Origin: a virus
Taxonomy: Duplodnaviria > Heunggongvirae > Uroviricota > Caudoviricetes
Reading direction: 5' to 3' (one strand)
DNA length: 64,000 nt
Virus record (IMG/VR): IMGVR_UViG_3300028886_000047
Shown here: positions 1 to 64,000 of the stretch, one piece after another
How the letters are laid out: each line of letters starts with the position of its first letter
Numbering within the stretch: the first letter of the stretch is position 1
Program-made: the position numbers and the translations under genes
The notes under the pieces: generated by a model
Databases searched by the model: none
Told to the model about the DNA's origin: nothing
Seen by the model: the letters and a program-made list of their open reading frames with translations, nothing else

Positions 1-1251
1 AGAATTTATGCTACATTACAATCTGCAGGTATCCTTATGAATGATGAAGTCCAATAGTCTTGGAAAAATCTTATTACAGGAAAACCAATCACTGCCAAAG
101 ATTTTGAAAACTTTAAATGGACATTACATGCTATTACAGGAGGAACCAATGCAGCAAGAGGACATTTTACAGAAAGAAATGTTGCTAGACAAGTTAAAAG
201 CAATAATAAACCTACTATTGAGACCAAATCTGGAAAGAAAGTTACTTTAACAGAGGATTAGGTAAAGAACATTAATAAAATTGGAGGAAGAAAGGGTCAA
301 AAAGCTGCAGAAGAGGCATTTAAAAAGGCTACAGGAGAAGAAGCAAAAGAAGGAACATTTAGTTTTTAGGAAAATTCAAGAGCTTGGTATAATCCAAATC
401 GTTATTCACAACGTCTTAGAAATTGGACAAGTGATAATGAAAGATTAGTACTTCCTAAAATAGCTCAATCTGTGAATACCCAAGCTATCAATAGATTATT
501 GGAAATTGACAGAGCTAAACCTATTATTGGAGTAGGAAATCCATTAAACAAACGTTTCTGGACAGAAGGAGGCCCAAATAGAGGAGGATTAACTTTTGCT
601 TTAGCTTCCTATCGAAATAATTCACTGTCTCCAATACAAAAGGAAGAAATTAAAAAAGAACTGAAAGCTCTTCCACTTCTTAGAAAACCATATAATAAAC
701 CATCTGTAACTAATTAGGAAGTTATTCCTGAGTCAAGAAGACTTCCACAGCCGGGAGGAGAACATAAGGGAACTAGAATAGACGTACAACGTACTGGAAC
801 TTCTTCAACTAAAAATATTTCTACAGGAGAAGCTGTAAAGGAATTTACTGATTTTGATAGAATGTATATAACATCTACTAGAAAAAACTCTAAAGTTCCT
901 TCTAGAGCATTTGGAAATGGATATGGAACCTCTAAAGAACCGGAAAGTGGTAGTTTAGGTTTTAATGGAATTACCGCTACTGTAACAAAACTTGATGGAG
1001 ATAAAGGATTTTCCATAAGTTTTGGAAAAACTGGCGATACAGTAATTGCCAAATAGTATAAAGATGTTCAACAATTACGAAGTGATTTAGCAAGATAGTT
1101 AAATAAAGTTATCAAAAAATAGCATAATGTTAAGGAAACAGCCGCTCTTTTAAGACAATTTAAAGCTAAAGGTTGGCTTAAACAAGGTGGACAAATTAAT
1201 AATTTTAACTTAGATAAAACAATATCAGAATTTTTAAATAAATAGAAATGA
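1..1251 (+). CDS. late-module protein, 5'-partial, TAG-recoded (frame 1; in-frame TAG at 55-57, 259-261, 367-369 and further downstream); ends TGA 1249-1251
   Basis: Frame 1 is open from position 1 to the TGA at 1249 except for TAG codons. The six-frame track fragments it at every TAG (track ORFs 472..717 and 862..1056 are pieces of it). The stop overlaps the next start (ATGA). Confidence 0.55.
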
Positions 1252-4200
1252 AAATAAGACCTAAAAATAGTGTATTATATGCTGCAACAGGTGTAAGATT
1301 TTCATCTGCAAATGCTGGCGGTGCAAATTGGAGACAATAGGTGTTTAATAATTACCGTCAGCATTTGCTTGATTAGCTTTCCAAATATGGTGAAGCTAAT
1401 GACTATGGTGATTGGTTAAATGAAATGCAGCATAGACATTCTCAATTATGGAACTCAGCAAACCAAAGTGGAAATTGGGAAGATATTGCATATGAAAATG
1501 AGGACGTTGGTAGATATCAACAAGACTATAGAGGAGGCTTAGGTAATGATAATAACTATCAAAGATTTGGAAAAGTTTAGTTAAATCCCGAAGATAAATA
1601 TGATTTTAACTAGACAGGTATTAAAACAAATCAAGCAACAAGATATAATATCCCAGACCCTCCAAGAAGAGTTTCTGGAGATTTCTCCAGAAAAGGATAT
1701 AACTATAAAGTAGATAACTATTATAGTGCTATCACTGACGATAGAAGATTACTTGGTCGTAAAGGAGACTGGGATGAAAATAGTCAAGAATACAAGGATT
1801 GGATTAAACAATTAAATGATAGAGGTTGGACAATGGAATTAGATAACTCTGACCAATATTATAAATTAAAAAGATTAGGAACACCTGACCCTAATAATCC
1901 ACAGCAAAATCCACAACAGAATCCATCTACTCCATATTCTATAACTGGACAACATAACGATAAATATGGATTTGATTGGAATAAAATAGGAGAAGGATTG
2001 AAAAAATTAGCTCCAGACATTCTTGCTGGAGGACGTCTTGCTTATACACTAGCTTCTAATGAACGTATTTTTAACGAACAAGTTGAAGGTATTAGGCCTG
2101 ATTTAAGACAAAGTTATGATACTTATCGTTAGGTAGTTGGTGATGAGGCTGGAAAACAATAGTATTATAGAAGAGCCGCAGAACTTCAAACAAAGGCAGG
2201 ATAGCCTATAGGTTCTGATTAGGATAGAAATCAAGCTTATATGATGGAAGCTAACCGTGTTGGAAATGAGTTAAAATCTCAAGGCGATATTGTTGATAAT
2301 ACTGAAATTAGAAGAACTTCTGATGAATCAAATCAACATCAATGGGCCAACACTTAGCGTCGTACTGAAGTTGCTAATGCAAATATAGCATCAATAAATA
2401 TGGCTAATAAATTACGTCATGATTTATTAGCTTTAAAACATTCAGCTAATGCAACATCTATACAGAATGAATTACTTGCTCGTGAAACAAGACTTAGACA
2501 GAGAGATGCTGAAAGAAGAGCTATTGAGGATTAGATATATGCTTTGGATGCTGAAAATAGATTATAGAATGATACTCAATACCAATCTCTGTATTAGAGA
2601 ATGTCTGATGCTTGGGATAAAGCTATTAAAAAGCATGGAGATAATGCAGCATTAGCTAAACTCGATCCAGATTTTATGGCAGCTCAAAGAGATTTCAAGA
2701 ATGCACAATATAGAATACAACGTATGCAATATTAGCATATGTTAGATAGAGCAAAGTCTGGAATGAAAATTACTTATAAAAAGAAAGATGATTTACTTTA
2801 TAAAACAGCTAGAGATGCAGTAGAACATTTTAGAAAAATGACTAAAATGACTTCTGATGCAAATAATAGACGTAGAATTAAAATAGAAAAATTAACTCCA
2901 CACCCGAAAGGAAATGCTAAAAAATATTAGCAGGGTGGTGTAGCCCCTTTTTTGGTATACACTCCAGCCGTTCTTGGTGGAGAAACCACAACAAGTACAC
3001 AAACTAGTTCTACGAATACAGGTTCCAGTAAATCATCAAAGAAAGAAGGAAGTGATACTCTTGATATGGTTAAAGAATTATTTAAAGCTGCATAGGGTAA
3101 AGGATTACCTTCTGATATGAATAGTGTTTATAAATCTTTAAGTAATTTTTTAGCAAGAGCAGAAGCCTTTGGAACTGAATTATCAACAGACGATATTGCT
3201 AGTATGTATTTACAGCAACTTCAATAGTTAAATACTGTTGAATATATGAAGAATGATTTTGATAAAGCTAAGGAACAAGCTACTAATAATGACGCTTTAG
3301 ATGAATTTGCTGTAGATAGAGCAGGAAATGTCATAATTCAAAATATGGATACTGGCGATATAACTCCTATGAGTTGGAATGATTTCAAGCAAAAGAATGA
3401 TAAAAACTTAAATCCTTTAACTAATAGACAACTTCTTAATATACGTGCAACAAGTCCAGAATATGCTTTTAGAAATGGATTACTTGATATTGTTGGAAAT
3501 GGAGTTGGAATTACCAAAATTTCAGAGTGGATTAAGAGTAATTTGCCGAAAATAGGAGCTACTGAAAATACTTTGGAAGGATATACTAAATAGGAGTCTA
3601 ATTAGATAATTCAAGGTATTGAAATTTTAAAAGACGCTCCGAGTGGGGATTATAAACTTTCTCAATATACTAAAGAACAACAGTAGCAAGCAAAAGCAGC
3701 TTTAAATTATATTATAGGAATGATGCCAAGAAATATGAAAGCTGTTCTTAATATACACGCTGATATGCAAGGTACTACTCCTGATAAATTATTAACATCT
3801 TTAGTTCAATCAGATATAAGTACTAATTATAAATTAGAATTAGACGCTGTTACTGGAAAAGCTGCTAAGGATAAAGATGGAAATAGTAAAGAAGGTTTAG
3901 AAATAAATTCAGCAGTACAATTATTACTAGGAATGTCTAGTCCCAGAGAATTTACATTTAGTATAGGAAATGGTAATAGTTTTACAGGACTTGCAAGAGT
4001 GTCTAGTATTAATGATACTAATGAAACTCCATTTGGAGCTGATTTTTCTTATTCTGAAATTTATAAATCTTCATTAAGAAAAAATTTGGATTTAGATAAT
4101 GCTAGTTTTGGAGATGTTCCAATTAATAAAGCATTAAAAGATCGAATAATTATTGATAATAGTACTATTGCAGGAGTAGATTTACCCTATACAACAGATA

Positions 4201-4730
4201 GTAATGGAAGAATAATTCCTAATTTTAAAATGCTGAATAAAATAGAAGAGGCTGATTAGGAAGTATTAAAGTAGGGAATAAATCCAGAATAGGAACCACA
4301 AAAAGTTAATGAAATTTATGCAAAACACGGACTTCCTATAAAGTATGGAACGGATAATAGATTAACTGGAAGTTATAAAAGATTTGCTGTAGTTCAGGCT
4401 ACTGCTATTGAAGATGTATTTTTAAATAAAAATGGTTTAGCCTCCAATGGAACCCTTACGTTAGTATCTGATGAAAATGAAATTGATAAATATTTAGAAT
4501 AGTTAAAAAATATTACTGGGAAAAAAGATATTGATATGGATAGACCTGGATTATTTACAGGTGATAAAGATATATATAAAGGTTCTATATTTATTCCTAT
4601 AATAGGAGATTTGACGGATGCTATATCTGGTAGTAAAACTGGAAAATTAACCGAAAATAATTATGATGATTATAGAAATAAATGGAGTACTAGAAATTAT
4701 ACAGAAGCTCCCAAATTTGTTAAACAATGA
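1248..4730 (+). CDS. large late/virion-module protein (~1160 codons), TAG-recoded, unknown function
   Basis: ATG 1248, frame 3, continuous to TGA 4728-4730 with many in-frame TAGs and no TAA/TGA. Track ORFs 1833, 2739, 3246, 3720 and 4536 are fragments of this frame. The translation reads as a normal globular protein with a low-complexity PQQNPQQNP stretch. Confidence 0.6.
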
Positions 4731-7700
4731 GTAAGCAAAATGATTATTTTTTAAATTAGTTATATAATCCTGAGTTTAGTCCTGGAGATTTTTAGACCAT
4801 TGGACTAAACTCAGAAAATACTTCAATTGAGAACAAAGATGAATATAAAAAGTTAGAATTAGTTCAAAATAATCCTTTATTATAGACTGATGGAAAATTC
4901 GATGAAAATAAATTTAATAAATTATATGAATAGGCGCTGCTTGGGTTTAATTTAATGTCGAATAGTGCAAGTAACGAAAGATTAGCTACTTCTTATTCTG
5001 CATTTAGAGATGATATTTTTGCTAAATCAGCCAAAAGAACTAATTAGTCAGAAACTTTTATTACTAAAATGCCTAATCCAAATAGATAGTAGATAGGATT
5101 CGTTAGTAATAATATAATGGAAAATCCCAAACAATCAGTTAGGGAAATAGCTCAAAATCAATTGGTTTGGGATGGAGAAACAAATTAGTGGATAAATGCT
5201 CCTAATGATGGATTATTAAATAGGTTAAGTAATTTTATCAATCCAAAAGTTTTAGCACAATATGATGAAGATGAAGATATAAATGGAAAAAAAGCTTCAG
5301 AAATTGGATTTGATAAAGAACATATAGCACATAAAAAAGGAGAAAAGAAAATAAATCCTTTAACTGGAACATATTATTATGAAACTCTTAATGGAAGAGA
5401 TATTTATGGAAGAGACGTTCTTTCTGGATGGGATACATTAACTAAAGATGGCTCATGGATAAATCAATACGATTTTTTTGATTCTGATGATTTAGAAAAA
5501 TCTCCTACAGGATCTTTAATGAAATCTGTAGTTAAAGTAGCTCCTGCTCTTATTCCTACTATAGCACCTTGGTATATAGGGGCTAGAGTTCTTTTGAGTA
5601 GCGCTGATTTATTTGCTAAAGTCGGCAAAATGATTCCAGGTATTGGAAGTGAAAGTCCAATGTTGTCTTATTTAGAAGGATTAAATGCTGCTGCTACTTA
5701 GTCCACATCCGATTAGTCTAGAGGTTCTCAAGAAATGGAAATGCAGGCACATGCCTGGTCTTTAGAAAATTTACTAAATCTTTCAGCTGATGTATTTACA
5801 CAATTAGCTGAACAAAGATGGATGTTTACGCATCTTCCATCTCTTTTAAAAGGAAATAAACTGGGATTTAGTAAAGAAGCTCAAGAAAAATTTAAAAAAG
5901 ATTATGCTGATAAATTAATATAGAAATATAAAGGATTAAATGAATCTGAAGTATTAAATCCATTTGAAAGAGCTATAGATTTAAAAACTGGATCTATGTT
6001 AGAAGCACAAATGGCACTTGAATCTAAATTAGATTCTGCTAATAAATTCGGAGAACATGTTTCTAAACTATATATGACTGGTATAACAGTAGCAGATTCT
6101 TATGAGGAAGCTAAAGATTCTGGATTATCTGACACAGAAGCTGCTATATTTACATTAGCTTATGCTGCTGGAGAATATGGAATTTTAAATACGAATCTCG
6201 GAGAACATATACTTCCAGAACTAAGGGCAGAAAAACATAAATATAGAAATATTGAAAGAGTTCTTAGAGAAGGACAAAAGAATACTTCTGAAGAAGTTAA
6301 AAAAGATCCAAGAAAATGGTATTAGAGACTAATGGGATTTGCTAAAGAAGCTGTAGTTGGTGATTATAATGATGCTAAAATAGCAAAGGCTTACGCTACT
6401 AATTCTACAGCGAAAGCCTTAGCTACAAGTGTTATGTCTAATGCGTTAGGAGAAGGTTTAGAAGAAGTTTCTGAAGAATTATGGTTTGATATAGCAAAAG
6501 GATTACAAAATGCAGCTGTTAATTTAGGTATAACTCAAACAGGAAATAAATTAGAAACCTTTGATGGATGGAATCTCGAACAAACATTAAATAGATACGC
6601 TCTTAATTTTGTGGGCGGTTTAGCAGGTGGTGCCATAGCAGTGGGACTTCCTGGATTTTAGGAAGGTATTAAAAATATGCTTGGAACTAATATGGATTAG
6701 AAACAAGCATATTAGGAATTAATTGCTTTAATTCGTAACGGCAAAAAAGATGATTTTTTAAGAACTATTGATAAATTGGAAACAGCTGATTCGAATTTGT
6801 CGGCTACTGGTTATGAAATTATAGATGGAGAAAAAGTACCAAAACAAGGCACTCCAAATGATAACTAGGACAAAGCTAATAAAACTGTTCTTAAAGGTAT
6901 GGTTAATCTTATTGATAATCTTCTTACTATAAATGGAGTTAAAATGGATGATAAATCTATTTTATCTAAATTAACGGATGCTCCAGCATTGGCAAGATTT
7001 CAAACATTAGTAGGAGGAGAAGAAGTTGGATCAGCTACATTAGCAAACTATCTTCAAAGATTTAATTCATTATCTACTAAAATTGCTGACATAGCTTTAA
7101 AAATAGATGCCATTAAACATCCTAAATATGATTAGAAAGGAAAGCAACAAGCTGAATTACAACAAAATGCTGGAAATTTATCTTCATTAGAAGCGGAAAT
7201 GAAATCTCTTATAGAAGAAAGAGATGCTTATCTTAATGGAGATATGGCTAAAATTGTTATTCCAAAAGTAATATTTGAAATGTCTCCTTTACTTTCAGCA
7301 CCTTTTATCCAAACTAATTTTAAGGATTATGCTGAAAAATTAGAAGGAAAGGTATTAGCTGATATACCAGAATCAAGGTTAAATGAATTAAAAACGTCTT
7401 GGGAAAATTATAAAAACAGCAATTTTAAAGATGATATAGAATTTGCTTTTTAGAATTTCATGTTAATAACAGAAAAATTTTCTGAAGGATTAAAAGCATT
7501 TAATTTATCATATTTAAAAAATCCTAGTGATTATCAATAGAATCTTGGTAATTTATTCAGTTAGACCCAAAATATTATAATGTCTCCAGATAATGAATCT
7601 GAAGATGTTCAAAAGAGTACTCAGAGTTTTGAATAGACTGAAGGAATAGCTAAAATGACTACATTATAGAAAAATATGTAGGCATTACATTCATTGATGG

Positions 7701-10700
7701 AAAATGCTGGACTAGATGTTTCGGATATGAGCATAATGATGAATGTTGGAGAGGCAGTATCTTTAGAAGAGTTACTTCCTGGAGACATAATGAATATAAA
7801 AAGAATAGCTGATTCAATTGGAGAAAGTTTTGATGAAAATTCTTTTACTGAAAAAGATGTTAAAAGAATTAAAGAAAAATTATTAAAAAAGAAAATATAT
7901 GAAACTTTAGTAGAAAATTCTGATAAAGTTAAAGAAGTATTAAATAAAATTAGATATTTTAATCAATCTACAAGACAATATTTAAAAGATTCATTTTTAA
8001 AACTTGTTTATGAGTATGATAAAGATGGAGATTATTTTAATGATCCAGATTTATATGATGAAACTGATCCTGATTATCAATAGGAATTAGCTAAAAGAAC
8101 AGAGCTTTATAAAGAATATACTGCAATAATTGATAGTAAACCAACTACTCCTATAGAACAATTAGCTGATTAGTTTCAGCTGGCTTTAGGAGATAATAAT
8201 CATATAAAAATATCTGATTTAATTACTACTCTACAAAATCAAATGTCTTTAAAAGCTAATCTTGGGGTAATTGAAGAATTTGGTTATGGAGTTGATATTT
8301 AGGAACAATTAAAAAATGCTTCATTAATTATAGATATTTTAGCTTCAAATATTTTAGGAGCTAGAAGTGATGGAGGAAAACTTGGAGCAATATTTGGATT
8401 TAATTCTACAGTAAATTAGCTAAATCCAAATATGAAATTAGCTGAAATAGAAAAGGATTCTGCAAATACCTTAATGTAGGATTTAGCTAAATTAAAAACT
8501 CAACTTGAATATTTTAAAACTATTTTTGATGTAAATAGTGGACAAAAATTGGAAGAATAGAAAAAAATACATAACAGAGTAAACTATTCTTTTATAAAAA
8601 AGATGAAAGCTATTGTTCAAGCTCTTCCTCCTGATGACTGGAACGAAAAAGATGAGTCTGGGATAGGAGTTCTTGATAAATTATTAGCAGCTTTAAACAA
8701 AGCAAGTACTTTTGAATCTATAGATTCTAGTACTGAAGATACTAGATTTAATTTAGATTCTGAAAAATCTAAAAAGTTAGAAAAGGAGAGCATAGAAATA
8801 TAGGATGCATTATATGATTTCTTTCAAACTAATTTATCTAAAATAGAAGATGGAAAGTTAGATTTATCTATGTTAAAGATTCTTCCTTCTACAGACGCTT
8901 TTTCAAATGATTATGAGGGAACGCTTATTGATTCAAATATAGAATAGTTTGATGATAGAAGTGCTGTTATGTTAATGGCTACAGCAGCAGCTGTAAAAGC
9001 TTCTGATTTTTATGCAGAATATAAGAATAGCCTTGTTGATGGAATCGCCCCTATTCCTGGACAAGAACTTGCTACAAGAATGGCTTATTCTTTTTTATTA
9101 AATAAACCAATATTTCAATTATTCGGTAAAGCATATAATGATAAATTATTAAAAGAACTTGAAGGAGTAAATAGTGGGAAACAATGGGCTATGTATGGAA
9201 AAAATGTTTCTCCTAATGGAAAACTTGATAATTCTTATGCTTTGCAATTTTTAAATACTTTTCTTGTAGAAGGTATTCCAGGAGCAGGTAAAACTCAAGG
9301 TTTCCAAAGAGTTCTTTATAATATGTTAAACCAATATCATCCAGAATTACTTGATGAAGTTTGGTTTATTCATACTGATGAAGATAAAGCTAAAGCTTGG
9401 GCAGAAAAACTTGGTGCTGATCCTAATAAATCAAAATTCTTTAGTAAAAAGACATATCTTGAAACAATTTATCCAGGATATACTCCAGCTAAAACTAATG
9501 AAAATGGAGTTATTATTACCAGTAAAGATGAATTATAGGAAGATGGAGAAACTGGAATTTGGCATTTTAAAAATGTTGAATTATCTAAATCAGTAAAAGC
9601 TCCATCATTAATATTAATGGACGAATCTACAAGATTCTCTCAATAGGAAATGCTAGTTTCAGAAGCATTTCAACAAGAACATGATATTAGTGCTATTGCT
9701 ACTGGTGATTACGATTAGATTGGAGCTGTAGGATAGTTTGAAATAAGTGAAAATGTTAAAAATTTCTTAAATACTAGTGCTGATAATTTCTTTCACAGTC
9801 CTAAATTAGGAAGTTCTATGAGAACCGAAAATACTATCAAGGATTAGAATATTGCAGTAGCTAGAAAAAATAAATTGCAGACTATTTAGAAATTAGCTTC
9901 AAATCAATTAACTGAACCCCTTATTAAATTGTCTTATTATCAAGATAATTCTGGATTATATGGTGAAAGAATTATTGGAAAAGATAGTGCTGACTTAGAT
10001 GAAGCTATTACTTTAATGTTTGCTACATTAAAGGGAGAAAAAGATTCTGATGGCAATTGGAAAGGAGAAAAAATAACTGTTATATATTAGGATAAAGACT
10101 CTGATATTTATAAAAAACTATAGAAAATTGCTACAGAAAATGAAAATTATAGAGGAAAAATAAACTTTGTAGAAAGTAGTGCTGCTCAAGGTGATGAGGG
10201 ATAGTATTATATTGTTGATTTAAAACCTGTTGATGTAGGATTAGAAACTACAGCTAACATGGGAAATCATGCTAATTTTGTTAATACTTTTTATACTGCA
10301 ATTTCTCGTTCTTCACAAGGTACTTTAATAATAGAAAATCCTAACATTAAACAAATAGCTGAAACTAATAGAGTAAGAGAACTTGTAAAGAGTCCATTAT
10401 CTGAAGAAGCTAAGGCGAAATTCTCTAAAAATAGAATTGATGTTTTATCTGAAATAATTACATCAGAACCTGGAAAAACCCCAAAAGCTAAACGAAGAGT
10501 TAGTACTAATCCAATAAGAACAACCGAAACAGAAGGAACTGGAGAAGAAGGAACATCAACTTCCGAGGAAGAAGCTACTGAATTAAATAAAAAAACAGTA
10601 ACTATTAAAAACGATAATCCTAAAGAGTATAATATGTTATTACATTCTATGCCTGTCAATGAAACAGGTTTTGTAGAGGATGAGGATGGAAATTTTATCC

Positions 10701-13447
10701 CCAGTGTTGGTTACGAAGACGAATATGATGGAGATAAAATTAAATCTAGAGGGAGAATCGATGGTTTAAACGGATTAACTAAATTAGTATCGATGACAAA
10801 TTCTAAAGGCGAACCTCTTTCTGATTTTGCTAAAAACTGGGCTATTAAAAATGGAAAAATAGTTAATCAACAGGATGCTTTAGAAACATTAAATGAACTC
10901 GCTTAGATAGGTTTATATACTAAATCTATGAGTGAAGTTAAAAGACAAGTTAAAGATACTTTAGGACTAAACTTGGACGATTCTGAATTTGGAGTTGATT
11001 TCTTATTTATGATAAGAGATAATAAGACTGATGAAACTCATGTTAATGCTAAAAAATCTAGAGGATTTTTAAGATTTCTTGTTTCTCCTATTGAAACTAT
11101 TATGGGAATATTTAGAGGAGAACATACTCCTGATAATGCCAATAAAGTAAATAATAATAATAAAGAATTTGCTTTAAATGTTTATAGAGTAGTTGACGGA
11201 AAGAGAGTAAATATATTAACTAAGCCTTTATGTATATTTACTAATCCGTTAACAATGCTAAATACAGAAGGGTTCGAGGATTTAAAGAAAGAGTATAATA
11301 AAATTAAAGATGACCCAAATGCTCCTGAGAAATTTTTAAATTTATTATTAACTAATTCAGAATTAAGAAAACTTCCAAATGCTGAAAAATTAATAAAACA
11401 TCTTTAGATTTATACTTATAAAAGTAAAAATGGAGATGTAGTAGTATATTTAGACAAGACTTTACAAGAATTAGCTGATTCTACAACTGGCCCAACTATT
11501 ACTGTTAATGATTAGAAAGGAGCTTAGTATTTTTATACTCCAGAATGGATTTACGGAGGAGAATATACTAATCTAGAAGATATAGATTAGACTGCACATC
11601 ATTTAACAAAAGATATATATTATTCTAAAAATGATGTAGTAGTTAATGGAAAAGTTATAGTAAAAAAAGGTCACGGTTTTGTTCTTTGTTCAGATTTTTA
11701 TAGAAATATGTCAGATTAGGATTTATTTTAGTTATTTGTAGATAATGAACTGAAAGATAATCCTGATGGGAAAATATCTGTAATATATGTAAGTTCTCCT
11801 AAAATAAGTATTCTTGATTATTTTAAGAATTTTGCTTTAAAATATAAAGGACATAATAAAAACGACGGAGATCCAGATATTGACTCTAATATTGGTAATT
11901 AGTTGTCTGAATTTAGAATTGCTGAATTTATAACTAAAAATAATTCTGTATATGACCAATATTTAAAAGGATTAATTAATTCTAATCCTACTAATAAAAC
12001 ATTAACATTAGTTAAATGGGATATATTTAAATCCGTAATCCAACAAATTTCTACTGATTTTGAATCTTTAAGTGGTGAAGAAAAAGTAAGGTTACTTGAA
12101 AAAGACATTAAAGATACTCCATATCTTAAATTAATTAAATATGATGGTACTGATACAGCTACTAAAAAAATCATTAATAATTTAAGAGATAATATTTATG
12201 GAGATGGAAAACATAATTTAAAGAGTTTTATTGCAAATACTCTATTGAATTTTGTTCTTAAACAAAAAAATGGATTTATTGATGCTAAACTACATTGGAA
12301 TTCTGACGGAACTCTCGAAATAACTGATGATATTAATAATAATATAAATAAAGTAATTGAGTCTTTAGATGATAAATTTAAAGAAGGTATTTTTACTCAA
12401 ATTAAAAAATCTGAAGGTTCCGAAGAAGCTCTTGAATTAGGAGACCATACCTTTATCAAAGCTGACGCAGATAATTATGAAAATTAGTATGGCAAATTTA
12501 GAATTAACGGAAAAATAGATTCTACAATGTTAGTTATGAATGTTTCTTCTGTGATGGATAACATTTTAGATACAATAAATAATTCTACTAAAAAAGCTAT
12601 GTAGCAAGATTGGTATCGACTCGATAATAGAAAGCATATAGATGATACAGAAGAACCTATTAAAGTTGAAGATATAGTTTCTAAGGAACTCTTAGACCAA
12701 TTTACAAATCGTTCTGAATTAGCTACTTTAATATTAAATAATATTAAAAAATTTGAGAATCTTAACGGAGGTGATATAATAAAAGAAGATACGGATATAG
12801 AAGAATTATTACCTGTAATTAATGATTTAGGCTATATGATACTTGGAGAATACAATTCTAAAATTGATAAACTACAATATACTTTAGTTAAAATTCCAGC
12901 AGGATACTCTACCAATCTTATTGAAGATAGTTATACTGTTGTACACGATTCTTCTGGAAAATATTACGAATTAGAAAGTGATGGAACCGTATCTGAGATA
13001 AATGATGAATCTTGGTTTAAAAGGGATTTATTTGATGAAGATGATATAAATGAAATTAAAGAAAATGCTTCGAAAGATTTATCTACTTTAACTGATCCAG
13101 AAGATGTACTTTTAGCTAAAATATGGCAATAGGTTCAATCTAAATCAGAGGGAGAAGGTTCTGCCCAAAGTATTGATGATATTTTAAATATGGTTGAAGA
13201 GGAATCTTTATAGGAAATATTTACAGACCCTGATTTACAAATGTTTGCTGAAATCGGAGGAGAAAATGTTCCTATTGATAAAGAAACCTTTAAAGCTGAT
13301 ATACAGGACTATATTCAGAATAAGAAAAAAGAAAAATTGGCAGATACATTCTTAGAAGAATTTAAATATCAAAATATAAATGAAGAATTATTAGATACTT
13401 TAATGACAGCAATAAATGAAGCTGCCGATAATTATACAGGATGTTAA
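4727..13447 (+). CDS. giant late-module protein (2906 codons), TAG-recoded; contains an internal SF1-helicase-like P-loop ATPase core (~9270-10330)
   Basis: ATG at 4727 overlaps the upstream TGA (caATGAgt). Frame 2 is open to the TAA at 13445-13447. Every one of the 14 frame-2 track ORFs between 5519 and 13447 ends in TAG except the last (TAA). Motifs GIPGAGKT (Walker A), LILMDEST (Walker B), ATGDYDQ and YTAISRSSQG are present. Confidence 0.6.
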
Positions 13448-13448
13448 T

Positions 13449-16400
13449 ATGAGTTTTACGTGTAGTATTGATATTATTAGTAAAAAATATAATGAATCTT
13501 TAAGTTCGGAAAGTAAGGTAAAAGAAACCTTACTTTCCTTACTAAAAGATGGAGCAAATATTGAAGATATTATTTAGGTAGTAACTGCTCCTAGAAGTAC
13601 GAGAGAATTAAGAAGTTTAGCTCCCTCTAAATTACAACTTATTAAAAAATTCTAGGATGAAAAATTTGTGAGAGACTTTTTAGGGTCAGATAAAAATATT
13701 AATTCTCCTGAAGCAGTTACTACTTAGACAAAAGAATTAGCAATAGATAATCCAGATGCTATAGTTTAGAATGGAAAACGTGCTAGAATATGGCTCAGTG
13801 AATCTTGGGGTGTAGCGTCTTTAGCTTAGAATAAATTTGTACAAGATACTAATAGAGAAATACAAAGTAGAATATTAGGAATGATTAAAACAGCTAATCC
13901 TAATGAGTCTGCTGAGATAGTATTGAATAGAACTATTCAAGAATATTTTAATTATAATTTAAACTAGTTAGCTGAATTTTTTGATAAACAAGGTAAAAAC
14001 GATTATGCCAAAATTATAAGAGATAATATGCCGTTTGATGGAACTAATCCTAATGAAAGAATAAATTATATAATTAAATCTATTTCAGATTATTTTTAGG
14101 ATTATTCTGATTCAGAGAAAATGGCTTATACAGATTCTAAAAATTCCTCTTATGATAAAGCTAGAGCATTTGCTAGATTTTTACTTATATAGCCACTAAA
14201 TTTTGATAACTTTTTAGCATCTAATGTAAATTCTATATAGATTAGAAATAAGGGAAAATTAATGTCTACCATTGATAAATATGGAATTTAGTTAGGTAAA
14301 GGAAGATAGAATATGACTTGGCAAGATGAGGATGCTGTATATTCTATAGCAAAAATGGTTGATGATTTTGTATAGCGAGAAATAGGTAATTGGCCGTTAT
14401 ATCGCAAACAAGGAGACGTGTGGACTAGACAATCTGATGAATATTGTGAAACTAATAAAGTAGTAAGTGTCCTAACAAAAGTAATGCGAATAGCTGACGT
14501 TAAAAATAAAGATTTTACTCCTATTATAAATAATAAATCAAATAAGCCTATAATTGATGATTTAAAAGATACTTTTAGAATTGCTTTTGGAGTAAACATA
14601 GAAACTGGAAAAGAAGTAATAGATGATATTTTTGAGAGATATATTGAAGGCAGAACTATTCCTTAGATAGTAAGAAATATTAATCAAGCTCCTTAGTATT
14701 TATTACCTATAGTGATGTATTTATTAACGGAACAACACAATAGAGCTAAGAAAAGTAAAGCCGAAACTTCTTTTAAAGATGGAATAGTTAGATTGAATGA
14801 TAATGAAGTAAATATATTACATTCAATTTGGAAAAATATGTTTGATCCTTTAAATAATAATTCTCTATATAATCAAGTTTCTCAAAATAGAGATTTCGAT
14901 TTATATTAGATGATTAGTCAAGTATTATTAACTCACGATAAAAAGGAATTATACGGAATAGTTAATGATATGGGAACTATAGAAAAGAAAAACTATTCTT
15001 TAGGAAGGGCTAATCAACGTTTAAATCAATTACAGTCTAAAATTAACGGAGCTTATTCTCCATTATTAAATAAAGGAATTTATAATGTTACTGTAGAAAA
15101 TGATTTTGAAGGCGAAGAACCTAGTACTACAATTACATATAAAGTTCCTATGAAAAAGGATAAATATGTAATTAAAATAATAAAAGGAAAGAAAGCTACT
15201 ATAACTAAAGACGGAATATAGGTATCTGGTAATTTAAGTCAAGTATTATAGGATTTAAAAGGATTTTTTACTGATGTTATTAAAATAAAATTTAATCAAG
15301 GTAATTTATTAGATATTTATCTTAATAAAATAGGAAATGGACAACAGAAAGCGTTAGAAAATTTAGTTGATATTTCAGCAAATTTAATTTATGCAAATGA
15401 AATATCTAAATACCTAAAAGGCGAATCTACAAGCGACTTTAAGAATAAGTTAAAAGAATTTTATGATGCTACTATTAAACGTCCAAATTTAGTAAAAGGC
15501 GTGACTTATAATCAAATCGATGCTTTTTCTGGAAGAATGTTTCCGTTAATTACACAGTTGTCATTAGCTAATGATATTAATGAAGGAATTATTGGAGATA
15601 TTGTAGTCAAAGGAGGAGCTGGAGAATAGATTAATTCAGTAATCTTAAGAACCTTAACCACTCAACTTTCTCAATTTATGGAAGAAAAATCACAAGATCC
15701 AGAAAGTGCTATAAAACATTTTTCTATAAAAGATGTTATTAAAAGAATGACATTTTTAAGAGATTATGTCGATAAAACTGGAGATGTGAAGTCTTCTACT
15801 TCTATGAATGTAGAGGAGTTTTTCTTGAATAATTTTATATATGATTTTTATGGAGACAGTCTTGCTGTACATTTAGGGGTATTATCTGATAAACCTAACA
15901 TTCCTAAGATGGAATTATATGTAGACACTCAAATATTAGTAGGAAATGATGAAGGTGGAAAACAAATAATTAAAAAATTAAAAGATTGTACCTCTGATGA
16001 TTTGAAAAAGATAGCTATTAGAGAACTCGGTTAGTATTATAGAATGATGAAATAGGAGATTGATAGAAATCTTCAAATTCTTAGTAATTATTCTCCTAAA
16101 GGAATTATTTATGATATAAATACTGACTACATTGAAACTAGAGAATATTCTAAAAAAGAATTAGAAAATGATATTCATGAAGCTATATATGCAGCACAGC
16201 AAGCTGGAGAGGATATAGAAATAAATGAATTACTTTATTTTTCTTGGGATAAAGACGGAAACCTTCACACTAAACCTTCTTTAATAGCAGAACTTGCTAA
16301 ACACGACGTTCCTGTAAATAAATTAGGATTAATTACTGAAAACTCTGAATAGTTTTTTACAAGAAAAGAACATGAATTAGTTACTAATTTATTGTAGGAT

Positions 16401-19400
16401 TTAAAACACGGAATTAGCTTTATTGATTCTCAAAGTTAGAAAATTATAGATTCTTCCGCTGTAAAAAGAATGAGGAAAGCTAATGAAAATGGGTGGTCTA
16501 CCAAAAGTAATATTATAATAGGAAAAATTGTTAACGGAAAAGAATCTAGAAATTTAATTACTAAAAAAAGTTTAACTGATTGGAAAGTTTATAAAGATTT
16601 CTTTAAATACGCTCAAGAGTTTGGAGGGTTTAATTTAGATAAACTCAATATTAATGGTAATTTTGATTTTGAGTATTTTTTATAGGCTTTAAATGAAAAT
16701 TATAGTGCTATACAAGAGTATTCTCATCTGCAATCTTTAAAAAGAAAGATTAAAGATGAAATTAAGAAAAAATTATTAAAAACTTCTGAAGGTCTAGATA
16801 AAAAAGCTCTCACTGAACAATATAGACAATGGAGAAAAGAAAATAGGCCTGAAGAAACAGAAATAGAATTAGAACAAGCAGTTTTAAATTACGAAACTGA
16901 ACCTGACGAAAGAATTTGGAGAAGTAGAAATGCTTCTTATAAAACTGAAGGGATAGACAATATAACTTCTATTGATGAAATAGAAAAATTAAAACAAGAA
17001 TATAACTTAACAGATTTTGATACTACTTTAGAAAAGAAAAGTGGTAATTTTTCATTACAAATAAATCCAGAAATATCTAGGTATAATACTTTACATTATT
17101 TATATTCTGAGGAAGGATTAAATAGTACAGTAGGTTCTCATATCAATCATAAAGTTCCTTATACTAAAGATCTAACTTTAATGGGAGCTTTAGAAACAGG
17201 ATAGCAAGCTAAACGTAATGTATCAGAATCGGGTGCTAAAAATCAATACACTAGAAGTGACATTAACGGAATGGACAAAAATATGACAATTGCTGTAATG
17301 CGTGATGTAAAGGCCGGAATTTCTACTATTAATGGTATTCAAAATCCAAAAGGAGCTACTGTAATGGATGGTTCTACTATAGGAAATTATGTAACTAGAA
17401 AAGAAGAATTGTATTCTCTTGGGTCACAAAAAGCTGGAATAGAAAATTCAAAACCTCTTGGAGATGATTTAAATCCTAAAACTGGGACCGGAACTATTAT
17501 CAAAACCGCTGTATTTGTACTTACGAATAGTCGTATAAGAACGTCAGAAGCTAACATCATTCTTCATAAACATATGAACAGTATTCCTTGGAGAAATTTT
17601 GACGGAAACTTTTTAAGAGATTATGATGGAAATAATATTAATTATCATCCAGTAATCGTATTTAAACCTTCTGAAGAAAAATATTATTTAAGAACTGACT
17701 TCTAGATTGAAGAAGATGGAGTAACTTCATTTAAAGAATTAGAATTAGGTAATTAGGAACAAGCAAATAATTTATTAAAAGTTGATGTCGGAGGAATAAC
17801 TATAGGAGCCTTAATTAAAGCAGGAAGAGATTTAACTCCTTATCTTAATACAATTGCTGCAATAACTAAGCCTAAGATTATTGGAAATGTTGATGAAGCA
17901 TTTGATACAATAAGAACTACCAGACCCATTTCTAATAATTATGAATTATGGGATTTATTTGGAGGAGCTTATTCTGCTTCTATAAATGAAATGAACGATA
18001 TATCTTATAAAGACGATAATACTTCTTTAGAGAATCTTACTATAGCAGCTCATTCTTGTGGAACTAGAATAAATAGAGATGTAACTAGGCCATCTAATGA
18101 AGATGTATATTTGCCATTAAAAGAAGCTAAAATTGATTGGGTTGTTACAGAAGGAGCTATTAAACAAGGAGCTTCTAATGTAAATTCTACAGATATGTTA
18201 AAAGATATTAATTATAGAGTGACAACTCAACGTATAGCTACAGCAGATATTGGAATGTAGTTAAATCCTGAACACTTAGCAGACAATTCTCATATTACTC
18301 TTATGACTCAGGTTGTTAATGCTTTAGGTTTAAGAGGATTTAGTTCTGACGCTGCTGATAAAGTTTACAAAGCACTTGCTACTTTAACAGATACTTCATT
18401 AGAAGAATTGTTTAAAGGAATTGAATTGAAAAGAACTACCGGGGACGATAGTTAGTTTAAAGAAGCAGTTTCATCTTTGTTATTGAAATCTATAATAGGA
18501 ACCTCTGAAACCGATGGGGATTTATTATCTTCTATTGTAGTCCAACTTAATAAGCAAGATAGAACTGGACATGATTATGATATAATTAGACATAGACTTC
18601 CTATAAGTGACCCCGCAATTCTTAACAAATTAATAAGTAATTTCTCTTCATTAATGACAAAAGCGGGAGTAAGAATTCAGTTCCCAGGAAGTATGAATGT
18701 ACTTGTGCCCTCTGATGGAATATATAAAATACATGGAGGAAAATTGAGAAGTATAGCTCATACTCAAAGATATGTAGAAAATGACCTTATTCCAAATAAT
18801 GAAGAAATTGCTGAATTACAAGAATTACAAGAACTACAAAGAGAACAAAAACCTCTTAAAGGACTTCATGAAATAACTATAGGAGCTTCTTATTTTGTAA
18901 GAATAACAAATAATCATTTTAATTCTGACAATCCTTTATTATCTACTGTACTTGCAGGAAAATCTATAAAGGTTGATGATTTATCAACATATTATCAATT
19001 AAGAGATTTGTTAAAAGGGACTACTTATACATTAGTTGAAGATGTTATAACTGGAAGAGATTTAGCACCATATAATTGTACATTTAATACTAATAAGGGA
19101 ATGTATATGTTATGGGATTTAGATTCAATTAAACATATACATATGTTAGAAAACAATCCAGAAGAAGTATTAAATATATATAGTACATATACAGATGAAG
19201 AAATAGTTAGAGAATTTCATATTAATCCAGAATACTTAGATAGAACTGATATTAAATCTTTTACAGAATCTTTTAAAAAATTAATTAATAGAAGAAAACA
19301 AATAGAATTAAATTCTATAGGTTCTGGAAATAATAATAGTGTATTTATAGATGGACAAAAAGTATTTATCGATAAATCTACTTTAAAAGTTTCCCCCTAT

Positions 19401-22400
19401 GAATTAATTGCTCCAAAAAATTATAAAACTACTTTTGGATTATAGACTGGAGACAATGTTTAGGAAATATCTTAGAATAAGTTATTCTTCTTAAAAAGAA
19501 TGATTGACAATCAATACAGATTAGAAAACGGGCATTGGGTAGATAGAAATCCAATTTCTTCTGATAAATATGACATTATTCTAAAAACAGTTTCAGGAAA
19601 GTCTTATCCAATATTATATAAGTCTGATACAACTAAAATTCCAGAAGGGTTAAGTGTAATCACAGAATAGGATTTTTATGCAAATCTTGATTGGGATGGC
19701 AGTAAAGTTTACAGATTAAATGGAGATGGTGATAGAATTTATGAATTACCTTATCATAAAGATTCTTCTGGAAAGATAGTTTATGATGCAGAAATACTTG
19801 TCGATGAAAATGGAAATGAAGTTATTTATACTGATAAATTAAATTTCTTTGTAAATAAATTACAATTTAATTATGTTGATTTTGGAAAAAATATATTAAA
19901 TCTACCATTTATTTATGATATATTTAAGCAATTAAGTACTTCTAAGAAAAATTCGGTTAAACAATTATCTTCTAATTATTTATCAGAAATTGAACAATTT
20001 AATCAAGTTTCACGTTTAGAAGATAGAATAAATAATGAAAAAGATGAATAGAAAAAATAGGATTTGAGTACTAGATTAGTATAGATTACTTCTGGTGAAG
20101 AATTTAACAAATAGTTAAAACAACAAATATCTGAAGGATTTAATTTAAGAGATTAGTATTTAACCCAATTAAATACTGAAATTTTAGCTGGAGAAATTAA
20201 AGGAAATTATACTGGAATGTTTGCTCAGATAATTAACTCTGCTATTGAAACACATACATCGTTTATTAAATCTTTAGATTATATTGTTTCTAGAACTCCT
20301 GCACAATCACATCAATCGTTCATGCCTATGAAATTGGTAGCATTTGATGAATCAGATGTTAATAGCGCTTATGTAAGTCGTTATCAATTATATTTGCAAG
20401 GTTCAGACTTTGATGTAGATAAAGCTAGTTTACTTGGAAGTATTATACGAAATGGAAGGTATGTTGTATGGAGTCCCTTTATGAGTTTATAGTCTATAGA
20501 ACATTTAAGAGCTTCTGAAACATTACCATTTCCAACTGGAAAACAATTAGAAATAAGAGAAAGTCTTAATAGTCGTGTATATGATAAAATGGATAAACCT
20601 GTTCATTTAGTTTGGCATGATGATACAAGGATAACTTTTACTTTGCCAAATTTTGAATAGGAAATATATTTAGCAAAGAATCAATCTGGTATATGGGTAT
20701 CTAATTTAACTCAAGATATTATGAGAAATTAGATGACTCCAATGGAGGTATATTTAATTGAAAGAGCTATTACAGATAAAATCTCAGAAGGAGAAATATT
20801 TGACGCTCAATTTAATATAAGTCATTTAGGATTTAATGAAAATCGAGTAAAGGATTCTTCTAAATATTTATATGAAAAGGATTTTGAATAGTTTATAAAT
20901 TGTTTTGCTCCTATATTTGATTATAACGAAAAAGGGCAATTAGAATTTAATAAACTTACTGGAAGAGTAAGGCATATAATTGACAATATTGGCAATGAAC
21001 CACTTCAATATGATACTATATCTTACGAAAATTTAACACAAGATTAGTTAAAATAGAAATAGATTAATAATATAAAACAATTATCTATTTTAATTAATGC
21101 TTTAAATTCCTTTGGATAGATTCCAAAAGTAATGTCTAATGATTTAATGACAGCAATTTATAAAACTGTTAATGAACATAATTTATATTTTGTTAATTCT
21201 TTTGATACTAAAGACGCTGTAGTTAATTACATTAGTAGTAACATGTTTTAGATTTCTAGTGATCCAGTAAATTTAGTACAAGCTATGACTTCTGTGGATT
21301 AGCAGACTGATTATGTGAAAGAAGAAATTGCAAATAAGTCTCCGTTAGCTGAACAATCTAAACATTTTGATAAAGGAAATATAATGTCAATATTTAGATT
21401 ATTAAGATTAACCTTATCTGGAAAACAAAATACAGGTATAGAAGCATCTTCATTGAAAGTTATGGAAGCTATCAATCAATATTAGGATGTTATTCTTAAT
21501 TATGGTTCAGACGAAGAACAAAAATCATTAATCAAACCTATAAATATAGGAGGCTATAATATAGGATTAATATGTAATGCTTATTGTAAAAATATAGCAA
21601 ATATTAAATCTAAAGAAGTATATGACGCATTACAAGAAATCGATAATGATAATGACCAAGCTATATGGTTATCAGCATTCTTAAGTCTTAGTACTGACAA
21701 CGCTAAGGATCCTACTCTTGCTAAAATAAATGCTAATCCAGAAATGATTGGACTTTATAATTCCGGATTTGTGTTAGGATTGCCTATAAGTTTTTTATCT
21801 AAAATAATAATGTCTCCTACAGGAATGGCTATTGCCGATGTTCAATAGGGGGATATATTTCTGGGTTATAATAGTTCCAGAGATATAGGAAGAGTTATAA
21901 ATTATATTAAAGAAGGTCCTAGACTCAGTCCTAATATGACTACATTAGAAATATTAGGAAAAGCTATTCAACTACATAATCCCGGAGAAGTTACTATTTT
22001 TAATCTAAATAAACAACTTATTAGAAATTACTGGGATTAGTCTTAGTTATTAACAGCAAGAAGAATTATTGCATTAGCCAAAAGTCTTGCTTATGGTAAA
22101 GAAGGAGAAAAAATAGAATATAATATCCCTACTATTGAATCTAGATTATCTAGAGATATCTAGGTAACAAGACGAAGAATTTCTGGAATTAGTAAAGCTT
22201 TAGAAGCTAAGAAATAGCAAATAATTGAAAAAGATACCTTAGGAAGAAAACATAAAAAACTTGATGAAGATGTTACTGCATTAACAGCGTCTTTAGAAGA
22301 ATTGAATACAAAACTTACTGAATTACAAGATATTAAAAATGAATATAAAATAACTCAAACTATTCCTCAAAGTAGAAATGAAGGAGATTAGTATGATTTA

Positions 22401-24323
22401 TATGAAAAATACCTTGAAAATTATAATTCTATTAAAGATGGAGAACAGTCTGATTCTTTGAAAAAATTATTTTAGGATAATAAAGAATATATACAGAATT
22501 CTTCTAACTTCAAAAAGACTATTTAGGATATTGAAAACTGGTTAGATACTATTGAATAGGTTCAAATGGATGAAGGATACACAGATGCTGAAGGAAATAA
22601 ATATAGCACTGTAAAAATATTAGAATAGTTAAATGAATTTGCTTCGGAAATGTCCTTAATACGTCCAAATCTCAGCCTCAATCAACAACTTCCTAATTCT
22701 AAAGAAAATCAACTTTCATTTATTAAAAAATTTGAAAATATGATAAATGATAGAATTACCTTAGGAAAAGTTGAGAATGCAAGTAAAATCAATGAAATAT
22801 AGGATTTCAAAGACTTTAACGAGCGTAAAGGGATTGAGGGATTAAATATTTCTATATCTGAATTTGTATGGGATGAAGAATATAGAAATGCTGCAATAAG
22901 AGCATACGATTCTATTAAATTTAAAGTGAATGCTTTAGATGTACTAGTCAAAGTGCCTCATTATTTTGGATATTTAAAAGCTTGTGATGCTTTATATCAG
23001 TCATTAGCTTATCAGTCAGTACAATATAGAGAACAAGACAGAATCTTAAGTAAAATAATCATAGGAGATTTAAAAATAAAAGCATCCAAAGATATTTAGT
23101 CAAGATTGAAAGTTGCTTCTAGGTATATTTCTAGACAAATGAATAATATGTTCTTATTAGAACAAAATATAGAATTAACTATTCCTAAAATAACTGATGG
23201 TAAAGTTGATACTTCTGTAAAAGTTCCAATTAAATTAGGTACAAAAGAAGGAAATGAAGCGTTCAAAGAATGGATGGATTTTGTAATTATTCCTCAGTAG
23301 AAATCTAAGTATAAATCTAATAGATTTTTAAATGAACTTTCAGAGGCGGCTTATCATAAATCTGATAATCATAATACAATTATAAATTATACTACTAACA
23401 TAGATAGTATGACAAATAACCCTACCGAAGTTACAAAATTTGCTGAAATAACTGAGGGATTTAATAATTTGCAATCTAAAACTATAGGAGATTTGCCGTT
23501 AGTAGAAGCTTTCTTTTATTATGATTTAATAGCTTATGATAGATAGCCAGGTCAGTTATCATTAACTCCGATTTTTAATAAATTAGTAGCATTAGGGAAA
23601 ACTAAAGTTATTTCCGATTATGTTCAATTTGTATCAGACTTGGATTAGGGAGGCAATATTATTTTAACTTTAGATGAAAGTTAGATAGATGAAATTAAGA
23701 GATTTATAGCTCCTGTTATTTCCATTTATGCTTTAGATGAATTTGATGAAGAATATGGGTGGGTAAAAGATCCAGAAGACTAGCAATTTTATCTTATAAA
23801 GAGAAATCCTAAGCCTAAAAATAATAAAAACGATGATTTTGGCGCAATGGACGATCCTAATATTGATAATCCAGAAATAGATATTGAAGGAATAGGTCCT
23901 GATGGTGATATTAATTAGGAAGAAAATCCTGAAAATCCTCAATATTAGCAAATTACCTTGAGTTCTAAATTAGCAGAACTTGAATGGGAGCCTGGAGTTC
24001 GTAAATTCGAAAGAATTACAGATTCTGGAAATTTAAATAGCCCTTATATTGAAAATTTTATAGTTCAAGAACAACAAACGTTATTAGAAGGACAGGGAAT
24101 AATTACACCTAAAGAAATAAGATTCGGAAATGATTCAATTACATTAGATGATGGAAAACCTAATATTCCAGATAATATCAGAAAGAGATTACAAGAAATT
24201 ACTGGACAAAATAACATAGATGATTTAATAGTAACTAAAGTTATAGTTGAAGGCTCTTCTAGAGAAACTGTAATTGATATAGATACTACGAAAGGAAATT
24301 TAGAAAACCCGTGTAAAGGATGA
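13449..24323 (+). CDS. giant late-module protein (3624 codons), TAG-recoded, unknown function
   Basis: ATG 13449 lies 1 nt after the previous TAA. Frame 3 is open to the TGA at 24321-24323. I checked codon by codon across 20460-22060 and 13446-14700 and every interruption is TAG. Track frame-3 ORFs 14418, 14712, 14910, 15678, 16470, 17271, 17991, 18477, 20217, 23106 and 23958 are fragments. Confidence 0.55.
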
Positions 24324-24373
24324 TAGCATGTGAAATAAATAAAAACTCGTTTGAATACCAGACATTGAAAAAT

Positions 24374-25375
24374 ATGTCTGGTATTTCCGAGTATTCTTTA
24401 GATAGTTATATATCTACATTCTAGACAAAATTTAATAGAATGCCTAAGTTAGATGAATTACCTAGAGTTAACTCGGAACCTTATTTAGAGAAAGTTTTAG
24501 GAATTAAGAAATTATCTAATATAAGGACTATTAATACTAATAGACTACTAGAATATACAGGAACAAATTCTGTAGAAGAAGCAAATATTAAGTTAAATTC
24601 TATATATAAAGATTTAGAAATTACTTTAACTCCATTTTAGAGTTTTACTTCTATTGAAGTAAGACATAGGCCATCTGTATATACATCAATTAAAGAGCCT
24701 TTAAATATAGAAGAATTCAAATAGGATGGAGCTACCATTTTATCTAAACAATTAGATAAAATGTAGAAACTGTATGGGATAAATATAATTCCTGTTTCTA
24801 GTGATGAAATATAGGAATTAGGAATTCCTAATGGGTCTTAGGTTAAGGGATTTGTGAAAAATGGAAATATTTATATAAATATTGAAAATTCTACAATGGA
24901 TACTAAAGTACACGAATTAATGCATATATTTCTAGGAGGAATAAGATATTCTAATCCAGAATTATATTTTTCATTAGTTAATCAAGTAGAATAGCTCCCT
25001 AGATATTAGGAATTTTCAGAAAGATTTCCTAATAGAACAAGAGGTGATATTAACGAAGAAATATTTGTTCAAGAGTTTGCTAATTATTTAACTAAATCTC
25101 CTAGTATATTTGATAATTTTGAAAATACGAGTGAATTAATGTATGAAATATACAGGAATATAGATACATTAATAGATGGAAATTATAGTGTTAAATCTTT
25201 ACAAACTTCAGCGTTTGGAGAAACTTTGGAAAATTTATATAAAAATTTACAATCAGAAAATATAATTAATAAACAAACAGGTTCCTTAGATGATTCAACT
25301 TTACATAGGACACTTGCTAATGTAAAAGAAAATTTAATGAAAAAGAATTTATTGGAGGAAAGATGTGATGGCTAA
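24374..25375 (+). CDS. late-module protein (333 aa), TAG-recoded, unknown function
   Basis: Frame 2; first ATG after the upstream stop. In-frame TAGs at 24422 and others. Ends TAA 25373-25375. Track ORFs 24440 and 25139 are fragments. Confidence 0.5.
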
Positions 25376-25442
25376 TTGTAAATATATATTAGGATAGAGA
25401 GTTTTTAATTCAGAAATATAGTTAGACGATTATCTTTCTGAA

Positions 25443-28400
25443 ATGAAAAATTTATATAAATAGTTTGGAGATGAAGTATTTAGTAAATCTTGGACTCCTG
25501 TATAGCAAACATATAGACAAAAATTATTTTCTTAGAAGGAATAGCTAGAAAAAGCTATCAAATCAGGAAAAATAAAGCTAGAAATTTCTGATATGGAAGA
25601 TTTAGATTTAGATGGAATAGTAGATTCCGCTGAAGGAAGAGGTGTTACTTCTATAATGTAGGAATTAAAAAGTTTAGATAATAAAAACGTATTTCCTATT
25701 TTTAACAAAGATAATTATTGGAATAATATAAGAGGAGAATTACGAGACGGAAATTGGAATAGTGATAAAATTAAAGATTTTATTCCATATATATTTGACG
25801 AAAGAGACTCTGAAGGAAATTATATAACACATCCTATAACAACAGAGGAAGAATTTAATCAGATAAGAAATAGGATAGAATCTATGTGGAAATAGCAAGG
25901 ATTAATAGGAACCGTTGTTCACGATATATTTGATATTTTATATTCAAATTATACTACTGAAAATGGAACTAATATTAAAAATTTGCCAAAACAATAGTTT
26001 AAAGAGGAAATTAAAAGAATATTATCTAAAAAACCAGAACCTAATGCCTATCGTAAATTATTAAATGAATTTGGAACCGATTTAAATAAAAATAATAGTT
26101 TTTTAGAGAGTGTTATAGATAATGCTCTTAAATTTAATGAGGATTTGAAACAACAATTTGATCCTAAAAATGAAGGATTAATGGTGCTTCCCGAAATTAC
26201 TATAAAAGGTATGGCTACTCTAAATAATCAATTATTTAAAGTAATAGGACGTATGGATATGGTAGTAATTAAACCTGATGGTGAAGTACATATAATCGAT
26301 TATAAATGTTCTCCTAAAGAATATCGAAATTATAACGAAGCAAAAAAATTAACTTTTAATTATCAATTAGCAGTATATAGAAGAATTCTACAACAATTAG
26401 GAATAAATAAAGATCAGATTCATTTATGGGTAGTTCCGATTTAGTTTACTAATTTTGATATAGATAAATCTAATAATTTAGTAACTTTAGATGGAGTAAA
26501 ATTACGTGATGGCGCTACCTTTGAAGAATTAGAAGTATCTTCTCCTACTGTAAATGCTCATAAGTATCAAATAGTTGAAGATAACTTAAATAATTCATTC
26601 AAATATGAACACGTTGAAGATGTTTCTGATGAACATATTCTTGAAAAAACGAGAAATTGGATAAGAAAAGTATTTCCTGAATATTCTAAAATTTCGGAAG
26701 TAACCGACGAGAATGTATTAGATTTTTGCAAAAGAAGAAAATGTGTAGTATAGGATGAAAAAACTGGAAAATGGGGATTTAGACGATATAAAAATGCTGA
26801 TTTGAAATATGTTAAAGATACAGAACAAGAAGTAATAAATGCTATCAAACAAGAGTGGGAAAATAATAGATAGAGAAATTTAGAAAGTACTAAATCTATA
26901 AAGAGAGAATTAAAAAAAGCTCAAAAAGAAAATTTAGGCAGAGGAGCTTTGTTTAATATTACACTATATTCTAAAGATAAACAATCTTAGAAAACTCCTG
27001 ACTGGGCACAGCAAATTCTTCAAAAATATGCTAATGAAGATTGGACAGTAGAAGAAACTCCAGAAGCTCTTGATTCTTTAGGAATAATTCTTGTTAGAAA
27101 TTTAACAACTGATAGAATCGATGTTATTAAATTATCTTCTACATACGATTTAGATGCTGAAATAGGTTTTGGCAATAATAGAACAACATTATTTGGAAAC
27201 TTTGTGTCTGACCATGTTGCAAAGAGTTAGCCTAATTCGTTAGTAATGCAAAGTACTAGAGGAAATGTAGAACTTATGGAAACAATGTATGCTTTAAATT
27301 GTATGCCTAGTATATTTAATAACGATAATGCGTTTTTAGGAGAAATTCAAGTAATATCTCATTATAATGAAGGAGGAGGAGCTAATAATAAATCTTTATT
27401 GTATAATTTTTAGAAATTAATGAATTATTCTAATAAAGAAGATTCGCCAGAAGTTAATTATTTTAATAATAAAAATATAAAAGTAGCTTCATTTGTACAA
27501 TTAGCTTAGGATACTTTAACTAGAATAATTAATAATAATCGAGGAACAAGATGGAACAAATTTGAGGAAGCTTCTAATAATTTACACAAATTTCAAGGTA
27601 ATAAAGAACAAATACTTTCTGAATTAATTAAATTAAAACAGCAAATAGAAAACGTTCCAGGATTTGAATATTTAGCCAGAGATGGAGTGATGACTTCCAT
27701 ATATGATGATTATAATTCTCCAGAAAAAAGGTTATATGCAGAAGTAATGTTAGCTATAGGAGAAATAGGAGGGTTAACTTATCAACAACAAACTAAAGAC
27801 CACGCTAACATTTTTGAAGGAAACAGTTTAATAAAAGCTTTTTTATGGGATGGATTTAATGGAAATCTTACTGACAACCCTGGAACTCTTCGAAGTGAAA
27901 CCTTAAATCAAGCTTCACATCTTGTAGATGTTGCTTATTAGAATATTCGTGATTAGTTATTCAAATATAAAAATAATTTAGAAAAAATATTAGATGAATA
28001 TAAATAGTATAAGGGACAATTTGCTAGTTAGAAAGATTTATATGAGAATTTTTATAATAAAGATATAACTGATGATTTAGTTTTTAAAAACCCCTTTGTT
28101 CCAAATAACGGATTAGATGATATGGAAAGGAAAGTTTTAAAAGCTATATTGTTGGATATTGCTCATAGAAGAAATTCTACAATTATTAATGAAGATACCT
28201 TGAGATCCGCAATTGAAAATGACTCTGATTATCTTTTAGTTCCATTAATTAAAAGTACTAGTAAACCTGTAACTAAATCATTAGGTGATTTTATGTCTAG
28301 AACTAGAAAGTTCTTAATGGGATTTAATATTAAAAATGCGAAAGATTCTTTAAAGGAAAAGTTATTAGATTTTACATCAAAAGAATCTATAAATGAGCCT

Positions 28401-30257
28401 AATAGGGAGGAAACTATATGGGAAATGACTAATTCCATAGATATTAATCCCGAAAATAGAAAAGAAAGGATAACTTTAGGAGGAGGCATAGAAAATTTTG
28501 AAACTAATTTAGAAATGTTGGCATTAAAACATGAATATGCTTATATTTAGAAACAAGAAGTTAATAAAATATTGCCATTTATGAAAGCCCTTTCAATTCA
28601 TTTGGCTAATCAAGGAATTATATTAAATGATAATTTTGAAAATGACCTAAATTATATCTAGAATTTTATAAAAGCTAAAATTCAAAATAAAAAATTATAG
28701 GATATTTAGTCGTTAGATAATTCATTTGTTTCTGATTTAATGAAAGGAACTTCAATATTAGCATTAGCGTTTAATCCCAAACAGCTCTATCAAATAATAG
28801 ATGGATTGTGGAAAGATATAAGATTAATTGTACAAAATGCTCATCGAGAGGGTGATGTAAATATGTCATTTAAAAATTTTAAGGATTCATTTTTTTGGAT
28901 AATACAAGATGTTGCAAAATTTAATGGAGAATTATCTATAGGAGAAGCCTTGAATCAATTATATGGAATTAATGATATGGATATAAACTAGCTTCCAAGT
29001 AGATACGCTAAAGATACTTATGGAACAGATAGGCTTCAAAAAGCTATGTTTAGATTTGCGTCAAGGCCTGACTATTATAATCGTATGACTATTTTTGGTG
29101 CACAGATGAGAGGAGACGGTTGTTTTGAAGCTCATTCAATAGTTGATGGTCAGTTAGTATATGATTGGACTAAGGATAAACGTTTTGATATATTTGCTAA
29201 ATATAAAGGAGATATATCTAAAGTTCCTACTTCAGAACAAAATAAATTCAGACAATAGCAATCTTTATATAGTGCTATGGCAGACGAAATGGTTAAAGAT
29301 GGAACTTTAAATCCTGATGGAACTAAATTTGTTAAAGATATGAAAAATCCTAAACCCCTTCCAAAAGCTTATACAGTAAAATAGTCTGAATCAATGAAAG
29401 CATTAGGAGATAAAACTTATGGTTATTATGCTTCTGAAAAGAAATCATTAATACAAAGTTTTACCTTAGGAGCTATTATATTTCAAATGAATACGTTCTG
29501 GTCTTCCAAAAAGAATCAATATTTCTCTGGAAGAGGTTATACTTAGGAAGGGGAATTTGTTGATTATGTTGAAGAAAATCCAGAAGATCCAGAACATCCG
29601 ATAGAATATTGTTAGAAATACAATAAAGAAACAGGAGAAATGGATATAATAAGAAAAGATGTTGAAGACACTGGAATCCCTTATAAAGTGTGGAAAGGTC
29701 GTCCTCAAGAGGGAATAGTAATAACTCTTAGTCATATGATAGCTAATATAATTACTGGAGAAAGAGATTATGAGGGAATACGTTTTTGGGACCCATATTG
29801 GAATGATGATGACCCCTATCTTAGAAAAATGTATAGAGCAAATCTTAGACAATTATTAGCAGACTTACTTGGAATGATATTGATTGGTATGATAATATCT
29901 CCCAGTCTAGTAAATGCCGCAAATAGTTATGCTAAAGAAACGGGTTCTGAAACCATAGGAGAAGCGACAATGGGATATTTAGCCACTTTATCTGCGGGGA
30001 TGTTACAAACATCTACTGATGATTTTAATTTTACAAAATCAGTATTTGGTAGAGGTATTCAATGGACTCCTTTTTCTTTACAATCTGGAACTAGATTTTT
30101 AACTAATTGTGGAAATTGGTTATTTGGAGATTAGGATTTTTATGATACATTAACAAAACAAATAGCATTTACAAGAAATGCTAAACCTATTATGAACTTT
30201 ATAAAAAATGAAACTCTCGGCAGAGACATAGGAGATAATGGAAAATCTAAAGAATAA
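25443..30257 (+). CDS. large late-module protein (1604 codons), TAG-recoded, unknown function; hydrophobic segment near the C-terminus
   Basis: Frame 3. ATG 25443 is the first ATG after the frame-2 stop. Open to TAA 30255-30257 with only TAG interruptions. Track ORFs 26145, 27687, 28122, 28740, 29046 and 29640 are fragments. Confidence 0.55.
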
Positions 30258-30282
30258 AAAAAAATAACGGAGAACTGAACTC

Positions 30283-30324
30283 AAAAAAAAAATAAAGGAA
30301 GAATGATATTCATTCTTCCTTTTT
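30283..30324. terminator. bidirectional intrinsic terminator: A-run, perfect 10-bp inverted repeat ggaagaatga/tcattcttcc (30297-30319), T-run
   Basis: Seen directly. The hairpin is flanked by aaaaaaaaaataaa upstream and ttttt downstream. It sits between convergent genes ending at 30257 (+) and 30310 (-). Confidence 0.6.
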
Positions 30325-31020
30325 CCATATATATTTTCCAGCTGTTTTATATTTTCCTTTACAACATAATGAAATACTAGATTGAGAAATTCCCGTAATA
30401 CTACTAGCTTCTGAAATAGATTTATAATTTTTTAAGAAATTTCCAGTTAAGTCGTATTGTTTTACATTATAAGTATTATATTTATTTGCTTTTTCTAAAA
30501 CATTTTTTAAAGTATCTCCTTCTAATAGAGCATAACTCCAAATATAATTTTTATATTTTGTACGTTCTCCATTCAAAACTCTATATATCTTTGATGGATT
30601 AAATCCATCAATTGATGCCTAATTAGCATTATTCCATTCTTTTATAAAATTTCCTTTTAAATCATACTAATATACTTTTTTTCTAATAATATTTTTCTTA
30701 TCATTTACATTATCAGGATTAAACTCTTTTACCCAATCTTTTAAATCTCCTATATCTATTTTATATTTTGAAAATATTCTTAATACTTCCGGATTTTTCT
30801 AAAATAATTCTCTACTTATTTTAAAATTTTTACATAAAGTATGTAATTCTTTTTCAATAATTTTATCTTCTTTTTCCTAATCCAATGTAGTTTTAGGATT
30901 AACTATTAAATTAACTAACTAAACATTTTCTCTTGCGTTTTTAAATGAAGAAAATCTTTTATAAATATTAGAAGTGATTCCAATTTTATAACAAGTCTAA
31001 AAATCAAATAAATAAATCAT
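30310..31020 (-). CDS. T5orf172 (GIY-YIG-like) domain plus two NUMOD1 DNA-binding repeats; homing-endonuclease-like; requires TAG readthrough (5 in-frame TAG)
   Basis: ATG at 31020-31018. N-terminus MIYLFDFQTCYKIGITSNIYKRF matches the T5orf172 pattern. Two repeats Y(Q/TAG)YDLxGNF(I/L)K and ISEASSITGIS match NUMOD1. In-frame TAGs at 30619, 30667, 30799, 30877, 30919 and 30997. The track shows only the 3' fragment 30310..30576. Confidence 0.6.
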
Positions 31021-31220
31021 AAAAATTTAAGTTTAAAAAATTATTTTACCTAATTTATTATTCCCATATTTTTATCAAAATATTTTATTATTTTAATATA
31101 TTCTTTCCTTTAAAATTTTAATTTTAACATATCTAAAATTATCTACAATCGATTTTTATAGTAAAGTTGAATAATTTATCATCTAAAAATTTTTAGACTC
31201 TTATAGAAAAAAATAAAAAA

Positions 31221-31260
31221 ATAAGGCTGTACTATCAAATTAATGATAATACAGCCTTAT
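31221..31260. terminator. bidirectional intrinsic terminator: long imperfect hairpin ataaggctgta-c-tatca / tgata-a-tacagccttat flanked by A-rich and T-rich runs
   Basis: Seen directly. It lies between the minus-strand module (flotillin gene ends 31274) and the T5orf172 gene. Confidence 0.6.
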
Positions 31261-31273
31261 TTAATTATTTTTT

Positions 31274-32716
31274 TTATTTATTTGTATTTACAGGAATTTC
31301 TCCTTTAATATCATAATTCTTATTTACCTTAGCATCGTATGTTTCAGCTTTCATTATATCAGACATATCAACTCCTGTTGCAGATTTAACTACATCAAAT
31401 GTTTGTTTGATAACAGCAGGAACATTTCCAGATACTGTAGAAGCATCTCCGCCATATATATTCATGTTATCAATAGCACTAATTGGCTTAGCAACACTCT
31501 CGGCAACATTAGGAAGAATCTTGGTAATCATTTCAATGACAGCTGCACTACCATACTTCTTGAATGCTTCAGCCTTCTTTTCCATTGCTTGAGCCTCAGC
31601 AAGACCCTTAAGCTCAATTGCTTTAGCTGAAGCTTCACCTGTCTGTGCTATTTTATAAGCTTCTGCCTCTGCTTCTGCCTTAATACCTATAGCCTTCTGC
31701 TCATAAGAATATCTTTCTGCCTCTGCCTTTCTTTTTGCCAATTCCAAATCAGCTTCTGCCTTCTTAGAAATTGCATACTTATCAGCATCTGCTTTCTTGT
31801 TAACCTCTGCTTCTAATTTATTCTGCATAACTTTAACTTGTTCTGCAGCAAGCTCCTGCTCCTTTTGAGTTCTAATAATCTGAGCCTCAACAGTTCTGGT
31901 ATTTACTTCCTTTAACTGCTGCTGTTTCTGAATTTCATAAGCTGCATCAGCAATAGCTTTCTTTGTATCACTTTCTTTCTTTAAATCTGCTTTCTTTATT
32001 AACAGTTCATTCTGTCTTTCTGCAATCTGAGTTTCAGAGAGTACTTGAGCATCATTAGCAAGTTTTGCATTTTCTGCTGCAACTATTGCAATTTCCTTCT
32101 GTGCAATAGCTTTGGCGTTAGCTGCTTCTTTCTTAATCTTCCAAGTGTTATCAGCACCCATATTCTCAATAAGGCCTTGTTCATCAGTAACATTTTGAAT
32201 ATTACATGACAAGATAGAAATTCCTAACTTCTCCATATCTTTTTGAGCTTTATCCTGAACATTATTTGAGAAAGCATCTCTGTCATTATTAAGAGATTTT
32301 AAATCTACTGTGCCAATAATCTCTCTCATATTACCTTGCAGAGAATCTTTTAATTGTGTAGCAATTTGAGTAACATTCATATTCAAGAAATTCTTTGCAG
32401 CTAATCTAATTCCAGCTAATGTATTAGTAGGAGCTACTTTAGCAACAGCATCTACTTTTACATTGATAAAGTCTTTAGTCGGAACAGGGACATCTGTCTT
32501 AATGTCAACAGTAATCTGCCCAAGATATAGCTTATCAAGTCTTTCAAAGAATGGAATCTTAAATCCACCCTTTCCAATAAGAATACGAGGTTCTTTACTA
32601 AGTCCTGCTATTATGTAAGCCACGTTAGAAGGAGCTTTTACATAAGAAGCAAAGAATAAAACTACTAACAAAATTGCAACAACTGCAATAGCAATAAACA
32701 TTAAATTAATTGTCAT
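31274..32716 (-). CDS. SPFH/band-7 flotillin-like membrane protein (N-terminal TM helix, SPFH domain, Ala/Glu-rich coiled-coil repeats)
   Basis: Hydrophobic N-terminus FIAIAVVAILLVVLFFA. C-terminal AEAEAEAYKIAQ...AEAQAMEKKAEAF repeats are typical of FloT/YqiK-type flotillins. Confidence 0.65.
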   Translation of the reverse strand: MTINLMFIAIAVVAILLVVLFFASYVKAPSNVAYIIAGLSKEPRILIGKGGFKIPFFERLDKLYLGQITVDIKTDVPVPTKDFINVKVDAVAKVAPTNTLAGIRLAAKNFLNMNVTQIATQLKDSLQGNMREIIGTVDLKSLNNDRDAFSNNVQDKAQKDMEKLGISILSCNIQNVTDEQGLIENMGADNTWKIKKEAANAKAIAQKEIAIVAAENAKLANDAQVLSETQIAERQNELLIKKADLKKESDTKKAIADAAYEIQKQQQLKEVNTRTVEAQIIRTQKEQELAAEQVKVMQNKLEAEVNKKADADKYAISKKAEADLELAKRKAEAERYSYEQKAIGIKAEAEAEAYKIAQTGEASAKAIELKGLAEAQAMEKKAEAFKKYGSAAVIEMITKILPNVAESVAKPISAIDNMNIYGGDASTVSGNVPAVIKQTFDVVKSATGVDMSDIMKAETYDAKVNKNYDIKGEIPVNTNK

Positions 32717-33290
32717 AATACTCTTTTAATAAATTAATAACATTAGGATTAACATATCTGCTTAAATGCTCATCTGAATAATGAGCATCCATTTTATTTC
32801 TAGTTCTTAATATTTCTCTAATTCGAGTAGACGATATAGAATTTGCTGGCCTATCACATATTAGAAAATTATAATCTTGAATTATTGCTTCACCATTCAT
32901 CCAATCTGGAATATCCTTAATAGTATCTTCTCCACACAAAATATATATTTCATCATTACAATATTTATTCTTTAAAGCATGGAGAGTAGCATAACTATAA
33001 TAAGGTGGAATAAGTTCTTTTTCTATTAGAGAAATTAATAAATTAGATTCTATTTCGAAATCATTATCAAAAGTATATGGAAAAAATATTTCATTTCTCT
33101 CAATTAAACTATTAATAATAATTAAAACCCTTTTATTAATATCAAGAACTTCCTCCTTTTTCCAAGGATTTTGCATTGTTGGAACAATAATTACTTCATC
33201 CATTTTAAAGTCATTTAAAGCAGTTTTAACACACTCTAAATGACCATTATGAAATGGATTAAATGAACCAAGATATAATGCAATTTTCAT
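32706..33290 (-). CDS. nadD: nicotinate-nucleotide (NaMN/NMN) adenylyltransferase, NadD family
   Basis: GSFNPFHNGH (HxGH nucleotidyltransferase motif) and the C-terminal ISSTRIR motif of NadD. Confidence 0.7.
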   Translation of the reverse strand: MKIALYLGSFNPFHNGHLECVKTALNDFKMDEVIIVPTMQNPWKKEEVLDINKRVLIIINSLIERNEIFFPYTFDNDFEIESNLLISLIEKELIPPYYSYATLHALKNKYCNDEIYILCGEDTIKDIPDWMNGEAIIQDYNFLICDRPANSISSTRIREILRTRNKMDAHYSDEHLSRYVNPNVINLLKEYYDN

Positions 33291-33418
33291 ACTGGAAAAC
33301 CTGTAGAAGCAAGTTTTACCTTTTCTTCTAACTGTTTAATTTTCTCATCTTGTTCCTTTTGGTGATTTTCTAATTCTTCAATTCTTTTAAGAATTAATTG
33401 TTCTTCTCTATAAGTCAT
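33287..33418 (-). CDS. small coiled-coil ORF (43 aa), ATGA-coupled to nadD
   Basis: ATG 33418 to TGA 33287-33289. Overlaps the nadD start by 4 nt. Below the track size cutoff. Confidence 0.3.
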   Translation of the reverse strand: MTYREEQLILKRIEELENHQKEQDEKIKQLEEKVKLASTGFPV

Positions 33419-33441
33419 CTTATATTAAATTTAAAATGATT

Positions 33442-33636
33442 TTATAAAATGTCATTATCGTAAATAGAAATACCTTCTTTAACAATAATTATTTTTTTAT
33501 TACAATCTGGACAAATTATCCAACAATTTCCATGAGGACGTTTTTCACATATAACATCTCCTTGTACATATTGTAACTTAGCCTTACAACTTGGACAAAT
33601 AACTGTTCTTATTCCGTGTTCTAATACTTTAATCAT
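33442..33636 (-). CDS. small zinc-ribbon protein (two CxxC pairs)
   Basis: CPSCKAK...CPDCNKK. Confidence 0.4.
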   Translation of the reverse strand: MIKVLEHGIRTVICPSCKAKLQYVQGDVICEKRPHGNCWIICPDCNKKIIIVKEGISIYDNDIL

Positions 33637-33851
33637 ATTAAATCTTTAATGTTCTCCAAATACCTTAATTCAGATTCATTTGTAGCTGTTTCTATTTGAT
33701 AATCAAGTAATGACTGAGCTATATTTAAAAGATAACATTTTTCTTCATCTGACATTGCATCATTTACTTGAGTATCTTTAATAAAGTCTCTTAATCGTAT
33801 AGCAAATGTTACATCATTTACTATACGATTATCTTTAATAGGATTATTCAT
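33633..33851 (-). CDS. hypothetical protein
   Basis: Track ORF, same strand, 4-nt overlaps with both neighbours. Confidence 0.4.
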   Translation of the reverse strand: MNNPIKDNRIVNDVTFAIRLRDFIKDTQVNDAMSDEEKCYLLNIAQSLLDYQIETATNESELRYLENIKDLI

Positions 33852-33973
33852 TTCTTTTTAAATTGATTAAATATATCCTCAAATCCTGGAGGTAAATCGT
33901 AAGAATTACCTTGATTTTTAATTTTATAATTTATTTCAGCCATTATTCGCTGAAACTCTTCATATCCTGTCAT
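33848..33973 (-). CDS. small ORF (41 aa)
   Basis: ATG 33973 to TGA 33848. Fills the gap, with ATGA overlaps at both ends. Confidence 0.25.
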   Translation of the reverse strand: MTGYEEFQRIMAEINYKIKNQGNSYDLPPGFEDIFNQFKKK

Positions 33974-34164
33974 AGCCACTTAGTTGTAGTACATGTTACT
34001 CTCCAATCATTTGGATTAAATGTTTTGTCTGTTAAGGTATAAGGTTTAAAACCTATTTCTGGATATTTATAATTTGAATAATCATCTTGAAGCAATGTTG
34101 TAGCTTCTTCTAAAGATAATCTATTTTCCTTAAATGCTTTTAAAATAATTTCTGTTTTAGTCAT
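33970..34164 (-). CDS. hypothetical protein
   Basis: Track ORF. Confidence 0.4.
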   Translation of the reverse strand: MTKTEIILKAFKENRLSLEEATTLLQDDYSNYKYPEIGFKPYTLTDKTFNPNDWRVTCTTTKWL

Positions 34165-34852
34165 AAATAGATAAATATAAAGGTTTAAATTTCATCTTAT
34201 ATTGTTCATTTAATAAAGATACACAAGCAGTTTGTGTTCCATTATAATCTACAACTTCATGGTCACAAGTATGAAGATGTCCAAAAAAATGGTATTTAGG
34301 ATGTTTAGTTTTCAATACTTCTGCTAATTCTGGGTTGCCAATATGAGAACCATCTGCCCACCACACTGACTTATCAAGAATTACATCACTTCTACCATAA
34401 GCAGCGTCATGAGTAATTAAAAAATCTAAATTATCAGGAATCTTCTCAAATTGCTCAAGTTCATATTCTGGACTCATCATAAAAGCCCAATCCCCAAATG
34501 TATGACATAAAGGAGAGCCCCAAATTTTATATTCCTTACCTGTATTTAAATCTATAAAAGAAGCTCCTTCATTATTTAAAATAATGATATTAGTATTTCT
34601 GACAGCTTCTTTACATAAATCCATCCAAGCTTCACCTAGTAGATCGTGATTGCCGAATACCATGTAAATAAAATCTACTGGTTGGTTTTTACACCATGGA
34701 ATAAATACTTCTTTAAACCATTTGAAAGATTGTGGAATGTTCCGCTGTATTCGCAACGGAACAATATCTCCACAAATAAATAATATATCACTTTCTTCTA
34801 TAGACAATCCTTCAAACTGTCCATGAATATCGCTTATAGCACATATTTTCAT
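34157..34852 (-). CDS. calcineurin-like metallophosphoesterase
   Basis: ISDIHG...CGDIV...GNHD motif series. Confidence 0.6.
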   Translation of the reverse strand: MKICAISDIHGQFEGLSIEESDILFICGDIVPLRIQRNIPQSFKWFKEVFIPWCKNQPVDFIYMVFGNHDLLGEAWMDLCKEAVRNTNIIILNNEGASFIDLNTGKEYKIWGSPLCHTFGDWAFMMSPEYELEQFEKIPDNLDFLITHDAAYGRSDVILDKSVWWADGSHIGNPELAEVLKTKHPKYHFFGHLHTCDHEVVDYNGTQTACVSLLNEQYKMKFKPLYLSIYD

Positions 34853-34973
34853 ATATTTAATATATATTTTGCTAATTTTACTTCGTTATCTGACCCTGTA
34901 TGCTTTACTACAGCAACAGAGCGGGAAATCCAATATTCCCGCCCTGTTTCTTTATCAATTATTGGAAAATTTT

Positions 34974-35549
34974 TCATATTGTTATTAATCCATTTTCTTC
35001 TATAAAATTATTTAATATTGTACCATCATCAATAGAAACAATTCCATCTAAGTACAGTTTAGGAGAAATGCCAACATCTAGGAGATTTTGAGTAGTTTCT
35101 TTTACACAATAATCTCCAGCAATTCCACACACTATAAAATCATTATTAGCATTTACAGTAGCTATGGAATCTAAATAATATCTTTCTCCAAATTCATCTT
35201 GACAGTATTCAATGTCAGAAAATGCTCCATATTCTTCAACTTCTTCAATTTGACCTTTAGGAACTACTTCAAAATCTATTTCCAAAGAATGAATAAATTT
35301 CAGTAATTTTGGTTCAATACATGCTCCAGGTGTAAACTGTACACAGTGAGATGGCCAGATTCCACCACTTCTTTTAAAAGACATGTGATTGTAAGGATGC
35401 CAATCTACAGTAAGAATAATTTTTTCAATATTCTTTTTGTTATTAGAAATAAATTCTTTGATATTAGCTACTATATTAGAGGCTCCTTTTACCTTCATTG
35501 TTCCGCTAATAAAATCATTTTGACAATCTACAATAATTAAAGTAATCAT
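34974..35549 (-). CDS. pncA: nicotinamidase/pyrazinamidase (PncA), isochorismatase-like hydrolase
   Basis: VDCQNDF (catalytic Asp), DWHPYNHMSF plus WPSHCVQFTPGA (metal-binding His/Asp), VPKG...YGAFSD (catalytic Lys region), GIAGDYCVKETT (catalytic Cys). Confidence 0.65.
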   Translation of the reverse strand: MITLIIVDCQNDFISGTMKVKGASNIVANIKEFISNNKKNIEKIILTVDWHPYNHMSFKRSGGIWPSHCVQFTPGACIEPKLLKFIHSLEIDFEVVPKGQIEEVEEYGAFSDIEYCQDEFGERYYLDSIATVNANNDFIVCGIAGDYCVKETTQNLLDVGISPKLYLDGIVSIDDGTILNNFIEENGLITI

Positions 35550-35625
35550 AAAAATTTGTTTTTAAAAGTTGAAGAAATTATATTTAAAAATATTATGAAA
35601 AATATGATGAATATTATAAATTCAA

Positions 35626-36192
35626 TCATTTCATTCCTTTAATTCGTTGAACAAATAAATCTGTTTTCTTGTCTCTTTTCGGAACTGTGAAAATTCCTTC
35701 AGTATGTTCTCTTAAATATTTAAAAAGATTTTCATTGTGTTCTGGGAACCATATTCCAGGCCAAAATAGATAACAGTGATAAACATTCCAATACTTTTTA
35801 ACTGCTTCCTTTACAGAAGTATTTCCGTTCATTCCTGCAATAACTATTTCATTGGATTCAGAATATTTTATGTTCTTTTCAACTGTGTTCCAAGATACAC
35901 ATATTTCATACGGAATTTTCAATCTCCATAAGAGCTTAAGAATTGTTGGTTCGATACAAGCTCCTGGAGTCCATTGAACACAATACATAGGATAATCTCC
36001 TCCATTTCGTTTAAAATATTCTTCATAAGGACTATTTAAAACGCACTTAAAGATAACCTTTTCAATATCTTCTTTATTTCGATTTATCCAAATCTTAGTA
36101 CGTTCAACAGCTTCTTTGCCACGTTTTTTCACTGACATGGAACCTGTTACAAAGTCAAGTTGGTCATCTACTAATAAAAGAATTTTACTCAT
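35626..36192 (-). CDS. PncA-like paralog lacking catalytic Lys/Cys and metal ligands (probable pseudo-enzyme)
   Basis: Alignable to 34974..35549 (VDDQLDF, CVQWTPGACIEP retained). DWHP becomes KCVLNS, HCV becomes YCV, VPKG is lost, GDYCV becomes GMNGNTSV. Confidence 0.5.
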   Translation of the reverse strand: MSKILLLVDDQLDFVTGSMSVKKRGKEAVERTKIWINRNKEDIEKVIFKCVLNSPYEEYFKRNGGDYPMYCVQWTPGACIEPTILKLLWRLKIPYEICVSWNTVEKNIKYSESNEIVIAGMNGNTSVKEAVKKYWNVYHCYLFWPGIWFPEHNENLFKYLREHTEGIFTVPKRDKKTDLFVQRIKGMK

Positions 36193-36679
36193 GTTGTAAT
36201 GATTTAACAGTTTCTGAAATTAATTTTCCATCTGCTGTGGGATAAATTTCTTTAACTGACTTAATAACTTTACCCATTTCCTTTTGAGTAAACCCATTTG
36301 GATACAATCCATAGACAGCCTCTTGGATTTTCTCTTTAGAAATTTCTGGAGGGAGAAGTTCTTTTAGATATTTCATTTGTTCTTTATACATATCCGCCAA
36401 GTCTTTACGACTATTAGCTTCATACATAGAAACTTGTTCTTCTCTTTCCTTAATTAATTTTCTAATAATCGAAAGGTCTAATTCATTTATCCAAATTTCA
36501 ACCTCGGTAGCAGGGTCTTCAAATACTCTAAATTTAAATCCTGTAAGTTGTTTGCCTTCAGGTTTAGGTTTTTTAGAAGAATTATTTAAAAGTAATTCAG
36601 CTTTAATAGCTCTATAAGCCTCTTTAGCAGCTCCGTTCTTTTCTAAAGTTGCTATTTTAATTAGTTTGTCTATATCCAT
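36185..36679 (-). CDS. GatB/YqeY-domain protein
   Basis: C-terminal ...MGKVIKSVKEIYPTADGKLISETVKSL resembles the YqeY family. Confidence 0.4.
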   Translation of the reverse strand: MDIDKLIKIATLEKNGAAKEAYRAIKAELLLNNSSKKPKPEGKQLTGFKFRVFEDPATEVEIWINELDLSIIRKLIKEREEQVSMYEANSRKDLADMYKEQMKYLKELLPPEISKEKIQEAVYGLYPNGFTQKEMGKVIKSVKEIYPTADGKLISETVKSLQHE

Positions 36680-36878
36680 TTGTTTCTAAAATATCAACAT
36701 TATTTATTAACCAATCATCTGAATGACCAGTAACATAATCATAACAATTTGGAGGAAAACCATACTGGTTATCAAATGCCTCATAAACATCATCCATTGT
36801 ATAATTTTCAGGAAGTTCTAAATTAACTTCTTTACTAATTTCTAAAAATACTCCTACTTCTACTTTCATAATTACCAA
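36657..36878 (-). CDS. hypothetical protein
   Basis: Track ORF. Confidence 0.4.
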   Translation of the reverse strand: MVIMKVEVGVFLEISKEVNLELPENYTMDDVYEAFDNQYGFPPNCYDYVTGHSDDWLINNVDILETNGYRQTN

Positions 36879-37201
36879 CTATCTATATCTGTTATATCAA
36901 TTATTTCTCCAGTATCTAATACATGGAGTTTTACTCCCCAACCTATTCCACCACAAGGATAAAATTCATAAGATATTGTTCCTTTAGTTTTATAGATTTC
37001 TTCAGCTGATTCATGTTCTTTATCGGAAAGTCTGAATACTACGCCAGCTTTATTGTTCGGTATTATTAGATATTTTCTGGAATTGATAAATTTCCATTTC
37101 TTGAATTTATCTATTACTTTATAATAGATATGCTTTAATTTAGAAACTTGCTTAATTTTTCCAGATTTATCAATATGAAAATACATTGATTTCATATACA
37201 A
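36872..37201 (-). CDS. hypothetical protein
   Basis: Track ORF. Confidence 0.4.
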   Translation of the reverse strand: MYMKSMYFHIDKSGKIKQVSKLKHIYYKVIDKFKKWKFINSRKYLIIPNNKAGVVFRLSDKEHESAEEIYKTKGTISYEFYPCGGIGWGVKLHVLDTGEIIDITDIDSW

Positions 37202-37584
37202 CTCATAAATATTTCAGTTATTATATCAAGATTCATCATTACTTGGTCATGAACATCAATCTTTTCACATTCTTTTAAATGTTTTTTCCAATGTTCTTTC
37301 CAAGCCTCTATATCATTTTCCCCTCTTTTATGATAGTCTTCACTCGGAGAAGTTGTATAAGGCCATGGGCCTAATATAATTTCATATTCACATCTTGACC
37401 ACCATTGATACAATGATTCATTTTTTATAAATTCTTTAAATTCATCAAATGTCTTTGGTTTATTGCTTTTCTTATTATAGCAATTAATAAGATGTGGAAT
37501 TATATCATAAGGCTCAAATTCCTTACTATTAAAATCGTAGATAATTACATTAAATGATTTATTCATAATTACAAGCTGGTTCAA
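37192..37584 (-). CDS. hypothetical protein
   Basis: Track ORF. Confidence 0.4.
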   Translation of the reverse strand: MNQLVIMNKSFNVIIYDFNSKEFEPYDIIPHLINCYNKKSNKPKTFDEFKEFIKNESLYQWWSRCEYEIILGPWPYTTSPSEDYHKRGENDIEAWKEHWKKHLKECEKIDVHDQVMMNLDIITEIFMSCI

Positions 37585-37661
37585 GTGGGTCTACATAACA
37601 ATCTAAATCATTACAATAATAACGTTTAGATTCTTTTTTGCAATACCCGCATTTTAAACAA

Positions 37662-38069
37662 TCATTCTTCATTCTCTTCATTCTCTGATACATTTAGACA
37701 TTTGTCGCCATATCTTATTAATTCCCAAAAGATTTCCCGTTTTTCAGGCGTATCTAAATATTCAATCGGCCTGTCTAAACAAAAGTGTAATTCATAACAC
37801 CATTCATGTTTATCATAAACAAAGCTTGCTATTACAAAACAACTCTCAGGATGTTTAAAACAACTTTTATGAATCCTATGATTCCAGTATTTTGGATCTG
37901 TTCTAAAAGAACTATCTAATTTGTCTTCTGTAAATTCATTTTCTCTTCCATAGTACTTATTAGGATACCATAAAACTATATCATAAGAAGGATTTTTAGG
38001 CCATTTATCTTTTGGTAATAAATAAGATGCTTGCCTTATTTCCAAATTCTCGATTCTTTTATTGGTCAT
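37662..38069 (-). CDS. hypothetical protein
   Basis: Track ORF. Confidence 0.4.
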   Translation of the reverse strand: MTNKRIENLEIRQASYLLPKDKWPKNPSYDIVLWYPNKYYGRENEFTEDKLDSSFRTDPKYWNHRIHKSCFKHPESCFVIASFVYDKHEWCYELHFCLDRPIEYLDTPEKREIFWELIRYGDKCLNVSENEENEE

Positions 38070-38214
38070 TTTACTTCCTTTTTACAGACAGTACACCTAT
38101 AACCAGTTACTTTATTACCAGATACTGTTTCATTAAACACTCGATTTCTTTTGCCATAGAGTTCATCTTGAAACTCATGCTGACATGTACATTGAATAAT
38201 TCTAGTCATAATTT

Positions 38215-38514
38215 TTATAAATAATTTGATTCTTCAATTTCTACACCTAACTGACGTAATCTTTCCTTACAATCATGAATAATTTTTTCGTAGTCTTTAC
38301 TACGAGGTTCTGTTTCTTTAGTACGGAGAACACGTTTTACAATATCTGCATCCCAAGCATTAAGTTCATATTCTAACCAAATATGCCAAGGTTGTATAAA
38401 ATGTTTACTATAATCAGATTCACCTACATTAAATGAATGTTCCTCATCAGGAAGCATCCCTAACTTCTTCAGTTTCTGATACGTTGTCCAATCTATCGTT
38501 ACTTCCGGGTTCAT
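38215..38514 (-). CDS. hypothetical protein (true start probably the internal Met near 38456, since the track ORF overlaps its upstream neighbour)
   Basis: Track ORF. Confidence 0.35.
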   Translation of the reverse strand: MNPEVTIDWTTYQKLKKLGMLPDEEHSFNVGESDYSKHFIQPWHIWLEYELNAWDADIVKRVLRTKETEPRSKDYEKIIHDCKERLRQLGVEIEESNYL

Positions 38515-38746
38515 TTCCTTTAACCATTAAAGTTGCACAATAGCCTACTAATCCATTAATCAATCTACGTCTAGATGCGGATAAATAGCTTTTCTTATCT
38601 TCTATCAAATCAAACTCTTCGAGAATTTCATTTGCTGTTAAATTTTTTAAATCTGTCGGAAGAAATGCTTTATTTTCTTCAATAATAGAAAGTAATTTTT
38701 CTTCTGACATTTCTGGGGCTTTATAAATCAAATCCTTAATCTTCAT
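38447..38746 (-). CDS. hypothetical protein
   Basis: Track ORF. Confidence 0.4.
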   Translation of the reverse strand: MKIKDLIYKAPEMSEEKLLSIIEENKAFLPTDLKNLTANEILEEFDLIEDKKSYLSASRRRLINGLVGYCATLMVKGNEPGSNDRLDNVSETEEVRDAS

Positions 38747-38848
38747 TGTAAGGTTCTACTTCAGTTATTTCTTTATTAACGACATCTACAAAATCATCAG
38801 AAACTATTTCATAATCCCAAGTATTAAGAACTTTTTCCTTAGCTTAAA

Positions 38849-39475
38849 TTACAAACAATATAATAATGTTGGATTATTTTTATGAACATCTATATCTGGA
38901 TATTTTTCTTTAAACTGTTGAAGATTAAAAGGTGTAGTAATTAAATGGATTCCATTTTTGGTTGGAATATCTGTAATTACCTTAGGTATATTTTGTCCCT
39001 TAATTATTCTAATAGGTTCACACTTATAATCAATAAAGTCAGCGATAGCTCCCCAGGTAGGTTCCAAATTAGGGTCATCAACATTATGGTCAATATCAAC
39101 AACCCATCTAGGCTCTTCTCCTTTTATTTCTCCAGCACAAGTATTCCAAGATTTCCAGATTTTCTTAAAATCTCCAATATAAGCTCTTTCTGCAAGATAC
39201 TTTAATTGAAGCATTGTAGTTTTCCTAATAGATTTCGGAGCAAGATTAATATATGCTCTTGCTCCAAAAAATTTACATAAGTCTTTTATTTCTTGCTCAA
39301 CATAGTCTAAACTTTCTAAACTACAAATAAAATATGCTTTAATCATTCTATTTGCAGCAGGAAGTTCTGGATGGTCTTTACCTCTTCTTAATATTTGTAA
39401 ATGATAGTAAATATCATCATTAGGAAATTTAAGAAAAGGTTTTATAAATTCAAAATTATCAATCATTGTTTCCAT
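38849..39475 (-). CDS. hypothetical protein (208 aa)
   Basis: Track ORF. No motif recognised. Confidence 0.4.
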   Translation of the reverse strand: METMIDNFEFIKPFLKFPNDDIYYHLQILRRGKDHPELPAANRMIKAYFICSLESLDYVEQEIKDLCKFFGARAYINLAPKSIRKTTMLQLKYLAERAYIGDFKKIWKSWNTCAGEIKGEEPRWVVDIDHNVDDPNLEPTWGAIADFIDYKCEPIRIIKGQNIPKVITDIPTKNGIHLITTPFNLQQFKEKYPDIDVHKNNPTLLYCL

Positions 39476-39680
39476 TTATAAGAGTAGATAAATTGTCCAT
39501 AAATCGTCCAATTATATCTTTATTAGACTGAAGACTTACATTTCTCTCTGTCAATCTGTTAATTGAATCTTGATTCTGATTATATTCTACCTCAATTTCG
39601 GTATTAAGTTTATTTAAGTCTTCTAAAGTTTTTGTAAACACAGAAGTTATCTTATTAAATTTTTCTAAATAATTTTTCAT
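39459..39680 (-). CDS. hypothetical coiled-coil protein
   Basis: Track ORF. Confidence 0.35.
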   Translation of the reverse strand: MKNYLEKFNKITSVFTKTLEDLNKLNTEIEVEYNQNQDSINRLTERNVSLQSNKDIIGRFMDNLSTLINGNND

Positions 39681-39683
39681 ATT

Positions 39684-40244
39684 TTATTCAGTTAATTTTG
39701 TACGATATTCTTTTAATGTCGTTAAAAACAAATTAGTATCTGTGAAACCACAAGATTTAAACTCTGGACAGAATCCTCGATATATACAATTAGGAATACA
39801 AGCATTAGCAAGTTCAGGTTCTATTTTTCTAAGTTCAAAGATTACTTCATTCCAGATTTTTCTTGTTTCACTTTCTGCTTTATTACAAAGCCTTGCCTTT
39901 GAGATATTAATAATTTCTTGTGCATTTAAAAATAATCTCATATTTACAGGGTCAGTTTTTTTTTGTTCTTCTCTTGGAATCTGCTTCCCATCTATGTCTG
40001 GACGTGAAGTACTTACGAAAGGTTGTGAATGTACATGTCGAACGAGATGTACTGACACATAATTTGGAATGTCATAAAAATCTATATTGAACATTAAACA
40101 TCTCAAAGGAGAATGTTCTGCTTTAATAATATTCTTTTTAAATTCAACTGAAGGTTCTTTATCAAGAAGCTCTTTTCTCTGTGTAAATCTAGCTGCATTA
40201 AGAACGTCTTTCCAAGAAGTTACTTTTGTTATTTCAATTCTCAT
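39684..40244 (-). CDS. possible divergent ThyX-like (flavin-dependent thymidylate synthase) protein
   Basis: N-terminal ...NAARFTQ and RHVHSQPFVSTSR resemble the ThyX AARv... and RHR-x7-SxR motifs. The match is weak and the protein is short (186 aa). Confidence 0.3.
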   Translation of the reverse strand: MRIEITKVTSWKDVLNAARFTQRKELLDKEPSVEFKKNIIKAEHSPLRCLMFNIDFYDIPNYVSVHLVRHVHSQPFVSTSRPDIDGKQIPREEQKKTDPVNMRLFLNAQEIINISKARLCNKAESETRKIWNEVIFELRKIEPELANACIPNCIYRGFCPEFKSCGFTDTNLFLTTLKEYRTKLTE

Positions 40245-40521
40245 CCTTTATAACTCTAATTATACAATTTTGTCCATAAAGAGACCCTTCTATACAACAA
40301 CACTTTTTGGAAGGAGAACAATAATGAGTCCAAAATTCAAAATCATCATCTTTTTTCCATCCAGCTTCATCCAAACAATTAGAAAAAAGATTCCAAGATA
40401 TATTTGGACCTAAATCTATTTCATCCTCTTCTCCAGAATCTATGTCATGTAAAGCATTCATTATTGCTGATTTCATATATTTTTCAGCATTTTCTATATC
40501 TGTTTTAATATATTTATTCAT
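40234..40521 (-). CDS. hypothetical protein
   Basis: Track ORF. Its ATG overlaps the TGA of the HNH gene. Confidence 0.4.
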   Translation of the reverse strand: MNKYIKTDIENAEKYMKSAIMNALHDIDSGEEDEIDLGPNISWNLFSNCLDEAGWKKDDDFEFWTHYCSPSKKCCCIEGSLYGQNCIIRVIKDEN

Positions 40522-41240
40522 TTATTTAAATATTTACTTAAATTTTTAACTAAAAGAGAAAGTTCTTCTAAAGTTGCATTATTTTTTAATGTGTTTGCTC
40601 TTTTAGAAATAACCCATACATTTCCTTTAATATAACCTTTAGTAGAATCTATTCTATCTATAGAATAAGAATTATCCTAAGCACTTCCATAATGTGAATC
40701 TAATGGTATTTCTAATAATGGACATGTCTCTGGCAAAGTTATATCAGATGGTTCAATATTAAAATCTAAATTTTTATTCTAAGCTCGCTATTTGGCAGAT
40801 CTTATTAACTACTTAATTAAACTTTCTTTATTTAAATGCCTAGTTTCAATATTTTTTAAATTTTCCTAAGCCCTATATTCATCGTTTAATCTTTTTTCTC
40901 TTCTTGCCAATTTTCTCTACTCATTTCTTTTTCCATCTGATTCATATTTTTCTTTACAACATTCCTTGCACATAGCTCTATATCCGTATTTTCCTGATTT
41001 CATTTTATGAAATTCACTAAACGGTTTAAATTCTCCACAATGTGTACAAGTTCTTCCAGTAATTCCTTCATTTGGATCTAAAGTCTATTTATATTTTACA
41101 ATTAGACCATAATCTGTTAGTATCTTTGATACTGTATGTCTATCTAAATTTACTTTTTCTCCTATTTTAGTTAAAGATAAATTCTACTCTTTATATAAAG
41201 ATATTATTTCCTATATTAATTTATTATTTATTTCTTTCAT
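40518..41240 (-). CDS. HNH (HNH_3/I-HmuI-like) homing endonuclease with N-terminal HTH and zinc-binding cysteines; TAG-recoded (8 in-frame TAG)
   Basis: ATG 41240-41238 to TGA 40520-40518. With TAG read as Q: ...ETCPLLEIPLDSHYGSAQDNSYSIDRIDSTKGYIKGNVWVISKRANTLKNN matches HNH_3. All three stop codons break this region in the track, leaving a 740-bp gap with no ORF. CTHCGEFKPF...MCKECC cysteine cluster. Confidence 0.65.
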
Positions 41241-41263
41241 TTTTTATAAAACTTAGTTTAGTA

Positions 41264-41923
41264 TCAATGCACCCAGAAGGTAGGCAATTCCCCATTAGGT
41301 AGTCTTGAAATATCTGCAGAAAGAAGCACTCTAGTACAGAACGGCTTAGCTCCTTTCTCCATACATTGTCGGAGTACTGATGCTACTTCTTCTGCAATAG
41401 AATCAGGAGCTTCTACATTCCATTCATCATGACATTGCAGACATATTAAAACTTTATTTTGATAATTATTTTTTAATATCCATTTAAAGAATAATATGCC
41501 TGACAATTTTGTTGCCATTGCTCCTCTATTTTGTATTCTGTAATTAATAGAATCTTTTTGAATATCTGTTTTAAATTTATTCCATTGTCCTAGCCAATAC
41601 ACTTCTTTACTATAAGGGTCATCACTTTTCATACTTTGATATGCTTCCCACCATCCAGGTTGACTTGTAAAATCTCTAATAGCTTTCCATTTATTGTCCC
41701 AATCTTCTATATGTGCTCTATGTCCAGTTACTGGATTCATTAAAATATATCCACGTTTTATTACCTCTTTACGACAATAATCTTGATATTTTTTAACTCC
41801 AGGGAAACCTTTCATATAAGAATCATAAATTTCTTTAGCTTCCTTTGGGTCTAGGCCATTGTTTTGTACCATAGTGGAATCATTTCCTCCGTAATTTATT
41901 GCGACAAATAGATATAACAACAA
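41264..41923 (-). CDS. polA: family A DNA polymerase, C-terminal part (rest of motif B AINYGG, motif C LQCHDEW)
   Basis: ...FVAINYGGNDSTM continues motif B, which is broken at the end of ORF 43034..44710. HDE motif C is present. Confidence 0.7.
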   Translation of the reverse strand: MLLYLFVAINYGGNDSTMVQNNGLDPKEAKEIYDSYMKGFPGVKKYQDYCRKEVIKRGYILMNPVTGHRAHIEDWDNKWKAIRDFTSQPGWWEAYQSMKSDDPYSKEVYWLGQWNKFKTDIQKDSINYRIQNRGAMATKLSGILFFKWILKNNYQNKVLICLQCHDEWNVEAPDSIAEEVASVLRQCMEKGAKPFCTRVLLSADISRLPNGELPTFWVH

Positions 41924-43045
41924 AATATCTATCGGACTATCTCATAACCATATACTTATAAGTACTTAGGTCCGGAATGCTTAAACTGGTTATTAAGAGA
42001 CTAAATCTCTCCAGTAGTCTCTGCACCTCTCGAAGTTGTATCTTCGATTTGGCTCATGGTTGGCCCTGACACTGCTTTCCATGAATTCGTTCCGTTTGCA
42101 TAAGAGAGTTTCCAACTCTTAGGAGCTCGTTTTAAATAAATACCTTTATATGGTGTTCCATCAGTACAATGATTAGCTATTTTACTTGGGTCCAATGTTT
42201 TTCTACCATTAGACCTTAATTTTAAAGGTAAATCATTATATTCCGATTTACTATATTCCACTAAATCTGATGTACACCAAAAAGTATTTAGCCAGTTTTT
42301 ATTTATATCATATACAACAATATATGCTGACCTATCTTTTATTTTTTGAGCATTATTCATATGTACTGCTTTCATAGCAGCACTTACTCCATTTTTTTTA
42401 GGCTTACGCATATTTTTCGTTTGTTCTTCGGTCATTTTTATTCCTTTATTCCAGGCTTTCATGCCTTTATAATAACCTCTTTTTTCGGAATATTCTTTAA
42501 TAAATTGTTCGTATTCTTCCGGAGAAAGTTCCTCTTTTTTCTTTCTCCACCATTCTTTATGTGTTATAGAACTTTTTTCACAAGAAGAAATATTTAACAT
42601 TGGAGAAAAATTTGGATTTGGATTTTCATTATAACCATTATTATAACTATCAAACTTTTCTATATAAAAAGCTTCTCTATCCAATAAAATATTTTTATCT
42701 TCTATTATCTCCAATATTTCACAAACAAAACAATCAGTTCCGAACTCATTCCAATCTTGTTGTAATGATTTACAATGATGTTTTTGTGTCTTTAATTTTG
42801 ACACATGTTGTTTAAATCTTGACATAAATGATTTCCAAGTACTTCCAACATATACCATATTGTTTTTAGTATTGTAAATCCTATAAATGCCTTTTAATTT
42901 TAAATTGTCAATTTCTTCTGATTTAATTTTTACTTTCATAATATTTTTATTTTAATTCCAAATAAAAATATTAATTTAAGGCATAAAACAAAAGGCATTT
43001 ATATTTAATTTATGTTAAAATTTGTTTTGTCATTTACTCAATGGA
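41924..43045 (-). mobile_element. insertion interrupting polA at motif B: putative group I intron (or free-standing HEG cassette) carrying a GIY-YIG endonuclease
   Basis: Exon 1 reads ...YRQAAK then stops after SIE. Exon 2 resumes ...AINYGG. A 312-aa GIY-YIG ORF with its own start lies between, with ~80-90 nt untranslated flanks. Confidence 0.45.
42001..42939 (-). CDS. GIY-YIG homing endonuclease (standard code)
   Basis: N-terminal KGIYRIYNTKNNMVYVGSTWKSFMSRFKQH is the GIY-(x10)-YVG motif. It sits inside polA. Confidence 0.7.
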   Translation of the reverse strand: MKVKIKSEEIDNLKLKGIYRIYNTKNNMVYVGSTWKSFMSRFKQHVSKLKTQKHHCKSLQQDWNEFGTDCFVCEILEIIEDKNILLDREAFYIEKFDSYNNGYNENPNPNFSPMLNISSCEKSSITHKEWWRKKKEELSPEEYEQFIKEYSEKRGYYKGMKAWNKGIKMTEEQTKNMRKPKKNGVSAAMKAVHMNNAQKIKDRSAYIVVYDINKNWLNTFWCTSDLVEYSKSEYNDLPLKLRSNGRKTLDPSKIANHCTDGTPYKGIYLKRAPKSWKLSYANGTNSWKAVSGPTMSQIEDTTSRGAETTGEI

Positions 43046-44710
43046 TTTGGCAGCTTGTCTGTATTGTTTATATTTTTTAGGTATTTCAGATATAGGAGTA
43101 TCTCTTGGAATTGCTTTTGGGTATGACATGTAAGCTACTAACGCATGCATATCAGCACATTCTCCAGGATCGTATATATGTAACATAGCAGCATCATTAG
43201 CTACAGATGCTAGAACACGACTTTCTTGCGATTGAAAATCTTCTGAAATCCATTTATTACCTTTTTCAGATATAAAACAAGCTCTAGTCTCAGCTTTTCT
43301 TGGAATTTGTTGACAATTTACTCCAGACTCTCCTCCCCCACTACTTAATCTAGCTGTAGCGGTACCTAGTTGATGAAAATCGGCATGTATTCTACCTGTT
43401 ACTGGATTAATTGCCTTTAACCAATTTTCTCCAAAAGAATCACAAACTTTAGAAGCTTCTTTGAATTTTACATAAGCATCAGCTAGTTCTGGACATACAT
43501 TTCGCTGAGATTTAATGGTATCAGAATCAGTAGACTTTTTCTTTTGTTTAGTCTTTTTATCAAAGGTATCAAGTTTAAACCCCAATAATTCAAAAAATGG
43601 AATTGTTTGTTTTGGACTTTTCCAATTTATGTTACAAAATGGAGTTGGATCAAATTCTTGAAACAAATCCATCTGTAAATTTTGTTCTATATAAGGAAAA
43701 GGAACTTCAACTTCTTCGCAATAAAGAGTTCCTACATCTTCTATGCCAGAATCTCTGGTATAATACTTTTTAAATTTTTTGGCTGGCGGAAATAATTTTA
43801 TATTATATTTTTTAAGGTCTTCTTCATCATGAAGCCATTGCGTATCTAAAACGTGTTCTACAACTATTGTTTTAAACCTAATATTTCCTTGATGTTCATT
43901 AAAATATTTAAGAACAAAATCATTTAATTTTTTAGAGGCTTCTTTTTGCTTGTCCTTATCCTTAGCCATTTTAGCTTTCCACTTTTCTACGTCAAGTTTA
44001 ACTCCACAAAATTCTATATAAGCAAGGACTTTAACAAATTCGTTTTCTAAATCTACTGCTTTTTGAAGTTCCTCTCTATCAATATCCTTTTGTTGAGATT
44101 CCTTAATGTCTTCCAGATACATTACATCTGTGGCAGCATACTGCACAACTTCTGGAGTTAATCCAACTGTTTTAATTCGACCTCTGACAGTTTTATCTAG
44201 TTCTATTCCCAGTCTGTTTTTTCCAACAGCTTTTAAAGAGCAACTAATTTCATAATAAGGTTCTTTAGTTTGTTTATTTTCTTTTTGCAAATATGGAAAT
44301 GAATATCCTTCATTAACATACTCACGTGGAGGAATAGGCCTACGACTATATCCAAGCCAAATTAACTGTTCAGCTAACATAGTATCATATACATGTTTAG
44401 GCCATATATCATAGTAATATAAATATTTTAAATCAAAAGCTGCGTTATGAAATATAAATAAACGTTCTGACTCAAAAAATTCTTTAAAAAGTTTTATAGA
44501 ATAAGAGGACTGATCAAATACATATTGATTTTCTTTATTTCCTAGTTGATAACATAATAAAGGCTTAGTATAGACATCTAATCCCATTGTTTCAGTATCA
44601 ACCTGAATGACTTCTAGTTTTTCTAATGCTTCTTTGGCTTCATCAAAAGAAATTTCCTTATATAAATCAGTTTCAAAGAGTTGCTTTTGATTACTTATAA
44701 GAAATATCAT
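43034..44710 (-). CDS. polA: family A DNA polymerase, N-terminal part: 3'-5' exonuclease (Exo I VDTET, Exo II NAAFD, Exo III YAATD) plus palm with motif A DFQSQESRVLA and start of motif B RQAAK
   Basis: Motifs seen directly in the translation. Confidence 0.8.
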   Translation of the reverse strand: MIFLISNQKQLFETDLYKEISFDEAKEALEKLEVIQVDTETMGLDVYTKPLLCYQLGNKENQYVFDQSSYSIKLFKEFFESERLFIFHNAAFDLKYLYYYDIWPKHVYDTMLAEQLIWLGYSRRPIPPREYVNEGYSFPYLQKENKQTKEPYYEISCSLKAVGKNRLGIELDKTVRGRIKTVGLTPEVVQYAATDVMYLEDIKESQQKDIDREELQKAVDLENEFVKVLAYIEFCGVKLDVEKWKAKMAKDKDKQKEASKKLNDFVLKYFNEHQGNIRFKTIVVEHVLDTQWLHDEEDLKKYNIKLFPPAKKFKKYYTRDSGIEDVGTLYCEEVEVPFPYIEQNLQMDLFQEFDPTPFCNINWKSPKQTIPFFELLGFKLDTFDKKTKQKKKSTDSDTIKSQRNVCPELADAYVKFKEASKVCDSFGENWLKAINPVTGRIHADFHQLGTATARLSSGGGESGVNCQQIPRKAETRACFISEKGNKWISEDFQSQESRVLASVANDAAMLHIYDPGECADMHALVAYMSYPKAIPRDTPISEIPKKYKQYRQAAKSIE

Positions 44711-45057
44711 TTCATTAAGTCTAAATTTCTAATAATAGTTATCTTTGGTGTCCACAGTTCGCCAATTTCTCCTTTGTTGCATCCAAATCCTATGTATTTA
44801 ATATCGGGAAAATAGTTAAATAAATAACTTGTAACCATTGTAGTGCAGTTTGGGGTTTCATAATCACCTTGATAAAGTTGAACATGGGAACCAGGCCAGT
44901 AATATCCGCGAATTGACCACAACCAGTTGAATCCGTATTTCTTTGAAAGAAACACATGCATATCTTTTCTATCAGCACTACTAGGAGTGGAAACATGTAA
45001 ATCATCTCCTTCTAACCAAATAGGTATTCTCTTTTCTAAAAATTCTTGTTCAGTCAT
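44707..45057 (-). CDS. hypothetical protein
   Basis: Track ORF. Confidence 0.4.
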   Translation of the reverse strand: MTEQEFLEKRIPIWLEGDDLHVSTPSSADRKDMHVFLSKKYGFNWLWSIRGYYWPGSHVQLYQGDYETPNCTTMVTSYLFNYFPDIKYIGFGCNKGEIGELWTPKITIIRNLDLMK

Positions 45058-45248
45058 TTTTCTATATTAATTGTATTACCCATATATTTAATAATATAAT
45101 AAGTATCTGTTTCAGTAATAAGGTTAGATAAATTATTTTTAATTTCTTCTATCCAATGTTTATCTAAAGGAGAAAGCGTCATAACATTTCCAACAGGTTT
45201 TATACACATGGTATTCCAACTAATTAAGAAATTTTTAAATTCATTCAT
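45054..45248 (-). CDS. hypothetical protein
   Basis: Track ORF. Confidence 0.35.
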   Translation of the reverse strand: MNEFKNFLISWNTMCIKPVGNVMTLSPLDKHWIEEIKNNLSNLITETDTYYIIKYMGNTINIEK

Positions 45249-45561
45249 TTAATCTCTTATTTAAATAATTAATAAACCATTCTTTCTTCGGCCAAGCTAC
45301 CTTTCCAGACCAACGATGGTTCCAGCTATCTATATAATTAATTTGTATCTTAACATTTTTATTTGCAAATGATGTTTTATATTTATCTAATAGTTCTTCA
45401 GTATCAGTATCCTTATTAATATATTTATCTAACCCTATAAAATATGTTTCAAATACCTCATTTAAAGTACATTTCTTTTTAATAATCTTCTTATTATCTG
45501 GAAATATTATTCCTATTTGATAATAAGACGGAGTTTTAGTGGGTAACTTTGGTATACGCAT
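45241..45561 (-). CDS. hypothetical protein
   Basis: Track ORF. Confidence 0.4.
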   Translation of the reverse strand: MRIPKLPTKTPSYYQIGIIFPDNKKIIKKKCTLNEVFETYFIGLDKYINKDTDTEELLDKYKTSFANKNVKIQINYIDSWNHRWSGKVAWPKKEWFINYLNKRLNE

Positions 45562-45709
45562 CTAAATTATTAACAACAATACTAGTAATTGGTTTTTTAG
45601 AGCCATAAATCTCAGAATTTGGAAACTTTTCTTTTAAAAGATGAAAACTTTCTGAAATACTGTCAATAATTGTTCCACAATCATTTGTTGTTACTGTAAA
45701 ATAAATCAT
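45536..45709 (-). CDS. small ORF (57 aa), ATGA-coupled to upstream gene
   Basis: ATG 45709 overlaps the TGA of 45706..46029. Fills a 144-bp gap. Confidence 0.25.
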   Translation of the reverse strand: MIYFTVTTNDCGTIIDSISESFHLLKEKFPNSEIYGSKKPITSIVVNNLDAYTKVTH

Positions 45710-46029
45710 TGTTTTGTGTGCATAAATTCATATAAAAAGTTAGAAAAAGTTTGAGCCATTTCCTCAGAAAATTCAGTATTATAATACCATTGAAAAGAAT
45801 GAATTAGTTCGTGATAAAATGTTCTTTCCATATCTTCATCAGTCTGGTCATATACTTCATTTTCTTCCTCAACTTTTCTACCCAACTCTATCTCATTTCT
45901 TGCCGGAGAAAAATCTCCAAATCTGCCATCCTCTAATATATCTTTCTGAATAACTTTAATAGTTTTTCCACCTGCTATTTTAAACTCATTTGGAATATTC
46001 ATAATAATGACTTTAAAGTTTTTCCACAC
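45706..46029 (-). CDS. small HExxH metallopeptidase-like protein (YHELIHSF)
   Basis: A single HExxH motif. Located immediately downstream of the sigma factor gene. Confidence 0.3.
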   Translation of the reverse strand: MWKNFKVIIMNIPNEFKIAGGKTIKVIQKDILEDGRFGDFSPARNEIELGRKVEEENEVYDQTDEDMERTFYHELIHSFQWYYNTEFSEEMAQTFSNFLYEFMHTKQ

Positions 46030-46838
46030 CTTTGACGTAATTTTTTAATTGCGTTCTTTCTTAATTGTCTAACTCTTTCTTCTCCCAGATTTAAATCTTT
46101 TGCTATTTCTTTAATAGGTTTCTCTACTCCCTCTAATCCATAAAAAAGTATTATAACTTCTTTTTCTTTCGGAGTTAATATAGAAAGAGTATCTAAGATT
46201 GTAGAACGGTTAAAATTATCAATGATGTTAGAATTTTTATCTGGAATTATATCACTTAAAGTACATTTCTCGTCTAATAGTATTGGAGTATCAAGAGATT
46301 GAATATAAGACCTATTAACAATAGTAGCTTTATATTGATTTTCTGTAAAATCAGTTAATTCGATAATTTCCTCTGGGGTAGGTTCTCTACCATTTTTAGT
46401 CACAAAATTCTCTATAACCTTTTTAGACTTCGATAATTTACTTATATAAGTTATTGGATATCGAATTGTTCTACTAGTATTATAAATTTCTTTTAGAATT
46501 TCTCTTCTAATGTACCATACTGCAAAACTTAAAAATTTATATCCTTTATCGGGATTAAATTTATCTAAACTTTGAATTAGTCCACATACTCCACAATCAA
46601 TCAAATCGACGAGTGGAACTCCTTGATTCACATATTTTTTAGCACAAGTTATAATAAACCTTAAATTACTATTTACTAATTTGTCTTGTGCTTTTAAATC
46701 TCCATTTTTAGCTTTTCGAGCTAATTCAATCTGTTCCTCACTAGAAAGTATTGGATAGCGAGAAATATCTTTAAATAATACTTTTAATATATCTGAATTT
46801 TCATTTAATATATTTTTAGATATTTTTATTTCCTTCAT
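45999..46838 (-). CDS. sigma-70 family RNA polymerase sigma factor (regions 2 and 4 present, no region 1)
   Basis: Region 2: ...LRFIITCAKKY...LVDLIDCGVCGLIQSLDKFNPDKGYKFLSFAVWYIRREI. Region 4.2: IAKDLNLGEERVRQLRKNAIKKLR. Confidence 0.7.
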   Translation of the reverse strand: MKEIKISKNILNENSDILKVLFKDISRYPILSSEEQIELARKAKNGDLKAQDKLVNSNLRFIITCAKKYVNQGVPLVDLIDCGVCGLIQSLDKFNPDKGYKFLSFAVWYIRREILKEIYNTSRTIRYPITYISKLSKSKKVIENFVTKNGREPTPEEIIELTDFTENQYKATIVNRSYIQSLDTPILLDEKCTLSDIIPDKNSNIIDNFNRSTILDTLSILTPKEKEVIILFYGLEGVEKPIKEIAKDLNLGEERVRQLRKNAIKKLRQRCGKTLKSLL

Positions 46839-47356
46839 ACTTGTCCAGTCTTCTCTAAATAACGATATAATTGATTTTGAGTAATTCCTTCTTTATACAT
46901 ACATTCCTGTCTAGATGAATAGGTTTTGCCATTATAAATACAAGTTTTGGCAGGTTTTCCGCTATTATTATGTTTATAATTTGGGTCAGTAAATCTTTCT
47001 ATCTGGTGTTGTTTTTTCTTTTCAATAACATCTCTGATTTCTTTTATAGATTGCAATTTTCTATGTCGAATTGGAGTATAGGATAATAACTTTATTTCAT
47101 AATGATTTTCCTTTATAAATTGAATTAGTTTTAACCAGTCTCTTTTTTTAATTCCTTCAAATTTGCCACAATAAATTCCTAATCCATTATCTCCATTTAT
47201 ATCCCAATCTAAAAGTTTTATAAGATTACTTCTTATTTTATTATCATCAGAAGTATCTTCATCACTATTGTACATATAACGAGCGTAAGCATTAATTAAC
47301 TTACGCTCGTCAATTTCTCTAAGAAGGTTTACATTAACAATTAATTGAATCATCAT
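46835..47356 (-). CDS. hypothetical protein
   Basis: Track ORF. Confidence 0.4.
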   Translation of the reverse strand: MMIQLIVNVNLLREIDERKLINAYARYMYNSDEDTSDDNKIRSNLIKLLDWDINGDNGLGIYCGKFEGIKKRDWLKLIQFIKENHYEIKLLSYTPIRHRKLQSIKEIRDVIEKKKQHQIERFTDPNYKHNNSGKPAKTCIYNGKTYSSRQECMYKEGITQNQLYRYLEKTGQV

Positions 47357-47403
47357 TCTGCCTCTTATATGTTACACGTTCTTCAAATTCAACATAATAC
47401 TTT

Positions 47404-48663
47404 TTAGTCATTTGGCATATCTTCTTCAATTCTTAAACTAGATACAGATGGTTGTAGAGGTGTTCCATCATCAGAAAGATAGAAATATTTTACAGTAGCA
47501 TAGTGATTCAAACACTCTTCTTCAAAATTATTAACATACCAGTCTTTTAAATCTCTATCTCCATGAGGCTTAGCTTTAAATTCAATTCCATCTTTTGTAA
47601 TAAGATTAAAAACCATATCTTCATTGCCTCTTAATCCAAGTTCATAACCTGTTATCAGGAACTCTGAAGATTTGTATTTTTTAATCTTAATCATATCATT
47701 CGATCTCCCGTTAGGTTTATAAACTTTACTAGGATCTCTAATTACTACTCCTTCCCAACCTTCAGATACATATTCATTATGTAAATTCATAATATTATCC
47801 CATCCACTAATCTTTATTTGAGGAACAAATTGAAGACGAAGTTCTCCACTGGAAAACTCTCTTTCTGGATTAAAGGTAATACTATATTGTTCGGCAATTT
47901 GTTTCATTTTAGATAACCTATCTTCAAAAGAAGAATTAATATCTAAAATATCATACCAATAGAATTGTAAAACTTCATAATCGACAGCTTTCTTTTGTGT
48001 ACGAGCAACAGAATTAAGTTGTTGTAGACTCATTCCATGGTGATAACATTCTCCATCAAGTATAAGTCCTGGGTTAGCTTTAAATATATCGATTAGAGTT
48101 TTATTGGAAAGAATTTCATACATAGCAGCATCATAATTCATAGCACCACGAGACTGAGTATGAAGTTCTCCATCTGTTCCCATATAAATCAAAGCTCGAA
48201 GTCCATCAATTTTGCGAGAAGCATACCACTCCTTATCAAATATTTTCATATTTGTAACTTTTTCACTTTGCTTAGCAAGCATTGGTTTAGGAACTCCATC
48301 TTGATTTGTTACTACTTCTCCAATGATATTATTTAATTCCTCTTCAGAATATGTTTCTGGGTCTCGTTCAATTTCTCTATAACCTTTATCAAGTTTTTCT
48401 TTAACTAAATGCTTAGCTTCAAGGTCAACTTGCTGCCAAAGATTGCGAGAAGCTTTCCCTCGTTCTACATATTTAGTAGGCTGTTCAGTAATTTTTCCAT
48501 GAAGTTGGCCTGAATATCTATAGATTTCAAACCAACGTTCACCCGTTTTTTCATCATTAACTAAAGAATAACTTATCTCTACTGTTCTGATTTTTCCTTT
48601 CGTATCTCGACTTATTAAATACCAAGTTCGTTCGTCTGGAATCCTTTCAAATAAATCATCCAT
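47404..48663 (-). CDS. lig: ATP-dependent DNA ligase (nucleotidyltransferase motif I KIDGLR, motif III/IV LILDGE, motif V GWEGVVIRD...KIKK)
   Basis: Motifs seen in the translation. Confidence 0.7.
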   Translation of the reverse strand: MDDLFERIPDERTWYLISRDTKGKIRTVEISYSLVNDEKTGERWFEIYRYSGQLHGKITEQPTKYVERGKASRNLWQQVDLEAKHLVKEKLDKGYREIERDPETYSEEELNNIIGEVVTNQDGVPKPMLAKQSEKVTNMKIFDKEWYASRKIDGLRALIYMGTDGELHTQSRGAMNYDAAMYEILSNKTLIDIFKANPGLILDGECYHHGMSLQQLNSVARTQKKAVDYEVLQFYWYDILDINSSFEDRLSKMKQIAEQYSITFNPEREFSSGELRLQFVPQIKISGWDNIMNLHNEYVSEGWEGVVIRDPSKVYKPNGRSNDMIKIKKYKSSEFLITGYELGLRGNEDMVFNLITKDGIEFKAKPHGDRDLKDWYVNNFEEECLNHYATVKYFYLSDDGTPLQPSVSSLRIEEDMPND

Positions 48664-49258
48664 TTATAAAATAAGTTTTTGTGTCTTTAGCCATATAATC
48701 ATACAATTCATCTAAAGTTTGAATATAAACTTGTGTTCCATCTGATTCTTCTAAATCTACATAACGGCCATCTGAATGGTCAAATAGATAGGCATTAATC
48801 ATGTCACATCCAGCTTCTGTAAAATGCGATTCTAAAAATGTGTCTAACATAAGTCCTACAGCATCTACAGCAGGAATATCGTAAATTGTACAATTAAAGA
48901 TTTTTTCAAATTCAGTTATTTTAGAATCAAATAATTCCCATTTTTTAAGATAATTTAGAAACAATTCTTTTGACAAGATTTCTTTTTTATATTGGGGTAA
49001 TTTATTTTTCATAAAATCAATAAATTCTTCAGCATTACTAAATTCTGGACACTCATCCCTATTAATTACAAAATACTTATTAATAGGTTTGCCTAGATTT
49101 TTCCTATATTCATTATACATATCAAGAATATTATAAAATTCTTCCAAATGCATTGCATCTGTGGATTTAAGGAAATCCTCGATTTTAATTACAAAATACT
49201 TTATATTTATATCTTTATAATATTCAAGACACTCTTTTATATATTCTTTATTAAGCAC
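48656..49258 (-). CDS. hypothetical protein
   Basis: Track ORF. Confidence 0.4.
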   Translation of the reverse strand: MLNKEYIKECLEYYKDINIKYFVIKIEDFLKSTDAMHLEEFYNILDMYNEYRKNLGKPINKYFVINRDECPEFSNAEEFIDFMKNKLPQYKKEILSKELFLNYLKKWELFDSKITEFEKIFNCTIYDIPAVDAVGLMLDTFLESHFTEAGCDMINAYLFDHSDGRYVDLEESDGTQVYIQTLDELYDYMAKDTKTYFING

Positions 49259-49766
49259 GCTTCAATCCTCCATCTTCACCACGAGAAGTATCTGATAATT
49301 CTTCTACCTCTATCCAAGTAGTAGGTTCAACTCGATTAAATTTAACTTGAGCAATAGCTGTTCCGTCCATTTTATATGGAGCCATTTCATTCTCCATCTC
49401 AATAAGATTTAATTCTTTATCTCCATCAGGAAACAGCTGCTCAAATGGTGTACGAAGTTTATAAATAACTAACCATTCTCCACGATATCCTGCGTCGATA
49501 GTGCCTGGCGCATTAGGTATATAAGCTTCTGTCTTAGTATTACTACTGCGAGGTCTTATTTCAGCTTCCCAATCAGGTGTAAATTCTGTAGCAAATCCAA
49601 GATGATAGATAAATCTATCTCGTTTTGTATCATATTCGTATGATACTGGAATTAAATCAAAACAAGCATCTTCAATAGGATGTTTTTTGAATGGAATTTG
49701 AGCATTTTCGTGTAGTTTCTTAATTTTTACTATCATTTTGTAACCATTTAATAAATTGATTAACAC
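49251..49766 (-). CDS. dut: dUTP diphosphatase (dUTPase)
   Basis: Motifs DACFDL, IRPRSS, GTIDAGYRGE, ...SRGEDGGLK. Confidence 0.7.
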   Translation of the reverse strand: MLINLLNGYKMIVKIKKLHENAQIPFKKHPIEDACFDLIPVSYEYDTKRDRFIYHLGFATEFTPDWEAEIRPRSSNTKTEAYIPNAPGTIDAGYRGEWLVIYKLRTPFEQLFPDGDKELNLIEMENEMAPYKMDGTAIAQVKFNRVEPTTWIEVEELSDTSRGEDGGLKRA

Positions 49767-50064
49767 TATTTCCGAGTTCGGAATAGAATACCTTAACTAC
49801 TTTGTCTTCATCATCTCTAACCTCTATAAATGGAAGTTTTTTGGCACTCCAATAATTAAGGATTTTAATTCCTTCTTTTCTTCCATGTAAAGAGTTCATG
49901 TTCAAATAGTTTATGAAAAAACCATTTGTATTACTTAATGTTAAATAATTTTTATCATTATCATTATTATAAACCAATGTTACTTTCATATCTCGGCATT
50001 TCTCTCCAATATTGCGGATGTACTTCACAATTCCATCTATATTGAATCCATTTATTATTTTCAA
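49720..50064 (-). CDS. hypothetical protein
   Basis: Track ORF. Overlaps 49967..50209, so one of the two probably uses an internal start. Confidence 0.3.
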   Translation of the reverse strand: MKIINGFNIDGIVKYIRNIGEKCRDMKVTLVYNNDNDKNYLTLSNTNGFFINYLNMNSLHGRKEGIKILNYWSAKKLPFIEVRDDEDKVVKVFYSELGNSVNQFIKWLQNDSKN

Positions 50065-50209
50065 ATTTACCTTCAGCAGTTCCTCCTTCTAAAGTATACA
50101 GCAGAATACTTCGACAATTATCGGGAAGATATTCTGTTGTATACCATTTAGAATTATTAAGTTTATACGGAATACTCTGTAATTTCATGAGTAATGGTAT
50201 CGATTTCAA
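49967..50209 (-). CDS. hypothetical protein
   Basis: Track ORF. Confidence 0.3.
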   Translation of the reverse strand: MKSIPLLMKLQSIPYKLNNSKWYTTEYLPDNCRSILLYTLEGGTAEGKFENNKWIQYRWNCEVHPQYWREMPRYESNIGL

Positions 50210-50900
50210 ATATTTTTCTACAATCTAAACACGCCCATTTATCTGTAATAAGTGGATTGTTTAATTGGGTATGTCCGAATACTTGATAAATTCCTTCTTC
50301 TCCAATCGGAACGATTTCTCCTTTCACTTCTGTCTCGTGATGATTTATATGTTCACGTATATCAGCCCATTCACAAGAACCACAACTATCCAATCCACCA
50401 CGATAATAAGAAACTGCTGCTAAATATCTATAGTTAGCAGAGTCCTTATCAAAATCAATCGATTGTTGTAAGAATTTTCCTAATTCTAAAACAGATTTAT
50501 CTAGAATTAGAAGTTTAGCCCATTCTTTAGTAATTCCAGCATGGGTAAATATTACATTATCAATTACATACCCAATAGTAAATAAATTCTGATTTTCTTT
50601 AATTATTCTTTCATATAATCCAGAAGAAATTCGATTATACCGACTACTTTCTGGAAAACCATTTAATACATAATGTAGTATATGATTTCCATATAGAAGT
50701 TCCACTTTTTCTAAATTATCCTTTTTAAATTGAATAATTTCTTCTAAACAATCTACTGGATTGTCATATAAAGTTTCTGGGTCTTCTGAAGGATATGGGT
50801 CAACATAATCTCCTAAAAAGATTATTTTATCACATTTAATATTAACTACATCTTTCCAAAATGTTCTTGAATGAACATCAGGTACTACTATTACTTTCAT
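50163..50900 (-). CDS. calcineurin-like metallophosphoesterase / Ser-Thr phosphatase-like
   Basis: VVPDVHS...LGDYVD...GNHILH motif series. Confidence 0.55.
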   Translation of the reverse strand: MKVIVVPDVHSRTFWKDVVNIKCDKIIFLGDYVDPYPSEDPETLYDNPVDCLEEIIQFKKDNLEKVELLYGNHILHYVLNGFPESSRYNRISSGLYERIIKENQNLFTIGYVIDNVIFTHAGITKEWAKLLILDKSVLELGKFLQQSIDFDKDSANYRYLAAVSYYRGGLDSCGSCEWADIREHINHHETEVKGEIVPIGEEGIYQVFGHTQLNNPLITDKWACLDCRKIFEIDTITHEITEYSV

Positions 50901-51144
50901 AGATACTCTTAAAATGTTTAAATATAGGTTCTAAATCTTTTTCGTCGGAAATACTCCAACCATGTTCTCCAGTTTTAAGATTAATATACTTACCACCTCC
51001 ACCATCTTTAGTTAAAAGTGTTAGCTCCTGAAAATCATCTTCTCCAGAACAATTATCTGGGCCTTGTAAATATTTTACTTGAATTTCATCAACAAGAACT
51101 TCGTTATCCTCTGGAAAACCATCAGTTATTAATTTTATTGACAT
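50878..51144 (-). CDS. hypothetical protein
   Basis: Track ORF. Confidence 0.4.
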   Translation of the reverse strand: MSIKLITDGFPEDNEVLVDEIQVKYLQGPDNCSGEDDFQELTLLTKDGGGGKYINLKTGEHGWSISDEKDLEPIFKHFKSIYESNSST

Positions 51145-51147
51145 ATT

Positions 51148-53463
51148 TCATGAACATTTAGTATAGCCACATAACACACATTCATTACATCCTCCAATAT
51201 GAGTCAATCCCTTCTGATGACATTCGGGACATTCTTCATATTCTGGATAAATTATTTCATGGCTTTTAATAGGACTTTCACATTCATTAGGAATACAATT
51301 ATGTATTCTTTCAAGAACTTCTTTATGCATATCTTTTAATGCAATTCCAACAGCTGTTGGACAACAAGCTCCTTTAGAAGTATCTTTCTTTGTAGCAGTA
51401 CGAACTGCATAAGATGGACAAACTCCACATGAATTAAGTTGATCTATAATTGCATCTATAGAAAGGCCTCCTCTTGCTGCAAGACTAATCATTCGTGAAA
51501 GACCAATCATAAAGTTTTGACATCCACCCTTAGAACCTTTACTAAGATATGTTTCTCTTAACTCTCCAGTAATAGAATCGAAGTAAGCGGTGCAATGTAA
51601 TGTTCCGCAGCCTGTTGTTAAGGTACGTTTGAGTCCAATACAGGTATCATCAGCTTTTACTACAAATCCTCTTGGAAGTTCATCATGTATAGCTTCTAAT
51701 TGAATGGGTTCTTCTACCTTTTCAGGTTTATCTGTTGTAAGAATACCTTCTCTTTTACATCCAGAACGATATACAGTTACTCCTTTTAATCCTCTTTCCC
51801 AAGCTTCAAGATATATATTATATACATCTTCTATTGTTGCTTTATTTGGAAGATTTATTGTAGAACTTATTGAAGCATCTGTATAGTTTTGTAAAGCAGC
51901 TTGTACTTTAATTCTATCAATTGGATTAATATCAGCAGACGTTACAAAGTAGTCAGGAAGTTTAACGTCTCCTGTAATCTTCTTATAATCTTCAACAATT
52001 TTAGAATCTACTTGATAATAAGTATCTCCTCCATTTAAAGATTGTGTTTTTCTTGTGTAGGATAGAGCGAAATAAGGTTCCAACCCAGTGCTGGTTTCAA
52101 GCATGGTTCCAATTGACCCAGTAGGCGCGCACGTAAGAAGCTGAGAGTTATATAATCCATAATCAGCAATCTGTCCTAATACAGATGCTGGAAGATTTAA
52201 TGCTTTAATAAAAGAAGAATTAATTAATTTTTCTTTATTACATTTTGGATAACATCCATGCTCCCTAGCAAGTGCCAATGATTCATATACTGCGTCGACA
52301 GCAATAGTTTTGTAAACTTCTTTAATTAAATTAATTGATTCTTCGCTACCATATTTTATGCCGAGTTTTATTAGCATCTCAGCAAGACCCATTGTACCTA
52401 ATCCGATTTGTCTCCAATCTCTAACAGTTTCTTGTTGTATAGAAAGTGGATGTAAAGTGAGTCCTTCAATAAGAACTTGATTCAAAGCCCTAGTTGCACC
52501 AATAACAGCTGTTTCTAAGGCATACCAATTGATACTAGCGTTCTTAGTAAATGGGTTGTCAACAAACATTCCAAGATTTATACTACCTAATAAACAGCTC
52601 CCTCCGGCTGGAAGAGGCTCTTCACTACAGGGATTGACTCCAGCATACTTAAATTCTTCTACATTATCAAGCATGTTATATTCTTCAATACGATTCCAAT
52701 ATAAAATGCCTGGTTCTGCATAATTCCAATTATTCTCTGCTAATTTCTTAAACAATTTAACTGGATTTACTATTTTATAATATACTCCATCTACTTCGTG
52801 AAGTTCTCCTTCTTTCCAGTCTAATGTATTGAATTCAGATTCGCATTTATCACATGGCCAAGATAATATATATCTATTAATTCCACGTTTTACAGCGTTC
52901 ATAAAATCATCTGTCACTCTAACAGATATATTAGCATATTTTATACGCTCTAAATCAGTCTTACAATCAATAAATTCTTCTATATCAGGATGATTAACAC
53001 TTAAAGAAATCATTGTTGCTCCGCGGCGGCCGTTCTGGCTTATTGTCTGAGTAACTTGACTATATAAATCCATAAAAGAGACTGGACCAGTGGATTCTTT
53101 AGCAGCATTGTGGGTAGTAGCTCCTCTAGGACGAAGATTACTTAGGTCTATTCCAACTCCGCCTCCATAACTAAATGTACGAGCCATTTGTTTAGCACAT
53201 TCAAGTATTGATTCCAGATTATCTTCAGGAGCTGGAAGTACATAACAATTACTTAAAGAACCTTTTTTACCCTTAATTCCTCTATTAGCAAGTATTCTAC
53301 CTCCAAAAATAAACTTTTTGGAGCGAATTAATTCCTTTATATCCTCTTGTCCTACACAAATTCTATCTAAAAATTCTTCAAAAGATTCATCTTCATTACG
53401 ATATTTTTTATTCCAAATATCTAATGATAATTGATTTCCATTTAACCATTCTTTTTCTGTCAT
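51148..53463 (-). CDS. nrdJ: ribonucleotide reductase large subunit, class II (adenosylcobalamin-type, NrdJ-like) with C-terminal Cys-rich zinc-ribbon tail
   Basis: GGGVGIDLSNLRPRGA...TGPVSFM and NPCSEEPLP...GSCLLGSINL match the class I/II active site. No R2 (NrdB) gene is nearby. C-terminal CPECHQKG...CNECVLCGY. Confidence 0.7.
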   Translation of the reverse strand: MTEKEWLNGNQLSLDIWNKKYRNEDESFEEFLDRICVGQEDIKELIRSKKFIFGGRILANRGIKGKKGSLSNCYVLPAPEDNLESILECAKQMARTFSYGGGVGIDLSNLRPRGATTHNAAKESTGPVSFMDLYSQVTQTISQNGRRGATMISLSVNHPDIEEFIDCKTDLERIKYANISVRVTDDFMNAVKRGINRYILSWPCDKCESEFNTLDWKEGELHEVDGVYYKIVNPVKLFKKLAENNWNYAEPGILYWNRIEEYNMLDNVEEFKYAGVNPCSEEPLPAGGSCLLGSINLGMFVDNPFTKNASINWYALETAVIGATRALNQVLIEGLTLHPLSIQQETVRDWRQIGLGTMGLAEMLIKLGIKYGSEESINLIKEVYKTIAVDAVYESLALAREHGCYPKCNKEKLINSSFIKALNLPASVLGQIADYGLYNSQLLTCAPTGSIGTMLETSTGLEPYFALSYTRKTQSLNGGDTYYQVDSKIVEDYKKITGDVKLPDYFVTSADINPIDRIKVQAALQNYTDASISSTINLPNKATIEDVYNIYLEAWERGLKGVTVYRSGCKREGILTTDKPEKVEEPIQLEAIHDELPRGFVVKADDTCIGLKRTLTTGCGTLHCTAYFDSITGELRETYLSKGSKGGCQNFMIGLSRMISLAARGGLSIDAIIDQLNSCGVCPSYAVRTATKKDTSKGACCPTAVGIALKDMHKEVLERIHNCIPNECESPIKSHEIIYPEYEECPECHQKGLTHIGGCNECVLCGYTKCS

Positions 53464-53560
53464 ATAAAATAAAAGGTTTAATAAATATATTAAATTGAAC
53501 TTATAATATACCTATCAAACCTTAAAAATCAAAGTTAAAAACTAATTATATTAATAAATG

Positions 53561-53809
53561 TTAATTTGTTTTTGGAAAACAAAATTTATTTCTAATCATT
53601 CTATTCCATGTAATTTCGGACTCTTCATGAAATGGGTCATCAATTAAATAGCAAAGTTCACCCGAATTAGTTTCTCCAACAGGACATTCAGAGTGTGTAA
53701 TAATGTCACAATTATAAAGTATTTGTCCGAATCTCCAATCTGGATATTTATTAACTAATTCTTGTAACTTATCAACTATAGCTTGATTATACATTTTTCT
53801 AAATTTCAT
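53561..53809 (-). CDS. hypothetical protein
   Basis: Track ORF. Confidence 0.4.
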   Translation of the reverse strand: MKFRKMYNQAIVDKLQELVNKYPDWRFGQILYNCDIITHSECPVGETNSGELCYLIDDPFHEESEITWNRMIRNKFCFPKTN

Positions 53810-54591
53810 AAATCAAGAATGTCTTGTAATAATAGTGTTTTTTCAAATAAGTTGAAAAAGTCTTTCTTTATATTATTTGTGATAACATTTGTAAAAGCAT
53901 TATATACTGAATACATTGGAATTTCAGGTTTATTTTCAAAATAATATTCAGAATCTTCTTTTTCAAATAATGCCTTATAAGCATCAATAGCAGTTGAAAC
54001 AGCTAATTTGCTCTTTCCAAAATGATTATCATAAGAATAATTTAAACAATTTCTTACCCATTTTCCAAGAGATTCATTGATATGATAATCATCACATTCA
54101 AAAGATTTTTCTGTTAACTTATTTAACCAAGCAGCAGTATCATCAGTTTGGCGAATAATATTATCTAATGGTTTATAATCAACAGCTGTATTAGCCTCTA
54201 ACTCTTGACAACTTAACAGTTGTGGAGAAAATACACAGAGATTAGTGCAGCTTTGTCTTTCCATCCCTTTGAAAAACTTTATTACAGGCTTTTTTACATC
54301 AATTCCAAAAACCATTCCAATAACTCCTTTATGAGGGTCGTTTGAAAATTTATACTCATCAGGAAGAATGGCTTCTATAAGAACTCTATTATAAGTAATA
54401 TCATCTGTAACAATATTTCCATTAGAATCAAATGTTACTTGTTTCGGAAGTTGAGCTTGAACTCGAAATTCAGAAGTTAATTTAAGTAACCTATCTAAAA
54501 ACGGTTCAACATATGCAGCAGTTGGAAAGTATTCCTTTCCTCCAATACGAGTAGCTTTACCTTCAAGAAGAGTGTTTAATTCAATATTCAT
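53806..54591 (-). CDS. hypothetical protein
   Basis: Track ORF. Confidence 0.4.
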   Translation of the reverse strand: MNIELNTLLEGKATRIGGKEYFPTAAYVEPFLDRLLKLTSEFRVQAQLPKQVTFDSNGNIVTDDITYNRVLIEAILPDEYKFSNDPHKGVIGMVFGIDVKKPVIKFFKGMERQSCTNLCVFSPQLLSCQELEANTAVDYKPLDNIIRQTDDTAAWLNKLTEKSFECDDYHINESLGKWVRNCLNYSYDNHFGKSKLAVSTAIDAYKALFEKEDSEYYFENKPEIPMYSVYNAFTNVITNNIKKDFFNLFEKTLLLQDILDL

Positions 54592-54938
54592 TGTTCATCA
54601 TCATAATTAATATCTGAAATATCTTTTACAGAATTATTATTATAATAGAAATAATTTGTAATATAATCTACTAATTGATTTTCGCTATATTCTTTAGCGT
54701 CGAGAAACAATATTTTGGCTTGATTAAATTCTTTTTCAGTTAAGGAAATTTCAATACGATGTCCTCTATAAAGTATGATTATATAATTTCCATTTAATAT
54801 AAATGAAAGTGTGTACTGATTTGATTCATTATAGATTGTTATATAATCACTAGCACCAGTTGCTCCAATATTTAATCTTTTATCCATTGCTTCTCGAATA
54901 AAAGATTCTATTTTTGAATATTCTATTTTATTCTCCAT
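54588..54938 (-). CDS. hypothetical protein
   Basis: Track ORF. Confidence 0.4.
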   Translation of the reverse strand: MENKIEYSKIESFIREAMDKRLNIGATGASDYITIYNESNQYTLSFILNGNYIIILYRGHRIEISLTEKEFNQAKILFLDAKEYSENQLVDYITNYFYYNNNSVKDISDINYDDEQ

Positions 54939-55590
54939 AATAATTTTGTTTTATTTGTTCTTCATTAATTTCAATATCTTTATTCCTATATTTCTTCCAA
55001 TTTTCTATAACAGCTTCTTTATTTGAACTGGGACTTGGCCCAAAATATACAGACATTTGAAAAGAGTTTAAATCACGAGTCCAATTAAAGAATTGGCCAG
55101 CCATATCAAGAAATTCAAAGAATTTGTTTTGAAGTTGTTCTGATATTTCTACGAAACTGGGATCAACTTGTTCTAAAATAATCTCTAACTCCTTTTCTAA
55201 ATTATTAGGATGTTCATATCCCCTATGTCCAGGTTCGCCTTTCTTTCCTTCTATATATTTATTAACAATTGGACACTTACAATAATTTTTAAGGATTTCT
55301 ATTATATCAAGAAGATTCTGTTGCTCATCCAATTTATAAGCATATATATACGAATTACAAACATCTTCTATTACATCTCCTGGAAGATAATAAAATTCAA
55401 ACGGTTTCGGGCCTACAAATTCTGAATACGAAGGTTTCTCTTCTAAAGCTTCATATTCAGCTTCTTTTTCTTTAAAAATTCTATTCTCTTCTTTAAATGC
55501 TTCCCAAGATACAGAAGGTTGAGCTAAACTATAAAGCTCCATTAGACATTCCTTAACCGCTTTATTAAGAACATCATATCTTGTTAACAT
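54928..55590 (-). CDS. hypothetical protein
   Basis: Track ORF. Confidence 0.4.
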   Translation of the reverse strand: MLTRYDVLNKAVKECLMELYSLAQPSVSWEAFKEENRIFKEKEAEYEALEEKPSYSEFVGPKPFEFYYLPGDVIEDVCNSYIYAYKLDEQQNLLDIIEILKNYCKCPIVNKYIEGKKGEPGHRGYEHPNNLEKELEIILEQVDPSFVEISEQLQNKFFEFLDMAGQFFNWTRDLNSFQMSVYFGPSPSSNKEAVIENWKKYRNKDIEINEEQIKQNYYGE

Positions 55591-56026
55591 AGTCTAGTAC
55601 TTTATTCAATTTACTTACACTAAAAGAATTTAATCTTACAATAATATTATCAATTATAGAATTTTCAGAATTTCTTATAGATAATGCCTCATACAATTCA
55701 TCATAATTAACAATAGTCCATTTAGGGAAGGCATCTTTTATAGCTAGAAGGTCTTCTATATAATCTATTCCACTAAGTTCAAACTCCCGTGAGTCTACAT
55801 TAACACACCAAGCATAACAATCATTAGATTGAATATCTAAATGTTTGTATATATATTGAGTTATAAGACTTTCCGCTAATTCGTCGGAGTTCATTATATA
55901 TTCTGAATCTATGCGCAATTCGTCAAAATCTTCAGTTACTGATTTATCAAATAAATCTAAAAGTTCATTAAACTCAGTTTCAGATATAACACCTATCTTT
56001 TCTAAATACTTTTTATACATATTCAT
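55574..56026 (-). CDS. hypothetical protein (start moved to the internal ATG at 56026 to avoid overlapping the upstream recoded gene)
   Basis: The track ORF spans 55574..56044. The recoded HEG ends at 56031. Confidence 0.35.
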   Translation of the reverse strand: MNMYKKYLEKIGVISETEFNELLDLFDKSVTEDFDELRIDSEYIMNSDELAESLITQYIYKHLDIQSNDCYAWCVNVDSREFELSGIDYIEDLLAIKDAFPKWTIVNYDELYEALSIRNSENSIIDNIIVRLNSFSVSKLNKVLDYVNKI

Positions 56027-56030
56027 TTTC

Positions 56031-57140
56031 TTATAAATTTTCAAAAAAATTATTTAATATATTATTAATTTTTTCTTGAGTATTATATTCATAAGATATT
56101 TCTAACAATTTAATTTTATTATTATTACAATAATCTCTTATATACTAATCTCTTTTCTACTAATGTTCAAAAGCTATCTATCCTCCACTAAATCCCATAG
56201 GAATATAATGTTGCTATCCATTATATTCAATAGCTAAATTATATTTTGGAATATAGAAATCTATTTTAGCTACTCCAGACTTATTTATTGATTTATCTAT
56301 ATCTATAATATAATTTCTTTCAAATTCTATATTATTATTTACAAAATAAGTCCTTATAAACTTTTCTCCGTGAGATTCGGAACATTTAAGACAACCTTGT
56401 TCTTGTCCATTTATATGATTATTAGGTTTCATCCAAAATTCTCCGTGTTCTGGGCATATAATACACACTTTAGTATGATTATTTATATAATTAACTTTAC
56501 TATAATCATATTTATTACCATGAATTTTATTTGCTTTGTCAATAAATGTTTCAGTTGTTAATTTATTATTTCCAGCACATTTTGGACAACCACACCCCTA
56601 AACGTGATCTCTTGGTTTTTGTTCGAATTCTCCATGTGTGGGACAAATAATTTTTATAGGAGTAAAAACTCCTTTATAATTTACTAAAGAATAATCATAT
56701 TTATCTCCGTGGACTTTTCTAGCCTTTTCTATAAAGTCGTTATTATTTGATACTTTATTTGCACATTTAGGACATCCCTATCCATTCAAATGAGAATAAG
56801 CTTTTTGTTGAAATTCTCCATGTTCGGGACATATTATAACAATATCATTATGTGCTCCAGTATATTTAGACTTAGAATAATCATATTTGTTCCCGTGAAT
56901 TTTTATAGCTTTTTCTATCCACTATTCTGTAGTTATTTTAATTGATTTTGCACATTTTGGACATCCTTGTCCGCGTTTATGTACATAAGCCTTTTGTTCA
57001 AAATCTCCGTGAATAGGACAAGTTATGGTTATTTTTGTCTAGGAATTTATATAATTTGTCTTACTATAATCATATTTATTATTGTGTTTCTATTTACAAA
57101 TTTCTATAAATTCTTCATTAGTTAATTTATTTTTAATCAT
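56031..57140 (-). CDS. homing-endonuclease-like protein: four tandem zinc-ribbon repeats plus C-terminal Vsr/DUF559-like (EDxHD-family-like) nuclease domain; TAG-recoded (~11 in-frame TAG)
   Basis: ATG 57140-57138 to TAA 56033-56031. Four ~50-aa repeats of [E.FIEKA.KIHGNKYDYS...IICPEHGEF.QK..H.NGQGCPKC]. C-terminus IDFYIPKYNLAIEYNGQQHY fits the DF...IE.DG..H Vsr-like pattern. The track shows only 56214..56468. Confidence 0.6.
56390..57128 (-). repeat. four tandem ~150-nt coding repeats (zinc-ribbon units) within the recoded HEG
   Basis: Repeat units aligned by eye. TAG occupies positions where sister repeats have CAA (Gln). Confidence 0.55.
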
Positions 57141-57142
57141 AT

Positions 57143-58672
57143 TTAAATATTATTAAATGTACCTCTAATTAAATTATCTCCTAAAAATAAATCATAAGAC
57201 ATTCCATATGAATTTCTACTAAAATTATAATTAGAATAATCAGAAGCTCCAAATAAACTTAAAACATTTCTATAATCAATTAATTTACAAGAATTTAAAG
57301 CATCAGAGTGCAAATCTCCTTTAATAAAATGTATAGGGTTTTTAGATTTTATATTATTTTCTGTAATCCACTCATACAATAATACTTTAGTAGAATCATT
57401 TAAGTTTAATGGGAATCCTTTTTTCATGTATTGATCTTCTTTTCCATGAAGGCAAATAAAGGTATGATTATTTAATTCAAAACTACCATAAAATTCTTCC
57501 CATAAAGTAGTTTCTATTTCTGGAAACTTAACATTAATTGTTGATAATAAAGCTTTATTACATACATATTCAAAGTTTCCTCCGTGATTTCCACAAGGAA
57601 CAGAATATACATTAATTTTAGAATAGAATTCTTTTGTATTAACTATGGACTCTATAAACCAAAGCATTAAATTAATATATTTATTTGCTTGTTCTCTAGC
57701 ATCCATATTTTCTGGCATAGTATGGTCTAATCTTGATGTTTTTCCAACAAATCCACAACAATCAATGTTGTCTCCCATTAATACTAAATTAATACAATTA
57801 TAAGACCCAATTTCTTTAATTTTGTATAATATACACTCTAATCTTCTTTTAGCTTCATCAAAGCCATAATTTTCATTTTCTTTATATAAAGATCCAGTAG
57901 TTACTGTGGCTCCTAAGTGTATATCTGATATATATAAGTTTATATCCGAATTTGATTTATTTTTAGTATAATTTAAATTTATACTTTTTATGGAGTCATC
58001 CAAAATAATTTTAAATGATTCTAATGATTCTAATTTTCTTTTTAATTCAATATTTTCATTAGCATATTGTTTTAAAAGCTTTTCATTGTTTTTAATTATA
58101 TCAGATTCAGCTTTTCTGAGAAAACTATTCTCTTTTTCACGTAATTGAATATCTCTTAACTCTTCTTCACTTAATTCCTCAAACATATGAGGGGCAAAAG
58201 GAGCCGAACTTTTTGTTATTTGAAAACACCTCAAAATTCTTTTAAAATCTACTAAAGAATATTCCGGAAAATTTCTAGAAATAACACGCTGTGTTAATGA
58301 ATCTCCATAATATGAATATAATCTATACACTAGATTCATTTCTTCTCTAGAAAATTTTCCAATAATTGGGTTTTTATTTTTTCTAAATATTTCAAAAGTA
58401 TAATATTGAATCAATCCATTTTCATCCCGTTCTACTTTAGTAACAGCTCTATCGTCTGTCTCAATTTCTTCTTTATTAGTAGAAACATTTCTTTTACATT
58501 GTGAATAAATATCTAAAAATTCTTTAATCAATTCAACTGGATGATCAGAATCTATAATATTCTGTCTAGCTTGATAATAATAATTAGCTTTATGTTTCTT
58601 ATTATTTAATGATTTATACTTTCTCAAGTCTTCGATGATTTCATGTATTTTGCTTTCACTAATTTTATTCAT
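57143..58672 (-). CDS. metallophosphoesterase with N-terminal coiled-coil (SbcD/Mre11-like nuclease candidate)
   Basis: YISDIHLG...LMGDNID...CGNHGG motif series. Confidence 0.45.
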   Translation of the reverse strand: MNKISESKIHEIIEDLRKYKSLNNKKHKANYYYQARQNIIDSDHPVELIKEFLDIYSQCKRNVSTNKEEIETDDRAVTKVERDENGLIQYYTFEIFRKNKNPIIGKFSREEMNLVYRLYSYYGDSLTQRVISRNFPEYSLVDFKRILRCFQITKSSAPFAPHMFEELSEEELRDIQLREKENSFLRKAESDIIKNNEKLLKQYANENIELKRKLESLESFKIILDDSIKSINLNYTKNKSNSDINLYISDIHLGATVTTGSLYKENENYGFDEAKRRLECILYKIKEIGSYNCINLVLMGDNIDCCGFVGKTSRLDHTMPENMDAREQANKYINLMLWFIESIVNTKEFYSKINVYSVPCGNHGGNFEYVCNKALLSTINVKFPEIETTLWEEFYGSFELNNHTFICLHGKEDQYMKKGFPLNLNDSTKVLLYEWITENNIKSKNPIHFIKGDLHSDALNSCKLIDYRNVLSLFGASDYSNYNFSRNSYGMSYDLFLGDNLIRGTFNNI

Positions 58673-58705
58673 TTTTCAATGTTTTATAATGTGTTTAAAC
58701 GCAAA

Positions 58706-58727
58706 AACGCTGGCCGAAGCCAGCGTT
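58706..58727 (-). terminator. GC-rich hairpin aacgctggc-cgaa-gccagcgtt followed by a U-rich tract on the minus strand
   Basis: Seen directly. Lies between 58750..59337 and 57143..58672. Confidence 0.45.
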
Positions 58728-58749
58728 CTATTAAGAGAAGAAATTTGAA

Positions 58750-59337
58750 TTAATCTACATTTACATAACCAAATGCAAGAATCTTACAGGGCTGAGCACC
58801 CTTACTCGGAGTGTACTTAACAGTAGCATAAAGAGAGTTCTTCTCCTTAGAAACCCACTCATAGTTAATAGTTACATCTTCTTTAAAATCAATTACATAT
58901 TCCTTTGCAGCAGCTTCTGCCTCCTTAGAAGTCTTCTTACGACCAACTTCCTGACCTGTCGCATCACGGAGAACATAGAATTTCTCAGGACTGTGTGTAC
59001 GTGCATCATACTTAGGTTTCTCAACCTTATACGGACGTTCACGAGTATCAAGTGAATGAGATTGAGTTACGATATAAGCACCAACACCAGCCTTATCATA
59101 CTTCTTCTTCTTCAAATACTCCTTCATCCATTCCTTCTGAGATTCCTCACTAACTACATTCTTTTCAGCATATTTCTTCCAAGACTGGGTAGCATCTACC
59201 ATCATTACGAGACCCTGTGCTTCAGTTGAGTTCTTTGCTTCATCTTTGGTTGTACCAATAGTTTCAAATTTCTTAAATACCTTAGTCATAAAATAAAAAT
59301 AATTTACATAAATTCCATTCGAGATTTTTCTCGACAT
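58750..59337 (-). CDS. hypothetical protein with locally elevated GC / atypical codon usage (likely start MTKVFKKF at ~59287)
   Basis: Track ORF. GC-richer codons than its neighbours. Flanked by hairpins. Confidence 0.45.
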   Translation of the reverse strand: MSRKISNGIYVNYFYFMTKVFKKFETIGTTKDEAKNSTEAQGLVMMVDATQSWKKYAEKNVVSEESQKEWMKEYLKKKKYDKAGVGAYIVTQSHSLDTRERPYKVEKPKYDARTHSPEKFYVLRDATGQEVGRKKTSKEAEAAAKEYVIDFKEDVTINYEWVSKEKNSLYATVKYTPSKGAQPCKILAFGYVNVD

Positions 59338-59434
59338 AAACTATCTACTTTTATGAACTATCTACTTACTTTTCTCTCTAAGAAAGTAATCTTAAAGTAT
59401 CTTGTTGTTTAAAATTTTATATAATTAAAAAATG

Positions 59435-59776
59435 TTAAAACGGAATATAACTTTTTAGAATTGCGACAATCTCTTTTAAAATTGATTTTCCCTCAAGCCC
59501 AAAAGTTGGAAAGTCTGAACAAGAATATGCAAAGTCCTCACAAACTATCGCCAGCCCTTTTATAAAGGTGTCTGGAAGTCCTAAATTTTTACTCAATTTC
59601 ATAATTATTTCATAATGAGTAATATCAGGATTTTTTAGTTTTGCTTTGTACGTTACATAACATATTAGACTTATAAGCACCATTCGGTTTTCTATAGCAC
59701 TTCTTCCATTAGTCGTAGATATATATCCTAAACTAAAATTTTCAGAATATAACCTTCTTAATTCATCAAACTTCAT
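59435..59776 (-). CDS. hypothetical protein
   Basis: Track ORF. Confidence 0.4.
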   Translation of the reverse strand: MKFDELRRLYSENFSLGYISTTNGRSAIENRMVLISLICYVTYKAKLKNPDITHYEIIMKLSKNLGLPDTFIKGLAIVCEDFAYSCSDFPTFGLEGKSILKEIVAILKSYIPF

Positions 59777-60803
59777 TGAATGAAAATCCTTTATATTTAT
59801 TTAAATAAAATACTGTTTTGAGAAGATATTTAAATTCTCCAAATCCAGATTTAAATAACTGGGGAGTCATGGGATATACCATTGTAGTATAATTAGGAAC
59901 TGTTGATACTACTAAGAAATTTCCACGAATTTTCGGATTCTTTAAATCAAAGAATTTTTCTGAACAATATTTTAAAAGCCAAGAATAAATAGCTAATTCT
60001 CTTTGATAATGAAAATAAGTAAGGTCAAAATCTACAGCTAACCTTGACGTAGTTTTCAAATCATTAACAGTAATAGTATTTTCTTCCTTGTCGACAGTAA
60101 AATTATCTAATTTAGCTTTTAATTTATAAATTTCAGAATAATTTTCATCTTCCATTTTTACATCTAAAAGTATAGCTCTTTCATTAGCTGAATATACTGG
60201 TTCCAGTAATCCTTTAGGATGTAACAAATCCTCGAAGTTTTTATCTTTTTTAACAGATTCAATAACATTTTTTAATAAGATTACAGACTTTTCATCTGTA
60301 TAAATTCTTTTAATATTGGGATTTAAAGGGTTATTTTGTTCATAAATATACCTATCCCTCCAATAAGGTTCTGCTCTATTCTTAAAATCAAGTAACCTAT
60401 TAGATGTTAAACTATCTTTATAGTAATTACACTTAACGGATGCTACTTTAATTTCATCATCAGTTATCTGATCTCCATTATCTTTATAAAGATAATCAGC
60501 CACAACTCCAGCTTTCGCAGTAGGCTTGAATACAGAATCTATCAATTCAAAAGATTCTGGTTGAAGGACAAGTTGATGAAGCATGCTGCCAAAGTTAAAA
60601 CTTTGGCTAAAGGAATTATCATCTACAAATCCTTCAAAGAAAGACTCTGCTCCATCTTTAATTAGTTTGCCTAAACGTGAATTTGAAATATAATTACTAT
60701 ATCTTTCACTAAAATATTCGTCGTCTGATATATCTTCTAATTTAAGAGTATCTAATAACGGAGTTATTTTAATTTGTTTAATTACTTCATAATCAACTTC
60801 CAT
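59766..60803 (-). CDS. possible PD-(D/E)xK nuclease (YqaJ/lambda-exonuclease/Cas4-like)
   Basis: ...ITVNDLKTTSR...YFHYQRELAIYSWLL resembles the ExK ... QxxxY motif arrangement. Weak. Confidence 0.3.
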   Translation of the reverse strand: MEVDYEVIKQIKITPLLDTLKLEDISDDEYFSERYSNYISNSRLGKLIKDGAESFFEGFVDDNSFSQSFNFGSMLHQLVLQPESFELIDSVFKPTAKAGVVADYLYKDNGDQITDDEIKVASVKCNYYKDSLTSNRLLDFKNRAEPYWRDRYIYEQNNPLNPNIKRIYTDEKSVILLKNVIESVKKDKNFEDLLHPKGLLEPVYSANERAILLDVKMEDENYSEIYKLKAKLDNFTVDKEENTITVNDLKTTSRLAVDFDLTYFHYQRELAIYSWLLKYCSEKFFDLKNPKIRGNFLVVSTVPNYTTMVYPMTPQLFKSGFGEFKYLLKTVFYLNKYKGFSFNEV

Positions 60804-60807
60804 AAAA

Positions 60808-61728
60808 TTAATATACAGTGAATATTCTATTTAAATAAGGTTTATTTTGTTTTGATATTTTAGTAATAGAACTTCGTACATTTGAAATATTTGCGTTGGT
60901 TAATCCTTCATCAATTAATACTTGTGCACAGGCTTTTACAGATTTAAATTTTCCAAGTTCATTTCCATCTAAATCATACATTATTACTTTAATTTTATCA
61001 TATGGATAAATATAAGTATCAATAGTACGACCTTTATATAAAAAATGAAAATCCTTAGCAGTTTTTGAAAAATCTTTAAGGCATTTACTCATTCTAGATC
61101 TATCTATAAATAATTTTTGACACGCGTCTAAAGCTGTTTTCCATTCTTTTATAAAATATCCATCTGAAGAATACTGCAAAACTGGAGTACTAATAGTATT
61201 TTTATTATGTTTATTTACTTCTATTTTTTCAGGAGAATCTTTAGTCCATTTTATAAATGTATATTCTTTTAATAATTTTAAGTTGCTAGTTACACATTGC
61301 ATTATTCTACTAGGTAGAACATCAAAATCTTTAGCAGCTTCGGCATAAGAAGCATAATCTTTATATAAATTCCCATCAGAATCAAAACATCTTAATGCTA
61401 CATATGTCATATTTAATACTTTTTTTTCTAATTTTTTATATTTAAAAACATATTGAGCTTCTTTAATTCTAGCTTCTTCACTATTTTTTATGCCTGATTC
61501 TAATATAGTCATTTCTATATTTCTCCAATTATCTAATACCCATTTATGTTTTTCTTCGTTTTTTGAAGTATTATTAACAGATTCTTCAAAATGTTTAAAT
61601 AATCTTTGTATTACATAATTACTATTAGTAATTCCAACATAAACAGTTTCTGGAGTATCCTTACAAGTTAATAAATAAACAGAATATTCCCCATTTTCAT
61701 TTTTAATTGTTTCTAATTTATTTTCCAT
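60808..61728 (-). CDS. GIY-YIG homing endonuclease with three C-terminal NUMOD/IENR-like DNA-binding repeats (standard code)
   Basis: YSVYLLTCKDTPETVYVGITNS...RLFKH. Repeated ...GxFKSxxEAAKxxxIxxSxIxxC... units. Confidence 0.6.
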   Translation of the reverse strand: MENKLETIKNENGEYSVYLLTCKDTPETVYVGITNSNYVIQRLFKHFEESVNNTSKNEEKHKWVLDNWRNIEMTILESGIKNSEEARIKEAQYVFKYKKLEKKVLNMTYVALRCFDSDGNLYKDYASYAEAAKDFDVLPSRIMQCVTSNLKLLKEYTFIKWTKDSPEKIEVNKHNKNTISTPVLQYSSDGYFIKEWKTALDACQKLFIDRSRMSKCLKDFSKTAKDFHFLYKGRTIDTYIYPYDKIKVIMYDLDGNELGKFKSVKACAQVLIDEGLTNANISNVRSSITKISKQNKPYLNRIFTVY

Positions 61729-61776
61729 ATATTTATATTTTTAGTTCAAAATAAATATATGGTTTTAAATTAAAAT

Positions 61777-62325
61777 TCAAAGAAGGAATTTCTTAAAATT
61801 TGTTAAAAATGATTCCTTCATCATATAATATGATTCTTCTATTTCTTCATAATTTAATGAATAAACTCGTCCTATCGGTCCCCAATTTTGATTAAATGGA
61901 GTATCCATCAATAAACATGGAACTCCAGAACAATTCATTTGAATAAAATTGTTAATACTGTCATCTATAAATACATCAACTCTGCCTTTGATGTATCTAG
62001 CCTTATTATCTATTTGGCAGTATACTTGATACACAGGTTTATGAGGAAATCCGTTATTATCTAACCATTCTTTAGAATAAGTTTTTAGACAACTCCTTTT
62101 TGTACAATATAATTTAGGTTCAAATCCTATAGGATACTGAATTACTGGAAGATTTAACCAAAAATTTCTATCCTTATTTATAACTTGACTACAAATTCTA
62201 GTTATGTCTGCATCATCTTTTGGATTAAATCTTTTAAAAAAAGGTCCTGACCAATCAGCCAGAACCTCATCTATATCTAATCCAATTTCTAAACGTTTAA
62301 TCATTCTCAGTCTTACTAGGTTCAA
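61777..62325 (-). CDS. HAD-superfamily 5'(3')-deoxyribonucleotidase
   Basis: GLDIDEVLAD (DxDxV motif I) and VFIDDS (motif IV). Confidence 0.55.
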   Translation of the reverse strand: MNLVRLRMIKRLEIGLDIDEVLADWSGPFFKRFNPKDDADITRICSQVINKDRNFWLNLPVIQYPIGFEPKLYCTKRSCLKTYSKEWLDNNGFPHKPVYQVYCQIDNKARYIKGRVDVFIDDSINNFIQMNCSGVPCLLMDTPFNQNWGPIGRVYSLNYEEIEESYYMMKESFLTNFKKFLL

Positions 62326-62440
62326 CCATCAAACCAGTTTCAAGTCTAAATGTTTCCTTTTCTTCCTTAGAAAGATTCTTGTAAGACGTAATAAGTCTCT
62401 TTACGTAAGTTTCTCTAATTTTCTGCATAATTCTTATAAT

Positions 62441-62665
62441 TTAAATGGTATCATAATCTTCAACATCGCTAAAATCTATTCCTAGATTTTCGTTCATCCA
62501 ATCACAAAATTCTTCATAGGTAGAAAAATCAGTATCTATATCATATTTTTCAATATATTTTTCTATAATTCTTTCTTCAGCATCATTATAAGATGTTCCG
62601 AAAATTGTTTTTACTTGAGGGCGAGTTTCGTAACTGCCTACTGCATAAACGTATTTACTAAGCAT
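62441..62665 (-). CDS. hypothetical protein
   Basis: Track ORF. Confidence 0.4.
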   Translation of the reverse strand: MLSKYVYAVGSYETRPQVKTIFGTSYNDAEERIIEKYIEKYDIDTDFSTYEEFCDWMNENLGIDFSDVEDYDTI

Positions 62666-62740
62666 TTTTTTATTTTATTGTTTGTTTAAATTTAATGCTA
62701 TATAGTTTTCAATATCTTTCTCTTTATATAAAATTACTAT

Positions 62741-63301
62741 TCAGTTGTTTTTTTCATTTTCATATGAATGTAATTTCATTTTTAAATAATCCCACAAAAT
62801 ATCAATATCTACTATAGCAACAGTTCCGGGACTGTTTCCACCATTTTTATCTTGCTTTTTCCAAATTATAGTAAAAGGAAGAGTTTTTATTGGACACTCT
62901 TCCCTAATTTTAAAATATGAAGGTAGAGTTTGTGTGCATTTTGCTTGGATTAAAATGGGCAAATTCCCATCAATATCATAAATATCGACCTTTGAAGCAT
63001 CTAAAGCCTTATTCTGAGCTCTAGAGCTACAAGTGTTATAACCAATCTCATTTAATTTATGCACAATATCTAACTCTAACTGATTCCCTTTTTGTCGAGA
63101 CCTTTTACTAATATAATGTCTCTTTGTACTAGGATCTATCCACTCACATTTTAATCCATCTTTACCAGAGGTTCCCTTATTTGCTCTAATTTTAATGGCT
63201 CGTTCGGATAATCCTGTTATAGTGGCCTTTTCAATAGAGTCATATACATATGTATTCCCACCTTTATCCGTTATTTTTACTCCTGTATTTAACTACTTCA
63301 T
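62741..63301 (-). CDS. endonuclease-like protein (N-terminal NUMOD-like segment, C-terminal D...D...QxK PD-(D/E)xK-like motif) with TAG as its third codon
   Basis: ATG 63301, then AAG, then TAG (63293-63295), after which the frame is open to TGA 62741. The ATG overlaps the upstream TGA (ATGA). The track starts it at an internal GTG. Confidence 0.4.
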
Positions 63302-63603
63302 AATGTTTGTTCTATAAAATCACATAATGCACATAGTACAAAATCTAAATCATCTATTGTCATAAAATCTCCAATAGTATCATTATATCCTCTCCGAATT
63401 TGATACATTCCATAATAATCTGGACATGGGTCTGTTCGTTCTGGAGAATAATCATTATGGAAGTCTTGCCAATCTATATAAATATTAGCATTTCCACATA
63501 AACGATTAATTTCCCCAACATCTATTAATAATGCTTTTAATAAATTACGTTCTCGTTCACTAATGGGTAACGCATTTATATCTTTTCTTCCTTCAATTTT
63601 CAC
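63298..63603 (-). CDS. hypothetical protein (GTG start in track)
   Basis: Track ORF. Confidence 0.3.
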   Translation of the reverse strand: MKIEGRKDINALPISERERNLLKALLIDVGEINRLCGNANIYIDWQDFHNDYSPERTDPCPDYYGMYQIRRGYNDTIGDFMTIDDLDFVLCALCDFIEQTL

Positions 63604-64000
63604 TTAAATATTTATTTAAAGTATATAAATTAATTTTTTCTAATATACAACACTGTTTTTTAGATTTATATTCCTTTCCTTTATAAATTACTGGTTTAGC
63701 ATTTTTTGGTGGAATATAATTATCTGAGAAATAGTTACTGGTTTTTTCTTCTTTCTGTGCAATAACTTTATTATGTAATTCAATTCCTTCCTTTTCTAAT
63801 TCTAAAGCTCTTTTGTTTAAGTATTCTATATTAGAAAAAGTCCAATCTTCTAACCAATCTAGAATTTCGTTTGGACATTCTACTCCTATAGGAACATGGA
63901 AATTTCCTTCTACCCATTGTTTCCAAAAATCTCTTATTTCATTATGAATATCATGTTTATTAGCCCATCCAAAATCAATATTAAAAGTAGGAGGTTCAAT
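63593..64000 (-). CDS. hypothetical protein, 5'-partial (continues beyond the window edge)
   Basis: Minus-strand frame is open from 64000 to TGA at 63595-63593. No Met in the window, so it is absent from the track. Confidence 0.35.
   Translation of the reverse strand: MEPPTFNIDFGWANKHDIHNEIRDFWKQWVEGNFHVPIGVECPNEILDWLEDWTFSNIEYLNKRALELEKEGIELHNKVIAQKEEKTSNYFSDNYIPPKNAKPVIYKGKEYKSKKQCCILEKINLYTLNKYLSEN

Follow-up and report, generated by a model that had tools for sequence, protein, structure and literature searches.

The 64,000-nt stretch of DNA analyzed here (the window), from a crAss-like gut phage, carries on its minus strand a functional, TAG-recoded gene for a PacI-type nuclease. This ORF (40518..41240) lies just 3' of the gene for a family A DNA polymerase (polA), is under purifying selection, and is neither a gap nor a pseudogene. 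Its product has a helix-turn-helix (HTH) domain at the N-terminus, a PacI-type beta-beta-alpha-metal (His-Me finger) nuclease domain at the C-terminus, and a Cys4 zinc ribbon between them, and comparison with related genomes indicates that the gene behaves as a free-standing mobile homing-endonuclease cassette. The best explanation for the locus, and one that we consider probable, is a free-standing crAss-like phage homing-endonuclease gene placed just 3' of polA, with expression gated by TAG.

A preliminary description of this DNA had called the interval between 40522 and 41263 free of ORFs of 60 aa or more, and under the standard code the sole ORF of at least 30 aa found there encodes 32 aa on the plus strand. 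It had also proposed a 240-codon minus-strand frame, and this frame indeed runs from an ATG at 41240 to a TGA at 40520-40518 with 9 in-frame TAG and no TAA, versus 7-20 TAA in each of the other five frames of the locus. The chance of 239 codons without TAA or TGA at the local composition (45% A, 30% T) is ~9e-10, and 0 of 20,000 shuffles were free of both codons over that length. No start earlier than the ATG at 41240 is possible, since the frame is closed by a TAA two codons before it. The nine TAG span 40677..41213 and are the only Gln-type codons of the ORF, which contains neither CAA nor CAG. They occupy codons 10 (41213-41211), 19 (41186-41184), 52 (41087-41085), 108 (40919-40917), 125 (40868-40866), 144 (40811-40809), 151 (40790-40788), 154 (40781-40779), and 188 (40679-40677).

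Upstream on the same strand, the C-terminal fragment of polA (41264..41923; PF00476, 3.8e-18) is encoded in the standard code. Overlaps of the ATGA/TGAATG kind had been proposed for both ends of the nuclease ORF; the one at the stop is present, where the ATG (40521-40519) of a downstream 95-aa standard-code gene (40234..40521, minus strand) overlaps the nuclease TGA to form ATGA, while at the start the polA TGA (41266-41264) is separated from the nuclease ATG by a 23-nt spacer (41241..41263, minus strand). No family match was found for the 95-aa gene, and this right-hand position is occupied by a different gene in each cassette-bearing genome. Scans around the nuclease ORF found no terminators, and a sigma-70 scan gave 14 promoter-like sites where 13.0 +/- 3.2 were expected, which is background for a model that covers neither Bacteroidota nor phage promoters. 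An identical 240-aa protein (P0001) is present in a public ENA-derived protein catalogue, and over 20.7 kb its source contig of 117.6 kb (ENA ERZ27256887, k141_1258196; 117,654 bp) shows 4 base differences from the window.

Nine standard-code stops in frame, in a module that otherwise uses the standard code, could mean that the TAGs are genuine stops in a decaying endonuclease remnant. Copies of this gene can decay, since in the near-identical copy of the related genome L003 the frame is broken near codon 15 by the insertion of 1 nt. Against decay in the window, TAG is the sole interruption over 239 codons that lack TAA and TGA in a genome of 29% GC (p ~1e-9), and dN/dS is ~0.10 relative to the copy in another related genome, L015 (dS 0.57), and 0.10 relative to L003. 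The TAG positions are themselves conserved: L015 retains 7 of 9 and L003 9 of 9. Additional frameshifts, which the preliminary description had named as the mark of a dead gene, are absent: standard-code homologues of 238 aa align over the full length with none required. The structure model is confident across the whole length, and giant plus-strand ORFs of the same genome hold 189 TAG codons of their own. On the selection and stop-codon statistics we reject a dead pseudogene, which we regard as very improbable.

Codon usage in the window is sharply divided. TAG makes up 9/9 of the Gln-type codons in the nuclease ORF, 189/516 (37%) in the plus-strand genes, and 0/220 in 29 early genes. The excess of the nuclease ORF over the plus strand is significant (Fisher p = 1.4e-4). 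All 189 plus-strand TAG fall in frame within six ORFs, and with TAG counted as sense the stop-to-stop frames of at least 100 codons on the two strands total 70.5 kb instead of 48 kb. We label the plus-strand block "late" on the basis of genome organisation and its giant ORFs. A PHROG scan of three of its proteins found no match, a homologue search with a Q-substituted protein returned only two partial relatives, and relatives of the 1629-aa protein in the phage collection are unannotated and only 24-29% identical, too distant for a test of the identity of the TAG residue.

That test depends on a few informative sites, namely a codon swap in L015 and the repeats of a second nuclease-like ORF (56031-57140). 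Codon 151 is TAG in the window and CAA in the 88% identical L015 copy, and it corresponds to the conserved Q of an AKQRA motif in most standard-code homologues. In the 56031-57140 ORF, likewise, one copy of the repeat motif GQGCPKC has CAA where another copy has TAG. The majority of TAG positions are variable, with K, R, D, or L in homologues. According to PMC9523058, code 15 has been demonstrated by proteomics in crAss-like phages, and we infer that TAG is read as Gln in this genome as well. No suppressor tRNA, or tRNA of any kind, was detected in the 64-kb window or in the ~8 kb beyond its end (L016/L017). Standard-code homologues of the nuclease occur in phages that use TAG stops and recoded copies only in phages that avoid them; by this split, the code of the nuclease gene tracks that of its host genome.

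As the preliminary description had supposed, the recoded gene has company in the early module, being one of three recoded nuclease ORFs there in an otherwise standard-code region. One of the others (30310..31020, minus strand) is nuclease-like with T5orf172/MUG113 and NUMOD1 domains and has TAG at 6/8 of its Gln codons. The other (56031..57140, minus strand), with TAG at 10/19, encodes four DUF723 zinc-ribbon repeats and a C-terminal homing-nuclease-like domain and matches phrog_559 at 1e-85 and phrog_9084, "homing endonuclease," at 1e-23. Pooling the three ORFs gives 25/36 TAG versus 189/516 on the plus strand (p = 1.2e-4). Recoding is no general rule for homing genes here, since two GIY-YIG homing-type ORFs of the same module (42001-42939 and 60808-61728) contain no internal TAG.

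The 240-aa protein is predicted by AlphaFold with a mean pLDDT of 91.8. The HTH-like N-terminus and Cys cluster recognized at the outset are both present: a three-helix HTH DNA-binding domain spans residues 6-43 (41112..41225, minus strand), and a zinc-ribbon-like CxxC...CxxC element (C65, C68, C91, C94) spans residues 62-95 (40956..41057, minus strand), with short strands in the model at residues 62-64, 71-73, 77-79, and 87-91. The Cys columns of the ribbon are invariant or at least 90% conserved in the family alignment. The conserved nuclease core occupies residues 160-220 (40581..40763, minus strand) and consists of F160, D166, C173-P174, S193-x-D195-R196-I197-D, K201-G202-Y203, G206-N207, S212, A215-N216, and K219, a PacI-type DR/GY/N/N motif that lacks the catalytic His. 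Across 85 homologues D195, G202, Y203, N207, and N216 are invariant. In the model the core forms two strands followed by a helix, a metal finger that resembles a solved member of the His-Me finger superfamily, as in the PacI-like group.

Database profiles place the protein among nucleases by a different route from the one first proposed. The preliminary description saw a textbook HNH_3 core and suggested a Pfam search for HNH_3 and AP2; no Pfam-A nuclease family (HNH_3, HNH, Endonuclease_7) or AP2 matches the protein even at E <= 1, and the same holds for 27 C-terminal domains of the family. NCBIfam likewise contains no matching nuclease model, and whole-protein searches of Pfam, NCBIfam, and PDB sequences returned weak HTH matches and no nuclease family. 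At the profile level, membership in HNH_3 (PF13392) or a link to AP2 is not supported. The missing Pfam HNH match, which had been held in advance to count against the whole identification, is outweighed by PHROG, fold, and motif evidence for the His-Me finger superfamily. PHROG "endonuclease" families that match are phrog_3322 at 1.8e-34 and phrog_1035 at 2.2e-33, and a profile of the C-terminal domain searched against PDB finds PacI as its sole match, with DR..GY..N..N aligned at a marginal E = 0.29.

Jablonska et al. (2017; PMC5714182) assign PacI (PDB 3LDY/3M7K) to "group 20" of the His-Me fingers, a mainly viral group with an attached HTH-like domain. The PacI mechanism uses a Tyr in place of His, with an Asp and an Asn binding the metal (PMC5714182, PMC4081073). 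PacI and the phage protein share the pattern D-R-x-D-S-x-x-G-Y-(3)-N-(8)-N-x-x-K, both having a loop Tyr and no catalytic His, and the invariant Y203 falls at the position of the PacI catalytic Tyr. By analogy, the metal ion would be bound by D195 and N216, and Y203 would replace the catalytic His. The two proteins differ in architecture and role. At 142 aa, PacI is a restriction enzyme of bacterial origin whose core is surrounded by two Cys4 zinc sites, whereas the phage protein, the product of a mobile gene, has one conserved CxxC...CxxC set in a separate upstream ribbon plus a lone conserved C173; the Cys pair beside the PacI helix is replaced by Ser/Ala (VISKRAN versus LACFICN in PacI).

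The protein also shares its superfamily fold and a phage homing lifestyle with HNH_3 (PF13392) and I-HmuI-type enzymes, but it matches neither PF13392 nor other Pfam HNH models and lacks their catalytic His. A further resemblance is to T4 Srd (PHROG 1400 / 4592) in the C-terminal DR..GY..N..N segment, where phrog_1400 matches at 5.9e-10 over residues 187-233 and tblastn finds hundreds of matches in T4-like phages. The Srd match is confined to ~50 C-terminal residues, and Srd has no HTH, zinc ribbon, or link to polA. T4 Srd is known for stimulating RNase E and as a sigma-like decoy, as its PHROG labels also state, and not as a DNase.

Mobility of the gene is evident from genomes that lack it, a comparison that the preliminary description had recommended. 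Segment 557-1272 of L015, which separates the polA stop from the following ATG, has no counterpart in L010, giving a precise pair of filled and empty sites in flanks that are 89% and 73-77% identical, and the L014 site is likewise empty. The nuclease copy in L003 is ~95% identical over 41260-40515 in flanks that are about 72-78% identical; polA in L003 is 64-90% identical to that of the window, and the sequences downstream of the nuclease stop are unrelated. The nearest polA relatives found, L014 (70-78% aa identity) and L010 (63-68%), both lack the nuclease gene. Together with the filled and empty sites and the 95% identical copy, this absence from close relatives bears out the original proposal of a homing gene as far as cassette behavior is concerned. 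Megablast of the locus against phage genomes gave a single 49-bp match inside the conserved nuclease core, so there is no close relative in that collection. Nuclease identity in distant phages is 44-54%, versus 26-43% for the polA C-terminus. The constant upstream neighbor of the family is polA: in 9 of 10 homologue contexts examined in other phages the gene immediately follows the polA 3' end or is lodged within it (the exception is cr56_1), and in two phages it sits inside polA and splits it. No group I intron was found around polA in the window or in cr116_1 with Rfam at E <= 0.1.

The 3' end of polA itself differs between filled and empty alleles. In the window the last six codons and stop (41264..41282, minus strand) read TACCTTCTGGGTGCATTGA, encoding ..T-F-W-V-H*. 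Across five genomes, the three close cassette-bearing ones all have a tail of ACCTT(C/T)TGGGTGCATTGA, versus ATTATTGGATACATTAA in the empty-site relatives L010 and L014; the filled allele type is ...ACCTTCTGGGTGCATTGAT... and the empty type ...GATTATTGGATACATTAAT.... L015 is identical to L010 as far as this tract, at which it switches. From these alignments the variant tail appears to travel with the cassette and to mark the left edge of a converted or inserted tract, which makes 41264..41282 a candidate homing-site region. The cleavage target would lie at or near the polA 3' end.

The locus resembles the free-standing Seg and Mob genes of T4-like phages (e.g., SegB, PMC2330249) in that an intergenic nuclease gene adjoins a conserved gene, is present or absent among related phages, and is transferred with flanking sequence, here the polA tail. 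Seg enzymes are GIY-YIG and Mob enzymes classical HNH nucleases, and for these systems cleavage and preferential inheritance have been proven by experiment, whereas we infer both for the polA-linked nuclease. The same adjacency could be read as function rather than homing, with the protein a domesticated, polA-linked accessory or regulatory DNA-binding protein whose His-Me finger is catalytically altered, as in T4 Srd or the Smad MH1 domain. His-less His-Me fingers limited to DNA binding do exist (PMC5714182), the family lacks the canonical His, Srd-type families are among its PHROG matches, purifying selection is strong, and adjacency to polA persists between phages with such divergent polymerases. 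Domestication is difficult to reconcile, however, with an exact presence/absence polymorphism that leaves the empty site intact, with the gene's absence from the closest polA relatives, or with a 95% identical copy in a ~72% identical background with another downstream neighbor. Two phages have their polA split by the gene, as happens with homing genes, and the residue types of PacI catalysis (Asp, Tyr, Asn) are invariant. We therefore regard a domesticated protein as improbable, though less so than a dead gene.

Under the homing interpretation, during a mixed infection a polA allele without the cassette would be cut by the nuclease at or near the 3' end of the gene, and recombinational repair from the cassette-bearing genome would copy ~740 bp comprising the ORF and the last six polA codons. 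The gene lies amid standard-code early genes, has TAG at every Gln codon, and possesses neither promoter nor terminator signals of its own. As long as the host reads TAG as stop, translation of the nuclease would halt at codon 10; full-length protein would be made only after the phage has begun to read TAG as Gln, as the virion-type genes of the plus strand require. It is thus likely that no nuclease appears until TAG is decoded late in infection, and expression would be confined to that phase. A similar proposal was made by Borges et al. (bioRxiv 10.1101/2021.08.26.457843), in which in-frame stops would delay an intron endonuclease of TGA-recoded "Agate" phages until late infection. The Agate phage nuclease likewise is of homing type, lies in the early standard-code part of its genome, and favors the reassigned stop codon. 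It differs in that TGA is read as Trp, the gene is encoded by a group I intron within an early gene, and the phage belongs to a different clade, while in the polA-linked nuclease gene TAG would be read as Gln; this gene is free-standing in a crAss-like phage, is recoded at 100% of its Gln codons, and encodes another nuclease fold class.

A live homing endonuclease need not owe its TAG codons to timing. They could be a historical or mutational by-product in a gene that has long resided in TAG-recoded phages or moved among them, with TAG unopposed because the gene is dispensable early. The restriction of recoded copies to phages that avoid TAG stops would fit such a history, as would the placement of most TAG at variable sites and the two unrecoded GIY-YIG ORFs of the same module. 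It accounts less well for the degree of recoding: both the 9/9 of the nuclease ORF and the 25/36 of the pooled ORFs exceed the 37% of the plus-strand genes, the apparent equilibrium of the genome; CAA to TAG requires two steps; and 7 of 9 TAG have been kept at dS 0.57. On balance we think a by-product rather unlikely, if well short of improbable. A bolder reading, slightly easier to entertain but still less likely than not, holds jointly that TAG saturation is a selected switch and that the PacI-like His-less family is a major unrecognized class of homing nucleases with one polA-specialized clade. The switch would keep a selfish nuclease silent while few genome copies replicate and release it only late, in the presence of many copies and of any genomes that co-infect the cell, and one clade of the family would have specialized on the polA 3' end in crAss-like phages.

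The nuclease locus is a good example of an already described phenomenon rather than a new kind of system, and it does not overturn current understanding. In practical terms, standard-code gene callers miss 740 bp here and two further places in the same module, so dual-code calling is needed even in the "standard" half of recoded phages. The PacI-like family to which the protein belongs is very large (>50,000 representatives after clustering at 50% identity) and mostly viral, its nuclease domain has no Pfam model, and its members may be sequence-specific nucleases useful as tools. For the phage itself, the locus offers a clean natural case in which a reassigned stop codon would lock a mobile nuclease gene, and its all-TAG Gln codons, mapped empty site, and co-traveling piece of polA make the published timing hypothesis testable.

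Under the standard code, the only ORF of at least 30 aa between 40522 and 41263 is 32 aa long. On the minus strand, a frame of 240 codons extends from the ATG at 41240 to the TGA at 40520-40518 and contains nine TAG codons (codons 10, 19, 52, 108, 125, 144, 151, 154, and 188) and no TAA, versus 7-20 TAA in each of the other five frames. Base composition gives a probability of ~9e-10 for 239 codons free of TAA and TGA, and such a frame appeared in 0 of 20,000 shuffles. This agrees with the preliminary description, in which the gap was read as one continuous TAG-recoded gene. Overlaps with the neighbors had been proposed for both ends; the stop does overlap the start codon of the downstream gene (ATGA, 40521-40518), but the polA stop at 41266-41264 is followed by a 23-nt spacer before the nuclease ATG, with no overlap at the start.

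A pseudogene reading of this frame was rejected on the basis of its substitution pattern, TAG retention, homolog alignment, and predicted structure. With TAG taken as Gln, dN/dS is 0.10 both against the copy in the relative L015 (dS 0.57) and against that in L003; these are the two other copies of the gene, at 87.6% and ~95% nucleotide identity, and they keep 7 of 9 and 9 of 9 TAG positions, respectively. Standard-code homologs (236-243 aa) can be aligned over their full length with the nuclease without frameshifts, and an AlphaFold model from 85 sequences has a mean pLDDT of 91.8. The public protein collection already contains a 100% identical 240-aa protein, P0001, encoded on an ENA contig of 117.6 kb that shows 4 base differences from the window over 20.7 kb. 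The L003 copy carries one extra T in a T-run at ~7740-7760 (aligned to window ~41200) that shifts the frame after about codon 14-15, and this 1-nt insertion may mean that the copy is decaying or may stem from an assembly error.

The encoded protein had been described as carrying a textbook HNH_3 core, an assignment that failed: Pfam returned only HTH matches for the protein, all below threshold, and no nuclease model for 27 C-terminal domains of the family. NCBIfam gave nothing relevant. PHROGs matches were strong to phrog_3322 "endonuclease" (1.8e-34) and phrog_1035 "endonuclease VII" (2.2e-33), and weaker to HNH and T4 Srd families. In the AlphaFold model, a three-helix HTH (residues 6-43) is followed by four short strands bearing C65, C68, C91, and C94 (residues 62-91), long helices (residues 92-155), and a strand pair (residues 191-196 and 208-212) that leads into a helix. 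A profile of the C-terminal domain matched a single PDB entry, PacI, at E = 0.29, with an exact motif alignment between the family and PacI (IDRIDSTKGYIKGNVWVISKRANTLKNN / VDRSDSFEGYSPQNARLACFICNRIKSN). PacI is a His-Me finger enzyme without the catalytic His, in which a loop Tyr is used and Asp and Asn bind the metal (PMC5714182, PMC4081073). Given the motif match and the invariance of D195, G202, Y203, N207, and N216 in the nuclease family, we assign the C-terminal domain to the PacI-like group within the His-Me finger superfamily; the similarity is remote and the activity putative. The local Cys ligands of PacI, in contrast, are not kept here.

Relatives of this protein are very numerous, with 50,807 representatives of 50%-identity clusters at E <= 1e-3, a number that falls to 8,296 at E <= 1e-30, yet no Pfam-A model matches the nuclease domain of the family. 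Entries of the family in BFVD are mostly "uncharacterized protein" from tailed phages and giant viruses. Many members of this HTH/zinc-ribbon/PacI-like family carry two domain copies.

The window has a GC content of 28.7%, and taking TAG as sense raises the total length of stop-to-stop frames of at least 100 codons on both strands from 48 to 70.5 kb. The plus-strand block consists of six ORFs (37-30257) with 189 TAG in all. Two of these are giant ORFs at 4727-24323, of 2906 aa with 52 TAG and 3635 aa with 68 TAG; three plus-strand proteins neighboring them had no match in a PHROG search. From the dual-code literature and the giant ORFs, we infer that this block is "late". Products of the minus-strand block (30310-63301) include PolA, ribonucleotide reductase, ligase, a sigma-like factor, a Thy1-like protein, and others of this kind. 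Internal TAG is absent from its real genes, the few listed falling in spurious N-terminal extensions, and its early genes end in TAA 17 times, TGA 19 times, and TAG once. Since these genes avoid TAG even as a stop, the avoidance reaches the standard-code half of the genome. The best annotated relatives of PolA are Crassvirales, at ~40-44% amino acid identity, and RefSeq crAss-like phages hold homologs of the nuclease annotated "endonuclease", which makes this a divergent crAss-like phage whose genome is dual-coded in a way already described. One of the three plus-strand proteins without a PHROG match, of 1629 aa, has relatives in deposited phage genomes at only 24-29% identity; this crAss-like lineage is poorly sampled.

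All Gln-type codons of the nuclease gene are TAG (9 TAG, 0 CAA, 0 CAG), compared with 37% in the plus-strand genes (189 TAG, 285 CAA, 42 CAG) and 0% in 29 early genes (0 TAG, 168 CAA, 52 CAG); the excess over the plus-strand genes is significant (Fisher p = 1.4e-4). Two further recoded nuclease-type ORFs lie in the early module on the minus strand. One, at 30310-31020, is T5orf172/MUG113- and NUMOD1-like, with TAG at 6 of 8 Gln codons, and lies at the border of the plus- and minus-strand modules. The other, at 56031-57140 (369 aa, TAG at 10 of 19 Gln codons), combines four DUF723 zinc-ribbon repeats with a homing-nuclease-like domain at its C-terminus (phrog_559, phrog_9084). Pooled, the three use TAG at 25 of 36 positions (p = 1.2e-4 versus plus-strand genes). 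In phages with standard-code homologs of the nuclease, TAG terminates 2-4 of ~11-17 ORFs, and recoded copies occur in phages that avoid this stop.

Limited but consistent comparisons suggest that TAG is read as Gln. Codon 151 is TAG in the window, CAA in L015, and the conserved Q of AKQRA in standard-code homologs, and the GQGCPKC motif, repeated in 56031-57140, is written with CAA in one of its repeats and with TAG in a different one. Proteomics supports code 15 in crAss-like phages (PMC9523058). No suppressor tRNA was found in the window or ~8 kb beyond it.

Compared with L003, the cassette stands out as a foreign block: identity is ~70-72% across the bulk of the module and 64-90% within the last fragment of polA, rises abruptly to ~95% between about 41260 and 40515, and drops to noise directly past the stop. 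L015 and L010, a relative without the gene, form a filled/empty site pair: L015 1-556 matches L010 6068-6622 at 89%, L015 from 1273 on matches L010 from 6602 on at 73-77%, and the ~720 bases between are the nuclease ORF. Comparison with a genome lacking the insertion, as the preliminary description had suggested, defines the empty site, at the polA 3' end. In L010 an ATG stands one base past the polA stop, and the gene that it opens is the one found downstream of the cassette in L015. Up to the sixth codon from the polA end, L015 and L010 have the same sequence; there the tail switches from that of the empty relatives, ATTATTGGATACATTAA, encoding (D/N)-Y-W-I-H, to the tail common to L015, the window, and L003, ACCTT(C/T)TGGGTGCATTGA, encoding T-F-W-V-H. 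The transferred unit therefore takes in the polA tail, which suggests a candidate cleavage site there.

The nearest polA relatives found in IMG/VR, L014 and L010, are without the gene, and in more distant phages the nuclease is 44-54% conserved versus 26-43% for the PolA C-terminus. The gene lies directly after polA in L002 (the window's own genome), L003, L004, L008, L009, and L015, close to the 3' end of polA but separated from it by another homing-type ORF in L005 and L018, inside polA ~75-90 codons before its end in cr116_1 (L007) and L020, and away from polA in cr56_1. That this is a live, mobile gene for a PacI-like nuclease is well supported.

Other homing-type elements lie nearby. The polA gene (41264-44782, minus strand) is split into an N-terminal part (43034-44782) and a C-terminal part (41264-41923) by a standard-code GIY-YIG ORF (42001-42939) without internal TAG, the break falling in the conserved KSI..NYGG motif; polA is uninterrupted in L014 and L010. 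An Rfam search for a group I intron at the split found none, and the interruption may reflect either an intron or a split gene. Among early-module ORFs of at least 90 aa, the GIY-YIG ORF alone ends in TAG (41998-42000). A TAA follows 15 codons later, so its protein would gain a short C-terminal extension after a code switch, and the publicly available call of this gene is the read-through form, of 327 aa. A 306-aa standard-code ORF at 60808-61728 (minus strand; 10577-11497 in L016/L017, contigs of the same lineage), with no internal TAG, a weak GIY-YIG and a faint NUMOD1 match in Pfam, and no PHROG match, is likely another unrecoded homing-type gene. These two near-identical contigs also differ by a 285-aa NUMOD1 ORF (L017 4590-5447, missing from L016), which adds one more homing-type gene with a presence/absence polymorphism.

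A scan for promoters and terminators around the nuclease gene gave no signal of its own above background, and since the gene is packed between early genes it is probably transcribed together with them. As long as TAG acts as a stop, translation of its mRNA would break off at codon 10; after the phage begins to decode TAG, the full-length nuclease could be made. Borges et al. (bioRxiv 10.1101/2021.08.26.457843) put forward the same timing idea for Agate phages, in which a TGA-recoded endonuclease is encoded by an intron of an early gene. TAG saturation could instead have arisen as a by-product while the gene resided for long in recoded genomes, a view favored by the unrecoded GIY-YIG ORFs of the early module. 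Against it, the TAG share of the nuclease gene exceeds that of the plus-strand genes, and TAG is retained at dS 0.57. We regard a timing function for the saturation as about evenly balanced.

The nuclease resembles PacI at the level of fold, the free-standing Seg and Mob genes of T4 in lifestyle, and the recoded Agate endonuclease in coding. Already known are the protein's prediction in a public catalogue, its "endonuclease" relatives in RefSeq crAss-like genomes, and the published regulatory idea. What is new is a nuclease gene with every Gln codon written as TAG, a defined empty site with a polA tail that travels with the cassette, and the assignment to the PacI type of a very large family for which Pfam has no model.

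Follow-up and report, generated by a model that had tools for sequence, protein, structure and literature searches.

A very probable mobile group I intron in the motif B phenylalanine codon of a crAss-like phage DNA polymerase gene

We found that the family A DNA polymerase gene of a crAss-like gut phage carries, within the 64,000-nt stretch of DNA analyzed here (the window), an insert of 1,131 nt that is very probably a mobile, IA-like group I intron with P7.1 as an extension, located in the phenylalanine codon of motif B. Removal of the insert leaves a gene that is exactly collinear with an uninterrupted allele, and the insert itself contains a complete and conserved group I core (Table 1) together with a gene for a GIY-YIG endonuclease of the I-TevI type.

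The interrupted polymerase gene and its splice junction

The first-pass annotation had described the locus as a family A polymerase split inside motif B by a GIY-YIG cassette, and this description is borne out. The three ORFs lie at the coordinates given in Table 1, and Pfam assigns DNA_pol_A_exo1 and profile positions 29 to 193 of DNA_pol_A to the larger polymerase ORF and positions 217 to 373 to the smaller one, where motif C (HDE) is also found. Considering these ranges, the two ORFs together make up one domain, each supplying a complementary half. The interrupted gene belongs to a crAss-like gut phage, and related polymerases were found on contigs of 135 to 200 kb. A megablast search with the 4-kb region against GenBank phages gave zero matches; hence, there is no close sequenced relative among them. 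A search of the window with ARAGORN found zero tRNA genes.

The exon 1 boundary was set from the uninterrupted homologs and from the intron-less allele L001. Exon 1 ends in ...RQAAKSIE and one further base, which opens the Phe codon; this base (U 43036) is the T of the apparent TAA stop codon. The spacing R-x-x-x-K-x-[IV]-E-F-x-x-x-Y-G-G is found in 41 of 42 aligned uninterrupted homologs, one of them 98% identical (P0001, RQAAKSIEFAINYGG), and therefore the true join is SIE/FAINYGG. The junction originally proposed, RQAAK/AINYGG, was wrong by four residues, the true one being downstream, and the resemblance of AINYGG to AINFG was a coincidence of register. In the alignment with Taq polymerase, the Phe of SIEF is opposite the Phe of TINF, which means that the cut interrupts the codon for the phenylalanine of motif B (O-helix), F762 by the numbering taken from this alignment.

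Splicing at GAGU/...G/UCGC would produce a coding sequence of 2,316 nt, equal in length to the uninterrupted gene of L001 and collinear with it throughout, with 97.6% nucleotide identity and no frameshift. The encoded protein of 771 aa is 98% identical to P0001 and reads ...RQAAKSIEFAINYGG.... The predicted ligated exon junction is ...CCAUUGAGU/UCGCAAUAAAUUAC..., and the intron-less target site of the L001 type is ...ATTGAATTTGCAATA.... Beside the insertion there are silent differences from the intron-less alleles, GAG instead of GAA at -2 and UUC instead of UUU at +2, both of which give better pairing with the internal guide sequence. Another possible pair of splice sites, AAAU/...G/CAAUAA, is in frame and obeys the U and G rules (...AKSINYGG, 767 aa), but it was rejected since the homologs show that IEFA would be missing.

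The first in-frame ATG, GTG, or TTG of exon 2 is a Met codon located 10 codons past the split Phe codon, beyond motif B. The TTG at which the 3' polymerase ORF was called to start is a mechanical call inside the P9 hairpin of the intron, and exon 2 itself starts at 41904. In a related crAssphage record of GenBank, the split polymerase of that phage is entered as one spliced gene.

Table 1. Coordinates of the polymerase locus in the window
Feature	Position	Strand	Remarks
Polymerase ORF, 5' part	43034-44710	minus	558 aa
Endonuclease ORF	42001-42939	minus	312 aa
Polymerase ORF, 3' part	41264-41923	minus	219 aa
Exon 1	43036..44710	minus	3'-5' exonuclease domain, motif A, first half of motif B; from ORF, Pfam, homologs
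Group I intron (very probable)	41905..43035	minus	1,131 nt; starts AAAUGA..., ends ...UAUUUG; from excision collinearity, RF00028, covariation
Exon 2	41264..41904	minus	Phe codon bases 2-3, AINYGG (rest of motif B), motif C (HDE), C terminus
5' leader, start of P1 loop	42940..43035	minus	96 nt, AT-rich, non-coding
I-TevI-type GIY-YIG homing endonuclease gene	42001..42939	minus	312 aa; in P1 loop, continues through core
Internal guide sequence CGA-GCUC	42123..42129	minus	P1 100% paired in 11 introns
P2 hairpin AAGAG/CUCUU	42102..42120	minus	100% paired; two compensatory pairs in L014 (AAGGA/UCCUU)
P3 5' strand, P4, P5, P6, P6a	42025..42094	minus	From alignment and covariation
P3 5' strand CGGAA	42094-42090	minus	Compensatory double changes in 4/5 P3 pairs
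P7, P7.1, P3 3' strand, P8	41935..42019	minus	From Rfam alignment
P7 (guanosine-binding helix) GACUA/UAGUC	42019-42015 with 41939-41935	minus	Invariant in 11/11
P7.1	42014-41986	minus	One compensatory pair
P3 3' strand UUCCG	41977-41973	minus	
P8	41971-41947	minus	Interior folds in every member despite sequence differences
P9 hairpin GAUAGAUAU...AUAUCUAUU	41933-41907	minus	Followed by U and omega-G 41905 (feature 41905..41933)

Ribozyme anatomy and covariation

The splice-site bases are canonical, with a U at the end of exon 1 and omega-G (41905) at the end of the intron, and each of the 11 aligned introns has a G as its last base before the 3' exon. The guide forms P1 through its GCUC (42126-42123) with the GAGU of exon 1 (43039-43036), leaving a U.G pair at the splice site, and P10 through its CGA (42129-42127) with the UCG of exon 2 (41904-41902), a helix that is 90.9% paired in the alignment. 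The guide lies ca. 0.9 kb beyond the 5' splice site, and its bases also code for an Arg-Ala of the endonuclease. In relatives of this core that lack an ORF, P1 is a compact hairpin immediately before P2, which is what an insertion of the endonuclease ORF into the P1 loop would predict. An extension of P1, looked for by eye by comparing the beginning of the intron (AAAU...) with the stretch just upstream of the guide, gave only AU-rich matches of 4 to 7 bp, without convincing covariation. Within the core, P4 is UCAUGG/CCAUGA, P6 is GCC/GGU, and P6a is UCGAAG/CUUCGA, with compensatory double changes in four of the six P6a pairs, while P5 of the window contains an A.G mismatch that L005 also shows. 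The P9 hairpin forms in every homolog, each with its own sequence. The window intron retains an intact P1, P10, P3, P4, P6, P6a, P7, P7.1, P8, and P9, along with the U.G pair and omega-G.

This structure is conserved among 11 introns inserted at the identical site. Over 51 pairs, 98.9% of the 561 cells are paired, versus 36 to 46% with slid partners, and compensatory double changes occur in 12 pairs, a number not reached in any of 500 shuffles. P1 itself switches in a compensatory manner, from GAGU/GCUC in nine introns to GAAU/GUUC in the other two (L014 and L015). The covariation in these 11 sequences extends to the core helices P3 to P9, including the P3/P7 pseudoknot. The intron is very probably self-splicing.

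A local Rfam search covering 1.6 kb matched RF00028 over the full length of the model (positions 1 to 253) at 42147-41909, with P7 as GACUA/UAGUC and with 47.7 bits (E=1.2e-10); the gathering cutoff of 50 bits is an operational threshold and not a biological criterion. Rfam scans of the whole window found no intron, with either the gathering threshold or an E-value threshold. The first-pass annotation had expected a routine Infernal scan to find the intron, which the whole-window scans did not, so that its proposal to search Rfam for group I elements succeeded only locally; to take the lack of a covariance-model hit literally as refutation would have misled. Nevertheless, the model match, the covariation in 11 inserts, the splice sites, and the restored 771-aa polymerase support the group I intron and homing endonuclease that it preferred. 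Among related elements, the same-site GIY-YIG intron of L003 scored 57.9 bits against RF00028, and the second intron of L003, with a LAGLIDADG gene, 55.9 bits; the L002 intron, located 7 nt downstream, scored 65.1 bits, and the L004 insert, placed here by its RF00028 match, 51.9 bits, all four above the gathering score. A related phage has a second intron 7 nt away with an endonuclease of a different family. Points that weigh against a group I reading are the short (4 bp) and long-range P1, the A.G mismatch of P5, a score in the window just under the gathering score, the empty whole-window scans, and the imperfect -7 box.

The endonuclease gene and the proposed mechanism

The ORF inside the insert matches the Pfam GIY-YIG domain (PF01541, 49.3 bits versus a cutoff of 22.6) and, along residues 16 to 240, TIGR01453 "group I intron endonuclease" (71.9 bits versus a cutoff of 56.05). 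It aligns by sequence with the I-TevI catalytic domain (1MK0/1LN0) at an E value of about 5e-14 (4.6e-14 for 1MK0), catalytic motifs included, and its predicted model superposes on that domain with an rmsd of 1.1 to 1.2 Å and a Foldseek TM score of 0.85 to 0.90 on the target. For the C-terminal DNA-binding region, the structure comparison gave nothing significant, with only a weak match to I-HmuI (E=0.17). Full-length homologs of the endonuclease number more than 120. At all 12 loci reached via seven GIY-YIG homologs (L005 to L016), the gene is inside a PolA gene, and the distinct loci examined among them share the identical insertion position. Among close relatives, occupancy of the site is patchy, and silent exon changes are linked to the presence of the intron; both are at most indirect signs of homing. 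Searches of the window by tblastn and by a motif scan found no further endonuclease and no further core of this family.

The stop codon of the ORF, TAG (42003-42001), is located in the P7.1 loop. The final 43 codons of the ORF (129 nt, 42129-42001) also serve as the guide, P2, P3, P4-P6, and the 5' strands of P7 and P7.1. These 43 codons are conserved in sequence, yet the protein that they encode is predicted to be disordered. The untranslated flanks initially ascribed to this ORF are therefore real at its 5' side, where the 96-nt leader is non-coding, and not at its 3' side, which is the guide and core. TAG is read as sense in late genes of the same phage.

A Bacteroidetes-type -7 box with one mismatch (TTTATTTG) is located at 42966-42959, 27 nt before the endonuclease ATG, and of 10 homologous introns, 5 carry a perfect TAnnTTTG at -28 to -30, versus a mean of 0.44 of 10 after shuffling. 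The endonuclease is probably transcribed from its own promoter, a function that we only infer, since the box of the window is imperfect.

Based on these features, the polymerase gene and the intron would be transcribed as a single pre-mRNA, and ribosomes on the unspliced RNA would halt at the UAA formed by the last exon base and the first two intron bases. The ribozyme would fold, with its guide CGAGCUC paired to the GAGU of exon 1 (P1, with U.G at the cleavage site) and to the UCG of exon 2 (P10), and guanosine-initiated transesterification would remove the 1,131 nt and join GAGU to UCGC, allowing the 771-aa polymerase to be made. The endonuclease would cut intron-less polymerase alleles of coinfecting phages, whose repair would copy the intron into them (homing). 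Since the ORF runs through the guide and the 5' half of the core, endonuclease translation and ribozyme folding would be mutually exclusive on one RNA. A more speculative, and on balance unlikely, extension is that this overprint acts as an obligatory switch, in which the RNA is either spliced for polymerase or translated for endonuclease, and late TAG suppression adds 15 codons through the 3' strands of P7.1 and P3 into P8. If true, this would tie the genetic-code switch of the phage to the shutoff of polymerase splicing and to an altered endonuclease.

Alternative explanations, known systems, and meaning

The same ORFs could arise if a free-standing GIY-YIG gene had split the polymerase into two polypeptides that assemble in trans, as in Aeh1 nrdA/mobE or phage 25 gene 43, where an endonuclease gene likewise lies between two enzyme halves. 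Split genes with active enzymes do exist (PMC2988022), the N-terminal ORF closes with a proper stop codon, and the empty whole-window Rfam scans would agree with this view. However, those systems have no ribozyme and their halves are translated independently, whereas here a complete group I core with strong covariation surrounds the endonuclease, the guide pairs with both exon ends, the C-terminal piece lacks a start codon until motif B is over, and the cut is inside a codon, with exact collinearity restored by removal of the insert. Two separate polypeptides, which the first-pass annotation had considered possible, are thus very unlikely indeed. An intron in decay, whose splicing has been lost or depends on a host or phage cofactor, leaving a defective or helper-dependent polymerase gene, also seems quite improbable: the helices listed above as intact, the U.G pair, and omega-G are kept, the endonuclease reading frame is unbroken and its catalytic motifs align with those of I-TevI, and the exons differ from the intact allele by less than 3% without a frameshift (see above), against which stand the Rfam score below the gathering score, the P5 mismatch, and the relative L022, which lacks omega-G and most of P8 and so indicates that decay does occur among these related introns.

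An intein was discarded, given the stop codon at the 5' junction, the location of the endonuclease in a separate ORF after a 96-nt non-coding gap, and the Pfam results, which gave GIY-YIG only and no Hint domain. An assembly artifact was also discarded, since the same architecture is present on many independent contigs from different samples.

The insert resembles T4 td/I-TevI in combining a group I intron and a GIY-YIG endonuclease in an essential phage gene of DNA metabolism. The catalytic domain is 43% identical to that of I-TevI (superposed at ca. 1.2 Å), and the 3' end of the I-TevI ORF also enters structured intron sequence (PMC2988022). However, I-TevI is in the P6a loop, while the ORF described here is in the P1 loop and reads through 129 nt of guide and core, and the td host gene is a thymidylate synthase instead of a polymerase of a crAss-like phage of Bacteroidota. 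Group I introns are on record in phage family A polymerase genes (PMC3428280, PMC11878797), and SPO1 (I-HmuI), SP82, Bastille (I-BasI), Pf-WMP3 (I-PfoP3I), phiL7, and PhiI/W31 (I-TslI) share the host gene family with the window. These introns interrupt a conserved, functionally critical fingers/palm stretch, their sites being 674, 676, and 881 in the numbering of E. coli Pol I, and a UAA at the intron start stops unspliced translation, as here; I-HmuI, I-HmuII, I-BasI, and I-PfoP3I are biochemically characterized HNH nicking enzymes (PMC3428280). In contrast, the intron described here splits the motif B Phe codon and carries a GIY-YIG enzyme. In the same phage order, the part of Yutin et al. 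2021 (PMC7886860) used here reports a high density of endonuclease-bearing group I introns among core genes of the crAss-like Delta and Zeta groups (genomes of 145 to 192 kb), naming MCP, PolB, primase, ATP_43b, and TerL as hosts; in that part, introns were identified by protein domains, and neither the PolA motif B site nor the RNA anatomy is described.

The particulars of this intron are its different insertion site and the ORF in the P1 loop. Considering that such elements are well known in phages, the finding is correct but fairly ordinary, and the general picture of mobile introns in phages is unchanged by it. Nevertheless, the polymerase should be recorded as one spliced gene of 771 aa and not as two fragments plus an endonuclease, and intron counts in gut-phage genomes are likely underestimates. 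The motif B Phe codon is a polymerase insertion site to be added to the classical list, and in this intron the ribozyme core and the guide sequence double as protein-coding sequence.

The polymerase gene and its intron

Three consecutive ORFs on the minus strand make up the polymerase region of the window (see the table). Because the outer two match successive stretches of the DNA_pol_A profile, they are two complementary parts of a single family A polymerase; the coordinates and Pfam domains bear out the first-pass annotation, which had placed them on either side of an endonuclease ORF. By tblastn, the polymerase grouped with crAss-like phages, its best annotated matches being crAss001 and IAS virus (~44% identity). 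Uninterrupted homologs of ~770 aa are numerous in a large protein database; most come from short contigs, and several from contigs of 135-200 kb.

The first-pass annotation had favoured a group I intron as the cause of the split and was essentially right, given a local covariance-model match, a covarying core and a collinear spliced gene. Scans of the whole window with Rfam returned no match, either at the gathering score or at E<=0.01. However, a local scan of 41700-43300 gave a full-length match to the group I intron model RF00028 (Intron_gpI) at 42147..41909 on the minus strand (47.7 bits, E=1.2e-10; gathering score 50), containing the canonical P7 strands GACUA/UAGUC. Rfam/Infernal therefore detects the core (41909-42147) with ~1.6 kb searched and drops it from the 64-kb search under both threshold settings; evidently, the speed filters lose the intron once more sequence is searched, and introns of this type would be undercounted by routine genome-wide scans. 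Related inserts on other contigs scored above the gathering score: the same-site GIY-YIG intron of L003 (57.9 bits), the second, LAGLIDADG intron of that locus (55.9), and those of L002 (65.1) and L004 (51.9).

The spacing R-x-x-x-K-x-[IV]-E-F-x-x-x-Y-G-G is kept across the junction in 41 of 42 aligned uninterrupted homologs, and the uninterrupted protein P0001 (from locus L001), 98% identical to the window protein, reads RQAAKSIEFAINYGG in this region. Only one join matches this spacing: exon 1 ends at U 43036, which doubles as the first base of the apparent TAA stop ending the N-terminal ORF, and exon 2 begins at 41904, giving ...AUU GAG U|UC GCA AUA AAU.... The spliced CDS, of 2316 nt, has the same length as the uninterrupted L001 gene (97.6% identity). 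Since this join reproduces both the homolog spacing and the L001 length, the intron spans 43035..41905 (1131 nt); it is preceded by U and its last base is G. The join proposed from the sequence alone, RQAAK|AINYGG, was wrong, the true one lying four residues downstream, while its location within motif B held: alignment to Taq polymerase shows the split codon to be that of the motif B Phe. The Phe of SIEF is aligned with that of TINF, which is Taq F667/Klenow F762, the O-helix position responsible for dideoxynucleotide discrimination. Another candidate junction, AKS|INYGG, is in frame and obeys the U/G rule, yet was refuted by the homolog alignment, so that homologs are needed for placing such junctions.

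Features of the window discussed in the text (window positions)
Feature	Position	Strand	Description
Putative sigma-like ORF, upstream of polymerase	45999-46838	minus	279 aa; sigma-70-like C-terminal helix-turn-helix
Polymerase N-terminal ORF	43034-44710	minus	558 aa; 3'-5' exonuclease domain and DNA_pol_A positions 29-193 of 381 (Pfam)
GIY-YIG ORF	42001-42939	minus	312 aa; GIY-YIG catalytic domain (Pfam)
Guide sequence CGAGCUC	42129-42123	minus	directly 5' of P2, its normal place
Polymerase C-terminal ORF	41264-41923	minus	219 aa; DNA_pol_A positions 217-373 (Pfam)
Candidate flavin-dependent thymidylate synthase (ThyX/Thy1)	39684-40244	minus	186 aa; by appearance
TAG-as-sense ORF	1242-4730	+	1162 aa
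TAG-as-sense ORF	4724-13447	+	2907 aa
TAG-as-sense ORF	13416-24323	+	3635 aa
TAG-as-sense ORF	25341-30257	+	1638 aa

Covariation of the ribozyme and its overlap with the endonuclease gene

Seven relatives of the GIY-YIG protein (53-86% identity) led to 12 loci (L005-L016), in all of which the endonuclease gene lies within the PolA gene, as does the endonuclease insert of L003, found in a scan of viral contigs. The insertion position is identical in the distinct copies examined, with the junction ...GA[G/A]U|[A/C]A.... Alignment A1 was built from 11 introns reduced to their 5' junction plus the segment running from the guide to the 3' exon, leaving out the ORF body, and a hand-drawn structure was scored on it (P1, P10, P2, P3, P4, P5, P6, P6a, the P7 pseudoknot, P7.1 and outer P8). 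Standard pairs fill 98.9% of 561 cells, against 36-46% with the 3' partners slid by 1-3 columns. Compensatory double changes occur at 12 of 51 pairs (four each in P3 and P6a, two in P2, one each in P7.1 and P1), which was matched in none of 500 shuffles. The most telling case is the switch in P1, whose two strands are separated by ~1 kb: nine introns combine exon GAGU with guide GCUC, and L014 and L015 have GAAU in the exon and GUUC in the guide. MAFFT failed to align P9 and the P8 interior, yet hairpins with differing sequences form there in every member. All 11 introns have a G immediately before the 3' exon. In the window, all scored helices, P9 and the terminal G are intact, the sole blemish being an A.G mismatch in P5 common to L005.

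The distance from the 5' splice site down to the guide is 906 nt and, since a 96-nt leader and then most of the endonuclease gene separate the two, the ORF is lodged in the P1 loop. ORF-less members of the ribozyme family have a compact P1 hairpin directly 5' of a P2 that closely resembles the window's, which is what such an insertion would predict. The ORF continues through the guide, P2, the 5' strand of P3, P4, P5, P6, P6a and the 5' strands of P7 and P7.1, ending at a TAG (42003-42001) in the P7.1 loop, an overlap with the ribozyme of 129 nt (43 codons). Among 34 homologs (alignment A2; the more distant members otherwise only 52-60% identical), the last ~45 residues of the endonuclease are its most conserved part, with the tail R-A-P-K-S-W-K-L-S-Y-A-N-G-x-N-S-W-K-A...G-A-E-T-T-G-E, in which the guide encodes Arg-Ala-Pro (Arg-Val-Pro in GUUC variants). 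AlphaFold with A2 was confident to about residue 277 (block-mean pLDDT ~85-93 over the catalytic and C-terminal domains), but pLDDT is 30-37 for residues 278-312. High conservation with no predicted fold would be expected if the RNA imposed the constraint and the tail of the protein were a passenger. Overlap of a group I element with a nuclease gene has been noted in Bastillevirinae (PMC11878797); the overlap in the window is more extensive, although the principle is not new. Judging from this anatomy and by analogy, translation of the endonuclease and folding of the ribozyme would be mutually exclusive.

Alternative readings and signs of mobility

Genes split by a free-standing endonuclease have real precedents in Aeh1 nrdA/mobE and phage 25 gene 43 (PMC2988022). 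For the window, however, this reading is contradicted by a ribozyme that is complete, covaries and pairs through its guide with the ends of both exons, and by the C-terminal half itself, which has no start codon until motif B is over (the listed TTG "start" at 41923 is in P9). Because of the stop codons, and because the endonuclease has its own ORF, an intein is ruled out. Decay is known in this intron family: a copy at the PolA site of L022 (IMGVR_UViG_3300001528_000174) has a terminal A in place of omega-G (...CCUAUA|UCGCG) and a truncated P8, most of which is absent, and may be a decaying, non-splicing intron. There is a small chance that the window intron is likewise decayed and no longer splices, but every required element is intact in it. 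From this anatomy and by analogy, we infer splicing, endonuclease activity and homing of the window intron.

The endonuclease scores 71.9 bits against the "group I intron endonuclease" family TIGR01453 (curated cutoff 56.05) and matches PHROG homing-endonuclease families. Its catalytic domain matches I-TevI both by sequence (1MK0/1LN0, E ~5e-14) and as a structural model (TM 0.85-0.90 on target, rmsd 1.1-1.2 A, 43% identity); no significant structural match was obtained for the fold of its C-terminal domain (~residues 190-277). The Bacteroidetes-type -7 box has the consensus TAnnTTTG, and a perfect copy lies 28-30 nt before the endonuclease ATG in 5 of 10 relatives (shuffled expectation, 0.44 of 10), with a one-mismatch version, TTTATTTG, at -27 in the window. 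By analogy, an internal endonuclease promoter is plausible.

Some close relatives carry the intron at this site, while others do not: it is empty in L001, and also in 56 more distant viral loci. Only two differences, both silent (GAG versus GAA at -2, UUC versus UUU at +2), separate the window from L001 within ~75 nt on either side of the insertion, and both window variants strengthen guide pairing, with a G-C in P1 and a C-G in P10. The UUU codon is found in 38 of 38 scorable intron-less alleles and U|UC in 10 of 11 intron-bearing ones, a contrast that fits either co-conversion of the flanking exon as the intron homes or selection acting on P1/P10 pairing; since the sample is phylogenetically lumpy (32 of the 38 intron-less alleles are one sequence type), we treat this link as suggestive only.

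Other insertions, genomic setting and known polymerase introns

A 77-kb contig (Logan SRR33574464; L002) carries at 6695-7790 a LAGLIDADG group I intron, also in motif B, 7 nt downstream of the window's site (...GCGAU|...AAUAG|AGGAUAUGG), which makes motif B a hot spot for unrelated endonuclease families. Two or three insertions per polymerase gene are present in L003 (the LAGLIDADG and GIY-YIG introns), L006-L009 and L015/L016, and N-terminal fragments of ~497 aa suggest one or more additional sites of insertion 5' of motif B. The core signature GGTGCAGAGACTACTGGAGAG, searched as an exact 21-mer in IMG/VR viral contigs, occurs at 24 loci (L017-L040), some at the PolA site and some ORF-less in other genes. 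In L018, L019, L029 and L034-L037, the core copy is followed by tRNA-like T-arm sequence (...GGTTCGAATCC...), which suggests introns of the same ribozyme family in tRNA genes; no tRNA gene was found in the window. In CrAssphage cr116_1 (NC_055882.1 33303-36278; L097), PolA is annotated as two CDSs (599 and 78 aa) separated by an "endonuclease" CDS, with no intron feature and a different, more C-terminal split site.

TAG recoding has been described for crAss-like phages. The + strand of 1-30257 has short ORFs in the standard code and giant ORFs with TAG as sense, so TAG appears recoded in this block; the minus-strand replication block (31-62 kb) uses the standard code. The endonuclease stop is this same codon, and its read-through would add 15 codons, to a TAA at 41956-41958, via the 3' strands of P7.1 and P3 into P8. 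Relatives have TAG, AAA or GAA at this position, then SS-stop, and several database translations show Q at the TAG (GEVQSS), which implies code-15 gene calls. At the position equivalent to the 279-aa ORF, ORFs of L009-L012 have Pfam Sigma70_r2/r3/r4 matches in precomputed tables, which points to a phage-encoded sigma-like factor beside the replication genes. PF02511 Thy1 genes lie downstream of the polymerase genes in the relatives L013 and L014.

From SPO1 onwards, group I introns have been described in family A polymerase genes of phages, the classical insertions lying at E. coli Pol I positions 674 (SPO1, SP82, Bastille, Pf-WMP3), 676 (phiL7) and 881 (PhiI, W31), and the biochemically characterised I-HmuI, I-HmuII, I-BasI and I-PfoP3I are HNH nicking enzymes (PMC3428280), whereas the window intron lies at the motif B Phe codon and its endonuclease is of the GIY-YIG type. 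In crAss-like phages, group I introns containing endonuclease ORFs are reported to be abundant, especially in the 145-192 kb Zeta group (PMC7886860), and in gut jumbo phages thousands of group I introns have been predicted, with metatranscriptome support for splicing in 37 of 76 checked (PMC12880540). The window element is another member of the well-known phage PolA group I introns, its particulars being the site, the GIY-YIG endonuclease and a P1-loop ORF that overprints the ribozyme core.

Follow-up and report, generated by a model that had tools for sequence, protein, structure and literature searches.

A TAG-recoded endonuclease gene, probably a mobile homing endonuclease, in the standard-code replication module of a gut-type phage

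The window analysed here, a 64,000-nucleotide stretch of DNA from a virus of the class Caudoviricetes (IMG/VR record IMGVR_UViG_3300028886_000047), contains a TAG-recoded endonuclease gene that sits in a block of genes otherwise without TAG. The gene is intact and is not a decayed pseudogene. The encoded protein is predicted to begin with four DNA-binding repeats, CHCC zinc fingers of the DUF723/CapR-like kind, and to end in a Vsr-like, EDxHD-type nuclease domain, and an insertion polymorphism together with a recombination tract indicates that the gene is mobile. Altogether, these findings make it probable that the gene is an intact, recently mobile and free-standing homing endonuclease, gated by TAG and residing in the replication module of a recoded phage.

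Two coding styles in one window

The two halves of the window treat the TAG codon very differently. On the plus strand, positions 1..30257 are open only with TAG as a sense codon, and the giant open reading frames (ORFs) of this block carry 189 TAGs in 10110 codons. Those at 4727..13447 and 13416..24323 (plus strand), with 2906 and 3635 codons, hold 52 and 68 in-frame TAGs, and their likeness to the giant genes of crAss-like phages is one of size only. A late protein encoded at 24320..25375 has one distant relative only in IMG/VR. On the minus strand, 36 standard-code ORFs between 30300 and 64000 comprise 8305 codons and no TAG; they terminate with TGA (19) or TAA (17) and never with TAG, so that the block avoids TAG both within genes and at their ends.

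The minus-strand block is devoted to DNA and nucleotide metabolism and encodes a family A DNA polymerase (in two pieces), a DNA ligase, a sigma factor, exonucleases and the large subunit of ribonucleotide reductase. Only three of its genes bear TAG. All three are endonuclease-like and carry 25 TAGs together, a distribution that departs strongly from that in the rest of the block (Fisher p ~2e-27), and TAG accounts for 53%, 75% and 100% of their glutamine codons, compared with 37% in the giant ORFs. The initial annotation had described all neighbours of the endonuclease gene as free of in-frame TAG, which holds for the 36 ORFs and fails for the two further recoded genes of the module. Megablast of 54000..60000 against GenBank phages returned no match, and an exact 35-mer from the left end of the window had none in the JGI metagenomes.

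An intact reading frame interrupted by ten TAG codons

The endonuclease coding sequence (56031..57140, minus strand) is complete, with 369 codons plus TAA and with PHROG and Pfam matches. It runs, as first annotated, from an ATG at 57140 to a terminal TAA (56033..56031). The number of in-frame TAGs is ten rather than the eleven or so originally counted; they occupy codons 17, 34, 73, 121, 181, 309, 321, 327, 328 and 332, with first bases at 57092, 57041, 56924, 56780, 56600, 56216, 56180, 56162, 56159 and 56147, respectively, and stand beside nine CAA codons for glutamine. No TAA or TGA lies ahead of the terminal TAA in this frame, an outcome with a probability of ~4e-14 over 369 codons given the base composition, and the two alternative frames contain 20 and 60 TAA/TGA.

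Other samples yielded copies of the gene (L002/L003 and L033) that match it at 94-95% of amino acids, retain 10/10 TAGs and differ by no indels. Their changed codons divide into 21 synonymous and 22 non-synonymous in one comparison, and into 29 and 18 in the other; with about three non-synonymous sites per synonymous site, this is a synonymous excess that points to purifying selection on the gene. Frameshifts added to the TAGs, the sign of decay that the initial annotation had proposed to look for, are thus absent, as are internal TAA and TGA codons, and the TAGs themselves are kept in orthologues. Among the few non-conservative differences between close copies is a change at codon 251, in the fourth repeat, which reads C-L-K-C in the window and C-P-K-C in L002 and in P0001, a 95%-identical copy.

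Zinc-finger repeats and a Vsr-like nuclease domain

The four tandem zinc-binding repeats that had been recognised by eye are present, each 62-63 amino acids long and each with a C-x2-H...C-x2-C site. All on the minus strand, they are of the DUF723/DUF4379 type and correspond to residues 5-67 (56940..57128, with TAG codons 17 and 34), 68-129 (56754..56939, codons 73 and 121), 130-192 (56565..56753, codon 181) and 193-255 (56376..56564), the last of which has no TAG and carries the CLKC variant of the CPKC found in close orthologues. The Pfam models for DUF723 and DUF4379, a treble-clef zinc finger, match above threshold (PF05265, 52.7 bits against a cut-off of 20.9; PF14311, 38.5 bits against 24.5), which is what is expected of proteins built from such fingers. 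The repeats share 50-61% identity with one another in amino acids and 60-65% in nucleotides, and Tandem Repeats Finder did not detect these ~189-nt units because the copies are just 60-65% identical. Across repeats 2-4, the three with an unambiguous alignment, in which conservation of the Cys/His columns was scored, these columns are invariant or, for C123, at least 90% conserved. In phage homing endonucleases, repeated CapR/DUF723/DUF4379 fingers have been described as the modules that bind DNA (Barth et al. 2023, PMC10448857).

The remainder of the protein forms a Vsr-like (EDxHD-type) nuclease domain (residues 256-369; 56034..56375, minus strand), whose sequence includes TAG codons 309, 321, 327, 328 and 332. 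An AlphaFold model built from 63 homologues is confident (pLDDT 92.7), and in it the C-terminal domain has the fold of Vsr endonucleases, so that the resemblance to Vsr and EDxHD nucleases suggested initially for the C-terminus is upheld at the level of the fold. Candidate catalytic residues are E259, D294, H311 and D331, possibly together with E305 and N307. D294, E305, G308, Q310 and H311 are invariant among the 63 homologues, in which E259 and D331 are conserved to 90% or more, and both the catalytic and the zinc-binding residues are intact in the window copy. The active site of the EDxHD family is composed of E...D...H...D residues (PMC3239194), and the Asp-to-His spacing of 17 in the endonuclease equals that between D196 and H213 of I-Bth0305I. 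Judged by order, spacing and fold, these residues are candidates for those of the EDxHD active site; sequence and profile searches against PDB chains, including 3R3P, gave no match.

The protein belongs to a very large group. It matches PHROG 559/681/9084, which are endonuclease and homing-endonuclease families, with E-values from 1e-85 to 1e-23; 1208 GenBank phage records contain homologues, frequently with several in one genome, and at least 7990 database proteins, among 8000 candidates scored, reach E <= 1e-20.

The meaning of TAG

That TAG equals glutamine had been deduced at the outset from the tandem repeats of the gene itself. The codon before the GCPKC motif is CAA, TAG, TGT and CAA in repeats 1-4, so the Q-G written with CAA in repeat 1 does face a TAG in repeat 2. 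This column, codon 121, is the sole TAG column aligned with CAA (in repeats 1 and 4). When the proposed repeat alignment was carried out, one of the five TAG columns thus behaved as predicted and four did not, the latter aligning with E/D/T, K, H/F and R/N. A similar alternation between Q and TAG had been reported in the HGEF(E/Q)QK motif; no TAG lies in this motif, and its glutamine codons are all CAA. The argument from the repeats accordingly shrinks to one column of five, and since the other four TAG columns are occupied by residues other than glutamine, the repeats alone do not establish what TAG encodes.

The assignment is nevertheless right, and four independent lines of comparison with related genes indicate that TAG is glutamine in this phage. 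Gln310, part of the nuclease motif, is shared by 85/85 homologues; the window gene and three of four paralogues of the clade encode it with CAA, and the fourth (L023, 12933..13592) with TAG. Across the same five genes, column 327 reads TAG/CAA/TAG/TAG/CAA. A degenerate-pattern search of the JGI metagenomes yielded contigs of 1-2 kb that were used for the comparison of TAG with CAA. The second recoded gene of the module, set against an 89%-identical orthologue (L034), retains seven TAGs and shows one replaced by CAA and one by CAT. The late gene at 1248..4730, aligned with an 85%-identical fragment (L089), retains five TAGs and displays CAA-to-TAG changes twice, a CAG-to-TAG change once and a TAG-to-CAA change once, with no change between TAG and a codon for any residue other than glutamine. 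Over the ten TAG columns of the endonuclease, the log-odds against homologues favour glutamine (5.6 nats) ahead of arginine, the next residue (1.9); the TAG sites lie mostly in variable columns, and the support for glutamine from this gene alone is therefore modest. In the case of P0001, the gene caller of the database had already placed glutamine at all ten sites. Proteomic support for TAG as glutamine has been published for crAss-like phages (Peters et al. 2022, PMC9523058).

Insertion site and recombination tract

Upstream of the endonuclease lies a gene for a metallophosphoesterase/exonuclease-like protein of 509 amino acids (57143..58672, minus strand; hereafter up1), which has no TAG and stops 2 nt ahead of the endonuclease ATG. 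The downstream gene (55574..56026, minus strand; dn1), likewise devoid of TAG, has an in-frame ATG at 56026, 4 nt past the endonuclease stop, and is absent from L002. An exact look-up of up1 found no match.

The endonuclease gene occupies the same site in L001-3, L030 and L033. In L013, L014, L016, L018 and L024, the same flanking genes are present with no endonuclease between them, the upstream gene being ~53% identical, and paralogues are found at other sites in L015, L016/17, L023 and L035, with 1, 9, 7 and 5 TAGs, respectively. The orthologue of the upstream gene is itself interrupted in some relatives, by a 1.3-kb insert with a LAGLIDADG ORF free of TAG in L019-L022 (7095..8394) and by a ~560-bp insert in L023 (6978..7536).

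Comparison with L002 reveals a sharply bounded tract. Two genes upstream of the endonuclease, nucleotide identity to L002 is ~70%. Over 56920..58119, a segment extending from the 3' part of up1 into the endonuclease gene, of which it takes in the first ~220 nt, identity to this otherwise ~70%-identical relative climbs to 99-100%. Identity stays at 91-96% over the remaining endonuclease gene and drops to ~40% exactly at its stop codon (56031). It appears likely from this profile that 56920..58119 is a recent gene-conversion or recombination tract. The features expected of a homing gene, namely sporadic presence at a fixed site and co-conversion of the flank, are thus both found, and a nuclease gene marking the boundary of an exchange is the pattern described in PMC10448857.

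The ENA sample ERZ27256887 carries the phage, at 99.98-100% identity, as two contigs, k141_1258196 and k141_324866, that both end inside the tract, with break points at ~57944 (the end of L031) and ~58084 (the end of contig k141_1258196). Two contig breaks in the shared tract suggest co-occurring recombinant variants.

Other endonuclease genes in the window and in related loci

The second recoded gene, at 40518..41240 (minus strand), encodes an HNH/endonuclease VII-like protein (PHROG 3322/1035) and writes glutamine with nine TAGs and no CAA or CAG. It lies directly downstream of the second DNA polymerase piece, and its changes relative to its orthologue comprise 49 synonymous and 27 non-synonymous. 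The third, at 30310..31020 (minus strand), combines T5orf172/MUG113 and NUMOD1 domains and has six TAGs against two CAAs; it is the last minus-strand gene, located where the divergent blocks meet and the GC skew flips. Each of the three recoded genes has a TAG within its first 17 codons.

Two further endonuclease genes of the module follow the standard code. A GIY-YIG gene at 42001..42939 (minus strand) lies between the pieces of the family A DNA polymerase, which is split into 43034..44710 and 41264..41923 (minus strand; span 41264..44710). It has no internal TAG and is the only module gene with TAG as its standard-code stop; read as glutamine, this codon would add 15 residues. Rfam searches, at the gathering threshold over the whole window and at E <= 1 over 40300..43200, returned nothing, and thus no recognisable group I intron around the split polymerase. 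A GIY-YIG + NUMOD1 gene at 60808..61728 (minus strand), also without TAG, is missing from the otherwise syntenic L002, a second insertion polymorphism with a different coding style. Because TAG-free GIY-YIG genes reside in the module, recoding is no general rule for endonucleases there and is not needed to reside there.

A survey of 1170 ORFs in related replication-module loci examined those with at least three TAGs and found them to be either artefacts of 5' extension or endonuclease genes. The latter comprise DUF723-EDxHD paralogues, a LAGLIDADG gene (L024) and, judged by eye only, an HNH-like gene (L023, 9483..10046). TAG-rich ORFs of L004, L041, L043, L048, L061, L062 and L070 were rejected, their TAGs lying upstream of the likely start. 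An HNH_3+NUMOD gene in L075 has two TAGs. Not every TAG-rich ORF is an endonuclease: a 133-residue ORF of L078 (1283..1684), which has six TAGs and looks by eye like a membrane protein, may be a lysis-type gene. The association of TAG with endonucleases among relatives is suggestive and does not amount to a rule.

Translational gating and alternative explanations

The endonuclease gene lies in a gap of 2 nt and 4 nt between two DNA-metabolism genes, too tight for a separate promoter, and is therefore most likely co-transcribed with the standard-code genes on either side. In the proposed mechanism, translation would halt at codon 17 in a host using the standard code, and full-length enzyme would appear only once TAG is read as glutamine; decoding would presumably depend on a suppressor tRNA that the phage encodes beyond the window, as described for crAss-like phages. 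Once made, the enzyme would cleave alleles without the endonuclease in co-infecting relatives near the up1/dn1 junction, and repair of the break by recombination would carry the gene over along with adjoining sequence. It is in this form that we infer co-transcription, late-only translation and the target site. The initial view, that the gene would yield nothing or a shortened product before TAG suppression sets in, is reasonable and had been put forward earlier for another recoded phage endonuclease (bioRxiv 10.1101/2021.08.26.457843). ARAGORN detected no tRNA in the window or in ~90 related loci, L001-L087 among them, at least 50 kb of the genome lying beyond. A scan for sigma-70-type promoters gave no enrichment (32 sites against 26.6 +/- 5.0), and the surroundings of the endonuclease gene yielded no minus-strand terminator. 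In TAG-recoded phages of this clade, free-standing endonuclease genes of several unrelated families (EDxHD, HNH, T5orf172 and LAGLIDADG) may be systematically overloaded with TAG, above the level of late structural genes, and the code switch may act on them as a shared translational timer; we consider this wider reading less likely than not.

The main rival to regulated timing is passive recoding, in which dispensable selfish genes, moving between co-infecting TAG-recoded phages and under no need to be translated early, would accumulate TAG through relaxed constraint or by virtue of their origin, and no selection for delay would be involved. It is unlikely, though several observations favour it: the TAG-bearing replication-module ORFs of relatives belong to unrelated families (DUF723-EDxHD, HNH_3+NUMOD and LAGLIDADG), the endonuclease genes have a lower GC content than the genes around them (21-25% as opposed to 29%), and their synonymous codon usage, glutamine excluded, is closer to that of the recoded block than to that of any neighbour gene. 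This last feature fits a regulatory or a passive view either way. The two TAG-free GIY-YIG genes are also what would be expected if TAG content reflected history. Such accumulation sits less easily with TAG shares among glutamine codons that exceed simple equilibration with the 37% of the giant ORFs, with the early TAG present in every one of the three genes, or with the conservation of 10/10 TAGs while 43-47 other codons changed.

Two other accounts fare worse. Rather than being selfish, the gene could have been domesticated, its nuclease or DNA-binding activity now helping the phage, for example to degrade host DNA or to contend with competitors or satellites; conflicts between phages and satellites have recruited domains of the DUF723/CapR type (PMC10448857), and the gene is under purifying selection. 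This is improbable in view of its presence or absence at the site, its paralogues elsewhere and the tract that it bounds, all of which are signatures of homing. Least credible is a decaying pseudogene in which the TAGs are true stops and only a 16-residue peptide is made. The frame is indeed broken ten times under the standard code, and no suppressor tRNA was found; against this stand the uninterrupted frame, the identical TAG positions in orthologues from other samples and the synonymous excess relative to sites, by which this reading was rejected as effectively refuted. It is opposed as well by the preserved catalytic and zinc-binding residues, by the TAG at an invariant glutamine position in a paralogue and by plus-strand ORFs of up to 3635 codons that require sense TAG. 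A mobile, TAG-gated homing endonuclease remains the preferred reading of the gene.

Relation to known systems

Among the closest known systems are the EDxHD/Vsr-like homing endonucleases, with I-Bth0305I (PDB 3R3P) as prototype and phage enzymes of the Hef type, whose conserved acidic and histidine residues follow the same order. Like EDxHD enzymes, the endonuclease of the window joins N-terminal DNA binding to a C-terminal nuclease and is phage-borne and mobile. Unlike the prototype, it uses four DUF723/DUF4379 zinc fingers instead of NUMOD/HTH modules, is free-standing rather than intron-encoded, contains ten TAG codons read as glutamine and has no detectable sequence similarity to 3R3P. Its repeated fingers joined to a nuclease, and its position at the exact edge of a tract, recall the proteins of Barth et al. 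2023 (PMC10448857); in that set such fingers are paired with T5orf172 nucleases in standard-code phages, whereas the gene described here is recoded and its nuclease is Vsr-like.

Recoding of endonucleases has a precedent in TGA-recoded 'Agate' phages, for which Borges et al. (bioRxiv 10.1101/2021.08.26.457843) described a recoded group I intron endonuclease and proposed a translational delay in which no endonuclease is made until late infection. Common to both cases is an endonuclease gene of the early region that uses the reassigned stop codon by preference. The 'Agate' gene is intron-encoded and TGA stands for tryptophan, whereas here TAG stands for glutamine, the genes are free-standing and three nuclease families share one module.

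In crAss-like phages, TAG-to-glutamine recoding (code 15) of late genes has been described (PMC7886860; PMC9523058), and recoded codons have been noted in intron ORFs (Yutin et al. 2021, PMC7886860). The phage of the window likewise pairs a TAG-sense block with a standard-code block, places giant ORFs in the recoded block and combines many endonuclease insertions with a family A DNA polymerase. The resemblance rests on block-wise recoding, giant ORFs, endonuclease density and relatives with contigs of 130-190 kb; capsid, terminase and structural-block signature genes of Crassvirales are absent from the window. Recoding and its use by endonucleases were thus already described in related phages, the present one being of the gut type. 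What is modestly new is a free-standing TAG case and the finding that all three TAG-bearing genes of the module are endonucleases of different families.

Significance

The code switch partitions what is probably a single operon into ~36 genes readable by the host and three interleaved nuclease genes that need TAG suppression, which extends an idea developed for a TGA-recoded intron endonuclease to TAG recoding, to free-standing genes and to three nuclease families. In practice, standard gene callers miss or truncate recoded genes inside 'standard-code' blocks, and the up1/dn1 junction of endonuclease-less relatives offers a concrete substrate for tests of homing and timing. If TAG does act as a translational timer, selfish nucleases would be able to reside in early operons without being expressed early, and a general rule would tie changes of the genetic code to the spread of mobile elements.
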